Positions 1 through 64,000 of a DNA stretch of 64,000 bases are shown here, one piece after another. The translations under genes and the position numbers were made by a program. Numbering within the stretch: position 1 is the first letter of the stretch; every line of letters begins with the position of its first letter. The stretch comes from an uncultured Klebsiella sp. (GTDB taxonomy: Bacteria; Pseudomonadota; Gammaproteobacteria; Ga0077536), in assembly GCA_964555355.1 (NCBI GenBank), contig CAZKRY010000003.1, forward strand, positions 192,878-256,877. The letters run 5' to 3'. The notes beneath the pieces are model-generated. The model did no database searches. It saw only the letters and a list, made by a program, of their open reading frames with translations, and was not told the DNA's origin.

Positions 1-539
1 CGCCATGAGATCGATGGAATAGGCCGCGCGGGTTCGGGGTTTCGATGAGCGCCCGAACCCACGTAGGTCGATCGCCACCACCCGATAGCGCTCCGCAAAA
101 GGGCGTATTTGGTTATGCCAAAGATGGCTGCTAGCGCCGAGGCCGTGCACCAGAAATACCGGCGTGCCTTGTCCCCATTGGCGAACATTGAGCTCCAATT
201 CACCGATTCGCGTCAACGCCATCGATTCTCTCCTCGTCTACCGTACTGTCGTCCTACGCCTGTACAAACACTTGAGGTAATTCACTGGAATGAGACTGGC
301 GAAGTATAGGAAATTCAAGGGAATAAGAAGGATAACCGCGCTGCTCGGCGAAATCGAGGGTACTGAGGGTGTGTGCGGTTGAATTCGAATGGTGTCAGTC
401 GGCATGTTCGCCGTGAATGGTGGTCGTTGACCATGGAGTTTCACGGGACCGTGGTGACTTGGTCGAGCCATCACGAGGGACACCTGGCCTAAGTGTTAGA
501 CCGGCCACTCGTCCGTGCGTAAATCAGCGCAAAGTACCG

Positions 540-1399
540 TCAGCCTAATTCCCTCAGGCCCGGTAATTCCTTTTGCGGTGGCGCGCGGGCGAACAGTATG
601 GAGGCGGGTGTCGCGGACTCTGCACACTGCTTGAGATGCGCAAGGATCGGGATGACCACCGCCGGATCTTCGTTGCTCGCGATCACCTTCACCGTACCGC
701 CGCAGTGCGCGCAGGTCTGGATACCGATCTTGAACACCCGCTTCAATCGTTGCGCCCAGGTCATCGAGACGTAGCGGGCTGGCGGAGGATTTCCAGTAGC
801 CCCGGCCTTGCGCCTGCTGCGCTTGGCAGGCGCAACTTGTTTTTGCCGCCGATGATTCGGCGCAAAGACGCTGTGGTAGCGTGTGAGGTTGACGCGTAGC
901 ATCGGCACCAGGGCTGTCAGGCGGGCGATAAAGTCTAATGGCTCGAAAACTACGTCCGTCGTTCCATCTCGGTACGGCGTCTTCAAGCGGTAACGGGCAT
1001 TGCCCTGTGCGGTGAGCGACAGTCGCTCAGTGGAGACTGCCTGGCGCGTGACATAGCGACACACACAGGCGCTCCAAATTCTCGCGCTCATGCGCCTCGC
1101 TCGCTACCCCAGCGTGCAAGGAGAAGCCAGCGGCCCGCACTAACTTGCCGTCGATTGCTTCTGTCGCTGCCGGCACGGTCAGTAAGGTGAACGCTTTGCG
1201 GCCCTGGTGGCGCCGAGCGCAATACGGTAAGGGTGAGTATTGGAGGCGGCAAACCCTGTTCCTGAGGGACAGTCCGGCAAAACTTCGGCAGGGCTTTTGT
1301 TGAGACAAAAAAGCGGCGACCACTCGGGTGGTAACCGCTTGATAGCAGAAGGCTAGTTGGCGCGCCCGGAAGGATTGATTCGTGCGCGTTGGCGCGCAC
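540..1399 (-). mobile_element. IS91-family (HUH/Y2 rolling-circle) transposase remnant: C-terminal ~270 aa split over two reading frames, N-terminal catalytic half absent
   Basis: ORF 540..1091 carries IS91 C-terminal hallmarks (YRDGTTDVVFEPLDF, RYHSVFAPNHRRQ, zinc-ribbon CAHCGG followed by VKVIASNEDPAVVIPILAHL). ORF 1027..1323 in another frame carries GFSLHAGV and LERLC, which continue as CRYVTRQAVSTERL in the 540 frame, implying a frameshift. No room remains for the HUH domain before the tRNA. Confidence 0.6.
1357..1376. repeat. 19-bp direct repeat (TGGCGCGCCCGGAAGGATT) identical to the 3' end of the adjacent tRNA-Arg; att-like scar
   Basis: Exact match to 1534..1552, read directly from the sequence. 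Confidence 0.8.
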
Positions 1400-1498
1400 T
1401 CACCCCCGCGGGGCGCCTACGCTTCGCTGCGGCGTCCCGATTCGCGTCGCGAATCGGTCGAACAGAGGTTCGAATCAAGCGTCCGAACACATCAGAAA

Positions 1499-1534
1499 AT
1501 AAAAAGGGGGCCTGTTGGCCCCTTTTTATTTTCT
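1499..1534. terminator. Intrinsic terminator hairpin (GGGGGCC-tgtt-GGCCCC) flanked by an A-run and a T-run; sits just 3' of tRNA-Arg
   Basis: aaaaagggggcctgttggcccctttttatttt. Confidence 0.7.
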
Positions 1535-1610
1535 GGCGCGCCCGGAAGGATTCGAACCTCCGACCCCCTAGTTCGTAGCCAGGTACTCTATCCAACTGAG
1601 CTACGGGCGC
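1534..1610 (-). tRNA. tRNA-Arg (anticodon ACG), CCA encoded
   Basis: Reverse complement folds as a cloverleaf: acceptor GCGCCCG/CGGGCGC, D-arm GCTCAGTTGGATAGAGT, anticodon stem CCTGG/CTAGG with loop CTACGAA, T-arm GGAGGTTCGAATCCTTC. Close to E. coli tRNA-Arg(ACG). Confidence 0.9.
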
Positions 1611-1726
1611 GTGACGAGGGCGCGATTATCGTGACCGGCCGGCGGAGTGTCAATTTAACGCGAATAGCGTGCCCCCTTTCAGGCGCGCTAGACTCTGTGA
1701 CAAATCAGCCCGAGGGGAGGTAAGCC

Positions 1727-2494
1727 GTGCTTAAACAAATGGATATCAACTGCGACATGGGGGAATCTTTCGGAAATTGGAAGATGGGGGACGACGAAGG
1801 CATGATGCCCTTCATCACCACCGCGAACGTCGCCTGCGGATTCCACGCCAGCGACCCGTTGACGATGATCAACACCGTCAAGCTTGCCAAAGAACACAAA
1901 ATCGCTGTGGGCGCGCACCCCGGACTGCCGGATTTGCTCGGGTTTGGCCGCCGCGCGATGAATATCACGCCAGAAGACGCCTATGCCTATGTGGTGTATC
2001 AGGTCGGTGCGTTGCAGGCGTCGCTCGCCACCCAAGGCATGAAACTGCATCATATCAAGCCACATGGTGCGTTTTATTCCGTATTAAAAGCCCAAATGGA
2101 GCTAGCGGAGGCAGTAGCGGAAGCGATCGGCAAGCTCTCGGAAACCCCAATGCTCTACTGGCCAGCACCAACGTCCGCGGCCCTCCCCACTGCATGCAAA
2201 AAGCGCGGGATCAGGGTGGTGGGCGAAATTTACCCAGACCTGCAATATGCGCCAGACGGTTCGCTCGTTATCCAGCGCCACAAGCATGAAACCGATCCGG
2301 CGTTCGCGGCCGCCCAGGTGCAGCGTTATGTCGAATCCGGCAAGGTACAGGCGATGGACGGAAAAACTTTGGTGGAACTCGACGCCGAGAGTTTATGCAT
2401 TCATGGAGATGGCCCAAACTGTGTAGAAGTGGCGACCGCCATTCAAAACCGCTTGAAATCTATCGGCTGCCAAATCACGCCGGTCATGCAATAA
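1727..2494 (+). CDS. pxpA: 5-oxoprolinase subunit A (LamB/YcsF family)
   Basis: N-terminal DINCDMGESFG and ANVACGFHASDP motifs typical of PxpA. GTG start 6 nt after GGGGAGG. Confidence 0.85.
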   Translation: MLKQMDINCDMGESFGNWKMGDDEGMMPFITTANVACGFHASDPLTMINTVKLAKEHKIAVGAHPGLPDLLGFGRRAMNITPEDAYAYVVYQVGALQASLATQGMKLHHIKPHGAFYSVLKAQMELAEAVAEAIGKLSETPMLYWPAPTSAALPTACKKRGIRVVGEIYPDLQYAPDGSLVIQRHKHETDPAFAAAQVQRYVESGKVQAMDGKTLVELDAESLCIHGDGPNCVEVATAIQNRLKSIGCQITPVMQ

Positions 2495-2511
2495 CCCCGT
2501 AAGGAACACCC

Positions 2512-3543
2512 ATGAAATTTGGCCTGCTGTTCACTTTCCAATTACCGCCTGGCTGTGGCATCCCATGGCATGAGCCCTATCAAGACATGCTCAAATGTCT
2601 GCCACGCGCGGAAGCCTTAGGCTATCACTCGATGTACCTCGCCACGCATCACGCTAAAACAGATGGCCTGTGTCCCGGCCCGTTACCGACTTTAGGCGCG
2701 GCGGCGGCGGTGACCAAGACCATGAAGATTGGCACCGCCGTCATGTTGGTGCCGATGTACGCGCCGTTAAAACTCGCAGAAGACTTGGCGGTGCTCGATA
2801 ACATCTCCGAGGGACGGCTCATCGTTGGCGTGGCACCCGGCTATGTGGCGGAAGAATTTGCCGCGCATGGTATTCCGCGCGAGGAGCGCGTTGGTCGATT
2901 TGAAGAATCGCTCGATCTCATGATCACGGCCTGGACGCAAAATGAGTTCGAATTCAATGGCAAATTCTTCAAAGTGCCGCGTACGGTGATGACGCCGAAG
3001 CCCGTGCAAAAGCCGTATCCGCAACTGTGGTACGGCGTGTCCGCCAAGGCTTCATTGCGTCGCGCGGCTAAGCGGCACGCCATTCAAATCATGTCGCCGC
3101 GTCATGGGGTGGAAGAACTCCAGGCGCATTTTGCGCCGTATGAAGCGGCGGCCAAGGAGATTGGTTGGACGATTCCGGAACGTCCCATCATCCGCCAAGT
3201 ATTCGTCGCACCCACGATGCAAAAAGCAGAAGCGCTCGCAGCACCCGCCATCGAGCATCTTTATCGCGAAGTTTATGGCAAGGCTTCGGCGGCCGGCGAT
3301 CGCGCGCTGCGTAACGACGATGGCAGTGTCATCACCGATCACAACCAAGTGAGTTTTCAGACCTTTAAGCAACGGTACATCGTGGGCACGCCGGAATTTG
3401 CGATTGAGGAGATCCGCAAATACCGCGACGGACTGAATTGCACCGAGATGGTATGTTGGATGCACATGCCGGGCATTCGCGGCGCGGACGTCATGACTTC
3501 CGTTGAGCTTTTTGCCAAAGAGGTAATGCCGGCATTTAAGTAA
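2512..3543 (+). CDS. LLM-class flavin-dependent oxidoreductase (luciferase-like monooxygenase)
   Basis: TIM-barrel LLM sequence pattern along its length (MKFGLLF..., GRLIVGVAPGY...). Confidence 0.8.
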   Translation: MKFGLLFTFQLPPGCGIPWHEPYQDMLKCLPRAEALGYHSMYLATHHAKTDGLCPGPLPTLGAAAAVTKTMKIGTAVMLVPMYAPLKLAEDLAVLDNISEGRLIVGVAPGYVAEEFAAHGIPREERVGRFEESLDLMITAWTQNEFEFNGKFFKVPRTVMTPKPVQKPYPQLWYGVSAKASLRRAAKRHAIQIMSPRHGVEELQAHFAPYEAAAKEIGWTIPERPIIRQVFVAPTMQKAEALAAPAIEHLYREVYGKASAAGDRALRNDDGSVITDHNQVSFQTFKQRYIVGTPEFAIEEIRKYRDGLNCTEMVCWMHMPGIRGADVMTSVELFAKEVMPAFK

Positions 3544-3578
3544 GCGTTTATTAAACCCCAAGGAGAGGAGATCGACCG

Positions 3579-4133
3579 ATGGACCTATTACAAACTGTGT
3601 TACAAGCTCAAGGCGGTCAAATGGTCGGCCAATTGGCCCGCCAATTTGGCTTGAATCAATCACAGGCCGGTAGTGCGTTGGAACAACTCATTCCCGTGCT
3701 CGGCGGCGCGGTCAAGCGGAACATGGGCCAGACCGGCGGTCTAGAAGCATTGCTTGGCGCACTGCAAAACGGGAACCACAGCCGCTATCTAGAGGATGCA
3801 ACTGAATTAGGCAACCCGGATACGGTCATGGATGGCAACGCCATCCTCGGTCACCTGCTTGGCGGCAAAGACGCAAGCCGACAGGTGGCGACCCACGTTG
3901 CCTCCAACACCGGCCTTGATAGTGGTGTTTTAAAAAAGATGTTGCCTATCGTTGCGACAATGATCATGGGGGCAATGAGCAAACAGGCAGCGGGTGGCGG
4001 ACTCGGCAATCTGCAAGTTGGACAGGGGACGGGTGCGCAATCGCCACTGGGCGGATTGCTATCGTCGTTTCTTGATCAAAACAAAGACGGCAGCGTGGTT
4101 GATGATGTTTTGGGGATGATTTTCAAGCGTTGA
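3579..4133 (+). CDS. DUF937 (YidB-like) domain protein
   Basis: Gly/Leu-rich repeats of the GGLxxLLxxL type characteristic of DUF937. Confidence 0.55.
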   Translation: MDLLQTVLQAQGGQMVGQLARQFGLNQSQAGSALEQLIPVLGGAVKRNMGQTGGLEALLGALQNGNHSRYLEDATELGNPDTVMDGNAILGHLLGGKDASRQVATHVASNTGLDSGVLKKMLPIVATMIMGAMSKQAAGGGLGNLQVGQGTGAQSPLGGLLSSFLDQNKDGSVVDDVLGMIFKR

Positions 4134-4139
4134 TTAGCG

Positions 4140-4654
4140 CTACCTCATCTCACATTGATTGGCGCGCGATCCCATAAAGCGCATGGTCTCGGTGGAACCC
4201 GGCCGCGTGAAAGCGTCGCCGGTCGCGGCGGTTTTTGTCGCGACGAATTCTTCTTGCACCATGCAACAATAGGTGCGGTTTATCTTGCGAAAGACACAGC
4301 GCGCGAAACGCGCGCCGCCCACGGGACTCCACACTTCGATCACCGGATAAAGCTCGCGCGTTCCCAGTACCGCGGCGCCCACCGTTTCCGCGGCAAAGCC
4401 GTAAACGCGCCCTGTTTTTAAGTCCGTGATTTGAAATTCGGCGTGTTGTGTGCCGGTGACAATATCAGCCGCCTCTTCGGCATCCGACGAATGCGATGCG
4501 ATGACGGAGATTTCGAAGTCATCCACTTGGTAGATTTCTGGTGATTGCCGTAATCCAAACTCATAAACACGCGCAGGCCATGCCGCGGCTAGCGCCGCCA
4601 TGCTGAATGCGGCGAGGATACTCGCTAACCCACCGCTAATACGCCGCCTTGTTC
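4140..4654 (-). CDS. Hypothetical exported protein (Tat-like RRR signal peptide)
   Basis: MRGTRRRISGGLASILAAFSMAALAAAWPA leader. The ORF extends to 4712 but the internal start is preferred. Confidence 0.4.
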
Positions 4655-4710
4655 CGCGCATGCTGAATTCAGTACCCTTCACGCTTGAATCATCGTCGAG
4701 AACTCGCACC

Positions 4711-5196
4711 ATGCGCCATTGCAGTACGCTTCTAGGGTTGGTTGCTGCCTGTGTTGTTGGGCCCGCGCACGCGGAAAACGCTTTTTTTGTGATCCCTTTC
4801 GGCGGCGAACCCGGGGCACCGTTAGCGCACTCTTACGATTACGGCAAAGCACCGGAATTCGCGAGTACCTACACCATGCGTATTCCAAGTGTCGATCCCG
4901 AAATCGCGACGGTGTTACCAGATGTCGAACTTACGATCGACCCCTCCAACAAAATTGTGCAACGAGTGTTTGCCGCGCGCGCCTATCGTGCACTAACCGA
5001 ATGCAATGCGGCGCGAGAAATTGTCCAGCAAAAGCTCACGAAGGCATTGCCCGCGCCTTTCACCGGCACCGGTGAGGCCTGGCAATATCAATCCCCGGAC
5101 GGCAAAGTGGTGGGCGGCGCCTATTGCATGACCGCTCGCTACCTGCCGTTTCCAACCTTGACGGTGGAGCTGGTACTCGCGCCGGGCGCGCACTAA
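4711..5196 (+). CDS. Hypothetical secreted protein
   Basis: MRHCSTLLGLVAACVVGPAHA signal peptide. No recognisable domain. Confidence 0.4.
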   Translation: MRHCSTLLGLVAACVVGPAHAENAFFVIPFGGEPGAPLAHSYDYGKAPEFASTYTMRIPSVDPEIATVLPDVELTIDPSNKIVQRVFAARAYRALTECNAAREIVQQKLTKALPAPFTGTGEAWQYQSPDGKVVGGAYCMTARYLPFPTLTVELVLAPGAH

Positions 5197-5200
5197 CGTA

Positions 5201-7528
5201 TCAATCAGGCAACCCGAGCACTGCTTTGGAAATGATATTGCGTTGGATCTCGTTACTTCCGCCGTAAATCGTCGCTGGCCGCGCAGTGTAAAAGAGGCTC
5301 ATGACATCGACTTTGTGATCGCCCACCTGCAGCGCCGCCAACTGTCCACCCGCGCTTCCCACGCATTCAATGAGCCACTCTGTGAGCTTGGAATACGTTT
5401 CAGTGGCAAAAATTTTGAGCAGCGAAACTTCCGGGCCCAGCGCTTCACCGCGTCTAACTTGATCCGCAAATCGTCCGTATAAGGATTCCAGATCCATGAC
5501 GTCACATTTGAAACGAGTGTAACGATCGCGGAACGCGGGATCGTTCAATAAGCCATAATGCCGCGCCACCTCGGTCAACCGCTGAAACGCGTATTGCGAT
5601 TGTTTGGGGCTGCCCAAGAAAATTCGTTCGAACCCCAAGAGCGCTTTGGCAATGGTCCACCCTTGGTTCAACCCGCCGACCACGTTTTCTTTTGGCACTC
5701 GCACGTTGTCTAAAAACACTTCGCAGAATTCTTCGTTGCCGGCGATATTGCGAATCGGGCGCACGGTTATGCCGGGCGTCGTCATATCGATGAGCAAAAA
5801 GCTGATGCCGGCTTGCTTCTTTGCGCTCTTGTCGGTGCGCGCAAGCAGAAACATGTGCGTGGCGTCCTGCGCAAGCGTGGTCCACGTCTTTTGGCCGTTC
5901 ACGACAAAGTGATCGCCATCAAGCACGGCTTCCGTGCGCAGGCTCGCCAAATCCGAGCCGGCATTCGGTTCGGAATAGCCTTGGCACCACACATACTCGC
6001 CGCTCAATATTTTGGGTAGATAGTGCGCGCGCTGCGCTTCCGCACCGTGCTGAATCAACAACGGACCGACCATGATGATGCCCATGTCCGGTGCGCGGGC
6101 AACTCCCCAGCGTTCTTGCTCTTCAATAAAAATTAAAAGCTTGCCCGGATTTAACCCCATGCCGCCATATTGGCGTGGCCACGCGGGTGCGACCAAACCG
6201 TGCGCGGAAAGTTTTAAGTACCATGGCTTTATTTCATGCCATCGCACACGGCGCGGCGGATAACGCAACTCCGATGGGTAGTTGGTTTCAAACCAATGCC
6301 GGATAGTCGCGCGGAAATCGTCGTCGCTGAGCGCGTTCCAATCGCCATTCGCAGGCATGGCGGATTGGCCGAGCGCCGCGCCGTCATGCGCGTCGTTATC
6401 GGTGGCCAAGTTCGCGATCCGCTGCACGTGCCATTGCGTATTGCCCAGTGCGGCAGCGTAAGTGAGCGCGCGATTGACGAACAGTCCAACATCGCACTCA
6501 TCGGTAAAGCCAATTGCGCCGTGCATTTGGATCGCTTCGCGCACCACTTTGAGTGCAGCATCGCTCGCCCGATACTTTGCGCGGCTAACCAACAGGGCTT
6601 GCCCCTGCGCGTCTTCACCCGCCAACCCGGTGAGCGCATCATCGACGACGATCTGCGCAAGTTCACATTGCAGCTTGAGATCGACCGCACGATGTTGCAA
6701 CGCCTGAAACGATCCAATCAGACGCCCAAACTGCTGCCGAGTATTTAGATACTTAAGCGTCACCTCGAAACAAGCCGACATGAGCCCGCATAGATAGCTC
6801 GCAATCAGCAGAGCGCCTTCATTGAGCGCCGTGCTGAGTGCGGCGGCGGCGGTGTTGCCGCGCGCGAGCAGGCAGTCGGCGCTTATTTCCGTATTGTTGA
6901 AAACTACCGTCGCGTGGTGCGTGCCGTCCGCAAGCGGTTGCGCGTTTATGGTAACTCCCGGCGCGGTGCGCGGAACCCACACCACGGCATAACTTTCATC
7001 GAGCCAGCCGTTAACTAGGAAGCCATCGGCGACTAACGCATGAGATACCGCGAACTTCTGACCATCGATTCGATAACCGCCGTTGGCAGCGATAATGCGG
7101 GTCGCGAGCTCCGCTTCGTTCGCGGCGAGCGGATGTTCCTGCCAGGCGATAAGCGGTAAACACTTTCCTTCGGCAAGTTGCCCGAGTAACTCGGCGACTC
7201 TTCCCTGCAGCGGCAACTGCGCAAGCAGACTCGCGCTTAGGCCCGCGACTTCTATCAAAGGCTCCGGTGCCGCCACGTGCCCAAGCTCACGGGCAACCGC
7301 GGCAAGCGCCGACACCCCAAGGCCAAGCCCACCCGCACTTTGCGGGATCTGAATCGAGGTCCAGCCGAGTTCGACCATTTGCACCCACAGCGCCTGATCA
7401 AAGCCCGCTGACCCGCCTCGCAAGGCGCGTAGACGTGTCATTGCCGCGTCTTTCGCACAAAGAGAGCGCGCGCTGTCGGCAAGCATGGTCAGATCATCGG
7501 TTTCTATCGATTGAGCAACTGCACTCAT
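5201..7528 (-). CDS. Fused two-domain acyl-CoA dehydrogenase family protein (775 aa)
   Basis: C-terminal half is a typical ACAD (WCQGYSEPNAGSDLASL, DHFVVNGQKTWTT). The N-terminal half is a second, divergent ACAD fold. Confidence 0.8.
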   Translation of the reverse strand: MSAVAQSIETDDLTMLADSARSLCAKDAAMTRLRALRGGSAGFDQALWVQMVELGWTSIQIPQSAGGLGLGVSALAAVARELGHVAAPEPLIEVAGLSASLLAQLPLQGRVAELLGQLAEGKCLPLIAWQEHPLAANEAELATRIIAANGGYRIDGQKFAVSHALVADGFLVNGWLDESYAVVWVPRTAPGVTINAQPLADGTHHATVVFNNTEISADCLLARGNTAAAALSTALNEGALLIASYLCGLMSACFEVTLKYLNTRQQFGRLIGSFQALQHRAVDLKLQCELAQIVVDDALTGLAGEDAQGQALLVSRAKYRASDAALKVVREAIQMHGAIGFTDECDVGLFVNRALTYAAALGNTQWHVQRIANLATDNDAHDGAALGQSAMPANGDWNALSDDDFRATIRHWFETNYPSELRYPPRRVRWHEIKPWYLKLSAHGLVAPAWPRQYGGMGLNPGKLLIFIEEQERWGVARAPDMGIIMVGPLLIQHGAEAQRAHYLPKILSGEYVWCQGYSEPNAGSDLASLRTEAVLDGDHFVVNGQKTWTTLAQDATHMFLLARTDKSAKKQAGISFLLIDMTTPGITVRPIRNIAGNEEFCEVFLDNVRVPKENVVGGLNQGWTIAKALLGFERIFLGSPKQSQYAFQRLTEVARHYGLLNDPAFRDRYTRFKCDVMDLESLYGRFADQVRRGEALGPEVSLLKIFATETYSKLTEWLIECVGSAGGQLAALQVGDHKVDVMSLFYTARPATIYGGSNEIQRNIISKAVLGLPD

Positions 7529-7553
7529 GGGTAACTCTTCTTATAAAAATGAA

Positions 7554-8411
7554 TTAGGAGGTCGCGCGGATCTTGGCGGCGATCGCGGCGATTTGATCAA
7601 GCAACGGCAACACTACGTCAGCATTGGCGGATGGAAGGCCAAAAATGAAATCGGTAAAGCCTTCGCGCATGCGTTCACGAGTTTGTGCTTCGTCAATCGG
7701 CGCGTAGAACAACGCGAGGGTGAGGTCTTCCGCGCGGCGGCCGATACGCGCGCAGGCGTCGGCGAGTATTTGCGCATTGCCCTCACCGCTGCGCCCAACG
7801 ATCGGCATCCAACCGTCGGCGTATTCGGCCACCCGCGCCGGGACCCACTTTGAGTTCGATCCAATCCAAACCGGTGGCCCGTCATTCTGGACAGGTTTGG
7901 GGTAAGACCACATACGATCGAAGGTCACAAAGTTGCCGTGGAATTGCGGCTCCTCCTGTGACCAAATACGTTTCATCGCCAAAATGCGTTCACGCAAAAT
8001 TGGCCACCGCTGGTTATACGGGGTACCGTGATTTTCCATCTCCTCGGCGTTCCAACCGGCACCGACGCCGAGGACCACTCGGCCGTTCGACAATCTATCG
8101 AGTGTCGCAATTGTTTTCGCGAGCACGATCGGGTCGTGCTCGGTGACCAAACAAATGCCCGTCCCAAGTTTGATATGCGCGGTCACGGCCGCAGCCATGG
8201 CGAGCGCGATGAACGGATCGTAAGTACGCTTGTAATGCTCCGGGACCACGCCGCCTGGCAAAAATGGTGATTGCGAATTCACCGGCATGTGCGTGTGCTC
8301 CGGGACGAACATCCCGTCTAAGCCGCGCGCTTCGATTGCGCGCGCGAGTTCCATCGGCTGCATGCTGAGGTCGGTGGGGAAAATGAACACATGGGCACGA
8401 AACATAAGCAC
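7554..8411 (-). CDS. LLM-class oxidoreductase, F420/MSMEG-type subgroup (paralogue of 31177..32037)
   Basis: PEHTHMP, LGTGICLVTEHDPIVLAKTIATLDRLSNGR and GVGAGWNAEEMENHG are shared almost verbatim with the 31177 gene. Confidence 0.8.
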   Translation of the reverse strand: MLMFRAHVFIFPTDLSMQPMELARAIEARGLDGMFVPEHTHMPVNSQSPFLPGGVVPEHYKRTYDPFIALAMAAAVTAHIKLGTGICLVTEHDPIVLAKTIATLDRLSNGRVVLGVGAGWNAEEMENHGTPYNQRWPILRERILAMKRIWSQEEPQFHGNFVTFDRMWSYPKPVQNDGPPVWIGSNSKWVPARVAEYADGWMPIVGRSGEGNAQILADACARIGRRAEDLTLALFYAPIDEAQTRERMREGFTDFIFGLPSANADVVLPLLDQIAAIAAKIRATS

Positions 8412-8487
8412 GCTTGCTCCTTCTGAGAGCGTGAATGTTAGCAGGCCGAAGGGGCCTTCATCAGCTAGAACGCGACCCTATCGTAGG

Positions 8488-9417
8488 TCATCGAATAGTC
8501 ATCGCGGCGAAACCGGCGATCCATTCGCGGATCGGGCGATACATCAGTACCCGTGCCCGCGCGGCGGGGTCCGCTTCCATCGCGGCGGTCGCCGCGACCC
8601 AGGTGCGAACCTCATGCCCGCCACACCCGGCCAGGCGCGAGACTTCCTGGTCATCGTGCAAACCGAGCGAGGTGTAGTCCCGTGCGACAAGCGCAGTCAG
8701 GAACTGCCGATCCCAAGCGGCATTAAGCGGTACTTGTTGGCTCAGCCCTTGTACTTGCTTGGTACTTTCTTCGATTACCCGAGTGACGCGCTCGGCGCGC
8801 GCGGCATCGGTTAAGGATCCGCCTGCCACGATACGTTCAATGACCGCCGGGTTCGTCGCGGCCAGTGTCGGCATCGGCGGATCGTGCGAAAGCCCACCAC
8901 TGCCTAGGATGAGCACGCGACGATCGAGCGTGCAAGCGAAGTCCCCCACCGCGCGTCCGAGGGCAAGCACCCGCGCCAACGGTGGACGGGGTGCCGCGGC
9001 ACAGTTGATAAACACCGGAACGAGCGGTGGCAATGTCGCCCAATCAAACAAGAGATTCAGAATTTGCGTAAAGCCGTGATCGAGTTCCATACGATAAGAA
9101 ATTGCCGCGTCCACCCCTGCCTGGTGTAACGATGAAACACAGCGCTCGCTAATGTCGCGTGCGATCGGTAGCGCACCCGCCGGCGTCTTCCAATCGCCCA
9201 CCGACGTTGCTTCCGCGCCTACGCAGAAACTCGGCAGCACGCGATAAAAAAAACCATTGAAGTGATCAGGCCCAAACACCACCACGAGTTCGGGCGCAAA
9301 CTCGCGCACGAAATTCCTTAACGCGTCAAACGCCTGGTTGACTTCGGCACGTGCGCCCTCACCTGGATCGGTGTAGTCCATCAGTGGCGTATGTGAAGCA
9401 CAGATCGCGGCTAACAC
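8488..9417 (-). CDS. LigB-type (class III) extradiol ring-cleavage dioxygenase, MhpB-like
   Basis: Full-length resemblance to 3-(2,3-dihydroxyphenyl)propionate 1,2-dioxygenase (CASHTPLM..., ELVVVFGPDHFNGFFY, MELDHGF, GSGGLSHDPP, HEVRTWVAA). Confidence 0.85.
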   Translation of the reverse strand: MLAAICASHTPLMDYTDPGEGARAEVNQAFDALRNFVREFAPELVVVFGPDHFNGFFYRVLPSFCVGAEATSVGDWKTPAGALPIARDISERCVSSLHQAGVDAAISYRMELDHGFTQILNLLFDWATLPPLVPVFINCAAAPRPPLARVLALGRAVGDFACTLDRRVLILGSGGLSHDPPMPTLAATNPAVIERIVAGGSLTDAARAERVTRVIEESTKQVQGLSQQVPLNAAWDRQFLTALVARDYTSLGLHDDQEVSRLAGCGGHEVRTWVAATAAMEADPAARARVLMYRPIREWIAGFAAMTIR

Positions 9418-9420
9418 TGG

Positions 9421-10284
9421 TTAGCTCCGCAAGAACTCAAGGTGTAAGCGGTTGAAGGTTGCGGCATCTTCAAACTGCGGCCAATGCCCGCATCCTTTCA
9501 TCAATTTGAATATCGCGTTAGGAATGAGCGCGGCTAAGCGTTCACCCACCTCAACCGCCGCGGTGGGATCTTTGTCAGTCCACAACACCAGGGTTGGCGC
9601 GCGGATTGCACGCCATTCGTCGTCGGTCAAATTATTGCGCAAACGAATCTCGGGTTCTTGAAGGCAGAGGATCTGCGGCATCGCATTTAGCATGACGGGC
9701 TGTTGGTAGATGGCCTGCCGGCAGGCGACGAGATCGTCGGTCACGGTGGTTGGATCAGCCATCAACCATTCGAGTCTTGCCTTGACCGTGTCCCAAGTTG
9801 GATTGGCTACCGCCGCCATCGTCAGCGTTTTGATCCGTTGCATGACTTCCGCGTTCATGGTCGCCCCGCCGGTGGTATTGAGCACGAGGCGACCGACGCG
9901 CGCGGGGTACTTGAGCGCAAAGCGCGCCGCCACCCAACCGCCCAAGGATTCGCCCGAGAGATGGATCCGTGCAAACCCGAGCGTGTCCGCTATCTCGCGC
10001 ACGTGCTCGACATAACGATCGATCTCGTACGGAAAATCCGGCTTGTCCGAGAAACCATGACCGATTAGGTCGACAGCGTAGGTATCAAATGATTCGCCGT
10101 GGGCAAGCAGATTGCGCGCGTAACACTCGGCGTGTCCGCCGGTGCCGTGCAGCAGAATGAGTGGCGGAGAGCCGCGCTTTCCGGCATGTAAAAAACGTGT
10201 GCGGTAGCCGCCTGCGTGGAGATAACCCTGTTCGAAGCTCCCACCACGCAGATCGCTCCAGAAACTATTCAATGCGTTGTTCAC
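9421..10284 (-). CDS. Meta-cleavage-product hydrolase (alpha/beta hydrolase, MhpC/BphD-like)
   Basis: LLHGTGG, nucleophile elbow GESLGG, C-terminal CGHWPQFE. Overlaps the oxygenase gene by 4 bp. Confidence 0.85.
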   Translation of the reverse strand: MNNALNSFWSDLRGGSFEQGYLHAGGYRTRFLHAGKRGSPPLILLHGTGGHAECYARNLLAHGESFDTYAVDLIGHGFSDKPDFPYEIDRYVEHVREIADTLGFARIHLSGESLGGWVAARFALKYPARVGRLVLNTTGGATMNAEVMQRIKTLTMAAVANPTWDTVKARLEWLMADPTTVTDDLVACRQAIYQQPVMLNAMPQILCLQEPEIRLRNNLTDDEWRAIRAPTLVLWTDKDPTAAVEVGERLAALIPNAIFKLMKGCGHWPQFEDAATFNRLHLEFLRS

Positions 10285-11735
10285 AGTCCCTCCACCAACC
10301 GCTTGAGATGATCGAGATAGTAGCCTTTTCTAGCGTATTCTCGCTGAATTCCGGCAAGTAACGCGCCGCGTTCACCGGCGTAATTCATTTCATAAAGCTC
10401 GTGCCGAGCACCAAACTCACTGCCGCAAATATCCCACGCAAGTTTGTACAGCACTGCTTTGTCGCGACCGGACACGCCGGCACCGCGCAATGATTTTTCT
10501 AACGCATCCGCGATCGGCGAATTGAATTCGTTCAAGCTTACCGGCAGCTGAATCAAGCCGCCGCCGGCGACGCGCTTTAACATGTCAACGAGCTTGGGGT
10601 AGTACACCGGACCGAGTGCGCGTCCGGTTTGTAAGGCGGCGAGGTCGGGATAGAGGACGAGGTTTTCGGGATCGACGGTCGCTTGTTCTTCGGCCGAGCG
10701 CGTGGTGCTGCGGATGACCTCCAAGCAAGCGACCGCCTCTCCCAACATCTCCATCATATCGCTTTTTTGAGCGAGACCGGTAACTTCTGTTAAACGATTT
10801 ATCAACGCATAGACAAAACCTAGTTTTGTCTCGAGCCGAGCATTGGTCTGGTGGGCGGTGAATTCGCGCATGCGCGAATCGCGATACATGCGATTGAGGA
10901 GTGAAATATCTTCGTGCAGAAAGACCCTTTCCCAAGGCACCAGCACATGATCGAATACCACTGTCGCATCGAGTTCGTCGAAGCGCGACGACAACGGATG
11001 ATCGCCACGCACGCCCTGCAAAGGTGCGAACGACGGACGGCAGAGGGTCTTTAATCCTTTAGTGTTCATCGGAATCGCGAACACATTGGCATACGCTTCC
11101 TCGCCCGGTTGAAAGGTTGGCGGGAACGGCCATACGAGTAACTCGTCGGCATAGGGTGCCGCGGTCGCGATCCGTTTGATGCCATTGACGATGAGACCTT
11201 CGTTTGTGCGCTCGACAATCTTCAGCGGGATCTCCGGAGCTGACTGCTGGTGGCGCGACCTGCCCTTGTCGAGCTGCGGATCGAGAAGCGCGTGCGTCAG
11301 AAATAAATCGTTACGGGCGATGTACCGGTAGTAGTCGACCACGGCGGCAGCACGCGCCGGCGCGCATTCGGCAAAAAAACTTTTCTTGGCGGCAAGCGAC
11401 ATCACCATCACATTGAGGAAGTCCGGGCTGCGCCCCATCATCCCGTAGGTGGCTTCGGCCCATATAACATAGGCCTCGCGCTTTAAGCGTAGCTGTCCGC
11501 GCGTTCGCGGGATCTCGAAAGGTCGCGCGATCCGCTCGCCAAATTCCGGGCAATCCACCGTTAAGGTGTCGCGATGGCGTGCCTCGTGCTGCAGGTCATA
11601 CAGCATGGCGGTCGATTTGATTGCGGCGGCCATTGGCGCAAATGTCGTGACGTCTTCGACGCGCTTGCCGTCGTACCACACTTCACGTCCATCGTGTAGA
11701 CCAGCGAGATATTGTTGTCCTGTCCGGATCCCCAT
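10281..11735 (-). CDS. HpaB-family two-component flavin-dependent monooxygenase, oxygenase component (4-hydroxyphenylacetate 3-monooxygenase-like)
   Basis: YLAGLHDGREVWYDGKRVEDVT, DHPLSSRFDELDA and GARHELYEMNYAG closely parallel E. coli HpaB. Confidence 0.85.
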   Translation of the reverse strand: MGIRTGQQYLAGLHDGREVWYDGKRVEDVTTFAPMAAAIKSTAMLYDLQHEARHRDTLTVDCPEFGERIARPFEIPRTRGQLRLKREAYVIWAEATYGMMGRSPDFLNVMVMSLAAKKSFFAECAPARAAAVVDYYRYIARNDLFLTHALLDPQLDKGRSRHQQSAPEIPLKIVERTNEGLIVNGIKRIATAAPYADELLVWPFPPTFQPGEEAYANVFAIPMNTKGLKTLCRPSFAPLQGVRGDHPLSSRFDELDATVVFDHVLVPWERVFLHEDISLLNRMYRDSRMREFTAHQTNARLETKLGFVYALINRLTEVTGLAQKSDMMEMLGEAVACLEVIRSTTRSAEEQATVDPENLVLYPDLAALQTGRALGPVYYPKLVDMLKRVAGGGLIQLPVSLNEFNSPIADALEKSLRGAGVSGRDKAVLYKLAWDICGSEFGARHELYEMNYAGERGALLAGIQREYARKGYYLDHLKRLVEGL

Positions 11736-11772
11736 GACTTCTATTCCTCATTTTTGCGCCGTGTTCGACACT

Positions 11773-11789
11773 TCCTGCCAATGTGGCAG
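11773..11789. promoter_or_regulatory. Palindrome CCTGCCA-atg-TGGCAGG in the divergent promoter
   Basis: Read directly from the sequence. Confidence 0.4.
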
Positions 11790-11824
11790 GTCTGAGCAGG
11801 CGCGACTTGAGTGCCATTCTCGCT

Positions 11825-11840
11825 ACTAATATATTAGTAT
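11825..11840. promoter_or_regulatory. Perfect 16-bp palindrome TACTAATATATTAGTA; candidate GntR-type operator
   Basis: Perfect dyad symmetry, 34 bp upstream of the GntR ATG and in the promoter of the divergent catabolic operon. Confidence 0.5.
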
Positions 11841-11873
11841 GTCAATGAACCTATTCATCTGGACAACACTGCC

Positions 11874-12623
11874 ATGTCGAAGCGATCCATAAAAAGCGGC
11901 GACGCCTTTGCGCTACGTGGTGCGTCCATCGGCGGGCGCGCGCACGACGCTTATGCACATTTGCTGCTGGAGTTGTTGGAAGGCGAACTCCGGCCTGACG
12001 ACTGGATCGCCGTCAATGACATCGCAAGTAAACTCGACTGTAGCCGCGTGCCGGTCATGGAAGCAGTGAAGCGCCTCGCTGGTGATGGTTTCTTGACCAT
12101 CGTCCCGCAAGTCGGCTGTCGGGTCGTGTCGCCCGAGCCGCGAGAGGTGCTCGACTTTTTTTCGCTGTTCGCCGCCGTGGAAGGGTGTGTCACGCGGATG
12201 GCCGCGGAACGTCGTGCGCCTGAGGAACTAGTGGGATTCAAAGAAGTCTGTGCACACGTCGATCGGTTATTACGCGATGCGGGCCCGCCGTCGGCCCATG
12301 ATCCTGTCTACCGTCGGGCGAATTTGCTTTTTCACTCGCAAATTCACGCCCTAGCGAAATCGCCGCAAACCTGTCGAGTCGCGATGGGGATGTGGGACCG
12401 GAGCGATTTTTACATCAAAGTCGCCTTCGGTTCGCTTCACTTCAATCAGCGTGTGCGCGCCGCGCATCTCGCAATTCGGCGCGCCATCGAACAGGGTAAT
12501 GCCGACGAGGCCGAACGTGCGGTCGAACAACATTTGCGTGCGGTAGGGCTTGCGGTCAGTCGTCGATTAGACGAAAGAACGGAGTCGCCCGGCGCCAAGC
12601 CTCGGACTCCTACGCGCCTTTGA
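11874..12623 (+). CDS. GntR-family transcriptional regulator (FadR/FCD C-terminal domain)
   Basis: N-terminal wHTH (IASKLDCSRVPVMEAVKRLAGDGFL) plus an alpha-helical FCD-like C-terminus. Confidence 0.8.
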   Translation: MSKRSIKSGDAFALRGASIGGRAHDAYAHLLLELLEGELRPDDWIAVNDIASKLDCSRVPVMEAVKRLAGDGFLTIVPQVGCRVVSPEPREVLDFFSLFAAVEGCVTRMAAERRAPEELVGFKEVCAHVDRLLRDAGPPSAHDPVYRRANLLFHSQIHALAKSPQTCRVAMGMWDRSDFYIKVAFGSLHFNQRVRAAHLAIRRAIEQGNADEAERAVEQHLRAVGLAVSRRLDERTESPGAKPRTPTRL

Positions 12624-12668
12624 TGAATTTTCGGGTTGGTGGCAAGGCTCGATAGTTTGCCGCTGACG

Positions 12669-13661
12669 TTAGTCAACCGCTTTGCGGTGAAAACTTAAAT
12701 AGTCAGCGGCGGTGTCACGCGGCCGCTCCACCATCGGGCAGTGCCCCATGTACGGCATGATCCTGACATCGGCTTGCGGCAACATTTTTTTCAGTGTCGT
12801 GGCACCCGAGCGATGAACAAGGCGATCGTCATCACCCCACACAATTAACGTTGGCGTCGTAAGGCCAGCGATTCGGTCTTCGAGAAATATCGGATCGCCG
12901 AAAATTTCATCGAACATCTTTTGGTTAAAGGCGCGATTTTGCATGCCGCGCTCGCGCCAGATGCGATTGAACTCAGCCGGGACCCATGGGGTTTTCGCAA
13001 AAACCATGTTGGCGAGACGTTTGCCGCTCACATCGGTTTCCATCATTAGCACGTTGTCGCCGCGCGCGATTAAGTTAAATAGCTCGCTTAGCTCGGCATC
13101 GCGCGAGCCCGCGGGCGCGAGTAGCCATAACGACTGGACCTGTTCGGGCGCTTTCGCCGCGTACATGGCGGATAAGTACCCGCCCATCGAGTTGCCACCA
13201 AGATGAAACTTGTGCAGCCCTAACGAGCTGGCGAATTTACCGATGCGCTCCAATTGGCTATCCAAATCGTAACGCGCTTCAGAAAGACGCGAAGCGTCAC
13301 CGAAGCCGGGGATGTCCGGCGCGATAACGCGAAAATGCGGCGTTAAAAATTTCGCAATCTGCGACCAATGATCTTTTTCGGCGCCAAAACCGTGTAACAG
13401 CAGCAGTGGCTCACCGATTCCGCCTTCGAGATACGGTATGCGGTGATCGTCAATCATGGTTTCCTTGAGGGTGAGACCAGACAGCCTGCGCTGTGTACGC
13501 TTGGCAAACTCAAAACATTTTTCGGGAAAGAGCTTGTACCCGGCGTATGTCGCGCCAGCCAGCAGCAAAAGTTTACCTAACATGTAAGCCCCTCCCCCCA
13601 AGTTGTTCGTCGTTGCAGTATAAAGCACCTCGCGCAACGCCACGGCATCGCGTCTACTCAA
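12669..13661 (-). CDS. Alpha/beta hydrolase (possible N-terminal membrane anchor; alternative start at 13583)
   Basis: LLLHGFGAEKDHW, GNSMGG nucleophile elbow, C-terminal MGHCPMVE. Confidence 0.7.
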   Translation of the reverse strand: MSRRDAVALREVLYTATTNNLGGGAYMLGKLLLLAGATYAGYKLFPEKCFEFAKRTQRRLSGLTLKETMIDDHRIPYLEGGIGEPLLLLHGFGAEKDHWSQIAKFLTPHFRVIAPDIPGFGDASRLSEARYDLDSQLERIGKFASSLGLHKFHLGGNSMGGYLSAMYAAKAPEQVQSLWLLAPAGSRDAELSELFNLIARGDNVLMMETDVSGKRLANMVFAKTPWVPAEFNRIWRERGMQNRAFNQKMFDEIFGDPIFLEDRIAGLTTPTLIVWGDDDRLVHRSGATTLKKMLPQADVRIMPYMGHCPMVERPRDTAADYLSFHRKAVD

Positions 13662-15378
13662 TGACCGGTAACAGCAGATGCGAAGCGCGAGCGCTATCGT
13701 GAAATACGCGCTGCATTACGGGTTCAAGATGGACTGCCTCGTGGGCGAGTTCAAATGTATTGGGGTTCCGGTCGTAGCGCGGAAAGTCGCTCGAGGTCAC
13801 GATGACATGCAAACGATGGCCGGCGCCGAAGACCATCGCCGTCGACCACAGATCAACCTCTACTTTCAACACTTCGTTGGGTTCGACCGGAATGCGCGTG
13901 CGGCCATCGCGGAAAGACAACCGCAAGATACCGTCGCACACGTTGAATATGTGCCCATCCGGATGCACGTCGCACAGCTTTACAATGAAATCGGTGTCGC
14001 GACCGGAGGTCGCGACATACAGTACCGCGCGCACCGGCCCGATCACTTCAAGGGGAGTGGTTAGGGGCGATGAAATGTAATTCAACACATCGCGACGCGC
14101 TGCAATTTTGCTTTGTTCAACCGGCCCCGCAGTGTATTGCGCCGGAAGCAAGACGGTGCCGCCGGCAGTGGGGCAAGGGTCGTTAGGATTAAAAACGAAA
14201 GCGCGCGCGAGCGCGGTTGACGGTGTATGTTTGCGCGACAAAGTGGCGTCCCCGTTGAGGTACCACGGTGTCGGCCGTGCGCGTACCAATGGCCAAGTCT
14301 CTTCGTCGCGCCAGCGATTGATTCCTTGGACGAAGATATTAACGGGTGCTTCTTGCTGCGGCATTTCTTGTGCGTTGCGCAACCAATGCTCAAACCAACG
14401 GAGTTGCAGGCGGGTCAGATCCTCGCGCATATCCATCAACAGGCCATTGGCGCGAAAGCCGAAATCAAGCTGCCCAACGACGTTCTGAAACATGCCATGC
14501 GACCACGGCCCGATCACGAGCCGAGTCGCATTCCGTGCGAGTTCGCTACCGCCGTGCGTGCGCATCGCTTGAAAATGCTGCAGGTCGGCGGACAGTAAGA
14601 GGTCATGCCAACCGGCGATGATGAGCGCCGGCGCTTTCACTTGAGCATGACGTCCGGTCATGAGCAGATCTTGCGTCCACGCGTCAGGGATCGGGTGTTT
14701 TAGAAATTCAAAAAAGAAGGGTAGAAAAGAAGGATCTTCCGGCCGCGCCGGCAAAAATTGCTGCAATGGAAGTTGCTGCACCACATTCTCAAAATCATCG
14801 ATATCGTCGATCAACTGGGTAAGCAGTGGAAAAAATTCTGCGGGATTTGGGCGCGCGCGAATTAGTGCGGCAGGTCCAATCGCGCGCAACGCCCACATCG
14901 CAAGCGTGCCGATATTGAGGGCACCGCCGCGCCAAAAATGATCGCGCCAGAAATCGAGTGGCGCGGTGGTGGGCGAAAGCGCACGAAGTGCCGGATGGCC
15001 TGAAGCTGCCGCAAGCCAGGACGTGCCACCCATGTAAGACAGCCCATAACAGCCGACCGCGCCGTTCGAGAAGGATTGCGCCGCCGCCCACGCAATCGAA
15101 TCCGCCCCATCTCGCGCTTCGTCACGATAGGGAAAAAACGTGCCGCCACCGGAGGCCCAGCGCGCTCGGACATCTTGAATGATGACTGCAAATCCCGCCG
15201 CCGCCGCCCGAATGGGGTCTAACGTCATCGCGGTGATTGGCCATAACTCCTTGTTATATGGGGTTCTTTGCAGCAGCACGGGATACTTGCCCGGGGCGGA
15301 TGGCCGGTAGATATCGGCACGCAATTCAGTGCCGTCGGCGAGTGGGATCGCCACGTTTTTCTCAACCAACACCGTCAT
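13654..15378 (-). CDS. CocE/NonD-family hydrolase (S15 X-Pro dipeptidyl-peptidase fold)
   Basis: RADIYRPSAPGKYPVLLQRTPYNK N-terminus; GLSYMG nucleophile motif. Confidence 0.8.
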   Translation of the reverse strand: MTVLVEKNVAIPLADGTELRADIYRPSAPGKYPVLLQRTPYNKELWPITAMTLDPIRAAAAGFAVIIQDVRARWASGGGTFFPYRDEARDGADSIAWAAAQSFSNGAVGCYGLSYMGGTSWLAAASGHPALRALSPTTAPLDFWRDHFWRGGALNIGTLAMWALRAIGPAALIRARPNPAEFFPLLTQLIDDIDDFENVVQQLPLQQFLPARPEDPSFLPFFFEFLKHPIPDAWTQDLLMTGRHAQVKAPALIIAGWHDLLLSADLQHFQAMRTHGGSELARNATRLVIGPWSHGMFQNVVGQLDFGFRANGLLMDMREDLTRLQLRWFEHWLRNAQEMPQQEAPVNIFVQGINRWRDEETWPLVRARPTPWYLNGDATLSRKHTPSTALARAFVFNPNDPCPTAGGTVLLPAQYTAGPVEQSKIAARRDVLNYISSPLTTPLEVIGPVRAVLYVATSGRDTDFIVKLCDVHPDGHIFNVCDGILRLSFRDGRTRIPVEPNEVLKVEVDLWSTAMVFGAGHRLHVIVTSSDFPRYDRNPNTFELAHEAVHLEPVMQRVFHDSARASHLLLPVIE

Positions 15379-15413
15379 TCGAAACGTCCTTTGTGAGCGC
15401 TTTTTAAAAAAAA

Positions 15414-15480
15414 TGTTGCATTGCGATTGACATCTAATCGGATGGCTTCTATAAATGTCAATGTATTTTGCGGTGCAACA
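15414..15480. promoter_or_regulatory. Nested inverted repeat TGTTGCA..TTGACAT / ATGTCAA..TGCAACA upstream of the phasin-like gene
   Basis: Arms 15414-15420/15474-15480 and 15427-15433/15455-15461 are reverse complements. Confidence 0.45.
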
Positions 15481-15527
15481 ATCCGCGCCACTGCCCTAGG
15501 TACAACGACTCTAGTGAGGACTCGACG

Positions 15528-15947
15528 ATGGCCACAGCCACCAACGCACAAGACACTCTGCTCAATCCGGAATCTTTTGGCCCGTATTTCGACAAGCTGA
15601 CCGAGCGTATGGACGAAGTCAGCACCGCGCTCAAAGATTCACACGCTCGCACCCAGCGTATCGGCGCCGAACTAATGGACGCCTTCTTGGCAAGCCAACG
15701 CGATATGCTGTCGTTAACCAAGCAAGTCACGCTGAAGCCACAAGACTACGCCGCGAACATCAAGGCGATGGTCGATGCGTCGACCGTCGCACAAGAACGT
15801 GCCATGTCGCTTGCAAAAACGTTCTATCGCGAACAAGCAGATGTCGCGGGCGAATTCCGTAAGGTGTTTCAGTCGGCTTGTGAGTCGACTGCTTGCATGA
15901 CCGAAGACGGCCGCAATATCGCGAGTTTTTGGTCCAAAGCTCGCTAA
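15528..15947 (+). CDS. Putative phasin / PHA-granule-associated protein (140 aa)
   Basis: Small helical acidic protein, GTGAGGA RBS, located at the head of a PHA synthase cluster. Family assignment is by context. Confidence 0.4.
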   Translation: MATATNAQDTLLNPESFGPYFDKLTERMDEVSTALKDSHARTQRIGAELMDAFLASQRDMLSLTKQVTLKPQDYAANIKAMVDASTVAQERAMSLAKTFYREQADVAGEFRKVFQSACESTACMTEDGRNIASFWSKAR

Positions 15948-16025
15948 ACGCGGGGCGAAAGGCAGCGCCGCTCGTACTTGCGCGGCGCTGTTCGGCGCAT
16001 CCTTAACAACCAATAAGAAAGCGCT

Positions 16026-16841
16026 ATGTCAGACGATCGTTTCGCTCCGCAGGGATTGGAAGACAGCCCATTCGAACACGACCCCTCGGTCGAGGCGACG
16101 CTTACGCCCTTATGGCGCGAGGCGGCCTGGCCCTTGGAATGGTTGCGCTTACGCGCGAGTCCGGTGTTCTATGGGTGCGGCGTCACGCGCGGTGCGGGTG
16201 AACCGGTGCTGTTGATCCCGGGATTCATGGCGGGAGACGCCATGATGCTTGAACTTCACCGATGGTTAAAGCGCATCGGCTATCGGTCGTATCTATCGAA
16301 CATCGCGTGGAACAACGATTGTCCGGACCGCACAGCTAAACGCATGGCGCTGCGCTTGCAGTCGATAAAACGCGAAACCGGCCGCAACGTGCGGATCATC
16401 GGACATAGCTTGGGCGGAATGTTGGCCAAGAGCCTCACGCAGGATCATCCCGAGGTTATCGACCGCATTATTACATTGGGCTCGCCGTTTCGGTCGTTGG
16501 TTAAAGCGCACCCGGCCGTCGTCGGCATTTGGGAGCAATTGAAAGTCAATCGCAGCAAATTAGTCGGGCGCCACTTGAAGGCATCGTGCGGCACCGGTCA
16601 TTGCTTGTGCGGATTTGTAAAGAATCTAGTGCAACCTGAACACCGTCCGGTGGCGCAATTTGCAGTCTACTCGCGGGCCGACGGCGTAGCCGATTGGAGT
16701 AGCTGTGTGGAAGACGATCCCGCGGCTAACACCGAAGTGAACTGCACGCACATCGGCATGATTTATCACCCTGATGTTTATCAGGCGATCGCGCGGCGCT
16801 TGGCGCAACCGCTTGCAAACACCTCGGCGCCGATCGTTTAA
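16026..16841 (+). CDS. Alpha/beta hydrolase with lipase box GHSLGG (lipase/esterase-like); Cys-rich insert CGTGHCLCG
   Basis: GHSLGG nucleophile elbow. Sits between the phasin-like gene and phaE. Confidence 0.6.
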   Translation: MSDDRFAPQGLEDSPFEHDPSVEATLTPLWREAAWPLEWLRLRASPVFYGCGVTRGAGEPVLLIPGFMAGDAMMLELHRWLKRIGYRSYLSNIAWNNDCPDRTAKRMALRLQSIKRETGRNVRIIGHSLGGMLAKSLTQDHPEVIDRIITLGSPFRSLVKAHPAVVGIWEQLKVNRSKLVGRHLKASCGTGHCLCGFVKNLVQPEHRPVAQFAVYSRADGVADWSSCVEDDPAANTEVNCTHIGMIYHPDVYQAIARRLAQPLANTSAPIV

Positions 16842-16866
16842 AAAACCAAAGACTAGGACGCTTCTT

Positions 16867-17262
16867 ATGTCGAACGAAAAATTGGATCCGATGGCTCTGT
16901 GGCGCGATTGGTTTGTAAAGTCCGAGAAATCTTGGAGCCAGGCCATGACCGACATGATGGGGGATGAACGATTCTCCAAGGGGTTTGGCCGGTATATGCA
17001 AGAAGCGCTGCATACACACCGGATGTTCACCGAAGGCATGAGCCAGTATCTCGCTAATTTGAACCTGCCATCACGCTCGGACGTGCTCGAAGTCTCCGAT
17101 CGCCTGGGCCAACTGGAAGACGCCGTCGCTGCTTTGCAAGTCGAGTTGCGGGAACAGCGCGTGCAACTGGCCCGAATCCTGCAGTCGAATGGAGTAGCGT
17201 CGCCGATCGACACGCCGGTCCGGCCGAGTCGCACGAAACGCCCCCCAGGAGAAGGCAACTGA
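16867..17262 (+). CDS. phaE: Short PhaE/PhaR-like PHA synthase subunit (131 aa)
   Basis: NLPSRSDVLEVSDRLGQLEDAV motif resembles the PhaE C-terminal region. Stop TGA overlaps the phaC ATG by one nt (TGATG). Confidence 0.5.
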   Translation: MSNEKLDPMALWRDWFVKSEKSWSQAMTDMMGDERFSKGFGRYMQEALHTHRMFTEGMSQYLANLNLPSRSDVLEVSDRLGQLEDAVAALQVELREQRVQLARILQSNGVASPIDTPVRPSRTKRPPGEGN

Positions 17263-18365
17263 TGGCTGCTGCATCGCTTATGGACACTGGCGCCGCCGGT
17301 GACAAAGCACAGATTGAAGAGCGCGTTAAGAAGGCGGTCGATCGCGCGCTTTCGCGTAATATTCCGGGGCTTGCGCTGCAACAGGCCGAACTCGATTTGG
17401 AAGTCGGCCAAACGCCCAAGGAATTGATTTATACGCGGGATTCCTTGCGTCTTTATCACTATTTGCCACTGACTTCCGAGATCTATCGGGTGCCGGTGCT
17501 CATTGTGATGTCGCCGGTCGCGCGCGGTTACATTCTCGATCTCGCCAAGGGGCAGAGCTTCATCGAATATCTGCTGCTGCAGGGATATGATGTCTACTTG
17601 ATGGATTGGGTGCCGCCGCGACGCGAACATGCACATCTTGGCATGGCGGATTTCGCCCTGAATTTGATCGACGAAAGCATCACAAGAGTGCAAAACGACT
17701 GCGGCGAGACCGAAGTCTCCGTCGTCGGCTATTGCATGGGCGGCTTACTCGCGGTGATGAATGCCGCGATTCACGACCATGGTCCGATCAAGAATTTAGT
17801 CTGCTTTACCACACCGGTGAATGCCGACGGCATGCCACTTTACAAAACATGGGTGGAAACCGAAGCATTCGATATCGATCGGATCGTGCGCGAGCTCGGC
17901 ATCATTCCCGGTGACATGATCAACGCATCGATTCAAGCACTGCGCCCGCTACAAAAACGCGCCAATCAAATGCAACTGTTGAATAACGTCGAGAACGATG
18001 CCTTTGTCACCGCGAGTCTGCGGTTTGACCGTTGGGCCGCGGATCAGCTGCCGATCCCGGGCGAACTGGCGCGCGACATGGTGCGTGACTTTCTACGCGG
18101 CAATAAGCTCGTCAAAAACGAATACATGCTGGGCGGTCAGCGCGTCGAATTAGGTATGGTGCAAATTCCGTTTTTGCATGTGGCGGCCGAGTTTGACCAT
18201 ATTGTCCCAACGGCCGCCTCAAGCGACTTAGCGAAACTGGTGGGAAGCAAAGATAAAAAAGAAATTATCGTCAAAGGCGGACACGTCAGTCTGGTCGCGG
18301 GTGGCAACGCCGTCTATCGACTGTGGCCGCAACTCGATAGCTGGCTCAGCGCGCGTTCCGTATAA
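17262..18365 (+). CDS. phaC: Class III poly(R)-hydroxyalkanoate synthase catalytic subunit PhaC
   Basis: ~367 aa, lipase-box GYCMGG with catalytic Cys, overall class III PhaC pattern. Confidence 0.85.
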   Translation: MAAASLMDTGAAGDKAQIEERVKKAVDRALSRNIPGLALQQAELDLEVGQTPKELIYTRDSLRLYHYLPLTSEIYRVPVLIVMSPVARGYILDLAKGQSFIEYLLLQGYDVYLMDWVPPRREHAHLGMADFALNLIDESITRVQNDCGETEVSVVGYCMGGLLAVMNAAIHDHGPIKNLVCFTTPVNADGMPLYKTWVETEAFDIDRIVRELGIIPGDMINASIQALRPLQKRANQMQLLNNVENDAFVTASLRFDRWAADQLPIPGELARDMVRDFLRGNKLVKNEYMLGGQRVELGMVQIPFLHVAAEFDHIVPTAASSDLAKLVGSKDKKEIIVKGGHVSLVAGGNAVYRLWPQLDSWLSARSV

Positions 18366-18401
18366 TCTCCACCATTCTGAAGCTCCCGAGACCTTATCGT
18401 T

Positions 18402-19010
18402 ATGGCTAATTCCCAAACTCCTGTCGTCGCGAGCGCCGCGCGACAGTTCCCGTTGAAAGTTAAACTTGGTGAGCGTCATTACATGTTGCGCCAGATGACC
18501 GAGCGCGACGGAGAAATGATTCAAGAATTCGCGCGCCGACTACCGAAGCACGATCTGTTATTCATGCGACGCGATATCACCAAAAGCGATGGCGTCAGTC
18601 GTTGGATCGACGCGATTCAACGTGGCGCCATGCACACGTTGCTCTGCGAAGACGATGAAGGCCTGGCGGGTTATTCGTCTATTCATTTAACCGAACTCGA
18701 TTGGTCGGCGCATGTCGCGGATCTGCGGGTGCAGATCGCGCAGCGCGCGCGCGGTGCGGGACTCGGTCGCTACTTAACTCGCGAAGCGTTCAACATGGCG
18801 CTGTCGCTCGGGATTGAGAAAGTCGTCGCACGCATGACGCCGGATCAAACCGGCGCGCGGGCGCTGTTCCAAGAACTCGGTTTTCAGCCGGAAGCCCTGC
18901 TCAAAGACGAAGTGCGCGATCCAAACGGCGAATATCACGATCTTTTGATTATGGCGTGTAACGTCGAGACATTCCTCGCCCAGCGCCACGCCTTCGGCGT
19001 TGCGCAGTAA
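18402..19010 (+). CDS. GNAT-family N-acetyltransferase
   Basis: Acetyl-CoA binding motif QRARGAGLGRYL. Confidence 0.75.
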   Translation: MANSQTPVVASAARQFPLKVKLGERHYMLRQMTERDGEMIQEFARRLPKHDLLFMRRDITKSDGVSRWIDAIQRGAMHTLLCEDDEGLAGYSSIHLTELDWSAHVADLRVQIAQRARGAGLGRYLTREAFNMALSLGIEKVVARMTPDQTGARALFQELGFQPEALLKDEVRDPNGEYHDLLIMACNVETFLAQRHAFGVAQ

Positions 19011-19098
19011 AGGTTCGCTCTCCCCTTTTCGTTTCACTCGGTCGGCGCTGCGGAGTGACCCACCCCGGGCGCGCCTCTAAGCGGTCTGCAAATGAATT

Positions 19099-20169
19099 TT
19101 GCGACTGCTTGTAGTATTTTTCGACGCCATGTTTCGACGTTATCCAAGCGCCCTCATTCGACCGGCGATCCGCGTGTGGGTTATCGCCTGTTTAACGCTG
19201 ATAAACATCCCCACCGCAGACGCCTTCGAACTACTTGGGAAACAAATATCCCCCGGTAGCCGTCATCAACTGACGCTTTATTTAACAAGTGCGCGCGAGA
19301 CCGACGCGACCGCCATGCCGGTGCTCGCACTGCGTGGCGCGCGCGAAGGTCCCACACTCTGTCTGACTGCGGCGATCCACGGCGATGAACTCAATGGAGT
19401 CGAAGCCATCCGCCGAGTGTTGAGCGAACTCGAACCGGCCCGCATGTCCGGCGCCCTCATCGGCGTACCAGTCGTCAACGTTTTGGGTTTCACGCAAAAC
19501 TCACGCGAAACTCCCGACCGGCGCGATCTCAATCGCTACTTTCCGGGTAAGCCGCATGGAAGTTTCGCCGACCGTATTGCGAATCGACTGTTCACGCAGG
19601 TGGTGAAACCACATTGCCGTTATTTGGTCGATCTGCACACCGGCTCGTTCATGCGTCACAACTTACCGCAGCTTCGCGCCGATTTGGCCGATCCGGCAGT
19701 GCGCGAATTTGCGGCAACCTTTGGCACCACGCCGGTTTTGCGCAAGCGCGGCAGTTCACGGATGTTGCGCCGAGTGGCGTCCGAACACGGCATTCCGGCG
19801 GTGAGTCTTGAATTCGGCGAAGCCGAAACGCTACAGGCCGAAGCCATCGAAACCGGCGTCGCCGCGCTCAAACAAGCGATTGCTAATTTGAAGATTACCG
19901 ACGAGCCGACGCCCATCAATGGCCCTCAACCCGTCTATGAAAGACCGTTCTGGATCCGTGCCGGGCGCAGCGGTTTGTTCGTGAGCAAAAAGGCGTTGGG
20001 CGATGAGATCGCGAGCGGCGAGATTGTCGGCATCATTGTCGATCCATTGCGGGGGTCGAGCAGTGCGATTAAGGCGCCTGACGCAGGGCGAATTTTAGGA
20101 CTCGCCAACGATCAAAAAGTATTACCGGGTTACGGTCTTTATCATGTCGGGCGGAGCGCCGCGCAATAA
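19099..20169 (+). CDS. Succinylglutamate desuccinylase/aspartoacylase (M14) family protein
   Basis: CLTAAIHGDELNG zinc-binding motif and overall AstE/AspA pattern. Confidence 0.8.
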   Translation: MRLLVVFFDAMFRRYPSALIRPAIRVWVIACLTLINIPTADAFELLGKQISPGSRHQLTLYLTSARETDATAMPVLALRGAREGPTLCLTAAIHGDELNGVEAIRRVLSELEPARMSGALIGVPVVNVLGFTQNSRETPDRRDLNRYFPGKPHGSFADRIANRLFTQVVKPHCRYLVDLHTGSFMRHNLPQLRADLADPAVREFAATFGTTPVLRKRGSSRMLRRVASEHGIPAVSLEFGEAETLQAEAIETGVAALKQAIANLKITDEPTPINGPQPVYERPFWIRAGRSGLFVSKKALGDEIASGEIVGIIVDPLRGSSSAIKAPDAGRILGLANDQKVLPGYGLYHVGRSAAQ

Positions 20170-20187
20170 CGATGCGCTTAAAAATTG

Positions 20188-20216
20188 CCGAGGGGACTTA
20201 GGCGCAGTCCCCTCGG
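20188..20216. terminator. 10-bp GC hairpin CCGAGGGGAC-ttaggcgca-GTCCCCTCGG between convergent genes (U-tract on the minus-strand side)
   Basis: Read directly from the sequence. Confidence 0.55.
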
Positions 20217-20277
20217 AGAGTGCTCACTAGGAAATGTCGTTGTTGTAGTTAAATCAGTAGCGGAAATTTAGGGATAT

Positions 20278-21315
20278 CTACCGAAACTTCGGCGCGACCT
20301 GTTTCGCAAACAGATCCATGCTCGCGCGAATATACCGTGGCTCGAGGCCCGGCAGCGCCTGCGCCGTAACCATATGGGTGACGCGGCCGCGCTTGACGTA
20401 ATCGGCGATCATTTCGCAAGCATCTTTCGGCGTGCCCACGATCGCGTCCTCGCCAAAGAAGCTGAAGTGCTGCTTTTTGATCATTTCATCGACCGAGGGA
20501 ATACCTTCAAGCGCTTTATCGTCACCCGGCTTGTCGTTGGCTTCCGAGAACCATTTGGCGTAGCAGCTCGCCATGTAATGCAGAGGCTTTGCCGCCAGTT
20601 CCCACGCCTGTTCGCGGCTCGGCGCCACATACACCGCACGGAGTTGCGCGATATTGTATTCCGCTGGATTACGTCCCGCAGCGCGCAACGCGTCGTCGTA
20701 CATCTTGTCGAGAAAGGTTGAACCCACTGCCTGAAAATGGAAGCCCATTTTGGCGGCGCGCTCAATCGCTTTCGGCGCAATCGCGCCCAACCACAACGGC
20801 GGATGCGGTCGTTGCAGCGCCGGCGGCACGATTTTAATTTTGTTCAATTTGCTGAACTTGCCATCGAAGGTCACCGTCTCTCCGCTCAGCAGGCGCTGTA
20901 TGACGGCAATCCCTTCCTGCAAGCGCGCGCCGCGTTCGGTGTGTGAGATCCCTTGATCAGAGAATTCTTCACGGCGGTACCCAAGGCCGACGCCAAGTTC
21001 AAACCGGCCGTTTGAAATGAGGTCGACGGTCGCCGTGTCTTCGGCGATCCGCACCGGGTTGTGCAGCGGCAACAGGACTAAGAACGTTCCGATCCGGATC
21101 CGTGAGGTGCGAGCAGCAATTGCCGCTGCGATCGGTAACAATGACGGCGAGTAGCCATCATCCACGAAGTGATGTTCGGTCAGCCAGGCGTCGTCATAGC
21201 CCATGGCCTCGGAATCGGCGATTAAGTCGAGATGCGTGCGATACACCGTATCCCACGGTTGACGTGCGAAGTCTGGGTTACGGAACGGCCACAGTACGCC
21301 AAAGCGTAAACTCAT
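20278..21315 (-). CDS. LLM-class flavin-dependent oxidoreductase
   Basis: Luciferase-like pattern (AWLTEHHF, GRFELGVGLGY). Confidence 0.8.
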   Translation of the reverse strand: MSLRFGVLWPFRNPDFARQPWDTVYRTHLDLIADSEAMGYDDAWLTEHHFVDDGYSPSLLPIAAAIAARTSRIRIGTFLVLLPLHNPVRIAEDTATVDLISNGRFELGVGLGYRREEFSDQGISHTERGARLQEGIAVIQRLLSGETVTFDGKFSKLNKIKIVPPALQRPHPPLWLGAIAPKAIERAAKMGFHFQAVGSTFLDKMYDDALRAAGRNPAEYNIAQLRAVYVAPSREQAWELAAKPLHYMASCYAKWFSEANDKPGDDKALEGIPSVDEMIKKQHFSFFGEDAIVGTPKDACEMIADYVKRGRVTHMVTAQALPGLEPRYIRASMDLFAKQVAPKFR

Positions 21316-21449
21316 TGGGCAAACTCCTAATCATTTTTGAATCAGCGCGAGCGCGGTGGCTGCATCGCGAGACGGAAATTACACTCGCCTCCACCATTCG
21401 GCAAGCCGCCGTCCGGTGTGCGGCGCAATAGAAAGCCCATTATTCACCC

Positions 21450-22298
21450 ATGCTGAGTTATCGCCACGCCTTCCACGCCGGCAACCACGCGGATGTTTTA
21501 AAGCACGCCGCGCTCGCGTTGATTTTTCAAGCGCTCCAACGCAAAGACGCGGGTTTTTGCTTTATCGACACGCATGCGGGCGCTGGCGGGTATGACTTGC
21601 GGTCCACCGAAGCGACCAAGAATTCAGAATACCGTGGCGGGATCGCGCGGATCTGGAGCCGCGCGGATGCGCCCATGGGGTTGCAACCTTACCTATCCGT
21701 GTTACGCGAACTCAATTCGCCGAAGTTTTCCGATATCCGTTTCTATCCTGGATCGCCGGTGGTCGCCCAACATCTGCTACGTCATCAGGATCGTATGGTG
21801 TTGATCGAACGACATCCCACCGATCACGCGGCGCTGGCGAAAAATCTTGGACACGCGCCGCATTGCCGCATCGAACAGGGCGATGGGTTTCAATTGTTGA
21901 AAGCCTTTGTACCGCCGCATGAGCGGCGTGGGGTGGTGTTGCTCGATCCGGCCTATGAATTAAAGTCGGACTATCGCGCGGTGTTGAACACTGTCATCGA
22001 TGCCACCGCGCGGTGGGCGACCGGCACCTATCTCATATGGTACCCACTCATTGCGCGCAGCGAACCCGCGCAGTTGGTGAGACGCACCCAGGCAAGTGGA
22101 CTCAAACGCGTGCTTAATATCGAACTTATCGTGGCAAAAGCGTCCCCCGCCGCTGGCCTTTGGGGTTCTGGTTTATTGATCGTCAACCCACCGTATCAAC
22201 TCGATACACAACTGAAATCAGTGTTAGCGTGGTTGCACGCGGTACTCGCGGAGCCCCACGTGGAACGCGGCGAGGTCCGTTGGTTAATTCCCGAATGA
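21450..22298 (+). CDS. rlmJ: 23S rRNA (adenine2030-N6)-methyltransferase
   Basis: MLSYRHAFHAGNHADVLKH N-terminus diagnostic of RlmJ. Confidence 0.9.
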   Translation: MLSYRHAFHAGNHADVLKHAALALIFQALQRKDAGFCFIDTHAGAGGYDLRSTEATKNSEYRGGIARIWSRADAPMGLQPYLSVLRELNSPKFSDIRFYPGSPVVAQHLLRHQDRMVLIERHPTDHAALAKNLGHAPHCRIEQGDGFQLLKAFVPPHERRGVVLLDPAYELKSDYRAVLNTVIDATARWATGTYLIWYPLIARSEPAQLVRRTQASGLKRVLNIELIVAKASPAAGLWGSGLLIVNPPYQLDTQLKSVLAWLHAVLAEPHVERGEVRWLIPE

Positions 22299-22301
22299 CG
22301 C

Positions 22302-23936
22302 TTATCCAATGGCGTTCGTCACCAGTGCTTGGGCTTGCGCTTGCAGCAGTCTCAGATGCGCGTCGTCGCGAAAGCTCTCGGCGTAAATTTTATAAACGTC
22401 TTCGGTACCGGAAGGCCGTGCCGCGAACCAGCCATGCGTGGTCGTGACTTTTAAGCCGCCGATCGCTTCCTGATTGCCGGGCGCGTTCGTGAAGACTTGT
22501 ACGATCGGATCACCCGCGCATTCGGTGGCCGTGATCGCGCTTGGGGTCAATTTTTTTAATTTGAACTTTTGCTCGGGCGTCGCGGGTGCATCGATTCGTG
22601 CGTAACACGTCGCACCAAATCGCGCTTCCAACTGCGCATAGTGTTCGGCCGGATTTTTCCCCGTGCGCGCGGTAATTTCCGCTGCCAGCAAATTCAGCAG
22701 AATACCGTCCTTATCGGTGGTCCACGCCGTGCCGTCGTGTCGCAGAAAAGAGGCGCCAGCGCTTTCTTCACCGCCAAACGCCAGCGTGCCCGCGTGCAGG
22801 CCCGGGACAAACCACTTAAAGCCGACCGGCACTTCGCACAATGTGCGTCCAGCCGCTTCCACCACACGATCGATCATGCTGCTGCTGACGAGCGTCTTAC
22901 CGATGCCGGCCTGCGTCGACCATTGCGACCGGTGTCGCAACAAATAGTCAACCGCCACGCTCAAATAATGATTGGGCGGCAGGAGTCCACGGCGCGTTAC
23001 GATCCCGTGGCGATCATGATCCGCATCGCAGGCAAAGGCCACATCGAATTGCGCGCTCAAACTCGTGAGACCTTGCATGACGTAGGGTGATGAAGGGTCC
23101 ATGCGCAACTGGCCATCCCAGTCCCGAGTCAGAAACCGAAACGTCGGATCAACCGCCGGGTTGACCACCCGCAGATTTAAGCCGTACTGCTCACCAATGC
23201 GCGCCCAGTAATTAACCCCGGCCCCACCCAGCGGATCGACGCCCAGCTGCAATCCGCTCGCGCGGATGGCTTCCATCTCCAGCACCGCACTGAGGTCGTC
23301 GACATAGTGACTGACATAGTCGAACGCTTGCGTGGTGGCGGCCTCTTGTGCCACACGCAGACTTACTCGGCGAACGTGGTTTAGCGCGCTCAGCAATTCA
23401 TTCGCGCGAGCTTCAATCCATGCGGTCTCGCCGGTACCTGCCGGTCCGCCGTGCGGCGGGTTGTACTTAAAACCACCGTCCTGCGGCGGATTGTGCGAGG
23501 GCGTAATCAGAATGCCATCCGCAAGCCCCTGTGTACGGCCACCGTTGTAACGCAAGATCGCGTGCGAGACGACTGGAGTGGGCGTGAATTCGCCATTCGC
23601 TGCAAGCCTTACCTGCACGCCGTTGCCGGCTAATACTTCGAGCGCCGTGGCATGCGCAGGGGTCGAAAGCGCGTGAGTGTCTTGGCCGAGGAACAACGGT
23701 CCGTCGATTTGTTCTTTTGCGCGGTAGTCGCAAATCGCCTGCGTCACCGCCATGATGTGCGCCTCGTTGAATGACGAGTCGAAGGCCGATCCACGATGGC
23801 CAGAGGTCCCGAAGGCGATGCGCTGCGAGGGGATCGCCGAATCGGGCTTTTGGCAGTAATACGCCGTCACCAGCTTGGGGATATCGATCAATTCAGTAAC
23901 AAGCGGCAGGTTTCCGGCGGCGGCATGCGTGGTCAT
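22302..23936 (-). CDS. pgm: Phosphoglucomutase (alpha-D-glucose phosphate-specific)
   Basis: TSGHRG phosphoserine loop, GGPAGTGE, full-length Pgm pattern. Confidence 0.9.
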   Translation of the reverse strand: MTTHAAAGNLPLVTELIDIPKLVTAYYCQKPDSAIPSQRIAFGTSGHRGSAFDSSFNEAHIMAVTQAICDYRAKEQIDGPLFLGQDTHALSTPAHATALEVLAGNGVQVRLAANGEFTPTPVVSHAILRYNGGRTQGLADGILITPSHNPPQDGGFKYNPPHGGPAGTGETAWIEARANELLSALNHVRRVSLRVAQEAATTQAFDYVSHYVDDLSAVLEMEAIRASGLQLGVDPLGGAGVNYWARIGEQYGLNLRVVNPAVDPTFRFLTRDWDGQLRMDPSSPYVMQGLTSLSAQFDVAFACDADHDRHGIVTRRGLLPPNHYLSVAVDYLLRHRSQWSTQAGIGKTLVSSSMIDRVVEAAGRTLCEVPVGFKWFVPGLHAGTLAFGGEESAGASFLRHDGTAWTTDKDGILLNLLAAEITARTGKNPAEHYAQLEARFGATCYARIDAPATPEQKFKLKKLTPSAITATECAGDPIVQVFTNAPGNQEAIGGLKVTTTHGWFAARPSGTEDVYKIYAESFRDDAHLRLLQAQAQALVTNAIG

Positions 23937-24017
23937 AATCGAACTGCTTCCCTATCACCCAAGTGTTGCAAGCTTAGCGCATGCCGATCGCGGCAGGTGC
24001 CGGAATATTAATCACGC

Positions 24018-25793
24018 ATGGCATCCCTCGACCCGACCGCACAACGTGCCCCATCCAAAGACCTAACCCAACTACGCCTGCTCTGGCAGTTTGTGCGGCC
24101 ATATCGCTGGCGCGTGCTCGGCGCGGCGGTGGCGCTCATTGTGGCCGCGCTCAGCGTGCTCGCCATCGGGCAGGGCTTGAAGCTCGTCATCGATCACGGC
24201 ATTTCTCGCGGCAACCCAGGTTATTTGGATCGTGCGCTGTTGGGTCTACTGGTGGTCATCACGGTCATGGCCGGGGCTACCTACTGTCGGTTTTATCTCG
24301 TAACTTGGCTCGGCGAACGGGTCACCTCGGATATCAAGCGCAGCGTGTTCGATCATTTGCTCGCGTTATCGCCGACCTTTTTTGAACAGACTCGCACCGG
24401 CGAAATCATCTCGCGACTGACCAACGATACCGCGCTACTTGAAGTCGTGGTCGGCTCTTCCGCCTCCTTCGCGCTGCGCAATTTATTGCTTATGCTGGGC
24501 GCGCTCGTGATGCTCGCCATTACCTCGCTCAAACTGACCGCGCTCGTGCTAATCGGCATTCCCATCGTTTTTCTACCGATCATCGTGTTTGGCAAACGCG
24601 TGCGCGCGCTGTCGCGTCAAAGCCAGGATCGCATCGCCGATGTCGCGGCCTATGTCGATGAAACCTTACATGAGATCCGCACGGTGCAAGCTTACGTCCA
24701 TGAAGCGCATGATCGCGCGCGCTTCGGCAGTCGCGTTGAAAGTCAGTTTGACACGGCCCGCCGCCGCATTAGCGTGCGCGCGGTGATGGTGGCACAGGTG
24801 CTGTTTCTCGCCTTCGCCGCGATCGGGGCGATTTTATGGATCGGCGGCCATGATGTCGTCGCCGGACGAATTTCGGGCGGCGAACTCTCGGCCTTCGTGT
24901 TCTACGCGGTATTGGTGGCCGGCGCGGTAGGCGCGATTGCGGAAGTCATGGGAGATTTACAGCGCGCCGCCGGGGCCGCGGAGCGGCTGCTGGAACTCTT
25001 GGCTACCACTCCAGCGATCGCACCGCCGGCCGCACCGATCGCCTTACCGGCAACGGTGCGCGGCGCGCTTGCCTTTGAGCAGGTGAGCTTCGTCTATCCA
25101 CTACGCCTTGAGACGCCGGCGTTGAGCGAAGTTTCGCTGGTCATCGCGCCGGGCGAGAAAGTCGCCTTGGTCGGCCCCTCCGGCGCGGGTAAGACCACGT
25201 TGTTTCAGTTATTACTCAGATTCTACGATCCGACTCACGGCCGCATTACACTCGATGGCCATGATCTCGCGTCACTCGATCCGGCGGCCGTCCGGCGCGC
25301 TTTGGCACTCGTCCCGCAAGAACCGGTGATCTTCGCCGCGAGTGTCGGTGACAACGTGCGTTATGCGCGCCCCGAGGCGAGTGATGCGGAAGTGCGCGCC
25401 GCCTGCGAGGCCGCTTATGCGGATGAGTTTATCGACCGCCTGCCGCAAGGCCTCGCCACCGAACTCGGCGAACGCGGAGTCCGTTTGTCAGGCGGTCAAC
25501 GACAACGTCTAGCGATTGCGCGCGCTATCCTCGCCGCCCGCCCCATTTTGCTGCTTGACGAGGCAACTAGCAGTCTCGATGCCGAATCCGAGCGTCTCGT
25601 GCAGCTCGCGATGACCGAATTAATGCGCAACCACACCACGCTCATCATCGCGCATCGGTTGGCCACTGTGCAGAATGTCGACCGCATCGTGGTGCTCGAT
25701 CATGGCCGCCTCGTCGAAGCCGGCACGCACGACAGTTTGGTCGCCCTCGGCGGGTTGTATGCCAAGCTCGCCGCACTGCAATTTGGTTACTAA
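24018..25793 (+). CDS. ABC transporter, fused permease/ATP-binding protein (MsbA-like exporter)
   Basis: 6-TM N-terminal domain; Walker A GPSGAGKT, signature LSGGQRQR, Walker B LLLDEATS. Confidence 0.9.
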   Translation: MASLDPTAQRAPSKDLTQLRLLWQFVRPYRWRVLGAAVALIVAALSVLAIGQGLKLVIDHGISRGNPGYLDRALLGLLVVITVMAGATYCRFYLVTWLGERVTSDIKRSVFDHLLALSPTFFEQTRTGEIISRLTNDTALLEVVVGSSASFALRNLLLMLGALVMLAITSLKLTALVLIGIPIVFLPIIVFGKRVRALSRQSQDRIADVAAYVDETLHEIRTVQAYVHEAHDRARFGSRVESQFDTARRRISVRAVMVAQVLFLAFAAIGAILWIGGHDVVAGRISGGELSAFVFYAVLVAGAVGAIAEVMGDLQRAAGAAERLLELLATTPAIAPPAAPIALPATVRGALAFEQVSFVYPLRLETPALSEVSLVIAPGEKVALVGPSGAGKTTLFQLLLRFYDPTHGRITLDGHDLASLDPAAVRRALALVPQEPVIFAASVGDNVRYARPEASDAEVRAACEAAYADEFIDRLPQGLATELGERGVRLSGGQRQRLAIARAILAARPILLLDEATSSLDAESERLVQLAMTELMRNHTTLIIAHRLATVQNVDRIVVLDHGRLVEAGTHDSLVALGGLYAKLAALQFGY

Positions 25794-25873
25794 AAAAGCG
25801 CGTTTTGAAGGCTCGCGCTGTCGGAAAAATACGAGTAATCTCGCGCCCCTAACACATTGCCCCGGAGGGAGTT

Positions 25874-26944
25874 ATGGATTTCGGTTTCGTCTTCATGGGT
25901 TCGGTCAAAGTCGCGAACCAAGTCAAACACGCCGAAGACCGTGGTTATTCGCACGCCTGGCTGTACGACACGCAAATGCTCGGTAGCGAAGTCTATGCCG
26001 CGCTCGCGTTATGCGCCGCAAACACCCGGAAAATCAAGCTCGGGCCAGGCGTTACCAATCCTAAGTCGCGGATCGCGCCGCTCACCGCCTGCGGCATGGC
26101 GACCATCAACGAAATCGCACCAGGTCGCGCAATTCTCGGCATCGGCACCGGCAACACCACACGCCGCACGATGGGCATGCCGGCCGCGCGTTTGGACGAA
26201 TTGCGCGATCACATCCGGGTTTGTCAGGGTCTGTTCAAGCACGAGATCACGGATTATTCGGAAGGTGATCGTCATCGCAAGATCCGTTTTTTGAACCCAG
26301 ATATGGGTTTCATCAACATCAAGGATCACATTCCGGTTTACATCTCCGCGAGCGGCCCAAAAGTCGCGCAAATGGCCGGCGAAATGGCCGATGGCGTCAT
26401 CCTCTTCGGCGCGGTACATCCCTCGCTCATCAAGTGGATGGTGGATAACGTCAAAGAAGGCGCACGTCGCGCCGGCCGCGATCCCAACAAAATTTACATC
26501 CTATCGATGACGGCGTTTTACCTGACCAAGAACGACAAGGACATCGAAACCCGTGCAGTGCGCGAAGCAGTCGGCCCGATGGTCGCCTCGAGCAGCAATA
26601 TTTTCGCGCTCTCCACCCACCAGAATCCTGACCTGCTGCCGGCCGACCTGCGCGATGAATTGGTGGCTTTTACCGATGTCTATCGTGATCCGGAAGCGCC
26701 GATTGAAACCCGTCATCTCAAGCTCTACAGCGGTTATCTGCAAAAACTGCGTCCGGAACACGAGGCTTTGATGACCAAAAAGATCATGCAAGCGACGACG
26801 TTGGTCGGAACCAAGGACCAGGTCATCGATCAGATTAAGCAGATGCAAGCCGCGGGCGTGCATCAAGTGGCCGTGCAGCCGGTCTCCGATACCTCTGACG
26901 TCATCGACCAGTTTGCGAACGAAATCATGCCGGCATTTCGCTAG
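25874..26944 (+). CDS. LLM-class flavin/F420-type oxidoreductase
   Basis: Luciferase-like TIM-barrel pattern. Confidence 0.8.
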   Translation: MDFGFVFMGSVKVANQVKHAEDRGYSHAWLYDTQMLGSEVYAALALCAANTRKIKLGPGVTNPKSRIAPLTACGMATINEIAPGRAILGIGTGNTTRRTMGMPAARLDELRDHIRVCQGLFKHEITDYSEGDRHRKIRFLNPDMGFINIKDHIPVYISASGPKVAQMAGEMADGVILFGAVHPSLIKWMVDNVKEGARRAGRDPNKIYILSMTAFYLTKNDKDIETRAVREAVGPMVASSSNIFALSTHQNPDLLPADLRDELVAFTDVYRDPEAPIETRHLKLYSGYLQKLRPEHEALMTKKIMQATTLVGTKDQVIDQIKQMQAAGVHQVAVQPVSDTSDVIDQFANEIMPAFR

Positions 26945-26961
26945 GCGGAAGTTGTAAAAGG

Positions 26962-26986
26962 GGGCGCCCGGATTTCTTGGGCGCCC
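26962..26986 (+). terminator. Hairpin GGGCGCCC-ggatttctt-GGGCGCCC after the LLM gene
   Basis: Read directly from the sequence; weak U-tract. Confidence 0.45.
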
Positions 26987-27065
26987 GTAAATCCTAATTT
27001 CAACCCTTTATCCCTTCGCGACGAGACGCTATCTTCCCTCGCCTACGCCACCTTCGCGAAGCAAC

Positions 27066-28280
27066 ATGACAATCCCCGTCTCCGGCCCTTTGCGGGGCAC
27101 CTTCACCCTGTTACCAATCTCGCAGGTGCATTACGGCGCCGGCAGCATAACGCGACTTGGCGAGACATTGGCGCGGCAAGGTATTCGCCGTGCGCTGATG
27201 ATTACTGGCCGCACACTCGCGACACAAACCGATCTGGTGACAAAAGTGGTCAATGCGGCGAACGGACGCATCGCGGGCGTTTTTCACGATACCGTCCAAC
27301 ACGTGCATCGGCAGTCGGTATTGCGCGCAACCGAAGCGGCGCACGGGGTATCGGCCGATGGCATCGTCTCGTTTGGCGGCGGCACCCCGAACGACACCGG
27401 CAAGGCCGTGGTCCTCGCGCTCGCCGAGAATATCCGCACGCCGTCAGCGTTCGACGCCGCACGCGTTAAATTCACCTATCCGAATTCAGTGGAAGTTCCT
27501 CCAGTGCGCGGCAAGGCCGTGCCGATGATCGCCATCTCAACCACTTTATCTGGCGGCGAATTCACGCATTTCGCGGGCATCACGGATGAGATCCGCAGAG
27601 TCAAAGACCTGTATATCGACGCCAAGCTCGCCGCGCACGAAGTTTTTCTCGATCCTGAATTGACCCTCGCGACTCCCCTATGGCTATGGCTGTCGACCGG
27701 TATGCGGTCAGTTGATCACTGCATAGAAGCGTTGTGTTCAACCACTGCGCACCCCATGACCGATGCGCTCGCCGCGCACGCGCTCACTACGCTCGCGCGC
27801 ACCTTGCGCGCGTGCAAAGCGGATCCGAATGACCTACAAGCGCGCACCGAGGCGCAGTTAGCGGCATGGATGTCGGTATGCGGGCTCGCCAATGTCAATT
27901 TGGGTTTGAGTCATGGCATTGGGCATCAGCTGGGGGCCCGCAACAACGTGCCACACGGCGTCACTTCTTGCGTCATGATGGGACCGGTCATGGATTTTAA
28001 TCGTCCCTTTGTCACGGCCCGGCACGCCTATATCGCCGAGTTGCTCGGCTGCGTAACGCAAGGGTTGTCACCGCTCGTCGCCGCGGAACGCGCACGCGAA
28101 GCGGTCGAAACTTTGGTGCGGGACTTAAGCCTGCCCGCGCGACTCCGGGATGTCGGTGTGACCCGGGATGATTTCGCGGCGCTCGCGCACGATGCGCTGG
28201 AAGACTTGGTGGTGGCTTCGAATCCACGTCCGGTCACTTCGGTCGAAGATGTGATCGAAGTGCTGGAACGCGCGTACTAA
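27066..28280 (+). CDS. Iron-containing alcohol dehydrogenase family, maleylacetate reductase-like
   Basis: Fe-ADH glycine-rich NAD motif GGGTPNDTGKAV; His ligands (GLSHGIGHQLG). Confidence 0.8.
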   Translation: MTIPVSGPLRGTFTLLPISQVHYGAGSITRLGETLARQGIRRALMITGRTLATQTDLVTKVVNAANGRIAGVFHDTVQHVHRQSVLRATEAAHGVSADGIVSFGGGTPNDTGKAVVLALAENIRTPSAFDAARVKFTYPNSVEVPPVRGKAVPMIAISTTLSGGEFTHFAGITDEIRRVKDLYIDAKLAAHEVFLDPELTLATPLWLWLSTGMRSVDHCIEALCSTTAHPMTDALAAHALTTLARTLRACKADPNDLQARTEAQLAAWMSVCGLANVNLGLSHGIGHQLGARNNVPHGVTSCVMMGPVMDFNRPFVTARHAYIAELLGCVTQGLSPLVAAERAREAVETLVRDLSLPARLRDVGVTRDDFAALAHDALEDLVVASNPRPVTSVEDVIEVLERAY

Positions 28281-28295
28281 TAGCGGCATCTGGCA

Positions 28296-28904
28296 GTGAC
28301 GGCTTCCAATGTGATTGAGAGCGTCCCGCTAACGGGCGCGCACGTCGAACTTCTACCGCTCGCGGAAGTTCATCGCGAAGCGCTACGCCCGGCCGCGCAG
28401 GATGCGCGAATTTGGGAATACACGGTGATGATTGGGACTGGCGCGGGTTTCGATCGCTGGTTCGATACGACGCTGACCGAGCGCGCCTCGGGCCACAAAT
28501 ATCCGTTTGTGGTGCGCCTGCGCGCGACGGGAGAGTTTGTCGGCAGCACAAGTTTTCTTGATGTCAATCTCCGTCACCGACGGCTTGAAATCGGCGCGAC
28601 CTGGTATCACCCAAGGGTGTGGGGCACGGCCGTCAATGCGGATTGCAAAAATCTGTTGTTACAGGATGCATTTGCGCGTCTCGCCATGAACCGCGTGGCG
28701 TTGTTGACCGATCGGTTGAATCTCCGCTCGCAGGCGGCGATCGCCAAACTCGGTGCCACTCGCGAAGGGGTCATGCGGGCGCACATGGTGACCCAAGGTG
28801 AGCGCATCCGGGATAGCGCGCTGTATAGCATCACACGCGCGGAGTGGCCGGAGATAGCTGCGAACCTAACGCTAAGAATAGCGACTGCGATTCCAACCGA
28901 CTGA
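28296..28904 (+). CDS. GNAT-family N-acetyltransferase (RimJ/RimL-like)
   Basis: Typical GNAT core. Confidence 0.7.
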   Translation: MTASNVIESVPLTGAHVELLPLAEVHREALRPAAQDARIWEYTVMIGTGAGFDRWFDTTLTERASGHKYPFVVRLRATGEFVGSTSFLDVNLRHRRLEIGATWYHPRVWGTAVNADCKNLLLQDAFARLAMNRVALLTDRLNLRSQAAIAKLGATREGVMRAHMVTQGERIRDSALYSITRAEWPEIAANLTLRIATAIPTD

Positions 28905-28968
28905 GATGCATAGACGCGCACGGCGCTTTGTTGTGTAGTACGGTCATCTCGCTTACCGGGGGTTCCCG

Positions 28969-29388
28969 ATGCTCGCATCCGACATTCTCCTCCCAGTTTT
29001 CACGCTCGCCGGTTGGACGGCCTTTGTGCAGGCGCTGATCCCGGTCGCGCGCATACACGCGGCGCGGCATGGGGTGGTGACGCTAGCCGATTTTAAGTAC
29101 GGAGAATCACCGGCGGTGCCGGGCACGGTCAGTATTCCCAATCGTAATTACATGAACTTGCTTGAGTTCCCGGTTCTTTTTTACGTCATCGCGGGACTCT
29201 TATATGCGAGTAGCGCCGCAACGCCAGTCACGGTGAATCTCGCGTGGACGTTCGTCGCGTTGCGAATATTGCACAGTGCAATTCACCTAACTTACAACCG
29301 CGTGATACATCGTGTGATGGCCTTCGGCGCGAGCAATTTCGCCCTGGTGACATTGTGGATTGTCGCCGGTCGCGCGCTCTTCGCTTAA
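28969..29388 (+). CDS. MAPEG-family membrane protein
   Basis: ~139 aa, 4-TM topology pattern of MAPEG. Confidence 0.55.
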   Translation: MLASDILLPVFTLAGWTAFVQALIPVARIHAARHGVVTLADFKYGESPAVPGTVSIPNRNYMNLLEFPVLFYVIAGLLYASSAATPVTVNLAWTFVALRILHSAIHLTYNRVIHRVMAFGASNFALVTLWIVAGRALFA

Positions 29389-29393
29389 GCCCC

Positions 29394-30674
29394 ATGATTG
29401 GAATACAGCAGCTTGCCGATTGGTGTGGTGACACGTGCATTCATCGTGAGCTCTTCATCAACCCAGCGGTTTTTCCACTTGAGCTAGATCGCATTTTCAA
29501 CCGCACGTGGATCTACGTGGCACACACAAGCGAGTTACCAAATATCGGTGACTACCGGTTAGCGCACATAGGCACGCAATCGGTGATCGTGAGTCGAGGC
29601 GAAGATGGCGTAATACGTGTTTTTATCAATGCGTGTCGTCATCGCGGTGTTCCTCTCGTCTCCGCCGAGCACGGCTGTGCGCGCAGTCATATTTGTCCCT
29701 ATCACGGCTGGATGTACGACTGCGGTGGGAATTTGCGCAAAGTGCCGCAAGCCGGCGGGCAACCACCGAATTTCAAACTCGAGGATTTCGGTTTATTGCG
29801 CGTGCCGCGGGTCGATGCTTACCGAGGTTTCGTTTTTGCGTGTTTTAGTTCAAATGCGCCGTCGCTTACGGACCATCTCGGTGCCGCACGGGAGTTTATC
29901 GATCTGTTTAGCGATCTCTCGCCGACCGGCGAAGTGTGCGTGAATATGGGCGCGACCCGCTATGAATACATCGGTAACTGGAAGCAACAGGTTGAGAACT
30001 CGATGGATGGCTACCATGTCGCCATCACGCACGGCAGTTTCTTAAAATCCATTTTGCGCGCACGAATTGGCCAAAGCATGGAAGGTTTGGTGGATGAAAC
30101 CTCCGGTGCAACGAGCGTCGCTTTGGGCCAGGGTCATGCGCTGCTCGATTACCGGGCGTTCGATCGCCAAAAGATCATGGGACGTTCCGGGCCACCTTCC
30201 GCCGCCACCACCGCATGGCATGCGATGTTGCGCGAGCGATTAGGGGGCCCCCGTGCAGAGGTGGTCATCCGTTGCAACGGCGGTGATGGCTTCAATCTTC
30301 TCGTCTATCCCAATTTGATGCTCATCAATAACCAAATTCGCGTCGTCGTCCCGATGGCCTTTAACCGCACACGCGTACTCGCGTTTCCGGTGGGATTATC
30401 CGGGGTTGCGGCCGAAGTGAATGCGCAGCGGCTGCGCGCGCACGAGGATTTTTATGGCACGGCGGCATTCGGCGCCGCGGATGACATCGAGATGTTTGAG
30501 CGCCAATGGCAAGGCTTGACGCAGTCGCCGAGCAACGAGTGGCTGCACTACGCGCGCGGGATCACGCGCGAAGCGCGCTTGCCGACTGGCGAGTTTGTGG
30601 GTCACGTCAGCGACGAAACCGGCCAGCGCGGTATCTGGCGACGCTGGCGCGAATTCATGGTGGCGGCGGAGTAA
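29394..30674 (+). CDS. Rieske non-heme iron aromatic ring-hydroxylating dioxygenase, alpha subunit
   Basis: Rieske CRHRG...CPYHGW; mononuclear iron ligands (DGYHVAITHG). Confidence 0.9.
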   Translation: MIGIQQLADWCGDTCIHRELFINPAVFPLELDRIFNRTWIYVAHTSELPNIGDYRLAHIGTQSVIVSRGEDGVIRVFINACRHRGVPLVSAEHGCARSHICPYHGWMYDCGGNLRKVPQAGGQPPNFKLEDFGLLRVPRVDAYRGFVFACFSSNAPSLTDHLGAAREFIDLFSDLSPTGEVCVNMGATRYEYIGNWKQQVENSMDGYHVAITHGSFLKSILRARIGQSMEGLVDETSGATSVALGQGHALLDYRAFDRQKIMGRSGPPSAATTAWHAMLRERLGGPRAEVVIRCNGGDGFNLLVYPNLMLINNQIRVVVPMAFNRTRVLAFPVGLSGVAAEVNAQRLRAHEDFYGTAAFGAADDIEMFERQWQGLTQSPSNEWLHYARGITREARLPTGEFVGHVSDETGQRGIWRRWREFMVAAE

Positions 30675-31150
30675 TGTCCATGGCGAGTCGCGCACAGGTC
30701 GAAAACTTTTTGTATTACGAAACCAGCCTGCTGGATACGGGCGCATACGCTGCATGGATCGATCTTTTCACGGACGATGGGCGCTACTGGGTCCCGGCCG
30801 AGCACTCAAATGATGCCAATGCCGGCGTGTCGTTAGTTTTCGACGACAAGCCTCGTATGCGCGAGCGATTGATTCGGCAATCCAGCGGACAATTCTGGGC
30901 ACAACAGCCAGCGTCGCAGGTTACTCGCTTGGTCGGCAACGTGCGGGTGCTGACGCCTTTCGATAACGGTGACGAACAAGTCGAGGCGCGTTTGTTGATT
31001 TGTGAGTTTCGCGGCGAGCGCCAGCAGCTCTTAAGCGGAGTCTGTCACTATCGATTGAATTGTCGCGGCGAGACTTTTTTGATTCGCGAGAAGAAGGTCC
31101 TGCTTAACAATCGCGCGCGCTATTTTGCCAATTTGGGTTTTTTACCCTAA
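30674..31150 (+). CDS. Ring-hydroxylating dioxygenase beta subunit (NTF2-like)
   Basis: Start overlaps the alpha-subunit stop (TAATG); beta-subunit length and pattern. Confidence 0.8.
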   Translation: MSMASRAQVENFLYYETSLLDTGAYAAWIDLFTDDGRYWVPAEHSNDANAGVSLVFDDKPRMRERLIRQSSGQFWAQQPASQVTRLVGNVRVLTPFDNGDEQVEARLLICEFRGERQQLLSGVCHYRLNCRGETFLIREKKVLLNNRARYFANLGFLP

Positions 31151-31176
31151 CCCACAGCACCCGGAAAGGATCGTGT

Positions 31177-32037
31177 ATGAAACTTGGCGTCGTTAGCTTC
31201 AATACCGAATACACCATTCGCGCCGATGAACTTGCCGTCGCGGCCGAAGAACGCGGCTTTGATTCAGTGTGGTTTCCGGAACACACGCATATTCCGGCAA
31301 GTCGGTTGACGCCGTTTCCGCCCGGCGGCGATCTGCCGCGGGAATATATTCACATGTCCGATCCATTCATTAGTTGCATGGCTGCCGCGAGCGTCACCAA
31401 AACGCTTAAAGTCGGCACCGGCGTTTGTTTGCTAGTCGAACACGAACCGATTGCGCTCGCGAAAACGGTGGCCACCTTGGATCGCTTGTCCAATGGGCGA
31501 TTTTTATTTGGCATTGGTGCCGGCTGGATTCGTGAAGAAATGGAAAATCACGGCACGCGTTATGAGGAACGCTGGAAAGTCTTAGAAGAACGCATCAAGG
31601 CGATGAAAGCGCTGTGGACCGAGCATGAAGCGAGTTTTCACGGCAAGTATGTCGATTTCGATCGCGTATGGTCCTATCCCAAGCCCGTGACCAAGCCGCA
31701 TCCGCCGATCGTGCTCGGAACCTTTGCTTCCACTTGGGGACGACAACGTGTCGCAGATTACGCCGATGGTTGGATGCCGATTGATGTTTATCACCAAGAC
31801 ATGAAAGCGGATATCGCGGATCTCCACGCACGGTTGCGCAAAAACGGCCGCGACCCCGCGCGCGTCGAAATTTCGATGTTCGATATTTTTGAAACCAAGG
31901 AAGACGACTTAAAGCGCTTCGCTGACTACGGTTTTGTGACCCGCGCAATGCCGCGCTGTCCGACCGAAGATCGCGATACCGTGCTTAGGTGGCTTGATCG
32001 ATACGCGGCTGTCGGGCGGCGCGTCGGCGCCTTATAG
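31177..32037 (+). CDS. LLM-class oxidoreductase, F420/MSMEG-type subgroup (paralogue of 7554..8411)
   Basis: Near-identical motif set to the 7554 gene. Confidence 0.8.
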   Translation: MKLGVVSFNTEYTIRADELAVAAEERGFDSVWFPEHTHIPASRLTPFPPGGDLPREYIHMSDPFISCMAAASVTKTLKVGTGVCLLVEHEPIALAKTVATLDRLSNGRFLFGIGAGWIREEMENHGTRYEERWKVLEERIKAMKALWTEHEASFHGKYVDFDRVWSYPKPVTKPHPPIVLGTFASTWGRQRVADYADGWMPIDVYHQDMKADIADLHARLRKNGRDPARVEISMFDIFETKEDDLKRFADYGFVTRAMPRCPTEDRDTVLRWLDRYAAVGRRVGAL

Positions 32038-32193
32038 CCGCACCTCAGCTGTCTCTTTGGCGCTGCCACTCGGGCTTCCGCTCGCGCCCTGGAAATTCTG
32101 CTATTGCGTGCTATTTTCTGACTTAGAGGCTTCCGTTGCGCCTACATGCAGGCCGCAACGACCAGTTTTCCGGCAGAAAAGTGAGGTGAGCTT

Positions 32194-32313
32194 ATGCGTA
32201 CCGCAACTGACGAATTTCTGGCTTCAATTGGGATCAGCGCCGCTGGATTTTTGTTCTGGGTGTTGTTCCTGTCCTACCTCGCAACCAAACATCTTCAGCC
32301 CATCGTGCTGTGA
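32194..32313 (+). CDS. Unannotated 39-aa hydrophobic small protein (single TM)
   Basis: ATG 5 nt after GAGGTG; MRTATDEFLASIGISAAGFLFWVLFLSYLATKHLQPIVL. Below the 60-aa cutoff of the ORF track. Confidence 0.4.
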   Translation: MRTATDEFLASIGISAAGFLFWVLFLSYLATKHLQPIVL

Positions 32314-32371
32314 GTGGAGGTGGGCGACGGTAGGTTAATCCGCCGCCTTTAGGAGAAAGACCCTCACCCTT

Positions 32372-32435
32372 CCCGCTCCCGCACGCGGGAGCGGGAACAG
32401 AAAGCCTCGCCCATCGGAGAGGTCGGCGAGGCGCG
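32372..32435. other. Two GC-rich hairpins (CCCGCTCCCG-cacg-CGGGAGCGGG and GCCTCGCC-N13-GGCGAGGC) downstream of convergent fhs and LLM genes, lacking a U-tract
   Basis: Read directly from the sequence. Confidence 0.4.
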
Positions 32436-32436
32436 T

Positions 32437-34113
32437 CTAAAACAAACCGCTAATCCGGCCGTTGTCGTCGACGTCAATCTTCTCCGCCGCCGGCACTTTC
32501 GGTAGCCCTGGCATCGTCATCATGTTGCCGGCGATGGCAACCACAAAGCCCGCGCCGGCCGCCAAGCGCACATCGCTGATTTCAACAATATGTCCACTTG
32601 GCGCGCCGCGCGCGCTGGCATCGGTTGAAAAAGACATTTGTGTTTTGGCGATACACACCGGAAAGTCAGGGTATTGTTTGCTCCACTCTTCGAGTTGCTG
32701 GCGCACCTTGGTAGGAGCGGCGATATCCGCGGCGCCATAAATTTTGGTCGCGATCGCTTTGATTTTTTCCCATAGCGGCACCTGATCTTCGTATACATAA
32801 CGATGCGCGTGCGTTTGCTTATCCACCATCTCGCCCACCGTGCGCGCCAACGCTTCCGCACCCTTGCCACCTGCCGCCCAATGCCGTGCCACCACGCCGG
32901 TCGCCCCAAGCGCTGCGATTTTTTCTTGCAATAACGCAACCTCGCGCTCGGTATCCTGCGTGAAATGATTGATGCTAACCACGCACGGGAGACCGTAGTG
33001 GTCCCGCACGTTCCGCACGTGCCGCGCCAAGTTGACAATGCCTTGTTCCAGCGCAGCGAGGCTTTCTTGATTGAGATCGGCGACCGCGACGCCACCGTGA
33101 TACTTCAGTGCACGAATCGTCGCGACTAGCACCACCGCCTGTGGTTTCAGTCCGGCCATGCGGCATTTGATGTCGATGAATTTCTCGGCGCCGAGATCGG
33201 CGCCAAACCCAGCCTCGGTCACCACGTAGTCGGCAAGTTTAAGGGCCGTGCGTGTTGCTGTGACCGAGTTACAACCATGTGCGATGTTTGCAAATGGTCC
33301 GCCGTGCACAATCGCCAAATTGTTCTCGAGCGTCTGCACCAGATTGGGACTGATGGCGTCTTTTAGCAGCGTCGCCATCGCACCCTGCGCCTTGAGATCG
33401 GCCGCCGTCACCGGCTTTCGAGTACGGGTATAAGCGACCACGATCTTGCCCAAGCGCTCTTTCAAATCTTTGAGTGAGGTTGCCAAGCAAAAAATCGCCA
33501 TGACCTCGGAGGCCACGGTGATATCGAAACCATCTTGCCGGACAAACCCGTTCGCCGTGCCCCCGAGCCCAACCACGACCTCACGCAGCGCGCGATCATT
33601 CATATCCATGACCCGCTTGAAGCTAACAAGCCGTGGATCGATATCGAGCGCATTGCCGTGGTTGATGTGATTGTCGAGCATCGCGGCAAGCAAGTTATGC
33701 GCGGCGCCAATCGCGTGGAAATCACCGGTGAAGTGCAAATTGATATCTTCCATCGGCACCACCTGCGCGTACCCGCCGCCGGCCGCCCCGCCCTTAACGC
33801 CAAAACAAGGTCCGAGCGAGGGTTCACGCAGACAAATAATCGTGCGCTTGCCTAAGTGATTGAGGGCATCGCCCAATCCAACCGTGGTAGTTGTTTTACC
33901 TTCACCCGCCGGGGTTGGGCTGATGGCTGTCACCAAAATCAATTTCCCGTCCGGGCGCGTTTCTAGACCCCGGATGTAGTCCAGCGATAACTTCGCCTTG
34001 TAATGCCCGTAGGGCACCAAGTGCTCGGCCGCGATGCCGTATTGCTCACGCGCAAGGTCGATAATCGGTTTCTTCAGCGCAGCTTGCGCGATCTCAATGT
34101 CAGACATGCTCAT
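32437..34113 (-). CDS. fhs: Formate--tetrahydrofolate ligase
   Basis: MSDIEIAQ N-terminus, [16 protein letters not shown]-loop, full-length FTHFS pattern. Confidence 0.95.
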
Positions 34114-34475
34114 ACCTGTTTTCAGCTTGATTGGGCCTTGCCAGGGGCGACCCAGGGTTGCGGATCCGCCTTGTAACAGGGTTCTCTCCGTGTCGTCTAC
34201 TCCGGAACGGAAGATTTTCGCGCATCCGGTGCGCCGCTCGCGGCTCTTGAATTACACTACGCGCGCCTTAGATCGCGGTCGCTAAGCACCTACCACCGTC
34301 ATTTTCGATAATTTAGATTGCGCGCCTAAGGTCGCGATTCGGGACCGTTCACACACCTCCGCACGTTTGGAATTTTCCATAGCTTTAAGCAATTTTAACC
34401 ATCAGGCCATGCCGCACACGGGTTCACCCGGCCCTTTTGGGCAAAGGTTTCAGATCGATTCAGAAGGATAGTTAT

Positions 34476-35735
34476 ATGTTCAGTATCAAAACCGACACGA
34501 TCGAAGGCTTCGATCCCGCGCTCGCCGCGGCGCTTGCCGCTGAGCAGCGCCGACAGGAAGCGCATATTGAGCTCATTGCCTCGGAAAACTACGCCAGTCC
34601 GCGCGTGCTCGCCGCGCAAGGGTCGGTGCTTACCAACAAATACGCAGAAGGCTACCCCGGCAAGCGCTATTACGGTGGCTGCGAACATGTCGATACGGTT
34701 GAGAGTTTGGCGATTGAGCGCGTCAACCAACTGTTCGGATCCGATTACGCCAATGTGCAGCCTCATTCGGGCTCACAAGCGAATGCAGCCGTCTATATGG
34801 CGTTGCTAAATCCAGGCGACACGGTACTCGGCATGAACCTCGCGCATGGCGGCCACTTGACGCACGGCGCCAAAGTCAATTTTTCCGGCAAGATTTATCA
34901 CGCTGTGCAATACGGCATTAGCGCGACCACCGGGCAAATCGATTATGCGGAGGTCGCGGCGCTGGCCCGTGAGCACAAACCTAAAATGATCGTTGCCGGC
35001 TTTTCCGCTTACTCGCGCGTCATCGACTGGGCCGAGTTCCGCGCGATCGCGGATGAAGTCGGCGCGTTTCTAATGGTCGATATGGCGCATGTCGCCGGCC
35101 TCATTGCCACCGGCCTATATCCAAACCCGGTGCCGCATGCGCATGTGGTGACCAGCACCACGCACAAAAGCCTGCGCGGTCCCCGCGGCGGTTTCGTGCT
35201 CTGCAAGGATCAAGCCGAGATCGCGAAGAAGATAAATTCGCTGGTGTTTCCCGGCATTCAAGGCGGCCCGTTGATGCATGTCATCGCGGCGAAGGCCGTG
35301 GCGTTCAAGGAAGCACTCGAACCGTCGTTCAAGCATTATCAGCAAGCCGTCATCGATAACGCGCGCGCGATGGCTGCGCGCTTTCTGGCGCGTGGCTTCG
35401 CAATTGTCAGCGGTGGCACTGACAATCACTTAATGCTGGTCGATCTCATCCAGAAGGGTATCACCGGCAAAGCCGCCGACGAGGCACTCGGCCGCGCGCA
35501 TATCACGGTCAACAAAAATGCGGTGCCGAATGATCCGCAATCGCCGTTTGTCACGAGCGGCATCCGAGTCGGTACTCCGGCGGCGACTACGCGCGGTTTT
35601 GGTATCGCGGAAATCACGCAAGTTGCGGACTGGATGTGTGACGTCATGGATAACTTGCAAGATGACGCCGTAATCGCCGCGACGCGCGCCAAGGTTGAAG
35701 CGCTGTGCGCGCGCTTTCCGGTTTACCGTGCGTAG
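34476..35735 (+). CDS. glyA: Serine hydroxymethyltransferase
   Basis: [12 protein letters not shown]-Lys motif [12 protein letters not shown]. Confidence 0.95.
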
Positions 35736-35743
35736 TGGCCGCC

Positions 35744-36592
35744 ATGAGTGACAAGATTCTCGACGGCAAGCGCGTTGCCCAGCAGGTGCTCGATGGCGCG
35801 GCGCGCAAAGTCCAACGCTTGCGCGAGGCGACCGGCATCACGCCATGCCTCGCGACAGTGTTGGTGGGCGACGATCCATCCTCGGCCACCTACGTCAAAA
35901 TGAAACGCAAACGCTGCGCCGACATCGGCATGACCTCATTACCGATTGAGATGCCGAGTAGTACCACCACGGCAGAGCTCGTCGCGCAGATCACGAGGCT
36001 CGCGACTGATCGCGCCGTCAATGGCATCTTGTTACAACATCCGGTGCCGAGTCAGATTGACGAGCGCGCCGCTTTTGAAGCGATTGGCCCGTATAAGGAT
36101 GTGGATGGCGTGACCGCAACCGGACTCGGGCGAATGTGGCTCGGACTGCCTACGTTCGGCTCGTGTACGCCGGCTGGTATCATGCGGTTACTCGAAGCGT
36201 ACAACGTCAACCTCGCGGGTCTGTATGCGCTCGTCATTGGGCGCAGCGCGATCCTCGGCAAACCGATGGCCGCCATGCTGCTCGAAGCCAATGCCACGGT
36301 CACCCTCACCCATTCCCGTACGCGGGATCTCGCGGCAATCGCACGCCAAGCCGATCTCATCGTCGCCGCGGTCGGCAAAGCCCACTTCGTGAAAGGTGAA
36401 TGGATCAAGCCCGGCGCGATTGTCGTCGACGCTGGCTACAGCGAAGGCAATTGTGGCGATGTCGATTTTGACGCCGCATTACCTCACGCAAGTCTTATCA
36501 CACCCGTCCCCGGCGGGGTTGGTCCGATGACCATCGCGACGTTGATCGATCAAACGGCCGATGCCGCGCTAGCGCAACACGGGCTCGAGTAG
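35744..36592 (+). CDS. folD: Bifunctional methylene-THF dehydrogenase/methenyl-THF cyclohydrolase
   Basis: MSDKILDGK start, YVKMKRK, GRSAILGKP. Confidence 0.9.
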   Translation: MSDKILDGKRVAQQVLDGAARKVQRLREATGITPCLATVLVGDDPSSATYVKMKRKRCADIGMTSLPIEMPSSTTTAELVAQITRLATDRAVNGILLQHPVPSQIDERAAFEAIGPYKDVDGVTATGLGRMWLGLPTFGSCTPAGIMRLLEAYNVNLAGLYALVIGRSAILGKPMAAMLLEANATVTLTHSRTRDLAAIARQADLIVAAVGKAHFVKGEWIKPGAIVVDAGYSEGNCGDVDFDAALPHASLITPVPGGVGPMTIATLIDQTADAALAQHGLE

Positions 36593-36607
36593 CCCGCGCG
36601 CTATCCA

Positions 36608-37759
36608 ATGAAAATCGTCATCGCGCCGGACTCATTCAAGGAGAGTCTGAGCGCGCTAGAGGTGGCAACGGCGCTCGCGAGCGGTGTTCGTGCCGCCCTT
36701 CCAGACGCGGTATGTGAATTGGTACCGATGGCCGATGGCGGTGAAGGAACGGTTGATGCGCTGGTCGCAGCGACACACGGCCGCCACTTACAGGTCGAGG
36801 TCACAGGCCCGTTAGGTCAGCCGATCAATGCGCGTTTCGGCGTGCTCGGCTCGACACGCACGGCAGTGGTGGAGATGGCGGCAGCCTCGGGATTGATGTT
36901 GGTGCCGCCTCTGGCGCGCGATCCGACGCGCACGACAAGCTTTGGCACCGGCGAATTAATCCGTGCGGCGCTCGATGAACGCGTCGACACGCTCATTGTC
37001 GCGCTTGGCGGTTCGGCCACGATCGATGGCGGCGCCGGAATGCTGCAGGCGCTCGGCGTTAAGTTTTTTTCACACGACGGCGCAGAGCTCGTCGAACCGC
37101 TGACCGGTGGCGAGCTGCAAACGATTGCCCGGCTCGATCCTCAAAACCTCGATTCCCGCCTGCGGCGTACGCGGATCCTCGTGGCCTGCGATGTCAATAA
37201 CCCACTGCTCGGACCACTGGGTGCGGCTGCGGTGTTTGGCCCGCAGAAAGGGGCGACACCAGCACAGGTCATGAGCTTTGACGCAGGGCTCGGACATTTT
37301 TATCGGCTGGTGGCACAAACCCTAAGCGTCGATGTCACCGCGCGCGCCGGCGCCGGCGCGGCGGGCGGGATGGGGGCGGCCTTGCTCGCCTTTCTAAACG
37401 CAACATTGCGGCCAGGTATCGAACTAGTAATCGATGCAACTGAACTCCCCGCGCGCATTAAGGGCGCGGCAGTCGTCATCACTGGAGAAGGTCGACTCGA
37501 TGCCCAAACCTTGCACGGTAAAGCGCCTCTTGGCGTTGCCACGCTGGCCCATCAACTCGGCGTACCCGTCATCGGAGTCGGCGGCAGTCTCGCGCCTGAT
37601 GCCGAAACCGCGCTTGGCGCGGCGTTCGATGCGCTTGAAGCCACCGTCACCTACCCCATGCCGCTTGCCGAAGCGCTTACCAACGCACGCGCCAATCTCG
37701 AGCGGACGGGGCGACGAATTGGTCGGTGGCTCAAACTAAGTCGACTCAAGGGAAGCTAA
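36608..37759 (+). CDS. Glycerate kinase (GarK/GlxK family)
   Basis: MKIVIAPDSFKESLSA N-terminus and overall pattern. Confidence 0.85.
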   Translation: MKIVIAPDSFKESLSALEVATALASGVRAALPDAVCELVPMADGGEGTVDALVAATHGRHLQVEVTGPLGQPINARFGVLGSTRTAVVEMAAASGLMLVPPLARDPTRTTSFGTGELIRAALDERVDTLIVALGGSATIDGGAGMLQALGVKFFSHDGAELVEPLTGGELQTIARLDPQNLDSRLRRTRILVACDVNNPLLGPLGAAAVFGPQKGATPAQVMSFDAGLGHFYRLVAQTLSVDVTARAGAGAAGGMGAALLAFLNATLRPGIELVIDATELPARIKGAAVVITGEGRLDAQTLHGKAPLGVATLAHQLGVPVIGVGGSLAPDAETALGAAFDALEATVTYPMPLAEALTNARANLERTGRRIGRWLKLSRLKGS

Positions 37760-37827
37760 ACCAGACCTAAAGTCGGACCCACTTTTACCCGCTACTCCTT
37801 GTACCCAACTAGTGGCGCCCGCGGCCG

Positions 37828-40584
37828 ATGGCTGACTCCAGTTTGCGTATGCTTGAAGCCGGCGGCGTCACTTTGCGCGCCCGTTGGCGAGATCCCCCAC
37901 TCGCGTCGGCGATTGGCCTTTTGCTGTGGCTTACGCTGTGCGCCTGCGTGCTCTTGACGCAAGGCAACGCGGCGCACCCGTTGTTCGCACTTTATTACGA
38001 CATGCCAGTCGGACCCATCCTCGCGTGGTTGAGCTGGCGGTTAGTCCGTGTGGTAGGGGTCGATCCCCGCGCGCGTCTCGGTTGGTCATTACTCGCGCTC
38101 GCCTTCCTCTCCTTTTGGCTCGGCAACGTCACATGGAATGTTTACGAGGGACTCCTTGATATCGATCCTTTTCCATCACTGGCGGATGGGTTTTATCTCG
38201 CGTTTTATCTATTAGCCGTGGCGGGCTTATTGCGGCTCACGCCGCCGTTAACCAATCGCCGCGACTTTGCAAAGTTCCTGCTCGATAGTGGCGCGGCGAT
38301 TTTGAGCTTGTTCGGCGTGCTGTGGTTTCTCACCTTCCGGTTTGTCCGAATCGATTCGTCGCACGGCGCGTTTGGCACTTTGTTCAGTATCGCGTATCCG
38401 GTTGCCGATGGTCTGCTGCTGGTCGCTGTGATTGGGGCACTCTTAAAGCGCCATTACGTCAACAATTCGCGGGTGTTGGGGTGCCTCGCGGGAAGTTTCA
38501 CCGCACTCCTGTGCGCGGATATGACGATACTCGCGCCACTCCTCGCTAATGAGCTTGAAGACACGACGCTCGCGGATCTGTTTTATCAGGCGTCATATTT
38601 ATTGGCGACGCTCGGCGCAGTGATCGGTTTGACCAGCGCGCGCACACGCCAAGTGGCGCATGAGGGCGTCTATCACGTGCAAGCACTGCCCTATGCTTTT
38701 GTGCTACTCGCCTTTGGGCTGTTGTTATGGCAAATGCGTGATGCATTACTCACGCCAAGCGGCGTACTCACCTCTATCGCGGCCGTGACCGCGGTACTGG
38801 TACTCATCCGACAAATGCTCGCCGCCCGCGAGAACATGGAGCTCTCGGCGCTACGCGCGTCCAACGCAGCGGAAGCGCGGTATCAGTCGCTGGTCAGAAA
38901 TTCATCCGACATCGTGTTAATCGTCGGCCCACAGCTGTCGATTCTCTTTGCATCCTCGTCCATCACACGCGTGTTGGGGTGGACAGAGGCCGACGCGATG
39001 CAACGTTCGCTCAGCGCGCTCGCGGAACCCGCGGATCAACCTAAACTCAAAACTTTCTGTCAAACCCTGCGCACCTCAGCCACCGCCCATGGCCCGCTAG
39101 CCCTTCGTCTACTGCGCGCGGATGGTGTTCCTTGTGATGTAGAACTCACCGGCACCAACCTGATCGCTGATCCCAATGTGCAGGGGTTAGTGTTGAACGT
39201 ACGCGATATCTCGGAGCGCAAACGGCTGGAAGATGAGCTCAAGCAACTTGCGTTTACCGACTCCCTCACGCTGCTCGCCAATCGCAATCTTTTCAACGAA
39301 CAACTGGCACGCGCGATCGGTCGCGTCGCGCGCGAGAACGCCGAACCGGTGTTGATGTTTGTCGACTTGGATAACTTCAAGAAGATCAATGACACTCTGG
39401 GTCACGAAGCGGGCGACAAGATCCTGACCATGGCGGCGCAACGTTTGATTCGCGCCACCCGCGCCGGGGATGTCGTGGCGCGCTTAGGCGGCGACGAATT
39501 TGCATTGCTGATTGCCGACGATGCGGCCGACAGCTATGTAAAGCAGCTTGCAGAGCGCTTGATTGCGGTGCTATCGACGCCGTTTGAATTGGAAGGCCGC
39601 CAATTGCAGCTTTCCGCGAGCATCGGCATCGCGCGCGCCGAACCTGGGATGCAGCCGGCCGAATTTATGCGCAACGCCGATCTTGCGATGTACAAAGCAA
39701 AAGAGCAGGGCAAGAACGGCTATGAGATGTATCAGCCGGCGATGTATGCGAACTTGGCGCAGGCCGTGGATATAGAGGCGGAACTCGCCATCTCGCTGGA
39801 ACGCCATGATTTCGTGCCCTACTTCCAACCGATAGTCGATCTAAAAACCCAGCGCTGTATGGGCTTGGAAGCGTTGGTGCGTTGGCATCACCCAAGTCGG
39901 GGTGTGTTGTTTCCAAGCGCGTTTATTGGGATCGCCGAACAAAGCGGACTTATCGAGCGGTTGGGTCATGAGATCTTGGTAGAGACATTCCGGCATGTGG
40001 CGCAATGGCGTACCGACGCGTCTTCGCCGGATATTCATCACGTAGCGATCAATGTTTCCGGACGGCAATTGAGCCGGCTTGAACTGGTCGACGAAGTCGC
40101 GGAGGCGCTTCGTCGTTTTGCGATTCCTCCGCATCTCGTGGTACTCGAAATTACCGAGTCCGTACTCATGGACGATGTGGCGCTTGCGGTCGATCAACTA
40201 ACCCGGCTAAAAAATCTCGGTGTGCGGATCGCGTTGGACGATTTCGGTACCGGTTATTCTTCGCTGAGCCACGTGCATCGTTTCCCAATAGACCTCCTTA
40301 AAATCGATCGGTCATTTATCGAGGCGCTGACCGGCGGCGACGGCTCGGCGTTGGTCAAGGCGATCATGGGGTTGGCGAATGCACTGAACTTGCAAGTGGT
40401 AGCCGAAGGCATCGAGAATCAAGCGCAAGTCGAGCAACTGATGCGCTTTGATTGCCAACTCGGCCAAGGTTATCTGTTTGGCAAACCCGAACATCCCGAG
40501 AAGATGCGCGAACGACTTAAAGCATCGCACTCCATCCTGCCATTTAGCACCGTGCGTCTTAACAAGTTGCGAAATGCGGGATGA
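37828..40584 (+). CDS. Membrane sensor diguanylate cyclase/phosphodiesterase (multi-TM N-terminal domain, PAS, GGDEF, EAL)
   Basis: ~330-aa polytopic N-terminus; RLGGDEFALL (GGDEF); GLEALVRW (EAL). Confidence 0.9.
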   Translation: MADSSLRMLEAGGVTLRARWRDPPLASAIGLLLWLTLCACVLLTQGNAAHPLFALYYDMPVGPILAWLSWRLVRVVGVDPRARLGWSLLALAFLSFWLGNVTWNVYEGLLDIDPFPSLADGFYLAFYLLAVAGLLRLTPPLTNRRDFAKFLLDSGAAILSLFGVLWFLTFRFVRIDSSHGAFGTLFSIAYPVADGLLLVAVIGALLKRHYVNNSRVLGCLAGSFTALLCADMTILAPLLANELEDTTLADLFYQASYLLATLGAVIGLTSARTRQVAHEGVYHVQALPYAFVLLAFGLLLWQMRDALLTPSGVLTSIAAVTAVLVLIRQMLAARENMELSALRASNAAEARYQSLVRNSSDIVLIVGPQLSILFASSSITRVLGWTEADAMQRSLSALAEPADQPKLKTFCQTLRTSATAHGPLALRLLRADGVPCDVELTGTNLIADPNVQGLVLNVRDISERKRLEDELKQLAFTDSLTLLANRNLFNEQLARAIGRVARENAEPVLMFVDLDNFKKINDTLGHEAGDKILTMAAQRLIRATRAGDVVARLGGDEFALLIADDAADSYVKQLAERLIAVLSTPFELEGRQLQLSASIGIARAEPGMQPAEFMRNADLAMYKAKEQGKNGYEMYQPAMYANLAQAVDIEAELAISLERHDFVPYFQPIVDLKTQRCMGLEALVRWHHPSRGVLFPSAFIGIAEQSGLIERLGHEILVETFRHVAQWRTDASSPDIHHVAINVSGRQLSRLELVDEVAEALRRFAIPPHLVVLEITESVLMDDVALAVDQLTRLKNLGVRIALDDFGTGYSSLSHVHRFPIDLLKIDRSFIEALTGGDGSALVKAIMGLANALNLQVVAEGIENQAQVEQLMRFDCQLGQGYLFGKPEHPEKMRERLKASHSILPFSTVRLNKLRNAG

Positions 40585-40632
40585 GTTAGCGCGCGCCATC
40601 GATTACCATGCGCGCTCTTTTGGCCAAGTGGA

Positions 40633-41655
40633 TTGCGCATGATTGAAGGTATCAACGAGGAAAACGTCACGGCGTGGCTATGCCGTCAAATTCCGTCCCT
40701 GACTCCTCCGCTCACTTACTCACTGATCGCGGGGGGACATTCCAATTTAACTTTTAAGTGCCAGGATGCCGCCGGGCAACGTTATGTCCTGCGCCGCCCG
40801 CCGTTAGGGCATGTGCTGGAAAGTGCGCACGACATGGCACGCGAATATCGAGTCATCACGGCGCTAGCTGGTCGCGGCGTGCCCGTCGCGCCCACCTTCG
40901 GGCTGTGCGAAGACCCAGCCGTTAACGGCGCTAACTTTTTTATTATGGGATTCGTCGACGGCACCGTGCTACACGACGATGGCGATGCTCGGCGAGTGCC
41001 GCCGAGCGAGCGTCACACGCTGGGTATCGAAACCGCCGAAGTTCTCGCACGTCTGCATACGTTGGTGCCGGAAGCGGTCGGCTTAAGCACGCTCGGTCGC
41101 AAAGACGGTTACATCGCGCGCCAACTCAAACGCTGGAGCCAACAATGGGAAAGTACCAAGACCCACGAGGTGCCGGTAATGGACGAGGCGCAGCGCTTGC
41201 TCGCTGAACGCATGCCGGCGCAAGTCGCGAGCGGCATCGTGCATGGCGATTATCGGCTCGGCAACATGCTCATCGCGGGTGGTCATATTCAAGCGTTACT
41301 CGATTGGGAACTCTGCACGTTGGGCGATCCACTCGCGGATCTTGGTTACCTCTTGAATACCTGGCGCGGCGCGGATGAATTGATTGGGGACGTGGAAGAC
41401 CGCATGCCAACTACCGCCGGCGGCTTTCCGGATCGCAATGCGCTGCTCGCTCGTTATGGCGCAATCACCGGCTTCGATCTAACGCATATCGATTATTACC
41501 GCGCGTTTTCGCATTGGCGGATTGCGGCGATCCGTCAAGGCGTTTATAAACGTTACTTGGTCGGTGCGATGGGGGCTGATCGCAACTTTGATCTGGAAGG
41601 TTACAAGGTCAACATCGCACGGAAGGCGGAGATGGCGGTGAAGTTGTTGGCGTAG
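40633..41655 (+). CDS. Phosphotransferase-family protein (APH/ChoK-like kinase fold)
   Basis: Brenner motif HGDYRLGNML, DWELCTLGDP. Confidence 0.75.
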   Translation: MRMIEGINEENVTAWLCRQIPSLTPPLTYSLIAGGHSNLTFKCQDAAGQRYVLRRPPLGHVLESAHDMAREYRVITALAGRGVPVAPTFGLCEDPAVNGANFFIMGFVDGTVLHDDGDARRVPPSERHTLGIETAEVLARLHTLVPEAVGLSTLGRKDGYIARQLKRWSQQWESTKTHEVPVMDEAQRLLAERMPAQVASGIVHGDYRLGNMLIAGGHIQALLDWELCTLGDPLADLGYLLNTWRGADELIGDVEDRMPTTAGGFPDRNALLARYGAITGFDLTHIDYYRAFSHWRIAAIRQGVYKRYLVGAMGADRNFDLEGYKVNIARKAEMAVKLLA

Positions 41656-41661
41656 GCGGCT

Positions 41662-42375
41662 TCAAAATCGCAACCACTGTTCCATTCGCAACGGCTGATA
41701 GCCGTATACCGCGCTTAAATGATGCAGAAACGCGTGACGCCCCTGTAAGCCCCACAGCTTATTGATGCGCGCCTCGACCTTTTGGTACTTGGTCAGGACG
41801 TCCGTTTCGGTGCCCGCCGCGTCCGCAAATTCTTGCACGAGCGCAAGCCAGCTCGCGCTTACGCCCATGATGAAGTACGGCCAGGCGCGCTGTAGCGCCG
41901 GGTCCCAGGCGGGATCACTGGTTGCTTCTACCAGCGGTAGCTGCTGTGGCGCGCGGCACTCATGCACCACTTCGCGCACGAGTCCGCTTTCAATCATTGC
42001 GCGGAGCGCGGTGGAACCATCGATCGCCTGCCGCATCTGCGCATAGCGCTCAGCACTGACATACACCAACAAACTAAATTGATGACCGGCGACATCGTTG
42101 CCAGCGCGACGATGAAAACGCCATAATCCAAGGTGCGCTTGATGCGTGGCAAGAAGTGGCGCGAGCACGCGATCAGCGAGCGCCAAGTCTACGGCCCAGC
42201 GCGGCGCGCCATCGTCACCCAACGGCATTCTGAAGCAGGAAGAGAACCAGCGTGCGTCCTCTATACGCGTCCCTAAGCCGGTGACAGCAGGCACCGCGCT
42301 CGGCGGCGTATACGCACAACCGGTGCATACCAAGGCAAGAGCGCAAACTGCGAAACTGAATCTTGCGCGAATCAT
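41662..42375 (-). CDS. Hypothetical lipoprotein
   Basis: Signal peptide MIRARFSFAVCALALVCTGC with a lipobox-like CTGC. Overlaps the upstream oxoprolinase gene by 4 bp. Confidence 0.5.
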   Translation of the reverse strand: MIRARFSFAVCALALVCTGCAYTPPSAVPAVTGLGTRIEDARWFSSCFRMPLGDDGAPRWAVDLALADRVLAPLLATHQAHLGLWRFHRRAGNDVAGHQFSLLVYVSAERYAQMRQAIDGSTALRAMIESGLVREVVHECRAPQQLPLVEATSDPAWDPALQRAWPYFIMGVSASWLALVQEFADAAGTETDVLTKYQKVEARINKLWGLQGRHAFLHHLSAVYGYQPLRMEQWLRF

Positions 42376-45300
42376 GCGCCATAACCTCCGCCGCCGGGTG
42401 TTTCGATGATGAAAATATCGCCGGGCTGCATCGCGACTTGTGCGGTTGCGCCGAGCGCGTGGTGCGCACCATCGGCGCGTACCACGTAGTTGCGTCCAGC
42501 GAGCCCCGGTGCGCCGCCGGCAAGACCATGTGGCGGATATTGACGCCGGTTCGACAGGATTGAGGCGGTCATCGCTTCGAGAAAGCGGATCCGCCGTACC
42601 ACGCCATCGCCACCGCGATTGCGCCCGCCGCCGCCCGACCCACGCCGAATGGCAAATTCTTCGAGTAACACCGGAAAACGTGTTTCCAACACTTCCGGAT
42701 CGGTCAAACGAGAGTTCGTCATGTGCACTTGCACTGCGCTCGCGCCGTCAAATCCAGGTCCGGCACCGGCGCCGCCCGCCAGCGTTTCGTAATACTGATA
42801 GCGCGCATTGCCGAACGTGAAGTTGTTCATCGTACCCTGCGATCCCGCGAGCGCACCCAATGCGCCGAACAGCGCATCCGTAATGCATTGTGAAGTCTCG
42901 ACGTTACCCGCAACGACGGCGGCTGGCGTGCACGGACGCAATAGGCATCCTTCCGGGATATTCACGGTGAGCGGCTTCAAACAACCGGCGTTCAACGGAA
43001 TATCGTCATCGATCAAACAACGAAACACATAGAGCACCGCGGCGGTGGTGACCGCGGCGGGCGCATTGAAGTTATCCGGCTGTTGCGGCGATGTCCCCGT
43101 GAAATCGATATGCGCCTGCGACTTATCGGGCGCAAGGGTAACTTGCACCCGAATCGTGGCACCGGAATCGAGAGTCACCGCGAACGCACCGTCCTGTAGT
43201 CGCCGCAGCGCCGTTCGTACGCACACGGTGGCGTTGTCTTGCACATGACGCATATAGGCCTGCACCGTGGCGTGTCCATGGTGCGCAACCAGCGCACGCA
43301 GCTCTTGCGCCCCTTTTTCGTTGGCCGCGATCTGCGCCCGTAAATCGGCCAGATTCTGTTCGATATTACGCGCGGGCCAACGGCCGCTTGCGAGCAATGT
43401 TTCGATCGCGGCGCTCTGGAATATCCCGCCGTCGACCAGCTTGGCGTTATCGAGCTGCACACCTTCTTCGTCGATGTTGCGTGAATGCGGCGGCATCGAG
43501 CCCGGGGTGATCCCGCCGATATCCGCGTGGTGGCCACGCGAGCCGACGTAAAACAGCAGTTCTGCGCCGGCCGCGTCGAATACCGGTGTGATGACGGTGA
43601 CATCCGGCAGATGGGTGCCACCGTTATACGGCGCGTTCAGCACATAAACATCGCCCGCCTTCGTGCGCGTTGCATGCATTTCATGCACGACGCGCACGGA
43701 CTCACCCATCGATCCCAAATGCACCGGAATATGCGGGGCATTGGCGATCAAATTAGCATCCCGGTCGAACAGCGCACAGGAAAAGTCGAGGCGCTCTTTG
43801 ATATTCACCGAATGCGCCGTCTGTTGCAGGCGCGCGCCCATTTGTTCAGCAATCGACATGAAAACGTTATTGAAGATCTCAAGCCGTACCGGGTCGACTT
43901 GCGCACCGCTCTCGGCGGTGGGCTCAGGCGATGATTTGGGATGTACGCGGGTCATCAGCAGATTCAAACTCGAAGTGACTTCCGCCCGCCAGCCGGGTTC
44001 GACTACCGTGGTGGCGCCGGCTTCAACGATGAGCGCCGGACCGCCAATCAAAGCTTGATGCGGTAGCGCAGTTCGGATGAAAAGGGGCGCCGTGTGCCAT
44101 TTGCCACCGGAATAGAACCGCGCCTCGGCCGCTTGGGTGAGTTCAGCGTGCGGGCTTTCGCCAAGTGCTAATTCGTCTTCCGCTTGCAATGCGCTCGCCT
44201 GTACAACGATGGTGTCAACGATAATCGGCTTATCGGACACGGCAAATCCGAAATGCGCGAGATGCTTTTCGGCGAAGCTCGCTCGTAACGTATCGCCTGG
44301 CGCAAAGGGGATTGAAAGCGTGGTATCGCTGCCAGCGACCTTGAGCAACAGTTTGGTCTCAACGGTGAGTGCCGCATCGCCGATCCCTTGCGCCAGCAAG
44401 CGATCGCCGGCTTCATTTTCGAGCGCATTCACCGCCTTGAGCAGTGCCGCCTCATGCGCGTCATCGAGCGGTCGCTCAAACGATAGTTCGCGCACCACGG
44501 TCTGCGCGGCGAGTCCCATACCAAACGCCGACAACACACCCGCGAAGGGATGCACCAGAATCGAATTGATGCCGAGCAAATCGGCGACCAAACACACGTG
44601 CTGACCGGCCGCTCCACCGAAGCTGCACAGCACATACTGCGTGACATCATACCCGCGTTGGATCGAAATCCGCTTAATCGCGTTCGCCATATTCATGACC
44701 GCGATTTGCACGAATCCTTCCGCCACCGCTTCCGGGCTGCGGCGATCGCCGGTGGTTTGCGCGATGCGTGCGGCGAGCTCTTCGAAATTCGCTACTACGA
44801 CATCGTTCGCGAGCGGCAAATTGGCATCCGACCCAAACATCGCTGGAAAAAATTTGGGTTGAATCTTGCCCAGCATCACATTCGCATCTGTGATCGTGAG
44901 CGGCCCGTCACGCCGATAGCACGCCGGTCCTGGGTTTGCGCCAGCCGATTGCGGACCCACGCGATAACGCGCGCCGTCAAAACGCAGGAGCGAGCCACCA
45001 CCCGCTGCGACGGTGTGGATCTGTAACATCGGTGCACGCACGCGGACACCAGCGACTACTGTGTCAAAGGTGTGCTCGTAATTTCCGGCGTAGTGCATGA
45101 CATCCGTTGACGTGCCGCCCATGTCAAACCCGATAACGCGCGAGAAGCCGGCGGCCGTCGCGACGCGCACCGCCCCCACCACGCCGCCTGCCGGTCCGGA
45201 CAAGATGGCGTCCTTGCCTTGAAACTGCGCGGCAACCGTCATCCCACCATTTGACTGCATGAAATAAAGCGGCACGTCCTTTAACGCGCGCGCGACGGTC

Positions 45301-46013
45301 TCGACATACTGTCGCAGAAGCGGTGAGAGATAGGCATCGATGACCGTGGTGTCACCACGGCCAACGAGTTTGATCAACGGACTTACTTCATGCGACACCG
45401 AAACCTGAGTAAACCCTACCGCCCGCGCGATTGCCGCAACTCGCGCTTCGTGTTGCGGGTATCGATAGCCATGCATGAAAACGATGGCGACGGCGCGCAA
45501 GCCCGCGTCGTAATGACGCTTCAATTCCGCCTGCACCTGCGGTTCCTGCAACGCGATGAGTTCCTCACCATGTGCATCGATCCGCTCGTCGACTTCAAGC
45601 ACCGCGCGATAGAGCATTTCGGGCAGCACGATGTGGCGGGCGAACAATTGAGGCCGGTGTTGATACGCGATCCGCAATGCATCGCCAAAACCACGCGTGA
45701 TGACGAGCAAGGTCGATGCCCCGCGCCGTTCGAGCAACGCGTTGGTGGCGACGGTCGTGCCCATGCGCACGGCGGCGATTTGCGCGGTGGGAATGGGTTC
45801 GCCCGGCGCGAGTTGTAATGCACGGCGGATCCCTTCGAGCGCGGCATCGGCATATTGCGTCGGATCTTCCGATAGCAGTTTATAGGTCACCAAACGTCGA
45901 TCGGGGCGCCGCGCGACGACATCGGTAAACGTGCCGCCGCGATCGATAAAAAACTCCCAACCTGAGGTTGCCGCTGCCATGCGCGAATTATCCGCGATTT
46001 GGCCGCTCGCCAC
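42372..46013 (-). CDS. ATP-dependent 5-oxoprolinase / hydantoinase, fused HyuA-HyuB (OplAH-type, 1213 aa)
   Basis: N-terminal hydantoinase A (FFIDRGGTFTDVV), C-terminal hydantoinase B. Confidence 0.9.
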   Translation of the reverse strand: MASGQIADNSRMAAATSGWEFFIDRGGTFTDVVARRPDRRLVTYKLLSEDPTQYADAALEGIRRALQLAPGEPIPTAQIAAVRMGTTVATNALLERRGASTLLVITRGFGDALRIAYQHRPQLFARHIVLPEMLYRAVLEVDERIDAHGEELIALQEPQVQAELKRHYDAGLRAVAIVFMHGYRYPQHEARVAAIARAVGFTQVSVSHEVSPLIKLVGRGDTTVIDAYLSPLLRQYVETVARALKDVPLYFMQSNGGMTVAAQFQGKDAILSGPAGGVVGAVRVATAAGFSRVIGFDMGGTSTDVMHYAGNYEHTFDTVVAGVRVRAPMLQIHTVAAGGGSLLRFDGARYRVGPQSAGANPGPACYRRDGPLTITDANVMLGKIQPKFFPAMFGSDANLPLANDVVVANFEELAARIAQTTGDRRSPEAVAEGFVQIAVMNMANAIKRISIQRGYDVTQYVLCSFGGAAGQHVCLVADLLGINSILVHPFAGVLSAFGMGLAAQTVVRELSFERPLDDAHEAALLKAVNALENEAGDRLLAQGIGDAALTVETKLLLKVAGSDTTLSIPFAPGDTLRASFAEKHLAHFGFAVSDKPIIVDTIVVQASALQAEDELALGESPHAELTQAAEARFYSGGKWHTAPLFIRTALPHQALIGGPALIVEAGATTVVEPGWRAEVTSSLNLLMTRVHPKSSPEPTAESGAQVDPVRLEIFNNVFMSIAEQMGARLQQTAHSVNIKERLDFSCALFDRDANLIANAPHIPVHLGSMGESVRVVHEMHATRTKAGDVYVLNAPYNGGTHLPDVTVITPVFDAAGAELLFYVGSRGHHADIGGITPGSMPPHSRNIDEEGVQLDNAKLVDGGIFQSAAIETLLASGRWPARNIEQNLADLRAQIAANEKGAQELRALVAHHGHATVQAYMRHVQDNATVCVRTALRRLQDGAFAVTLDSGATIRVQVTLAPDKSQAHIDFTGTSPQQPDNFNAPAAVTTAAVLYVFRCLIDDDIPLNAGCLKPLTVNIPEGCLLRPCTPAAVVAGNVETSQCITDALFGALGALAGSQGTMNNFTFGNARYQYYETLAGGAGAGPGFDGASAVQVHMTNSRLTDPEVLETRFPVLLEEFAIRRGSGGGGRNRGGDGVVRRIRFLEAMTASILSNRRQYPPHGLAGGAPGLAGRNYVVRADGAHHALGATAQVAMQPGDIFIIETPGGGGYGA

Positions 46014-46076
46014 AGCCGCTATGGCCGGGCGGATACTGTGGTTATGCTGGGCGACGAAACGTTCCCGAAAGACTCA

Positions 46077-46958
46077 ATGTCTCGCCTTGCCTCGGGCCGC
46101 GCCAGCCACACGGCGCTTCTGACCGCCATCGTGCGTGCACGACATTATCTGCACGACGCGGCGCCGCTCGTGCTGAGCGATCCACTTGCCGAGCAATTTT
46201 TACCGACCCTACTGAATTGGTTCCTGCGTTATAACCCTCTGGCTGAGCTCGCCATCGATCTAAGGCTTGGGCAACTGCGCGCCATCGAGGGTGAAGTCTT
46301 GGGGCGGGCTCGCGTGGTGGAAGACGCGCTTCGCGCACGTCTTGCGGAAGGTCTTGCGCAATGCATCATCCTCGGTGCGGGATATGACACCACGGTCGCG
46401 CGCTTTGGCGCGCAGACCGGCTGTCGTTTTTTTGAAATCGACCACCCCGCGACGCAACGTCAAAAGCAGAAATTTCTCGGGCATCTTGGGCGCTCACGAG
46501 TGGATGAACTCTCGCTTCACTATGTGCCGATTGATTTCCACGCCGGCGACTTGCGCGTGGCGTTGCACGGCGCGGGTTTTAATCCAGCGCAACCGGCGTT
46601 AGTGTCGTGGCTCGGGGTGGTCATGTACCTACCACCGGCCGCCACGCTGGCGACATTACAAACCTTACGCGCCATACTCGCGCCGGGCAGCGTCGTGTAC
46701 TTGGATGTATTGCCCACACCCGTCACCGCGGGCGATGAGCGCGCGCTCATGGAGGAGATGGCGAGATTTACCGCGCGGCGCGGCGAACCGGTGCTTGGCA
46801 TGCTCGATTGCCAAGCGTTTCTGCGCGACGCCGCGGCACTTGGGTACGAGATCGGATCACTCGTCGATGGCGTGGAGATCCGCCGCCGTTACTTTGCGGC
46901 TCAACGAACCGCAATTCAGCCACCGAAATCGATGGTGGTCGTGGAGTTACAGATCTAA
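46077..46958 (+). CDS. Class I SAM-dependent methyltransferase (leucine-carboxyl/TIGR00027-like O-methyltransferase)
   Basis: ILGAGYDT SAM motif. Start chosen downstream of the oxoprolinase start to avoid overlap. Confidence 0.7.
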   Translation: MSRLASGRASHTALLTAIVRARHYLHDAAPLVLSDPLAEQFLPTLLNWFLRYNPLAELAIDLRLGQLRAIEGEVLGRARVVEDALRARLAEGLAQCIILGAGYDTTVARFGAQTGCRFFEIDHPATQRQKQKFLGHLGRSRVDELSLHYVPIDFHAGDLRVALHGAGFNPAQPALVSWLGVVMYLPPAATLATLQTLRAILAPGSVVYLDVLPTPVTAGDERALMEEMARFTARRGEPVLGMLDCQAFLRDAAALGYEIGSLVDGVEIRRRYFAAQRTAIQPPKSMVVVELQI

Positions 46959-46977
46959 TAGAAGCAAGGGAGGAGTG

Positions 46978-47973
46978 ATGGGCTTACTTGTCGACGGCGT
47001 GTGGCACGATCAGTGGTACGACACGCAGGGTACCGGTGGACGCTTTGAGCGCAGCCAAGCGCAGTTTAGAAATTGGCTTACGCCCGACGGCGCCCCTGGC
47101 GCATCAGGGCGCGGCGGGTTCGCCGTGGCTCCTGCGCGTTATCACTTGTATGTGTCTTACGCCTGCCCGTGGGCGCATCGCACCTTGATTTATCGGCATC
47201 TCAAAGGGCTAGAAGATTTCATCGATGTCTCGGTAGTCAGCCCATTGATGGGTGCGCAGGGCTGGGAGTTCACGCAGAACTTTGCCGATGTCAGCGGCGA
47301 TCGCTTGTATGGTCTTACGCGCTTGTACGAACTCTATGTCAAAGCCGATCCCCGTTATTCGGGCCGGGTGACCGTACCGGTGTTATGGGATTGCGCACAA
47401 CATACGGTGGTGAGTAATGAGAGTTCGGAAATCATCCGGATGATGAACAGCGCATTCGATGGATTAGGCGCGACACCCGGCGATTATTATCCCGCTGAGT
47501 TACGTGCGGCGATCGACACATGGAATACCGCGATTTACAACCCGCTCAATAACGGCGTTTACCGCAGCGGCTTCGCTACTACGCAAGCGGCGTACGATGA
47601 GGCGGTGGCCGAGGTGTTCGCCGCGCTCGACAAAATCGAAGCGCAACTGAAAGCCACTCGCTTTCTCACCGGCAATCGGCTGACCGAAGCCGATATTCGC
47701 TTATGGCCGACCTTAGTACGCTTCGATGCCGTGTACGTCACACATTTCAAATGCGATCGACGGCGCATCGTCGATTACCCGAACATCGATAACTATGTCC
47801 GCGACATCTATCAAACTGGCCAGATTGCGGCGACCGTCAATCTCCCGCACATCCGGCATCATTATTTCCGCTCGCATGAGAGCGTGAACCCACATCGCAT
47901 CGTCTCCGTGGGGCCTGATCTCGATTTCAACCGGCCGCATGATCGGGCGCGGATGGGAGCGCGGGAAAACTAG
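46978..47973 (+). CDS. Glutathionyl-hydroquinone reductase (Xi-class GST, YqjG/ECM4-like)
   Basis: YHLYVSYACPWAHRTLI with the CPWA active site. Confidence 0.85.
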   Translation: MGLLVDGVWHDQWYDTQGTGGRFERSQAQFRNWLTPDGAPGASGRGGFAVAPARYHLYVSYACPWAHRTLIYRHLKGLEDFIDVSVVSPLMGAQGWEFTQNFADVSGDRLYGLTRLYELYVKADPRYSGRVTVPVLWDCAQHTVVSNESSEIIRMMNSAFDGLGATPGDYYPAELRAAIDTWNTAIYNPLNNGVYRSGFATTQAAYDEAVAEVFAALDKIEAQLKATRFLTGNRLTEADIRLWPTLVRFDAVYVTHFKCDRRRIVDYPNIDNYVRDIYQTGQIAATVNLPHIRHHYFRSHESVNPHRIVSVGPDLDFNRPHDRARMGAREN

Positions 47974-47991
47974 GAGTCTTAGAATTAACGG

Positions 47992-48024
47992 GTAGGTTGG
48001 GGTGAGCGCAAGCGAACCCCAACG
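47992..48024 (+). repeat. REP-like palindromic element, family A (GTAGGTTGGGGTGAGCGCAAGCGAACCCCAACG)
   Basis: Stem GTTGGGG/CCCCAAC, 14-nt loop. Confidence 0.7.
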
Positions 48025-48045
48025 GTGCAGAGCACCGCCACGCTA

Positions 48046-48078
48046 TTGTTGGGGTTCGTTGCATTCACCCCAACCTAC
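48046..48078 (-). repeat. REP-like element, family A, inverted copy (BIME-like pair with 47992..48024)
   Basis: Reverse complement matches copy A1 except in the loop. Confidence 0.7.
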
Positions 48079-48121
48079 GAAAAAGCGTCGACTCCAATAC
48101 GCTCGCAAATACAGCGGACGA

Positions 48122-49351
48122 TTATCCTTCCGTTACCTTAACGACCCCCTCTGCGACTAACGCATCCGCACGTTCAGTGGCATAGCCTAATTCCGTTAAA
48201 ACATCGCGCGAATGCTGGCCGAGTAACGGCGCCGCTACCGGCGCGCGTAACGGAGTGTCGGCAAGTTTGAACGACAAAGCCACATTCGGCACCGTGCCGA
48301 TGGTGGGGTGCGGCACCTGCGTTAACATGCCGCGTGCCGCGATCTCAGGACCATCAAACGCTTCCGAGACTTTGTTGACCGCGCCGGCCGGTACGCCGGC
48401 TTCGCGCAGGCGTGCCAGCCATACTTCACGGCTTTGTGTGCGAAGGATCTCGTCGAGCAGCGGCATGAGTTCCGCGTAGCGGGCGTTACGGTCGGCAATC
48501 CTTGCGTAATGTGGATGTTCGGCCAAATCCGGCCGCGCGAGCGCCTGCGCGGCCATTCGCTGCCAGGTGCGATCGTTCGCGCACGCAATAAAAATAGGGC
48601 CGTCCGCGGTTTCGAAGACCGCAACCGGTACCGCATCGCGGCTGCTATTGCCCATGCGTTGCGGCTCTTTGCCGGTCATCAAATAGTTCAGCGGATGAAA
48701 GCCGGCCATGTATACGGCCTGATCGAACAACGCGCATTCGATGTACTGACCGCGGCCCACGCGGTCGCGCGCGAACAGGGCCGCCAACACCGCATTAGAC
48801 GCCATCATGCCGGTGCTGATATCGATGATGGATGGCCCTGTCCGCACACCCACGCCGGCGGGCTCACCGTTCAATGCCATGAACCCGCTTTCGGCTTGTG
48901 TGATTGGATCGAACCCCAAGCGATCGGCGAGCGGGCCCGTACGGCCGTACGCCGAGATGGAGCAGTAGATCAATTTGGGATGCCGTGCGGCGAGTGTCTC
49001 GTAATCCAATCCGAAGCGAGCCATCACGCCGGTGGAGTAGTTCTCCACCAAGATGTCAGCTTGCGCGACGATGTCGCGCGCGACAGCCTGACCCGCTTCC
49101 GACTGCAGATCGAGTGCGATACTGCGTTTGTTGCGGTTGGCCCAGATGAAGGGTGTGGTTTCTTGCGGCGGAAAGCGCGGGCCGATGCGGCGAAAGTCAT
49201 CGCCACCGTCGATTTTCTCGATTTTGATGATGTCCGCGCCGAGATCACTCAAGATCAACGTACAGATCGGTCCCGCGACAAAATGCGAAAAATCGGCAAC
49301 TTTAATTCCGGCGAGCGCGCCAGGCTTTGCGGCATCAGTCATGGATGACAA
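48122..49351 (-). CDS. CoA-transferase family III (CaiB/BaiF) protein
   Basis: GIKVADFSHFVAGPICTLILSDLGADIIKIE N-terminus. Confidence 0.9.
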   Translation of the reverse strand: MSSMTDAAKPGALAGIKVADFSHFVAGPICTLILSDLGADIIKIEKIDGGDDFRRIGPRFPPQETTPFIWANRNKRSIALDLQSEAGQAVARDIVAQADILVENYSTGVMARFGLDYETLAARHPKLIYCSISAYGRTGPLADRLGFDPITQAESGFMALNGEPAGVGVRTGPSIIDISTGMMASNAVLAALFARDRVGRGQYIECALFDQAVYMAGFHPLNYLMTGKEPQRMGNSSRDAVPVAVFETADGPIFIACANDRTWQRMAAQALARPDLAEHPHYARIADRNARYAELMPLLDEILRTQSREVWLARLREAGVPAGAVNKVSEAFDGPEIAARGMLTQVPHPTIGTVPNVALSFKLADTPLRAPVAAPLLGQHSRDVLTELGYATERADALVAEGVVKVTEG

Positions 49352-49378
49352 GTAACTTAATGTTATCGGACGCGCGAG

Positions 49379-49906
49379 TTACGCAGACGGCGGCTGCGCC
49401 GTCAATATCCAATTCAGCACGTCGTTTGCATCCCGCGTGCCCCACACCCCTGTTTGACCACGCCCCCGCGCACCCGATACCAGATCGACGCGTCGCCACT
49501 CGGTCGCAACCACCCGGTAGGCGATACGCCAAACTCCACTTCGTCGCTCAAAGCGATCGACATAACGAATGCCCATGACATCGTCCTTACCGTGACCATC
49601 CGCATCTTCGCGCCGATGATAGGCAACCGCGTAAGTTTCCGCGCGCGCGACCTCTCCTTCAATCTCAATCAGCATATTGCCCATGAAATGTTGCGTAGCC
49701 GTCCAACGCGCGGTGAACGAATCCGCGGCGGCGACAAAGTCAGACACAGTTCCCTTAAAACTACCGTGGTCGTCGTACGCATCCGAGTGGTAGCAGCTGC
49801 GCACGAGTTCAAAGTCGCGGCGATCAATGCCGCGGGCATAGCGATAAATGACATCGGCGATTTGCTGCCGGGATAATAACGCATCGACGGTGGTGATTTC
49901 TGACAT
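49379..49906 (-). CDS. NTF2-like (SnoaL/DUF4440-type) protein
   Basis: Size and sequence pattern. Confidence 0.55.
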   Translation of the reverse strand: MSEITTVDALLSRQQIADVIYRYARGIDRRDFELVRSCYHSDAYDDHGSFKGTVSDFVAAADSFTARWTATQHFMGNMLIEIEGEVARAETYAVAYHRREDADGHGKDDVMGIRYVDRFERRSGVWRIAYRVVATEWRRVDLVSGARGRGQTGVWGTRDANDVLNWILTAQPPSA

Positions 49907-49943
49907 GGAACCTCCCCTATGCACCAACATTCTGCACGATTAT

Positions 49944-50339
49944 TCAGTTACGCCGTGCACTCAAATACCAAAAATAAAGTATCGGTGGCAGCGCCAACTC
50001 CGAGACGAGCAAGAGCTTGACCCACAGCGTCGGGGCACCATGCTCATACCACGCGACAAAACGCGCCGCACCCGCCAAGAAGAATACGCAGAGCAGCGAC
50101 TTAAAAATTGGCGCGTAACGTTCCAAATCAGTTGCACAGAGATAGAGCACGATGCCATAGAACGCGAACGCCACGCCATAAAAACGATTCTGACTGCTCA
50201 GCGATGGCTCGTGGATGATCACCGCAGAGAGCTTCGCGCCGAGTAAGACATCCGCATTCAAGCCGAGTATCAGGTGAAGCGCCGCCACCACTAAAAACAC
50301 CGGCGAGATTAACTTCAGCACCATCACAAGCTGGCGCAT
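49944..50339 (-). CDS. DUF4345-like small membrane protein (4 TM)
   Basis: Hydrophobic topology. Confidence 0.45.
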   Translation of the reverse strand: MRQLVMVLKLISPVFLVVAALHLILGLNADVLLGAKLSAVIIHEPSLSSQNRFYGVAFAFYGIVLYLCATDLERYAPIFKSLLCVFFLAGAARFVAWYEHGAPTLWVKLLLVSELALPPILYFWYLSARRN

Positions 50340-50404
50340 GGCCCCCCCAAGTCTATCGATTTAAAGCATCTTTACCGCAACTGGCGAATACCGCTTCCGC
50401 ATCT

Positions 50405-50761
50405 TCACTCCGCGCTCGGCCACACCTCTTCCAAGCTGCGCAGCGCGCCGACCGCATTCGGCCAACCGGCGTAGTGCGCGGCGTGCGTGATCATCTCGAC
50501 CAGCTTGTCGCGCGAAATGCCTAAACGACGCGCGGCGGCGAAGTGGAAACGTTGTTCGGGTTCGCGTGCCAGCGCGGTCAGAATGGTGCAGGTGACGAGC
50601 GAGCGTTCTTCCAACGCGAGCGCATTGCCCTGCCAAACGTCGCCGAAAAGATGCTCTAGTGTGTAGTCGCGAAAGCGTTTGGGGAAACGATCGAGCGCGC
50701 CCGGATTATCAGTCAAACGTTCAAGTAAGGCGCGGCCTTTGGCGGCTTGTTCATCGCTCAT
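50405..50761 (-). CDS. Carboxymuconolactone decarboxylase (AhpD-like) family protein
   Basis: ~118 aa with the CxxxH AhpD-like motif region (TCTILTA). Confidence 0.65.
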   Translation of the reverse strand: MSDEQAAKGRALLERLTDNPGALDRFPKRFRDYTLEHLFGDVWQGNALALEERSLVTCTILTALAREPEQRFHFAAARRLGISRDKLVEMITHAAHYAGWPNAVGALRSLEEVWPSAE

Positions 50762-50939
50762 GAAATCCTCCCCGAATTTTGTTGAAGTGTACCGGACCGT
50801 CTCCGCGAGCCGGCGCCAGCACCACGTTAGCGCATGCGGCGCCTTCGTAACAGTTCAGCGGAGACCCGCGACCGGTTCCCCTGCAGCCCGTCCGTTCTGC
50901 TACGCTTCCCGGTATGGAAACCCGCCTAACCACGCCCGC

Positions 50940-51914
50940 ATGAGCGAAGACTACAGCCGCGAAATCCCTGAAGAGTTAATGCCGACGCAGGACGAGGTGC
51001 GCTACGACTTAAATGCCGCACTCGCCGCCGTGGTATCGCTGCGTGTGCAGGTACCGGACGCGGCGTTTACGGCTAGCGTGCTGGGGACGGAGCGTGCGGG
51101 ACATGGCGTGTTAATCGAATCCCCCGGCCTTATCCTTACCATCGGCTACTTGATCACGGAAGCCGAACAGGTGTGGGTGCTCGATGACAAAGGCGGCGTG
51201 GTCACGGGCGATGTGGTTGCCTACGACTACGAAACCGGATTTGGTCTTGTACAAGCGCTTGGTAAGATGTCCGCGCGTCCGCTTGAGCTTGGCAGTATTA
51301 AACAGCTGAGCGTCGGCCAGAGTGTGGTTGTGGCCGGCCACGGTGGTGCTTCACAGGCGCTCACCGCGGCGGTGATAGCCAAGCAGGAATTCGCGGGGTA
51401 TTGGGAATACGTGCTGGATGAAGCGCTATTCACCGCCCCTCCGCATCCGAATTGGGGTGGCGCGGCGGTGTTGGGGCCCGATGGCAAGGTATGTGCGATT
51501 GGCTCGCTCTTTATGGATCAAGTCGCGCATGGGGAACCGGCTATTGCCGGCAACATGAGCGTACCAGTCGATTTGCTGCACCCCATCTTGCCGGAACTTC
51601 TGACTTACGGACGCACATTAAAGCCGGCGCGACCGTGGCTTGGAATGTTCGTGTCCCACATGCAAGGGCAATTGCTGGTCGTCGGTCTCTATCAATCCGG
51701 GCCCGCCGCCAAAACCATCAAACCAGGCGATGTGGTGTTAGCGGTGGCAGGGCAACCAGTGCGCGAACTAGCGGCCTGTTTTCGCGCGATTTGGTCGTAT
51801 GGCCATGCCGGTACGGAGATCCCACTGACGGTGCAGCGTGACGGACGTGTGCTGGAACTCAACATTGCCTCCGTCGATCGGCGCGATTTTTGGTATAAGC
51901 CGCGGCTGCATTGA
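50940..51914 (+). CDS. S1C (DegP/HtrA-like) trypsin-fold protein with C-terminal PDZ domain; catalytic residues apparently substituted
   Basis: Trypsin-like fold and PDZ (KPGDVVLAVAGQPV). At the GNSGG position the sequence reads PNWGGA; at the His position it reads TIGY. Confidence 0.65.
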   Translation: MSEDYSREIPEELMPTQDEVRYDLNAALAAVVSLRVQVPDAAFTASVLGTERAGHGVLIESPGLILTIGYLITEAEQVWVLDDKGGVVTGDVVAYDYETGFGLVQALGKMSARPLELGSIKQLSVGQSVVVAGHGGASQALTAAVIAKQEFAGYWEYVLDEALFTAPPHPNWGGAAVLGPDGKVCAIGSLFMDQVAHGEPAIAGNMSVPVDLLHPILPELLTYGRTLKPARPWLGMFVSHMQGQLLVVGLYQSGPAAKTIKPGDVVLAVAGQPVRELAACFRAIWSYGHAGTEIPLTVQRDGRVLELNIASVDRRDFWYKPRLH

Positions 51915-51925
51915 TACGTTGTCGC

Positions 51926-51955
51926 CGGTTGGGGTGAGCAAAGCGAACCCCAACG
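51926..51955 (+). repeat. REP-like element, family A, third copy (CCGGTTGGGGTGAGCAAAGCGAACCCCAACG)
   Basis: Matches 47992..48024. Confidence 0.65.
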
Positions 51956-51958
51956 ATC

Positions 51959-53032
51959 CTAAATCGCCTCCGCGATCGCCTTGCCTAACTCCACCGTGCC
52001 GGCAGTGCCGCCGATGTCACGCGTGAGTGGCGCGTGCTTCGGCCCCGCCGCGAGTACTGCTTTGATCGCATTGAATATCGCATCATGCGCCCCTTGATAC
52101 CCTAAGAATTCCAGCATCAGCGCTGCCGACCAGATCTGCCCAATTGGGTTTGCGATCCCCTTGCCGGCGATGTCCGGCGCAGAACCATGCACGGGTTCGA
52201 ACAAACTCGGCGTGGTGCGTTCCGGATTAACATTGGCGGACGGTGCGATTCCAATAGTGCCAGTGCACGCCGGCCCTAAATCCGACAGGATGTCGCCAAA
52301 CAAATTACTGGCGACAACAACATCAAACCAATCCGGATGCATGACAAAGTTCGCGGTCAATATATCGATGTGATATTGGTCGACGCGCACACCGGGAAAT
52401 TGTTTGGCCATTGCTGCCACGCGCTCATCCCAGAACGGCATGCTGATCGACAGCCCATTCGATTTGGTGGCCGAGGTGAGATGTTTTTTCGGTCGCTTGG
52501 CGGCGAGTTCAAAGGCGAATTTCAATACACGATCAACGCCTGTGCGGGTCATCACTGTTTCTTGTACGACGATCTCGCGCGGTGTCCCTTGGAACATGCG
52601 CCCGCCCATGTTGCTGTATTCGCCTTCGGTATTTTCCCGCACGACGTAAAAATCGATTTCGCCGGGCGCGCGATTGGCGAGCGGCGACGCGATCCCCGGC
52701 ATCAAATGCACCGGGCGTAAATTCACGTACTGATCGAATTCGCGCCGAAAAGTCAAAATCGAACCCCACACGGAGATGTGATCAGGCACCGTTGCGGGCC
52801 AACCCACCGCGCCGAAAAATATCGCATCGTGCCCGCCGATTTGGTCTTTCCAATCCGCGGGCAGCATCGCGCCGTGTTTGACGTAATACGCGCACGATCC
52901 GAAATCGAAATGATCGAACGCGAGTGAAATACCAAAACGTCGCGAGGCGGCGTCGAGTGCGCGCAATCCTTCCGGCACGACTTCAAGACCAATACCGTCA
53001 CCGGCGATGACCGCGATGCGATGTGTACTCAT
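51959..53032 (-). CDS. Tartrate dehydrogenase/decarboxylase (D-malate dehydrogenase; isocitrate/isopropylmalate DH family)
   Basis: [31 protein letters not shown] closely parallels Pseudomonas TDH. Confidence 0.85.
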
Positions 53033-53334
53033 GAGTGATCCTTAAATTGAGATAAATCAGTGCCGTCACAGTTTGCGACAAAGCCGGCTTGCGAAATCAC
53101 GGTCGCGAACTACACTTAAGATCATACCCAGTGCGGTGGGAATACCGCACGAAGTAGGCCGGAGCCGATGGATAAACGTGCGTACGAGCGCTTATCCGAA
53201 CTGGCAGGTGCTGATGAGCCATAGCGCCATCTGCCTAATTAGGCCGCCAGGTGACGAACATCGCCTCCGTGGTGTTGTAAGAGATGATCTCCTTTAAGCT
53301 ACCAAACCCCGCTTCGGCGGGGTTTCATTTTTGC
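53033..53334 (+). ncRNA. Candidate structured small RNA, or 27-aa peptide gene, ending in an intrinsic terminator
   Basis: 300-bp region with no convincing ORF and multiple hairpins (GTGCGGT-gggaat-ACCGCAC; GGCAG..CTGCC). Ends in AAACCCCGC-ttcg-GCGGGGTTT plus TCATTTTT on the plus strand. Confidence 0.35.
53304..53334 (+). terminator. Intrinsic terminator (9-bp GC stem plus U-tract) on the plus strand; the U-tract lies within the 3' end of the convergent SRAP gene
   Basis: aaaccccgcttcggcggggtttcatttttg. Confidence 0.7.
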
Positions 53335-54008
53335 GGAAGTGGCAATACTAATCTAGCGTCTTCATTCCGCGCATTGCCAACCGCATTACCCACCTTGTGA
53401 TAGGTCACCGGAATCGACTCCGGCTGTAGCCAGTGCTCCGCCTCTTGCACGCCAGCAGTGAGCCACGGTAACCAGTCGCGAGTGGCGAGCACGCGCGGTT
53501 GGCGATCGTGCACTTCGCGCACGATGTCGAGCGCGGCGGTAGTGATGATGGTGTAACTGAACAGCACATCGTCGGCACTGCCCCACTGTGACCAGAGTCC
53601 CGCAAACATCATTGGATTGCGGGCATCTTGAGCGTGAAAGTAATACGGCTGTTTGGTTTTCGGCGTGAATTCTTGCCACTCATACCAGCCAGTGACCGGC
53701 ACCAAACAGCGCTGTGCTGCACGCCAAGGTTGGCGGTAACTGGGTTTACCGGTGAGTTCCTCGGCGCGCGCGTTGATGGTGGAGTAACTGATTTTCAGAT
53801 CTTTTGCCCAATGCGGAATTAACCCCCAGCGCATGGGTTTGACGGCGGGTTCGCCATCCGTGAGCACGACAACCGGCATGGTCTGCGTCGGCGCGATGTT
53901 GTAGCGCGCGATCTCGGCAAGCGGGTTTTCAACGATCTCCATCCAGCCGTCTTGCCAGGCCGGATCGTCGCTGTGAAAAGGGCCGTAAAGCGCATAGCGT
54001 CCGCACAT
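53325..54008 (-). CDS. SOS response-associated peptidase (SRAP/YedK, abasic-site processing)
   Basis: MCGRY N-terminus with catalytic Cys2, ~227 aa. Confidence 0.8.
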   Translation of the reverse strand: MCGRYALYGPFHSDDPAWQDGWMEIVENPLAEIARYNIAPTQTMPVVVLTDGEPAVKPMRWGLIPHWAKDLKISYSTINARAEELTGKPSYRQPWRAAQRCLVPVTGWYEWQEFTPKTKQPYYFHAQDARNPMMFAGLWSQWGSADDVLFSYTIITTAALDIVREVHDRQPRVLATRDWLPWLTAGVQEAEHWLQPESIPVTYHKVGNAVGNARNEDARLVLPLPQK

Positions 54009-54042
54009 GCGGCAAGTGTAGCGCGCTTGTTATCATGCGCCG

Positions 54043-54969
54043 ATGCCCGAACTCATCTTGCACCACTACGACATCTCGTCTTTTTCCGAGAAGATTCGAC
54101 TCATCTTCGGTTTAAAAGGCTTGGCGTGGCGTTCCGTCATCATCCCGGCGACGCTACCTAAGCCGCACTATACGGCGCTGACGGGCGGCTATCGGCACAC
54201 GCCGAGCTTACAAATTGGCGCCGATGTTTACTGCGATACGCGGTTGATCACTGACGAGTTGGAACATCGTTATCCACACCCGACGCTGTTTCCAAATGGG
54301 CAAGTTGGTTTGTGCCGCGCGCTCGAGACATGGGCCGAAGGCGATTTCTTTTGGCACTGCGCGCGCGCCGTGGTGGGCGCGAATGCGGCCAGCTTGCCGG
54401 AAGAGTTTCATGCCGATCGCGCGGCGATGCGGGGTAAACATCCGCCGTCTCTTGTCCGCACGCAACAAGCGGGCCGGGATGCCGCGACGCAGCTGCGCGC
54501 CGTCGCCGCGGAAGTTAACAACCTCGTATCACACACATCCCCGTTTCTGCTCGGTGCGGCCCCGAGTCTTGCGGATTTAGCGCTTTATCACGGGCTATGG
54601 TTTTTGAACCAGTTTGAACATCGGTTACGCCATGAATTTTTTCCCTCCGCGACATTGCATACGTGGATGCAGCACATCGCGGCGCTTGGTCATGGCACAC
54701 GAATGGAAATGATTGACACGGAAGCACTTGCCGAAGCGCGCGCCGCCTCACCACATACAGTCGAAGAAAAAACGGACGCCCCCGCGCTGCCGGTGGGCTG
54801 CAACATCGTCGTCGAGCCGGTGGCGAAGACTTCTCCGGCGGTGTCCGGAAAATTAGTTTTCTGTGACGCGACGCGCGTGACGCTAAAACGTAGCCATGCA
54901 CTGACAGGTGAGGTGCATGTTCATTTTCCGCAGTTGGGGTATCGAATTACACGGGCAGCGACAGCGTGA
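54043..54969 (+). CDS. Glutathione S-transferase family protein with C-terminal extension
   Basis: Thioredoxin-like GST N-domain. Confidence 0.65.
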   Translation: MPELILHHYDISSFSEKIRLIFGLKGLAWRSVIIPATLPKPHYTALTGGYRHTPSLQIGADVYCDTRLITDELEHRYPHPTLFPNGQVGLCRALETWAEGDFFWHCARAVVGANAASLPEEFHADRAAMRGKHPPSLVRTQQAGRDAATQLRAVAAEVNNLVSHTSPFLLGAAPSLADLALYHGLWFLNQFEHRLRHEFFPSATLHTWMQHIAALGHGTRMEMIDTEALAEARAASPHTVEEKTDAPALPVGCNIVVEPVAKTSPAVSGKLVFCDATRVTLKRSHALTGEVHVHFPQLGYRITRAATA

Positions 54970-55747
54970 TGCTGACCGGACAATGATCGCTGCCGAGGAC
55001 ATTCGGATGGATCTCGGCGGCTTGCACCGCGCCTTTTAGCTGCGGTGAGACCAACACATAGTCGATTCTCCATCCGATATTGCGCGCACGCGCGTTGGCG
55101 AAATGGCTCCACCAGGTGTAATGGCCATTGCCTTGTTTGAATAGCCGCAAGGTATCGATAAACCCCGCGTCGACGAAATTCTGGAAACCTTCGCGTTCTT
55201 CGTCGGTAAAACCCTTCTTGCCGCGATTGGGTTTGGGATTGGCGAGATCGAGTTCCGTATGCGCCACATTGAGATCGCCGCAGAAAATGACCGGTTTGGT
55301 CTTCTCCAATTGCTTGCAGTAAGCGAGAAACGCCGGATCCCATTGTTGGTGACGTAGCGGCAGGCGGGTTAAGTCTTCTTTCGCATTTGGGGTGTACACC
55401 GTGACGACGTAGAACTGGGCGTACTCCGCGGTAATGACGCGCCCTTCGTCCGCGGCATCGCCATACTCGTCGCCTAATTGATATTTTTTCGCAAACGCTG
55501 ACGGAAAACCTTTGCTGACGGTGAGCGGTTCCTGCTTGGAAAATATCGCCGTACCTGAATAGCCCTTTTTAATCGCGGAATTCCAGTATTCGTGATAATC
55601 CGGTAAATCGACTTCGGTTTGTTCACGCTCGGCCTTGGTTTCCTGCAGGCAGAGAATGTCCGGCTGATGTTGCGTCAGAAACGGATAGAACACGCCTTTC
55701 TTCAATACCGCGCGTAGACCGTTGACGTTCCAAGAATAAATTTTCAT
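54947..55747 (-). CDS. xthA: Exodeoxyribonuclease III (AP endonuclease)
   Basis: MKIYSWNVNGLRA, LQETK, SDHCPV. Confidence 0.95.
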   Translation of the reverse strand: MKIYSWNVNGLRAVLKKGVFYPFLTQHQPDILCLQETKAEREQTEVDLPDYHEYWNSAIKKGYSGTAIFSKQEPLTVSKGFPSAFAKKYQLGDEYGDAADEGRVITAEYAQFYVVTVYTPNAKEDLTRLPLRHQQWDPAFLAYCKQLEKTKPVIFCGDLNVAHTELDLANPKPNRGKKGFTDEEREGFQNFVDAGFIDTLRLFKQGNGHYTWWSHFANARARNIGWRIDYVLVSPQLKGAVQAAEIHPNVLGSDHCPVSITLSLPV

Positions 55748-55836
55748 TCGAAAAATTTTCCGTGTGGACGAGCAAGCCGGCAGTCTAGGCGGGGACTTGT
55801 GGATCCAGCAAGCTGTGAGTCAGATCGACAAGATCC

Positions 55837-56244
55837 TTAAGCGCGGCGACGGATCGCCGTGACGAATTGCACAAAGTCGTTCACGTGATGGAGCAGGATG
55901 TCGACCAATATATTCGGATCAACTTTGGCGTAGCCGTGCACTACGAGATTACGGAAACCTGCAATCGCCTGCATACGAGCCGCAAGATCGTGATCGATCC
56001 AGCCTGCGCTCTCCAGCAACAGAAACATTTCTCGGTTCGTCTTCGGCTCGCCTAAACGCTCGTCAGAGACGATATGTGACGCGACATCGAGTGCAGCCTG
56101 CGCTGCCATCTGCAGGGTATGCGCGACGAAACGTTCTTCGCGAAGGTCGGTAGTAATCGCGACGGGGCGTGCGAGGCGTTGGAGATCGGCGAGCATTGTT
56201 TCGATGAACGCGAGTTGCTTGGCGACCAAGTCAGGATCGGTCAT
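55837..56244 (-). CDS. hepT: HepT-family (DUF86) ribonuclease toxin
   Basis: Rx4HxY motif RNLVVHGY. Confidence 0.8.
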   Translation of the reverse strand: MTDPDLVAKQLAFIETMLADLQRLARPVAITTDLREERFVAHTLQMAAQAALDVASHIVSDERLGEPKTNREMFLLLESAGWIDHDLAARMQAIAGFRNLVVHGYAKVDPNILVDILLHHVNDFVQFVTAIRRRA

Positions 56245-56642
56245 GCGTGCTCGGACCTTGCCTGCCGATAACGCTCCCGCACCGGCGCGAGATCGAAGTA
56301 CTCATTACGTGCGCGTACTTCAAAACGGATCCTGGCTGCCTTATCGCGATCGATGAGCAGTACTCCATCACGCAACACGCGATGAATAAGGTCAGCTTCG
56401 GCATGGTTCAGCACGATTAAATCGACCGGCCGGCGTACGGTCTCTTCGAGCGCGCGGGCTAAATCATCACGTAGCCCTACCAGCGTTGCCGGTGGTGCGG
56501 TATCGAGGAGTACCGCGATATCCAGATCGCTGTCTGGGCCGGCCTCCCCGCGTGCCTGGCTCCCAAAGAGATAAGCGCATACGACCTCAGCCGCCATGTT
56601 TAACGGGGCGCGAAGTTGCGTCGCGATAGTCGGGGTGTCCAT
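56241..56642 (-). CDS. mntA: MntA-family nucleotidyltransferase antitoxin
   Basis: GSQARGEAGPDSDLDIAV nucleotidyltransferase motif; 4-bp overlap with hepT. Confidence 0.8.
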   Translation of the reverse strand: MDTPTIATQLRAPLNMAAEVVCAYLFGSQARGEAGPDSDLDIAVLLDTAPPATLVGLRDDLARALEETVRRPVDLIVLNHAEADLIHRVLRDGVLLIDRDKAARIRFEVRARNEYFDLAPVRERYRQARSEHA

Positions 56643-56678
56643 TCAAAAATTATAGCGCTGCGGGTCCATATAAATTTT

Positions 56679-57127
56679 GGGACACCCACTAAATCGATAA
56701 CCCGCTAGCACCCTTCCCAAAAGGTACATATATTTGTACCTATGGAAGCACTCACTCGACGCCAACAGGCCATCCTTCACTTTGTAGTCGCCCGCATTGC
56801 CGCACATGGGCTGCCGCCGACCCTGGCCGAGATCGCGCAAGCCTTTGAATTCAATCAGGCTCGGGCCGCGCAAAAACACCTAGCCGCCCTTGCCACCAAA
56901 GGCTATTTAGAACTCCTGCCCGGGAAGGCACGGGGGATCCGGATATTGAGGACACCCATCAATTCGGGCTTCGGCGATTTTAATAACGGTAATAACGGGA
57001 CACCCACTGATTGGGATGACCCAAATTCGGGGACACCCATCGAATTGCCCATTGAATTGGGCGGGGGCTCGGCAGGGCAATTCGGGGACACCCATCGAAA
57101 TAAATTCAGGACACCCATCAAAATAAG
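56679..57127 (+). repeat. Six direct copies of a ~16-nt motif GG(G)ACACCCAYYRAWW: one in the lexA promoter (56679) and five inside the lexA ORF (56949, 56997, 57029, 57084, 57108)
   Basis: Copies read directly from the sequence. Several are preceded by AATTCGG and followed by CGAATT (hairpin potential). Confidence 0.8.
56723..56740. promoter_or_regulatory. Palindrome GGTACATATATTTGTACC (GTAC-N8-GTAC) ending 2 bp before the lexA ATG; candidate SOS operator
   Basis: Read directly from the sequence. Confidence 0.45.
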
Positions 57128-57518
57128 GGCGACGACACTCGTCCTGCCCATCCGCGGCCGCGTCGCCGCAGGTTCACCAATTGGCCCGGCTAGCGAAGAA
57201 GAGGCCCCGCACCTCGTCCTTGACCGCGCCCTCTTCTCCCGTACTCCGCATTACCTGCTACGGGTGCAGGGGGATTCGATGCAGGAGGAAGGGATCCTGG
57301 ACGGCGACCTCATCGCCGTGCACCACACCCCGGTCGCCGAGCACGGCGAGATCGTCGTCGCGCGGCTAGATAACGAGTTCACCGTCAAACGCCTGAATTG
57401 CGAACCTGGGCGTGTGTTACTCCTGCCACACAATGCCGACTATGCGCCACTTGAAGTCCTACCTACCGCGGATTTTGCAATCGAAGGCCTGTATTGCGGC
57501 TTGGTGCGACGGGCGTGA
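56742..57518 (+). CDS. lexA: LexA repressor with ~50-aa expanded inter-domain linker (258 aa)
   Basis: N-terminal wHTH (LAEIAQAF...KHLAALATKGYLE); Ala-Gly cleavage site VAAGSP; S24 Ser/Lys dyad (GDSM, VKRL). Confidence 0.9.
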   Translation: MEALTRRQQAILHFVVARIAAHGLPPTLAEIAQAFEFNQARAAQKHLAALATKGYLELLPGKARGIRILRTPINSGFGDFNNGNNGTPTDWDDPNSGTPIELPIELGGGSAGQFGDTHRNKFRTPIKIRATTLVLPIRGRVAAGSPIGPASEEEAPHLVLDRALFSRTPHYLLRVQGDSMQEEGILDGDLIAVHHTPVAEHGEIVVARLDNEFTVKRLNCEPGRVLLLPHNADYAPLEVLPTADFAIEGLYCGLVRRA

Positions 57519-58147
57519 CTACCGCTTCTGCACCACTGGATACCTTGCTCGCCAACCAACAGGTTTGGCGTGGGCGCGCGCAGGCGCGGCCGGTACATCG
57601 CCCTTATTCAACCGGCCTCACCGCTCTTGATGCCTTGCTGCCGTCACAAGGCTGGCCCGAGCACGGTCTGGTCGAAGTATTGAGCGATGCCACCGGGCAA
57701 GGCGAACTCTCGCTCCTGTTGCCCACGCTCGCCAATTTGAGCACGCAAGCCAGACCCATTCTGGCCATCGCCCCGCCCTTCTGCCCTTACGCGCCGGCCT
57801 GGCAAAAAGCCGGTGTGCGGCTCGCCCAATTGCATGTCGTGGAAGCTACCGGCACGGATGCTTTGTGGGCGATGGAGCAAGCTTTGCGCGCCGGTTGTTG
57901 CAGCGCTGTGTTGGGCTGGCCGAAGAGTGCAGACGACAAAGCACTGCGGCGTTTGCAAGTCGCCGCCGACAGCGGCAACACCCTTGGATTTATATTTCGC
58001 GCACTCGCGATGGCCCGCAATCCCTCGCCCGCGCCGCTACGGCTGTGCATCGAGTACCAAGCGACCGGCATTGCATTGCGTGTCCTCAAATGCCGTGGCA
58101 GCGCACCGCCGGCTGGGGCGGTCGCGCTCCGTTCGGCGCGCCATTGA
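57494..58147 (+). CDS. imuA: ImuA (SulA/RecA-fold, translesion synthesis cassette protein); start TTG 57494 or GTG 57515
   Basis: Position between lexA and imuB; ~210 aa; GTGA overlap with the lexA stop. Confidence 0.7.
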   Translation: MRLGATGVTTASAPLDTLLANQQVWRGRAQARPVHRPYSTGLTALDALLPSQGWPEHGLVEVLSDATGQGELSLLLPTLANLSTQARPILAIAPPFCPYAPAWQKAGVRLAQLHVVEATGTDALWAMEQALRAGCCSAVLGWPKSADDKALRRLQVAADSGNTLGFIFRALAMARNPSPAPLRLCIEYQATGIALRVLKCRGSAPPAGAVALRSARH

Positions 58148-58156
58148 TGGTATGCC

Positions 58157-59578
58157 ATGCTGTGGGCCGGGATCTATTTGCCGCACTTGGCGCTCGATGG
58201 AGTCCTCCGCCAGCATCCATCGCCTGAAGAGCCGCTGGTGCTCGTCACCGGTACTGCGCAGCGGCGCACTGTCTTGGCGGCGAATCGCGCGGCACAGGCC
58301 GTGGGTTTGCGCGCCGGGTTACCGCTGAATGCCGCGCATACTTTGGTCTCCCATTTCGGTTGCATCGAATACGACCCCCACACACTCACCCACCTACAAG
58401 CGCTGCTCGCGGCGTGGGCTTATCAATACAGTGCGCTCGTTTGTCTTGAACGCGAGCAAATCCTCCTGCTGGAAGTTCAAGCGAGTTTAGGACTATTCGG
58501 CCCCTGGCCGCGGTTCGCGCAACGTTTGCGCCAAGATTTGACCGAACTCGGCTTTCAACATCGGCTGGCGCTAGCGCCCACCCCACTTGCCGCCGGCGTG
58601 CTCGCGCAGGCGCAAGACGGTGCCGCGCTCACATCACCCGAACGCCTAACAAATGCGCTGCGCAATGTGCCGCTCGCCGCCGCACCGCTTGCCGATTCAG
58701 TCATTACGGCGCTACACGGCATGGGGATCCGTCATCTCGGCCAGTTGCTCGCACTGCCGCGCGATGGGCTACTACGTCGCTTCGGTTCGCCTGTGGTGAC
58801 TTTGCTTGATCGCCTGCAAGGCAGAGAGCCCGATCCGCGCGAGTATTACCAACCGCCCGATCTTTTCGAATCGCGGCTTGAGTTCAATTACGAACTCGCC
58901 CATACCCAGGCGTTGTTGTTTCCGCTGCGCCGGATGCTTGGCGATCTCACGCTCTATCTCCTCCAGCGCGATCGCGGCGTGCAGCGTTTCGAGCTCAAAC
59001 TATTGCACGCCGAACTTCCGCCCACCGTCATTACGCTTGGCCTGTTGAGTCCAAGCCGCGATCCGACCCATTTGTTCGATCTCTGCCGCACGCGTTTAGA
59101 ACGCGTGCGCTTACCGGCGGCGGCGCGCGGCCTACAGCTGCGCGCGCCGGAGTTACCGCCGTTTATTCCGGCGTTGCGTGATTTATTCGCAAGCCGCGCA
59201 CAAGAGAACACTTCATGGGTGGCGCTACGCGAACGCTTAAGAGCACGCTTGGGTGAAGAAGCGCTCGGCCAACTGGAACCGCAAGCCGATCCACGTCCGG
59301 AACACAGCCTGCGCCGCGTCACGCAACTTAAGACGGAGCCCGCACCGTTGGCGCTACCGCCGCGGCCATCGTGGCTATTGCCACAGCCCGTGCCGTGGCC
59401 GGGTGGAGAATTGCGGATTATCACAGGCCCCGAACGCATCGAAGCCGGTTGGTGGGATGGCGACGATGTCCGCCGCGATTATTACGTGGCGGAAACCCAT
59501 CAAGGTCAACGTGCCTGGGTGTTCCGGCCGGCCGGTGCGCACAGCGGCACCTGGATGCTGCACGGATGGTTCGCATGA
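58157..59578 (+). CDS. imuB: ImuB (Y-family polymerase-like, catalytically inactive)
   Basis: [15 protein letters not shown]-terminus typical of ImuB; ATGA overlap with dnaE2. Confidence 0.85.
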
Positions 59579-62500
59579 CCGCGTACGCCGAACTGCATTG
59601 CCTATCGCATTTCAGCTTTGGCCGCGGCGCGTCGAGCGCGCGCGAACTCTTTGCCCGCGCCAAGCGCAACGGTTATCAGGCGCTCGCGATCACGGATGAA
59701 TGTAGTTTCGCAGGGCTCGTCCGCGCGCTCGAAGCCTCGCGCGAATTCGAGCTGCCGCTTATCGTCGGTACCGAACTCACGCTGGAGGATGGCGTGAAAC
59801 TGATACTACTCGCGGAAAATGCCGCGGGTTATTCCAATTTGTGTCGACTCATTACCGCCGGCCGCCGACGCGCGGCAAAGGGTACCTATGCCGTAAGCCG
59901 CGCCGACTTGACCTGCAATCTGCTCGGCGTGTTGGCGCTGTGGTTACCGCCGTTCACCACCGCTGAGAACCTTCCTCATGCCGACGCCGTCGATGAAGGA
60001 CGATGGCTCAAAACGCTTTTCGGTTCACGCGTGTGGCTCGCGGTTGAGCTGCATCGCGGCGAGGATGACCGCGCACGACTGACCAATCTGCTGGCGCTTT
60101 CCGAGCAACTCGACATGCGCGCGGTCGCGAGCGGTGACGTGCACATGCATGTGCGTAAACGCCGCGCCGTGCAGGATGTGCTCACCGCAATCCGTCACCA
60201 CACCACGGTGGCCGCCGCCGGACGTTATCTCTTTCCAAACGGCGAACGACATCTACGCACTCGCACTGCCTTAGACGCAATCTATCCGCCCGCCCTGTTG
60301 CAAGAGTCAGTCGCCATCGCGCGCCGTTGCACTTTTGATCTCGGCAAGTTGAGTTATCAATACCCCCATGAACTCGTACCGGAAGGACATAACGCGACGA
60401 GTTGGCTGCGTGAATTAACCACACAGGGCGCGGCCTGGCGCTGGCCGCAGGGCGTGCCGGATAAAGTGCGTGCACTCATCGATTACGAACTCGCGCTGAT
60501 CGCGGAACTCCGCTACGAGCCTTTTTTCTTAACCGTGCACGATGTCGTGCGTTATGCGCGCAGCCGCGGCATTTTGTGCCAAGGCCGTGGCTCGGCGGCG
60601 AACTCCGCGGTGTGTTTCGCGCTAGGCGTCACGGAGGTTGATCCCGCGCGCTACACCTTGTTGTTCGAACGTTTTATCTCCAAAGAACGCAACGAGCCGC
60701 CGGATATCGATGTCGATTTCGAGCACGAGCGGCGTGAAGAAATCATTCAATACCTCTATACCAAATACGGTCGCGAGCGGGCGGCACTCGCCGCCACCGT
60801 CATTTGTTATCGCCCCAAAAGCGCGATCCGCGATGTAGGCAAAGCACTGGGCCTGCCGGAAGATCAACTCGAGCAATTAAGCCGCGCGGTGTCCTGGTGG
60901 GATGGTGAGAGCCCGCTCGATGATCGGTTGCAAGAGCGCGGTTTCGATCCGGCGAGTGCGCTCTTGAAGCGGGTGGTCGCGGTCACCCGTGAGTTACTCG
61001 ATGCACCGCGCCATTTATCGCAACATGTGGGCGGTTTTGTGATCTCCGAGCAACCCTTGCATCACTTGGTGCCGGTGGAAAACGCCGCCATGCCGGAGCG
61101 CACGATCATCCAATGGGACAAGGACGATCTAGAAACCTTAGGCCTGCTCAAGGTGGATTGTTTAGCGCTTGGCATGCTGACCTGCGTGAGTAAATGTCTC
61201 GCCCTCTTGCGCACGGTGCGCGGGCGTGAGTTAACGCCGGCGACGATCCCGGCCGAAGATCTCGCCACTTATCGCATGATTCAAAAGGCGGACACGGTAG
61301 GGGTATTCCAAATCGAATCGCGCGCGCAGATGGCGATGCTACCGCGTTTGAAACCGGCGACGTTCTACGATCTGGTGATCGAAGTCGCGATCGTGCGGCC
61401 CGGCCCTATTCAAGGGAAAATGGTGCATCCGTATTTGCGCCGGCGGCAAGGCTTGGAGCCGGTCGAATATCCATCGCCGGAATTGCGGCCGGTGTTTGCA
61501 CGCACACTCGGCGTGCCGTTGTTTCAAGAACAGGTCATGCAACTTGCGATCGTCGCCGCCGGCTTCACGCCGGGCGAAGCCGATCGCCTGCGACGTTCGA
61601 TGGCCGCCTGGAAGCGGCGCGGCGGGCTTGAGTATTTTCGCGATCGGATCGTCGAAGGCATGCAGGCGCGCGGCTATAGCATCGAATTCGCTTTGCAGAT
61701 TTTTGAGCAGATCAAAGGCTTCGGCAGCTATGGCTTTCCGGAATCGCATGCCGCGAGTTTTGCCCTCATCACCTATGTCAGTTGCTGGTTGAAATGCCAT
61801 GAACCGGCGGCATTCACCTGCGCCTTGCTGAACTCACAACCGCTGGGTTTTTATACCGCCAATCAATTAGTCCAAGACGCGCGCCGGCATGGCATCGAGG
61901 TGCGGCCGGTGGACGTGCGCTTTAGTGAGTGGGACTCGATGTTAGAGCCTCATGCGGAAACCGCCCAACCCGCATTGCGACTAGGTTTACGCGAAATCAA
62001 CGGCTTTAAAGTAGCCGATGCCGCGCGGCTCGTCACTGCCCGCGCGGTGCGTGCTTTTGCGGATGTGCACGATCTCTGTAGGCGTGCCGCGCTCGATGCC
62101 CGAGCACGCGGCTTGCTCGCCGGGGCCGGTGCCTTGCGCGGCTTGGCCGGCCACCGCCATCGCGCACGCTGGGCGGTGGAAGGCGTGGAAGCAAGCCGTC
62201 CCCTGCTCGACGCGCAAGCCATACCGGAATCCGCGGTATCGCTCCCCGTACCGACCGCCGGCGAAACCGTCATCGCGGATTACACGAGCACCGGGTTGTC
62301 GCTGGGCCCGCATCCGTTGCGCCTCTTGCGCGCACAATTAAAAGCACGCCGTTGCTTACGCTCGCGCGAATTCACGCAACTGAGCCACGGCACCCCCGTG
62401 CGCCTGGCCGGCCTCGTCACGCTGCGCCAACGTCCTTCAACCGCCAGCGGCACGGTCTTTGTCACGCTGGAAGACGAAGACGGCATGGTGAACGTGGTGG

Positions 62501-62673
62501 TGTGGCCCAAACTGGGGATGCGTCAACGCCGCACCTTGCTTGAATCGCGTTTGATGATGGTGGAAGGGCATCTCGAAGCGGCCGACGGTGTGCAGCACTT
62601 AATCGCGAAGAAGCTCAATGATTGGAGCGCGCTCTTAGGCAGGTTGGATATTCGCTCGCGGGATTTTAGGTAG
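59575..62673 (+). CDS. dnaE2: Error-prone DNA polymerase III alpha homologue DnaE2 (ImuC)
   Basis: PHP domain ([12 protein letters not shown]) plus the DnaE core; 1032 aa. Confidence 0.9.
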
Positions 62674-62739
62674 GCCGGTCTTGCATGCTCGTAGTCTCAG
62701 CGCGGGCGCTTTAGAATCACATGGCGGATCATTAGCAAG

Positions 62740-62770
62740 CGTAGGTTGGGCTGACACAGGAAGCCCAACA
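62740..62770 (+). repeat. REP-like element, family B (GTAGGTTGGGCTGACACAGGAAGCCCAACAA)
   Basis: Stem GTTGGGC/GCCCAAC. Confidence 0.65.
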
Positions 62771-62850
62771 ATCAAGCGCCAAGGAAATCATTGAAAGACA
62801 TTGAGACTAACGACGATTAATTGCGCGATATCGACGACCCTGACCGAAGA

Positions 62851-62880
62851 ATGTTGGGCTTCCTGCGTCAGCCCAACCTA
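62851..62880 (-). repeat. REP-like element, family B, inverted copy
   Basis: Reverse complement matches B1 with one mismatch. Confidence 0.65.
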
Positions 62881-62892
62881 CACCCTGCTGAT

Positions 62893-63112
62893 GCGCTTGC
62901 CGATCCATATTCATTTCATGGCTCACGTTATGACCTATGGAACGGCGGAAGACGTGCCGCACGTAAAAGCGGTGGTCGAAGCAGAGGCGTTTTTGGAAAC
63001 TTTAACGCACGCGCCGCCCGGAATATTTGATGCACGCTCGTGGGCTTACTGGAACCTAAAGTTTGGCCGCGCGAATGATCTCCCGCGCCCGCGGCGACAG
63101 TTTGCCGATTAA
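62893..63112 (+). CDS. Possible small hypothetical protein (72 aa, or 64 aa from 62917)
   Basis: ORF only. No RBS, and the longer reading runs through a REP copy. Confidence 0.2.
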
Positions 63113-63178
63113 AAAAAACACGAATTGCGTGTACTTAAATTCACTGACCATAACAGTTCGTAGCGCAAAGAACCCACC

Positions 63179-64000
63179 ATGATTCCAACTGCTTCTCCGA
63201 CTATCGTTCGCTGGCGCATCGTCGCGCTGATTTTCATGGTGTATGTACTGATGTTTGTCGACCGCATCAATATCTCGATTGCGGCCAAACACATCATTCC
63301 GGAATACAACTTAACGCAGGTTGAGTTCGGCGCAATTTTTAGCGCCTTTGTCTTGGCCTATGCGCTCGCGCAGATCCCGGGCGGTTGGTTGAGCGATCGG
63401 TTTGGTCCGCGGCGCGTCATCGCATGGGCGGTCATTTGGTGGTCGTTGTTCACCGTCTTGACCGCGGCCGCCGGCGATTGGTTTTTTGCTTCTATCTTCG
63501 GCGTGGTGGGCTCTTTCGCATTGGTACGCGCGTTGATCGGGATTGGCGAAGCCGCAGCACCACCGAGCAGCAATCGCATGATCGCGAATTGGGTTACGCC
63601 GCACGAGCGCGGGCTCGCTGCCGGCATCACCATTAGCGGAAGCTCGCTTGGCGGCGCGCTGACGCCACCGCTCATCGTTTGGATCATGCTGGAGTGGGGT
63701 TGGCGCGAAGCGTTCTATCTAACGGGCGCGGCAGGCCTTATCGTCGCTTTGTTATGGTATCGATACACCACGGATACTCCTTCAAGCCATCCCGCCGTCA
63801 ATGCCGCCGAACGCGCATTGTTGGCAATGCCCGCCGCGCCCACCGCTGAGAAGGCGATAAAAACGCCGTGGCGCAAGTTGTTGGGTAGTCGTGATCTATG
63901 GTTCTTGACCGGGGCGTATTGGGTGCTGGGTTACAACGCGTATTTTTATTTCGCGTGGTTTTATCTTTATCTCGTCAACGAACGTGGGTTTTCAATTCAA
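63179..64000 (+). CDS. MFS transporter (anion:cation symporter-like), 3'-truncated by the window end
   Basis: MFVDRINISIA motif and multiple TM helices. Confidence 0.8.
   Translation, partial: MIPTASPTIVRWRIVALIFMVYVLMFVDRINISIAAKHIIPEYNLTQVEFGAIFSAFVLAYALAQIPGGWLSDRFGPRRVIAWAVIWWSLFTVLTAAAGDWFFASIFGVVGSFALVRALIGIGEAAAPPSSNRMIANWVTPHERGLAAGITISGSSLGGALTPPLIVWIMLEWGWREAFYLTGAAGLIVALLWYRYTTDTPSSHPAVNAAERALLAMPAAPTAEKAIKTPWRKLLGSRDLWFLTGAYWVLGYNAYFYFAWFYLYLVNERGFSIQ

Follow-up and report, generated by a model that had tools for sequence, protein, structure and literature searches.

A GntR-linked hpaB-like/hydrolase/mhpB-like gene trio in uncultured Gammaproteobacteria: a predicted upper meta-cleavage pathway with lineage-specific LLM and ACAD neighbours

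A translationally coupled trio of genes, encoding an HpaB-type oxygenase, an alpha/beta hydrolase and an MhpB-type extradiol dioxygenase, characterizes the DNA analyzed here (the window, a 64,000 nt stretch from an uncultured Klebsiella sp.). The same trio, with a divergent GntR/FCD regulator gene, is found in approximately 55 species-level MAGs of uncultured freshwater Gammaproteobacteria. On balance, this four-gene unit is likely to represent an upper pathway in which a phenol is converted to a catechol and then opened by meta-cleavage, and the LLM and ACAD genes that follow the trio in the window are likely to be accessory neighbours. As judged from the sequences, the cassette probably degrades a phenolic acid.

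Organization of the locus

The features of the region are as follows.

4600–5196, plus strand: small secreted protein with a signal peptide, convergent with the fused ACAD and part of the ACAD neighbourhood
5201–7528, minus strand: fused double acyl-CoA dehydrogenase (ACAD), 775 aa, two ACAD modules
7554–8411, minus strand: luciferase-like oxidoreductase (LLM), 285 aa, TIGR03619 (Rv2161c family), 241 bits against a cut-off of 167
8488–9417, minus strand: MhpB-type Fe(II) extradiol dioxygenase of the LigB superfamily (class III), 309 aa, NF009910, 355 bits against a cut-off of 291
9421–10284, minus strand: alpha/beta hydrolase of the meta-cleavage-product C-C type, GESLGG subfamily, 287 aa; best models HsaD and BphD, both below cut-off
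10281–11735, minus strand: HpaB-family (group D) oxygenase component of a two-component flavin-dependent phenol hydroxylase, uncharacterized clade, 484 aa, Pfam HpaB_N and HpaB
11807–11835, plus strand: promoter-like site for the GntR gene, facing the hpaB one; consensus match
11816–11845, minus strand: sigma-70-like promoter for the hpaB operon, TTGACA-18-GAGAAT; consensus match
11824–11839, no strand: perfect 16 bp palindrome TACTAATATATTAGTA, a predicted operator for GntR that overlaps the promoter-like sites of both directions
11874–12623, plus strand: GntR/FCD-family regulator, divergent from the catabolic genes, Pfam GntR and FCD

Read directly from the sequence, the hpaB stop codon and the hydrolase start codon overlap by 4 bp (GTGA) and the hydrolase gene is separated from the LigB-type gene by 3 nt. 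The gaps beyond are 76 nt (LigB to LLM) and 25 nt (LLM to ACAD). A preliminary description of this DNA had recognized the five minus-strand open reading frames, their families and the 4-bp and 3-bp junctions, and these are borne out by the Pfam and NCBIfam profiles and by the sequence itself. Its placing of an HpaB-family oxygenase in the position of MhpA within a meta-cleavage cassette also stands, with Pfam HpaB domains present and a tblastn search with MhpA returning nothing.

Conservation of the trio and variation beyond it

The set of 62 sequences comprises the window and 61 related loci. An MhpB-like gene accompanies the HpaB orthologue in 54 of these and an MhpC-like gene in 55, and the trio arrangement is therefore far from chance. 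The genes located beyond LigB differ among loci, e.g. MFS transporter, amidase, thiolase, CoA-transferase with ACAD, and Rieske oxygenase genes. It is only in the subclade of the window (about nine MAGs, with HpaB sequences at least 79% identical) that the 285-aa LLM and the 775-aa ACAD are located behind the trio, and most trios are without both. The LLM gene comes after LigB in only about ten loci, with spacers of 35–906 nt. In two loci (L085 and L087) an orthologous ACAD, its small secreted-protein gene and an orthologous LLM (63% identical) are found together but far from the trio; the L087 genome has two trios, at 1.7 and 5.0 Mb. The earlier proposal that all five genes are one operon, with the LLM and ACAD suggesting a downstream CoA route, is not supported by this comparison, since the pair and the trio are adjacent in the closest subclade alone and the orthologues of the pair are distant elsewhere.

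It is unlikely that the five genes constitute a single pathway in which the hydrolase frees a longer or unusual acid that is CoA-activated, dehydrogenated by the fused ACAD and subjected to a further redox step by the LLM. The genes are co-directional, there is no terminator-like site in either gap, and adjacency is retained in approximately nine species-level MAGs, with spacers as short as 35–45 nt in some. CoA-level genes also recur downstream of the trio, because a family III CoA-transferase gene comes after LigB in L031, L033 and L043, accompanied by an ordinary ACAD in L033 and L043. However, the operon is without a CoA ligase or transferase, and the only CaiB-type transferase of the window is 38 kb away. 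The predominance of trios that lack the pair, and the distance between trio and pair in other genomes, also argue against a single pathway. In addition, the longer LigB-to-LLM spacers share a conserved TAACAT-like motif, which suggests that a separate promoter is present there, and in one locus an opposite-strand gene separates LigB from LLM.

The LLM and fused ACAD are accordingly regarded as lineage-specific neighbours of the trio that were gained by rearrangement in one subclade and lie outside the conserved pathway. In the window's lineage they may be co-transcribed with the trio, and are perhaps functionally linked to it, since the LigB-to-LLM spacer is only about 35–45 nt in three loci. 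In approximately 25 other loci a different LLM of 423 aa, which resembles LuxA and diketocamphane monooxygenase, is present upstream of hpaB as the first gene of the operon. Such loci may have a further oxidation upstream, beyond a simple three-enzyme model.

The oxygenase and the extradiol dioxygenase

Pfam domains PF11794 (HpaB_N, 3e-91) and PF03241 (HpaB, 4e-39) span the full length of the oxygenase, which is 38% identical to Thermus HpaB (2yyg). Of the Thermus catalytic set R100, Y104 and H142, the Arg and His are represented by R102 and H148, both invariant. The position of Tyr104 is occupied by an invariant Phe106; Phe is found at this position in many uncharacterized relatives as well. 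Thermus S197/T198 are replaced by a WPFPPTF loop that is invariant in 121 orthologues. The oxygenase clade is isolated, and a rough neighbour-joining tree places it outside the FPSTLL clade to which Thermus HpaB belongs. None of the three residues by which the Thermus enzyme binds 4-hydroxyphenylacetate (Tyr, Ser and Thr) is present, which agrees with the earlier statement that the substrate is not readable from the sequence.

The protein was rejected as a 4-hydroxyphenylacetate 3-monooxygenase proper: it is below cut-off with both TIGR02309 (375 bits, cut-off 480) and TIGR02310 (269 bits, cut-off 885), and the carboxylate-binding Ser197/Thr198 are replaced.

No gene for a flavin reductase or for MhpD, MhpE or MhpF was found in Pfam scans of the other large open reading frames of the window (greater than approximately 100 aa). 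Likewise, tblastn searches with E. coli MhpA, MhpD, MhpE, MhpF and MhpR and with two flavin reductases gave no match in the window or in the 61 related loci. The absence from the window of an HpaC-like partner and of an mhpDEF lower pathway, noted previously, is thus confirmed. No cognate flavin reductase gene was found beside the oxygenase gene in these 62 sequences; one is present beside the sister-clade gene and in Rhodococcus. The sister HpaB (47% identity) is adjoined by a homologous hydrolase gene in addition to the reductase gene.

With E. coli MhpB (structure 8K04, 2.8e-81) the dioxygenase shares 44% identity. It exceeds the NF009910 equivalog cut-off, and its assignment as an MhpB-like LigB-type enzyme is sound. 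All 37 orthologues have H9, H52, H114, H178 and H268-E269. H9, H52 and H268-E269 are putative metal ligands, and H114 and H178 align with His115 and His179 of MhpB, which we take to be the acid-base residues; the metal-ligand roles are likewise assumed from MhpB and LigB studies.

The GESLGG hydrolase

The best PDB matches of the hydrolase are HsaD, CumD, BphD and MhpC, with scores of 84–111 bits. Its score is 144 bits with the HsaD model (cut-off 400) and 106 bits with the BphD model (cut-off 462). Identity to E. coli MhpC is 29%, and the protein is equally distant from HsaD, BphD and CumD. The C-C hydrolase signature is retained, i.e. the Ser-Asp-His triad together with the dienoate-site Arg and the Cys-Gly-His-Trp sequence; S113, D239, H267, R189, C265 and W268 are conserved in 32–33 of 33 hydrolase sequences. 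The nucleophile elbow is GESLGG with an invariant E112, compared with GNSMGG in MhpC, GNSLGG in HsaD and a canonical GNSxGG. The label "MhpC-like" given previously is therefore correct as to the branch of the superfamily, but the protein is not an MhpC orthologue, in view of the 29% identity and the Glu in place of Asn. Studies of BphD and MhpC place the canonical Asn in contact with the dienoate end of the substrate. Because the hydrolase has Glu in place of this Asn, the ring-fission product of the pathway may be unusual.

A broader and rather improbable extension would have the HpaB-like protein and the GESLGG hydrolase as an ancient co-evolving pair that defines a widespread, unrecognized route for an abundant natural phenolic. 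In it the Asn-to-Glu change would reflect a ring-fission product or chemistry unlike the classical 2-hydroxy-6-oxo-dienoate, and the LLM and ACAD would form a CoA-level branch in the window's lineage.

There is a still smaller chance that the hydrolase step precedes hydroxylation, with the enzyme releasing a phenolic acid as an esterase or lactonase, e.g. dihydrocoumarin to 3-(2-hydroxyphenyl)propionate, and that the ring-fission product is handled by enzymes encoded elsewhere. Across three phyla HpaB is a more constant partner of the hydrolase than any single dioxygenase is; the dioxygenase beside the hydrolase is of the VOC type in Thermomicrobium, and both VOC-type and LigB-type enzymes occur with it in Rhodococcus. 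GESxG, with Glu preceding the nucleophile, is also the carboxylesterase-type motif. Against this, conservation extends to the Arg and Cys/Ala-Gly-His-Trp residues that are specific to C-C hydrolases, and the nearest solved structures are all meta-cleavage product hydrolases.

The fused ACAD and its neighbourhood

The N-terminal half of the ACAD matches Tcur3481 and ChsE5, and the C-terminal half matches Tcur3483 and ChsE4. E634 aligns with E247 of ChsE4 and is present in all 121 sequences; in the N-terminal half both canonical positions lack Glu and have Gly or Leu. The sequence thus points to a pseudo-alpha-beta protein with a non-catalytic N-terminal half and a catalytic C-terminal half. That two modules occur in one 775-aa chain was correctly described before; the architecture itself is not new, as CasC of Rhodococcus jostii RHA1 consists of two fused ACAD modules of which the C-terminal one is catalytic (PMC8399759). 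The window ACAD is likened to CasC by layout. The alpha2beta2 steroid ACADs ChsE4-ChsE5 and Tcur3481-Tcur3483 similarly have two modules with the catalytic Glu in one.

Proteins of this ACAD type are found in many uncultured Gammaproteobacteria, with no steroid genes nearby in the loci inspected, and orthologues in other genomes stand alone elsewhere. Some orthologues carry the JGI label 3-oxochol-4-en-24-oyl-CoA dehydrogenase. The small protein encoded at 4600–5196 shows no Pfam or NCBIfam match. Its gene is always convergent with the fused ACAD gene, and homologues with 43–50% identity adjoin the ACAD in L085 and L087; it belongs to the ACAD neighbourhood and not to the ring-cleavage trio. 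With respect to the LLM, F420 biosynthesis genes were not recognizable in Pfam scans of the window.

A role of the cassette as a non-orthologous substitute for HsaA, HsaC and HsaD of steroid A-ring degradation, acting on a bulky phenol of the 3-hydroxy-9,10-seconandrost type with a CasC-like ACAD acting on the resulting acid, is very improbable. HsaD is the top hydrolase model, the best structural relatives of the ACAD are steroid ACADs and the JGI label is in keeping, but the HsaD score is far below its cut-off, the dioxygenase is MhpB-like and not HsaC-like, Pfam scans of the window named no other recognizable steroid gene (such as KshA, KstD or FadD3), the only Rieske oxygenase found by them has alpha and beta subunits, and the ACAD is unlinked to the trio in most genomes.

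Predicted reactions of the trio

In the upper meta-cleavage pathway favoured here, the HpaB-type oxygenase would be supplied with reduced flavin by an NAD(P)H:flavin reductase whose gene is elsewhere, and would ortho-hydroxylate a phenolic compound, yielding a 3-substituted catechol. The ring would be opened adjacent to the diol by the MhpB-type Fe(II) dioxygenase. The hydrolase would then cut the C-C bond of the ring-fission product to give 2-hydroxypenta-2,4-dienoate and a side-chain acid, both presumably processed by unlinked enzymes. The most likely class of substrate would be an acid of the hydroxyphenylpropionate or hydroxycinnamate type, possibly degraded via 2,3-dihydroxyphenylpropionate with release of succinate.

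The divergent regulatory region

The regulator displays an N-terminal GntR helix-turn-helix and a C-terminal FCD domain, and the palindrome located between the divergent genes has a predicted operator role. A GntR orthologue is divergent from the operon in approximately 30 related loci. The palindrome TACTAATATATTAGTA is unique in the window, where 0.03 occurrences are expected by chance, and it is found with three or fewer mismatches in 32 of the 61 related loci. In most of these 32 loci it is 37–230 nt upstream of the first operon gene (hpaB or the gene for the 423-aa LLM). Scaling the window rate to the approximately 0.9 Mb of loci gives a chance expectation well under 1, compared with the 32 loci observed. 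A consensus scan of positions 4000–13000 gave only the two facing sites as promoter-like matches, a number not above that in shuffled controls. The core of the unit would be a GntR/FCD repressor and a translationally coupled hpaB-like/hydrolase/mhpB-like operon with divergent promoters, the regulator acting as repressor on one palindromic operator common to both.

Relationship to known systems

The E. coli mhp system for 3-(3-hydroxyphenyl)propionate follows the same scheme of phenol to catechol, extradiol cleavage and C-C hydrolysis. It differs in having the class-A hydroxylase MhpA where the window has an HpaB-type two-component oxygenase, and IclR-type MhpR where the window has GntR/FCD; mhpDFE are present in E. 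coli and none is linked in the 61 related loci. An mhp-type operon was therefore rejected as a description of the locus, as tblastn showed no mhpA-type hydroxylase, mhpDFE or IclR-type MhpR in the window and the 61 loci.

The Rhodococcus hpp/ohp and Pseudomonas mandelii hcdABC genes are also compact hydroxylase/extradiol dioxygenase/hydrolase cassettes for hydroxyphenylpropionic acids (PMC6222606). Their hydroxylases, however, are single-component class-A flavoproteins. HcdB is a type I (VOC) dioxygenase (PMC6222606). HpaBC of Thermus thermophilus and E. coli shares fold, family and the catalytic Arg and His with the window oxygenase, and a separate reductase presumably supplies reduced flavin in both cases. 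The differences are the 38% identity, Phe for Tyr104, Pro-Pro-Thr-Phe for Ser197/Thr198 and the lack of an adjacent hpaC in the window. A precedent for an HpaB-family two-component hydroxylase that feeds extradiol meta-cleavage is the Rhodococcus AphAB-AphC alkylphenol pathway (PMC6710988). It differs in the co-transcription of its reductase AphB, a type I dioxygenase, an AraC-type regulator and the clustering of the full lower pathway.

A cluster on Rhodococcus opacus B4 plasmid pROB02 encodes homologues of the GESLGG hydrolase (46% identity to the window protein), the HpaB-like oxygenase (41%), the MhpB-like dioxygenase (43.5%) and GntR (34%). No published function for it was found in the literature searched. 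It differs from the window in gene order (hydrolase, then HpaB), in extra SDR, cupin and VOC-dioxygenase genes and in the presence of a flavin reductase gene. Related palindromic sites, GAGATCTTAGTATG(T/C)CAG, are carried on pROB02. Homologous clusters are also found on other Rhodococcus plasmids and on the Thermomicrobium roseum megaplasmid. The pair of HpaB-like and GESLGG-hydrolase genes is common to Gammaproteobacteria, Rhodococcus plasmids and Thermomicrobium.

Gene organization

Five co-directional open reading frames are found on the minus strand of the window at positions 5201–11735, and a GntR/FCD regulator gene is divergent from them.

Features of the region (position, strand, predicted product)
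5201–7528, minus strand: two-module acyl-CoA dehydrogenase (ACAD) protein, 775 aa, assigned with Pfam/NCBIfam
7554–8411, minus strand: luciferase-like oxidoreductase (LLM), 285 aa; TIGR03619, 241 bits against a cut-off of 167
8488–9417, minus strand: LigB-type dioxygenase, 309 aa; 3-carboxyethylcatechol 2,3-dioxygenase model NF009910, 355 bits against a cut-off of 291
9421–10284, minus strand: alpha/beta hydrolase, 287 aa; HsaD and BphD are the top models, both far under cut-off
10281–11735, minus strand: protein with HpaB_N and HpaB domains, 484 aa; under both HpaB equivalog cut-offs
11874–12623, divergent from the five open reading frames: GntR/FCD regulator

As read from the sequence, the hpaB-like gene and the hydrolase gene overlap at GTGA and a 3 nt spacer separates the hydrolase and dioxygenase genes. 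The spacers 5′ of the LLM and ACAD genes are 76 nt and 25 nt, respectively. The reading frames, families and junctions given in the preliminary description are thus confirmed by Pfam/NCBIfam and by sequence reading. The same is true of its statement that a reductase partner and an mhpDEF-type lower pathway are absent from the window. Pfam scans of the other large open reading frames of the window show no flavin reductase, hydratase, aldolase or acetaldehyde dehydrogenase, and tblastn gives no match in the window to two flavin reductases or to E. coli MhpA, D, E, F and R. The small open reading frame orf198 (4600–5196, plus strand) was considered as the missing flavin reductase and rejected; it has a signal peptide and no family match, and it moves with the ACAD gene.

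Conservation of the three-enzyme unit

The HpaB gene of the window itself has no exact database record, and relatives were compared instead. Close relatives of the protein number in the hundreds, and those with a named source are almost all labelled as Gammaproteobacteria metagenome-assembled genomes (MAGs). A scan of one genome per species gives 57 loci at 64–82% HpaB identity, and the matches that follow are at 37% or less. Nearly all of the 57 are from uncultured Gammaproteobacteria/Pseudomonadota sampled from lakes, groundwater and glacier streams, and in some cases from the sea; a few records are labelled with other organisms or are evidently mislabelled. Among 1.8 billion representatives searched without a profile, one HpaB sister is found at 47% identity, with the rest at 40% or less.

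Open reading frames were called in all loci and compared with the window proteins. The order and adjacency of the hpaB-like, hydrolase and mhpB-like genes (the trio) are kept, essentially without exception, wherever the locus is not truncated by the end of a contig; in the 62 sequences (61 loci and the window), MhpB-like matches are present in 54 and MhpC-like matches in 55. About 30 loci have the GntR gene in divergent orientation. Directly upstream of hpaB, about 25 loci have another luciferase-like gene, which encodes 423 aa (e.g. positions 8680–9951 of locus L002). The closest solved relatives of its product are LuxA-type enzymes and 3,6-diketocamphane monooxygenase, and there is no orthologue in the window. 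The genes 3′ of the dioxygenase vary by clade, i.e. an MFS transporter, LLM, amidase, thiolase-like, PEP-utilising or biotin carboxylase gene, and in other clades a Rieske oxygenase gene or a family III CoA-transferase gene with or without an ordinary ACAD gene. No linked reductase or mhpDFE-type lower pathway is detected by tblastn in the 61 related loci. The conserved unit is the regulator and three enzymes.

Intergenic region and predicted operator

Only two promoter-like matches are present in the region. Both are in the 138-bp gap between gntR and hpaB, on opposite strands, and their number does not exceed that of shuffled controls. A perfect 16-bp palindrome, TACTAATATATTAGTA, overlaps both promoter-like sites and is unique in the window. 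With up to three mismatches it is found in 32 of the 61 loci, where chance expectation (the window rate scaled to the approximately 0.9 Mb of loci) is well under one match. In most of these the site is 37–230 nt upstream of the first operon gene, which is hpaB or the gene for the 423-aa LLM. The latter would therefore belong to the regulon where it is present. These properties support a GntR repressor with the palindrome as its predicted operator.

The three enzymes

The oxygenase and Thermus HpaB share 38% identity. Of the catalytic set, Arg and His are invariant, and an invariant Phe is at the position of Thermus Tyr104. An invariant Trp-Pro-Phe-Pro-Pro-Thr-Phe loop is located where Thermus HpaB has Ser197/Thr198, which hold the carboxylate of 4-hydroxyphenylacetate (residue roles, including those of the catalytic set, are as cited in PMC6710988). 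A rough neighbour-joining tree without support values groups the oxygenase clade with the 47% sister, apart from both the E. coli type and the Thermus-type clade, which keeps an FPSTLL motif. The tree was used solely to show that the clade is not nested in any characterised group, and it places the oxygenase in no family of known substrate. The exchange of Phe for Tyr is not unique to this clade, since Phe is frequent at that position in the uncharacterised HpaB branches.

The dioxygenase shares 44% identity with E. coli MhpB (structure 8K04). At the positions of MhpB His115 and His179 and of the expected iron ligands, the aligned residues do not vary. His115 and His179 are the acid-base residues of MhpB.

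The hydrolase is about equally distant from HsaD, CumD, BphD and MhpC (29% identity to MhpC). It retains the Ser-Asp-His triad together with the Arg and the Cys-Gly-His-Trp typical of C-C hydrolases. The nucleophile elbow is Gly-Glu-Ser-Leu-Gly-Gly in 33 of 33 orthologues, whereas MhpC and HsaD have Asn in place of the Glu. In BphD and MhpC the elbow Asn contacts the 2-hydroxy-dienoate end of the substrate, and for this reason the change to Glu may matter. The Glu-for-Asn subfamily is a minor point of interest for C-C hydrolase enzymology. A 74%-identical hydrolase is present in NCBI nr as 'A312' and 'E295' from uncultured bacterium (ART35489.1, ART37509.1), and possibly originated as a clone in a functional metagenomic screen.

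The LLM and fused ACAD genes

The LLM and the fused ACAD had been proposed to form one five-gene pathway with the trio. As stated this does not stand; the pair are lineage-specific neighbours, and the ACAD has a known architecture. The two genes are found 3′ of the trio only in the subclade of the window (HpaB at least 79% identical), i.e. in about 10 loci from about 9 distinct MAGs. The spacer between the LigB and LLM genes ranges from about 35 to 174 nt across loci, and in one locus a gene on the opposite strand intervenes. A TAACAT-like motif, 25–35 nt 5′ of the start of the LLM gene, is common to the longer spacers and may represent a separate promoter.

Fused ACADs at 52–70% identity are very common in uncultured Gammaproteobacteria. 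In two inspected genomes (loci L085 and L087) the ACAD gene is apart from the trio; in the L087 genome (OZ244144.1) two trio copies are at 1.7 and 5.0 Mb and the ACAD gene is at 5.5 Mb. Here too a small convergent gene follows the ACAD gene, and its product has 43–50% identity to orf198. A 281-aa LLM is encoded within 4 kb of the ACAD gene in both loci, and its best match in the window is the 285-aa LLM (63–64% identity). A third ACAD relative is in yet another gene context. The most parsimonious interpretation is an ACAD–orf198–LLM neighbourhood that is older in this lineage and was brought beside the trio in one subclade. It is possible that in this subclade LLM and ACAD are co-transcribed with the trio.

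The small secreted protein, with a signal peptide, two Cys and no family, is encoded at 4600–5196 of the window, 10370–10855 of L085 and 10353–10835 of L087. Its gene is always convergent with that of the fused ACAD, also in L085 and L087, where the latter is far from the trio.

The C-terminal half of the ACAD matches the catalytic subunits of steroid alpha2beta2 enzymes (Tcur3483 at 1e-49, ChsE4 at 3e-47). E634 aligns with Glu247 of ChsE4, and all 121 sequences compared have it. For the N-terminal half, the matches are the non-catalytic subunits Tcur3481 and ChsE5, and neither canonical position has Glu. CasC of Rhodococcus jostii has two fused ACAD domains with the catalytic base only in the C-terminal one (PMC8399759), and the window ACAD has the same layout, with Glu only in the C-terminal half. 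The fused architecture is thus already known, and some orthologues bear the CasC function name in JGI labels. A steroid reading was not adopted, as Pfam scans show no other recognisable steroid-pathway gene in the window.

Related clusters and proposed function

A translated search of plasmids shows HpaB-like genes at about 40% identity, and those on many Rhodococcus plasmids overlap an alpha/beta hydrolase gene. The cluster of R. opacus B4 plasmid pROB02 (L090, 4888–12637) encodes a hydrolase with the GESLGG elbow (46% identity to that of the window), an HpaB-like protein (41%), a GntR protein (34%), an annotated 3-carboxyethylcatechol 2,3-dioxygenase (43.5%), a flavin reductase, and SDR, cupin and VOC-dioxygenase proteins. 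Two sites in pROB02, GAGATCTTAGTATG(T/C)CAG, resemble the predicted operator of the window. The Thermomicrobium roseum megaplasmid (L091, 6107–10740) has the same block of hydrolase, HpaB, SDR, cupin and VOC genes. Both clusters carry only generic annotation. The 47% oxygenase sister adjoins a flavin reductase, an IclR regulator and a homologous hydrolase. Where a linked reductase is found it is of the ordinary HpaC/HsaB type. The occurrence of the oxygenase-hydrolase pair in Rhodococcus, Thermomicrobium and the 47% sister indicates that it is old and widespread.

In the literature searched, which covered HpaB+MhpB+MhpC clusters, Immundisolibacter, Rhodococcus plasmids and the ohp operon, neither a description of the cassette nor a function for any of these clusters was found. 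The skatole cluster of Rhodococcus is unrelated. The hydroxylases of the mhp, hpp, ohp and hcd hydroxyphenylpropionate clusters (OhpB, HppA, HcdA) are discussed as class-A enzymes (PMC6222606), whereas that of the window is HpaB-type. In the Rhodococcus alkylphenol pathway, an HpaB-type hydroxylase does feed a meta-cleavage route (PMC6710988), which provides a precedent.

The earlier suggestion that an HpaB-type enzyme takes the place of MhpA in mhp is retained as an inference. The trio most likely encodes an upper pathway in which a phenolic acid would be converted to a 3-substituted catechol, possibly 2,3-dihydroxyphenylpropionate, and the catechol then to 2-hydroxypentadienoate and an acid. 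For reduced flavin and the lower pathway, the trio would depend on genes located elsewhere. If confirmed, this would be a fourth type of upper pathway for hydroxyphenylpropionate-like compounds, with a two-component HpaB-type rather than a class-A hydroxylase, and a function would be assigned to the cassette that dozens of uncultured Gammaproteobacteria from fresh water and groundwater carry. These organisms are rich in luciferase-like oxygenases, and their probable food is humic or lignin-derived matter. Aromatic catabolism as generally understood is unchanged. The main value is that a widespread uncharacterised cassette is experimentally accessible; since the operator is conserved and plasmids of cultivable Rhodococcus carry a homologous cluster, the question is directly testable.

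Other features of the window

Five luciferase-like (PF00296) genes are present in the 64 kb, at 2512–3543, 7554–8411, 20278–21315, 25874–26944 and 31177–32037, and there are also a family III CoA-transferase gene (48122–49351) and a SnoaL-like gene. This set resembles that of lineages for which oxidation of recalcitrant organic matter has been suggested. At 29244–32037, genes for the alpha and beta subunits of a Rieske ring-hydroxylating oxygenase are directly followed by that of a 286-aa LLM, a paralogue of the 285-aa LLM with 45–47% identity to the LLM of L085/L087. The Rieske oxygenase 3′ of LigB in two related loci (L019, L022) is not orthologous to the window Rieske genes at 29244–31150 (29–36% identity).

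An operon of S15 (CocE/NonD) and alpha/beta hydrolase genes with an 8-bp overlap (12669–15378) is convergent with gntR. It was left out as a part of the system, being conserved only in closely syntenic subclades. The 12669–20169 block also has two small open reading frames without family, a lipase-like hydrolase, a PhaC_N-containing hydrolase, a GNAT gene and an AstE/AspA-like gene. It is syntenic in the closer subclades and missing from the more distant trio loci.

A folate/C1 block at 32437–37759 encodes formate-tetrahydrofolate ligase, serine hydroxymethyltransferase, FolD and glycerate kinase. A fused hydantoinase/oxoprolinase A+B protein of 1213 aa, followed by a 237-aa open reading frame without family match, is encoded at 42372–46013. 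Genes for LexA, a SulA/ImuA-like protein, an ImuB-like protein (IMS family) and a DnaE2-like Pol III alpha subunit are in series at 56742–62673; this is an SOS-inducible mutagenesis cassette. A truncated Y2-type transposase fragment adjoins a tRNA-Arg(ACG) gene (540–1091 and 1534–1610), and together these may be the remnant of an integration site.

Follow-up and report, generated by a model that had tools for sequence, protein, structure and literature searches.

How a gene for a master regulator comes to hold an array of short repeated DNA units within its reading frame, and whether such an array, once in place, is kept as peptide or as nucleic acid, are questions raised by the lexA gene considered here. 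The gene lies in a 64-kb stretch of DNA (the "window," to whose full length all window-wide counts refer), and the repeats fall within the hinge that separates the two domains of the encoded SOS regulator.

The lexA Locus

An initial annotation of this DNA, made from the letters of the sequence, had placed lexA next to an imuA-imuB-dnaE2 mutagenesis cassette. Protein family models bear this out and put lexA at the head of the cassette. The features of the locus and the models or properties that identify them are as follows.

55837..56642, - strand: hepT-mntA type VII toxin-antitoxin pair, divergent from lexA (NF047751 and NF047752)
56722..56741, + strand: LexA-box-like palindrome GGTACATATATTTGTACC, abutting the ATG of lexA (inverted repeat I8)
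56742..57518, + strand: lexA coding sequence, 258 aa plus stop (open reading frame list, TIGR00498, Pfam)
57494..58147, + strand: imuA (NF033429 ImuA_translesion, 216 bits)
58157..59578, + strand: imuB, Y-family polymerase-like (weak match to a DNA polymerase IV subfamily, and position in the cassette)
59371..62673, + strand: dnaE2, error-prone polymerase (NF004225, 1492 bits, aligned from residue 69)

The position of imuB in the cassette is that found in relatives, whose product has a weak IMS match, and the true start of dnaE2 is probably near 59570. Another gene, xth, is also found upstream of lexA. The palindrome that abuts the lexA start codon is the sole exact GTAC-N8-GTAC in the window; it is identical in a 992-bp metagenome contig (L001) that is central to the comparisons below, and nearly so in L122 and L123, and it would be expected to function as a LexA operator. 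No match to a sigma-70-like promoter consensus was found at 56550-57200.

A LexA Protein with an Expanded Hinge

The predicted protein had been described as a LexA of 258 residues, longer than usual, with an expanded linker between two intact domains, and each element of that description has held up. The open reading frame scores 171 bits against TIGR00498 (cutoff 111), which places it in the LexA family, and Pfam identifies both the winged-helix DNA-binding domain (LexA_DNA_bind, PF01726, aa 1-65) and the S24 autopeptidase domain (Peptidase_S24, PF00717, aa 137-250). When homologues were sought among 5.8 billion clustered proteins and the best 120 examined, nearly all were 201-225 aa in length, the exceptions being an identical protein (P0001, 258 aa) and one of 249 aa (P0002). 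Alignment by phmmer with LexA proteins of the PDB pairs residues 1-70 with E. coli residues 1-70 and residues 135-257 with E. coli residues 76-198. These limits leave a hinge of 64 residues as compared with 5 in E. coli LexA, a gain of ~59 residues. The positions of the hinge and of the functional residues beyond it are given here.

56952..57143, + strand: expanded hinge, aa 71-134, matching E. coli LexA residues 71-75; predicted to be disordered
57168..57173, + strand: Ala143-Gly144 autocleavage site
57276-57278, + strand: codon for Ser179 (in GDSM)
57387-57389, + strand: codon for Lys216

The last three lie in invariant columns of an alignment of the window protein with 12 homologues (13 sequences in all), and their roles, cleavage at Ala143-Gly144 and a catalytic dyad formed by Ser179 and Lys216, are presumably those known for E. 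coli LexA, from which they are assigned. By the measure of these family models and alignments, both domains and their catalytic residues are intact. The AlphaFold2 model folds both domains but gives residues 74-127 a pLDDT <50 and no secondary structure, predicting that the hinge is disordered. Its base composition differs as well, with a GC content of 0.51-0.58 as compared with 0.62-0.69 in flanking lexA sequence.

Taken as a whole, the 258-aa protein is expected to be a working repressor with a long tether. A partial precedent is provided by the LexA of M. tuberculosis, which is functional with an 18-aa insertion in the hinge that influences DNA binding (PMC8607333). The two proteins are alike in having a hinge longer than usual, in the mycobacterial case in a LexA that is functional and whose hinge affects DNA binding. 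They differ in that the mycobacterial insertion is 18 residues long and an origin in repeat DNA is unmentioned in the abstract of its description (PMC8607333), whereas here ~59 residues come from a repeat array.

Repeat Copies in and Upstream of lexA

On the + strand, the window contains six exact matches to GGACACCCAYYRA (56680, 56950, 56998, 57031, 57086, and 57109), where dinucleotide-preserving shuffles give a chance expectation of 0.27 and none of 100 shuffles reached 7 matches. Five are within lexA and the sixth is 62 nt 5' of the ATG, so that the exact-match scan reproduces the count and positions first reported, including the placement of the sixth copy in the promoter region. A repeat search aligns all six as one 21-nt repeat family. 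The copies, together with an inverted core and two short duplications found between copies, are listed in order.

56633..56640, - strand: inverted 8-mer core GGACACCC, at the annotated mntA start (ATGGACACCCC)
56680..56692, + strand: upstream repeat copy, just outside the block conserved with L001
56950..56962, + strand: repeat copy 1, GGACACCCATCAA, read R-T-P-I-N; identical in L001 at 436-448
56981..56998, + strand: 9-bp tandem duplication (TAATAACGG x2) in a spacer, encoding NNGNNG (Tandem Repeats Finder)
56998..57010, + strand: repeat copy 2, GGACACCCACTGA, read G-T-P-T-D; the L001 orthologue at 460-472 is GGACAGCCATCAA
57031..57043, + strand: repeat copy 3, GGACACCCATCGA, read G-T-P-I-E; within the 21-nt unit 57024-57044
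57036..57059, + strand: 12-bp tandem duplication (CCCATCGAATTG x2) in a spacer, encoding PIELPIEL (Tandem Repeats Finder)
57086..57098, + strand: repeat copy 4, GGACACCCATCGA, in the other frame, G-D-T-H-R; G-D-T-H-Q in L001, with the frame kept
57109..57121, + strand: repeat copy 5, GGACACCCATCAA, read R-T-P-I-K

The inverted copy of GGACACCC may be intergenic if mntA begins at its second Met, and the MntA family model aligns from residue 18 only. The five copies in lexA share the same (+) orientation and are irregularly spaced, at intervals of 48, 33, 55, and 23 nt. Four of them read (R/G)-T-P-(I/T) and one, at 57086, reads G-D-T-H-R, confirming the early observation that two frames are used. 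Between the 21-nt units at 57024-57044 and 57079-57099 no position differs (100% identity), yet they are translated in different frames. When up to 3 mismatches are allowed, the 64-kb window yields 28 matches against 22 expected, the six real copies included, which is chance level elsewhere; the idea that the motif might be dispersed through the genome is thus not borne out within these 64 kb, where no copy is found outside the lexA locus even at 3 mismatches. Tandem Repeats Finder reports no tandem array of the motif, and solely the 9-bp and 12-bp spacer duplications.

The initial annotation had further proposed that several copies are bracketed by AATTCG...CGAATT and could fold as hairpins. 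The brackets are present at copy 57031 and partly at 57086, with an ATTGA/TCAAT bracket at 56950. The folding found little support: single copies folded as DNA give -1.8 to -5.7 kcal/mol, with weak z-scores of -1.0 to -1.8 relative to shuffles, and the whole hinge folded as RNA is no better than shuffles (z = -0.74). Of 823 copies of the wider repeat family described in the next section, 11% have flanking stems of 4 bp or longer, versus 6.8% in shuffled sequences, so that such stems are a minority feature. Given the weak z-scores and the small share of family copies with stems, the hairpin was rejected as a defining property of the repeat. Rfam 15 returned no meaningful match at E <= 10 in the lexA region or in a large array from another genome (L015), and over the whole window it returned one tRNA only.

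A Repeat Family Found across Phyla

The lexA repeats have many counterparts in other genomes, the core of the family being GGACACCCA, with an extended form that is roughly AATYCG-GGACACCCA-YCRAWT. A scan of one genome per species, requiring two nearby copies of the 13-mer, gave at least 119 loci, of which ~17 would be chance hits by our own rough and uncomputed estimate. Counted over 841 kb, the core copies in these at least 119 loci number 816, as compared with ~6 expected, and 78 of the 119 among the matches listed have at least four copies. The listed loci come mostly from Gammaproteobacteria (Woeseiaceae, Pseudohongiella, Microbulbifer, Alcanivorax, Halieaceae, Lysobacteraceae and Tahibacter, Steroidobacteraceae), with other phyla represented by Acidobacteriota (Acanthopleuribacter, Sulfidibacter, Holophagae), Planctomycetota, and Verrucomicrobiota, and they include isolate genomes. 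Across these loci there are 553 adjacent pairs in the same orientation, at a median spacing of 34 nt (interquartile range 27-47), and 83 of the 112 listed clusters with at least three copies have a single orientation. The lexA array, with five + copies 23-55 nt apart, shows the same irregular, same-orientation geometry.

Further evidence comes from the sequences that flank the copies. A flank matrix built from other genomes only, using positions outside the searched 13-mer, gives scores of 4.4-6.1 bits to the flanks of all six window copies; at random window positions, which serve as the null, the mean is -1.8 and the 99th percentile 3.9. Because these scores lie outside the searched 13-mer, they are evidence for family membership that is independent of the pattern used in the scan. 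Judged by sequence, flanks, and array geometry together, the lexA repeats belong to the GGACACCCA family.

The settings in which family arrays occur are varied. Some arrays are large, non-coding, and open in every frame, as in L015. The 13-mer is always free of stop codons in two of its forward frames, and in the common AYC-RA variant the remaining forward frame is open too. Insertion into genes is seen elsewhere as well: an M81/MlrC peptidase has eight in-frame copies, in two frames, exactly between its N- and C-terminal domains, and an amidohydrolase has in-frame copies inside a domain. A tblastn search with lexA, imuA, imuB, dnaE2, xth, yedK, mntA, and hepT against the 119 listed loci matched only L001, so that the other listed arrays are not beside the same cassette. 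A full-text literature search for the 9-mer returned unrelated virology primers only.

Association with Y1 Transposase-like Genes

An HUH/Y1 transposase-like gene of ~325 aa adjoins the arrays in 24 of the 119 listed loci, an association that carries a bias, as it is drawn from loci selected by the motif itself. The encoded protein has a weak match to Pfam Y1_Tnp, a sub-threshold match to the NCBIfam model "REP-associated tyrosine transposase," and the motifs NHYH, GRFWE, and YVDLNP. TnpA_Y1 subclass 2.3 has been described with this signature and a median length of 325 aa (PMC6006769, Quentin et al. 2018), and these genes of other genomes resemble it in NHYH, WE, and YVDLNP motifs and in their length of ~325 aa. 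Of the 18 full-length cases, most have + copies ~80-135 nt 5' of the ATG and - copies downstream, with three cases lacking an upstream copy and two a downstream copy. This pattern persists to 38% protein identity and across phyla, and, as read from the positions and orientations of the copies, it is a terminal-inverted-repeat arrangement.

Such an arrangement has been described in TIRtrons, or TIRYTs, in which Y1 genes are flanked by terminal inverted repeats sharing GGGGWSAS and the repeats form moderately abundant families with single, paired, or clustered copies (PMC3733652, Di Nocera et al. 2013). The resemblance to the present family lies in the Y1/HUH gene with inverted terminal repeats, in the occurrence of single copies, dimers, and clusters, and in the shared consensus, which GGGGACAC fits in 2 of the 6 window copies, while the other copies match 7 of its 8 positions. 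The difference lies in what has been published for the subclass: Quentin et al. report no REP-like sequence beside genes of subclass 2.3, and they place the TIRYT examples in subclasses 2.1, 2.2, and 2.5 (PMC6006769). Since no subclass 2.3 repeat was found in that study, the link between GGACACCCA and subclass 2.3 may be undescribed so far; a literature search on TIRYT or subclass 2.3 produced nothing newer than these two papers. The window differs also in having no such gene, as no Y1/HUH homologue was found within its 64 kb.

The use of two frames in lexA, the non-coding arrays in more than 100 other genomes, and the flanking of Y1 genes together mark the repeat as a DNA-level element rather than a protein repeat. 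The view that the array originated at the level of DNA, first put forward because the copies are translated in two frames, is in this way strengthened.

Conservation of the Array between Two Lineages

Among the matches listed, P0002 is the only other long-hinge LexA. It is 75% identical in amino acid sequence to the window protein and is encoded on L001, which has five motif copies, each orthologous in position to one in the lexA of the window and read in the same frame, the copy in the GDTH frame included. The insertion is thus not strain-specific, a point that the initial annotation had proposed to check. The upstream copy was not found in L001; BLAST and MAFFT alignments with this contig begin at ~56703. 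The closest short-hinge homologues have the same lexA-imuA-imuB-dnaE2 cassette, with hinge DNA that lacks the motif. As the array is shared with L001 and missing in the short-hinge relatives, its acquisition was a single event that preceded the split of the two lineages. Of two metagenome scans, one for the codons of GKARGIR plus the motif gave no matches, and one with the LexA protein gave a single distant relative, at 33% identity.

Comparison of the two arrays shows very different degrees of conservation within the hinge. The 9-nt cores are identical at 44 of 45 nt and the 13-mers at 58 of 65 (7 differences), while the aligned spacers are ~51% identical, as obtained by subtraction from the linker totals, and contain many in-frame indels. 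Third-codon positions in the cores match at 15 of 15, as compared with a background of 97 of 170 (57%) synonymous third positions in the two domains (binomial P = 2e-4, for a test that is one pairwise comparison of two array-bearing lexA genes and that gene conversion among copies could inflate). Outside the cores, lexA usually encodes Thr and Pro with codons other than the ACA and CCC found there. Third positions that are frozen in the cores while the spacers drift argue for constraint or homogenization acting on the nucleotide sequence and not on the peptide. The conservation of the cores would then reflect either a constraint at the nucleic acid level, such as recognition by a trans-acting protein, or homogenization.

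Relation to Known Intragenic Repeats

Repeats of this general kind have been described before. REPs that are GTAG-tagged (RAYT-linked) or CGTC-tagged, with no dedicated transposase known for the latter, can lie wholly inside open reading frames and in frame, often as dimers or clusters that encode 20-82 residues and that flexible linkers may tolerate. These intragenic REPs are notably frequent in uvrABCD, recBCD, polA, and dnaE2, a bias toward repair genes that Di Nocera et al. consider unlikely to be fortuitous (PMC3733652). The array in lexA is accordingly an intragenic REP/RPE-like repeat in a repair gene, of a kind already known. It had been called unusual, and in this the earlier assessment was too strong, given that in-frame repeats in repair genes, dnaE2 among them, are documented; what stands is that lexA is unmentioned in the main text of that paper (PMC3733652).

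The likeness to the REPs of Di Nocera et al. consists in short, in-frame repeats inside replication or repair genes (PMC3733652). The lexA repeat departs from them in having neither a GTAG or CGTC tag nor a convincing palindrome and in belonging to a family of the TIRYT/subclass-2.3 type; the interspecies conservation of synonymous sites in its cores, moreover, forms no part of that description (PMC3733652). The window copies also lack the 5' GT[AG]G, the stable hairpin, and the inverted doublets of classical REPs and REPINs.

The Rickettsia palindromic elements (RPEs) are palindromic units of ~100-150 bp, specific to Rickettsia, with one element per insertion rather than an array of 13-nt cores, and no dedicated transposase is known for them. 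The units in lexA are ~13-21 nt long, and the hinge does not fold significantly (z = -0.74), so that the likeness is functional only, in being in frame and tolerated. RPEs are likewise in-frame insertions in genes that are likely still functional (as summarized in PMC3733652). REPIN-RAYT systems resemble the present family in that short non-autonomous repeats are tied to a domesticated Y1 transposase and persist vertically at orthologous sites. They are unlike it in that REPINs are extragenic inverted doublets of REPs with long hairpins, whereas the lexA copies are direct and intragenic, with weak hairpins or none.

Origin and Maintenance of the lexA Array

The explanation that best accounts for these observations, to which we assign a probability of about 0.78, is that the lexA array is a GGACACCCA-family, Y1-associated repeat that is ancestral to two lineages and is translated as a tolerated, disordered extension of the hinge. 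The array would have become established in the lexA hinge in an organism ancestral to both the window and the L001 lineages, having been mobilized or seeded by a Y1 enzyme, and may have grown by repeated insertion or by local duplication. Its orientation is one in which the repeat unit has no stop codon, with the consequence that it is translated, in two frames, as an extension of ~59 residues that is predicted to be disordered. This extension sits between the winged-helix domain and the domain with the cleavage site and S24 fold, leaving both untouched. Most likely, then, the array acts as a tolerated extension of the tether in the LexA hinge. Two observations count against this explanation: the 64-kb window has neither a Y1 gene nor another copy of the motif, and no REP-like sequence is reported beside subclass 2.3 genes (PMC6006769).

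The first of these observations is equally what would be expected if the array were a neutral passenger, a decaying relic whose cores are alike because of gene conversion or because of a peptide preference for TP(I/T) and DTH. This is a possible, if doubtful, alternative. In its favor are spacers that change freely through in-frame indels, the 21-nt identity of copies 3 and 4, which is compatible with intragenic homogenization or duplication, and the view of the authors of PMC3733652 that insertions in flexible linkers are possibly neutral. Homogenization within each lineage alone would not, however, hold both lineages to a consensus found across phyla. Identity at 15 of 15 synonymous sites against a 57% background, and ACA and CCC codons that are otherwise uncommon for Thr and Pro in lexA, also speak against a neutral passenger. 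As for a peptide preference, one copy is conserved in the other frame, so that a single preference cannot explain all five. The same data bear on the proposal that a T-P-I peptide was selected for hinge function as a tandem repeat at the level of protein, in support of which it can be said that four copies encode (R/G)TP(I/T). With the fifth, identical DNA unit read as GDTH, the synonymous sites frozen, and the motif common in non-coding arrays in which every frame is open, this proposal is contradicted by the frame and synonymous-site data and retains hardly any credibility.

Explanations in which the array serves as a switch or as a set of regulatory sites must also be considered. Slippage or phase variation, suggested at the outset for this repeat, would require frequent changes in copy number that switch the length or frame of the LexA hinge. 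Tandem duplications of 9 and 12 bp are indeed present in two spacers, and an intergenic array of the same family has 5 copies in one and 2 in the other of two close relatives. The motif copies themselves, however, are not tandem and are irregularly spaced, Tandem Repeats Finder detects no motif array, and two lineages whose LexA proteins are 75% identical have both retained all five copies in frame, making such switching highly improbable. Perfect tandem units in varying number, as in phase-variable simple sequence repeats, are not a feature of the array, in which the spacer duplications have two copies each and the number of motif copies is the same in both lineages. Since arrays of the family can change in size, as the intergenic example of 5 versus 2 copies shows, the stability of the lexA array is all the more notable. 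A role for the copies as DNA or mRNA sites for a host factor that tunes lexA and the cassette, independently of any transposase, would fit conservation at the nucleotide level, the presence of one copy in the lexA upstream region, and the few copies that lie in small stem-loops with GGA in the loop. This role is nonetheless very unlikely, as is the specific example of loops with GGA that a CsrA-type protein would recognize: L001 does not share the upstream copy, the hairpins of the window copies are no better than shuffles, stems of 4 bp or more flank 11% of family copies versus 6.8% when shuffled, no Rfam family matches, and the copies that flank Y1 genes in inverted orientation indicate a terminal repeat that operates as DNA.

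Implications

Two aspects of this case appear to go beyond the routine for intragenic repeats, namely the nucleotide-level conservation of the cores and the link of GGACACCCA arrays to TnpA_Y1 subclass 2.3. Both would be brought together in a bolder and, on present evidence, unlikely proposal: that GGACACCCA arrays are unrecognized cognate repeats of subclass 2.3 and that purifying selection on the nucleotide sequence keeps the lexA array as a platform where a Y1/HUH single-stranded DNA enzyme, or another factor, binds DNA or processes it. If true, the gene encoding the SOS master repressor, together with the imuA-imuB-dnaE2 mutagenesis cassette, would be physically coupled to processing of single-stranded DNA. 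As a by-product of the analysis, the family offers a candidate cognate repeat for a Y1 subclass that has been described as having none.

For the preferred explanation, that of a Y1-associated repeat translated as a tolerated hinge extension, the implications concern both genes and proteins. The SOS master regulator joins the repair genes that carry in-frame, transposase-associated repeats, and the absence of synonymous differences in the cores of two species suggests that intragenic repeats can be selected as DNA. The length and flexibility of the LexA hinge affect operator binding, and in M. tuberculosis the hinge insertion matters (PMC8607333). A repeat-derived hinge extension of 59 residues therefore represents a natural experiment on how far apart the two domains of LexA can tolerably be placed.

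The start of lexA and its cassette

In the lexA-imuA-imuB-dnaE2 cassette of the window, a palindrome, GGTACATATATTTGTACC, directly adjoins the lexA start codon; no Shine-Dalgarno sequence separates the two.

56722-56741: palindrome directly against the lexA start codon; counterpart at L001:209-226, on the metagenome contig with the only close long-hinge LexA relative

The short-hinge relatives L122 and L123 keep this palindrome as GGTGAATATATTTATACC and GGTGAATATATTTACACC (alignment columns 99-118), and its exact GTAC-N8-GTAC pattern occurs nowhere else within the 64-kb window. The palindrome is probably the LexA operator of the cassette, the lexA mRNA of which may be leaderless. Further along the cassette, the longest dnaE2 ORF, opening with a GTG at 59371, shares ~200 nucleotides with imuB (59371-59578). 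Because the dnaE2 family model matches this ORF only from residue 69 onward, the actual start is probably near 59570.

The region upstream of lexA is organized differently in a short-hinge relative. In the P0014 contigs, which carry a short-hinge lexA, the gene order is Iso_dh-SRAP-lexA-imuA-imuB-dnaE2, with SRAP adjoining lexA; in the window, the SRAP gene (53325-54008) and lexA are separated by a block of ~2.6 kb.

54043-56642: ~2.6 kb block containing a GST-like ORF, xth, hepT and mntA

The right-hand junction of this block carries an inverted pair of copies (56633-56692) of the motif that is also found in the lexA hinge. Upstream of the short-hinge lexA of L122 (L122:960-1000), GGGGGCAGCCACCAAT aligns with the upstream copy of the window, TGGGACACCCACTAAAT (alignment columns 40-70), and agrees with the motif at ~11 of 13 positions; this resemblance could represent a degenerate ancient copy or could be due to chance.

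Motif copies in or near other genes and in non-coding arrays

Copies of the motif are associated with the coding regions of other genes in other genomes.

L006:1350-3269, + strand: M81/MlrC peptidase gene, eight motif copies in frame
L119:5603-7999, - strand: recJ gene, two motif copies at the N-terminus or immediately before it

The array of the peptidase occupies residues 345-434, separating DUF1485 from the MlrC_C domain, and is bordered on both sides by a duplicated host segment of ~25 amino acids (ALWDTHESTRLAFPGPEEAMAAARAG and LQDTHESTHLTPRGTDEAMTAARAG) that may be a record of the array's origin. The recJ copies translate as ESGTPIESGESGTPID; recJ is another single-stranded DNA repair gene affected by the motif.

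Other arrays are non-coding. In L015:6700-7600 (- strand), 28 GGACACCCA cores are intermixed with two further short units, GGGAAACC and GGCAATCC, in a mosaic of ~1 kb that is open in all six frames and therefore yields several spurious ORFs of 100-350 amino acids. An intergenic array of tandem-like units of 27-31 nucleotides has five copies, one of them degenerate, in L044:2200-2560 but only two in its close relative L050:3500-3870, with flanks 85-94% identical.

Association with Y1 transposase-like genes

In Microbulbifer thermotolerans (L078:1-8000), three TIRtron-like units of ~1.3 kb each, a type of unit in which inverted repeats flank a Y1 transposase-like gene, are arranged in tandem; there is also a truncated fourth, and unrelated small ORFs are interspersed among them. 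The Y1 genes start with ATGGGACACCCGCGC (L078:2560-2585 and the paralogues in the same locus), which places a motif-like core across the start codon of the transposase-like gene itself; the mntA start of the window is similar (ATGGACACCCC). These Y1 genes are 89-100% mutually identical, and the locus as a whole fits the multi-copy behaviour described for subclass 2.3 (PMC6006769).
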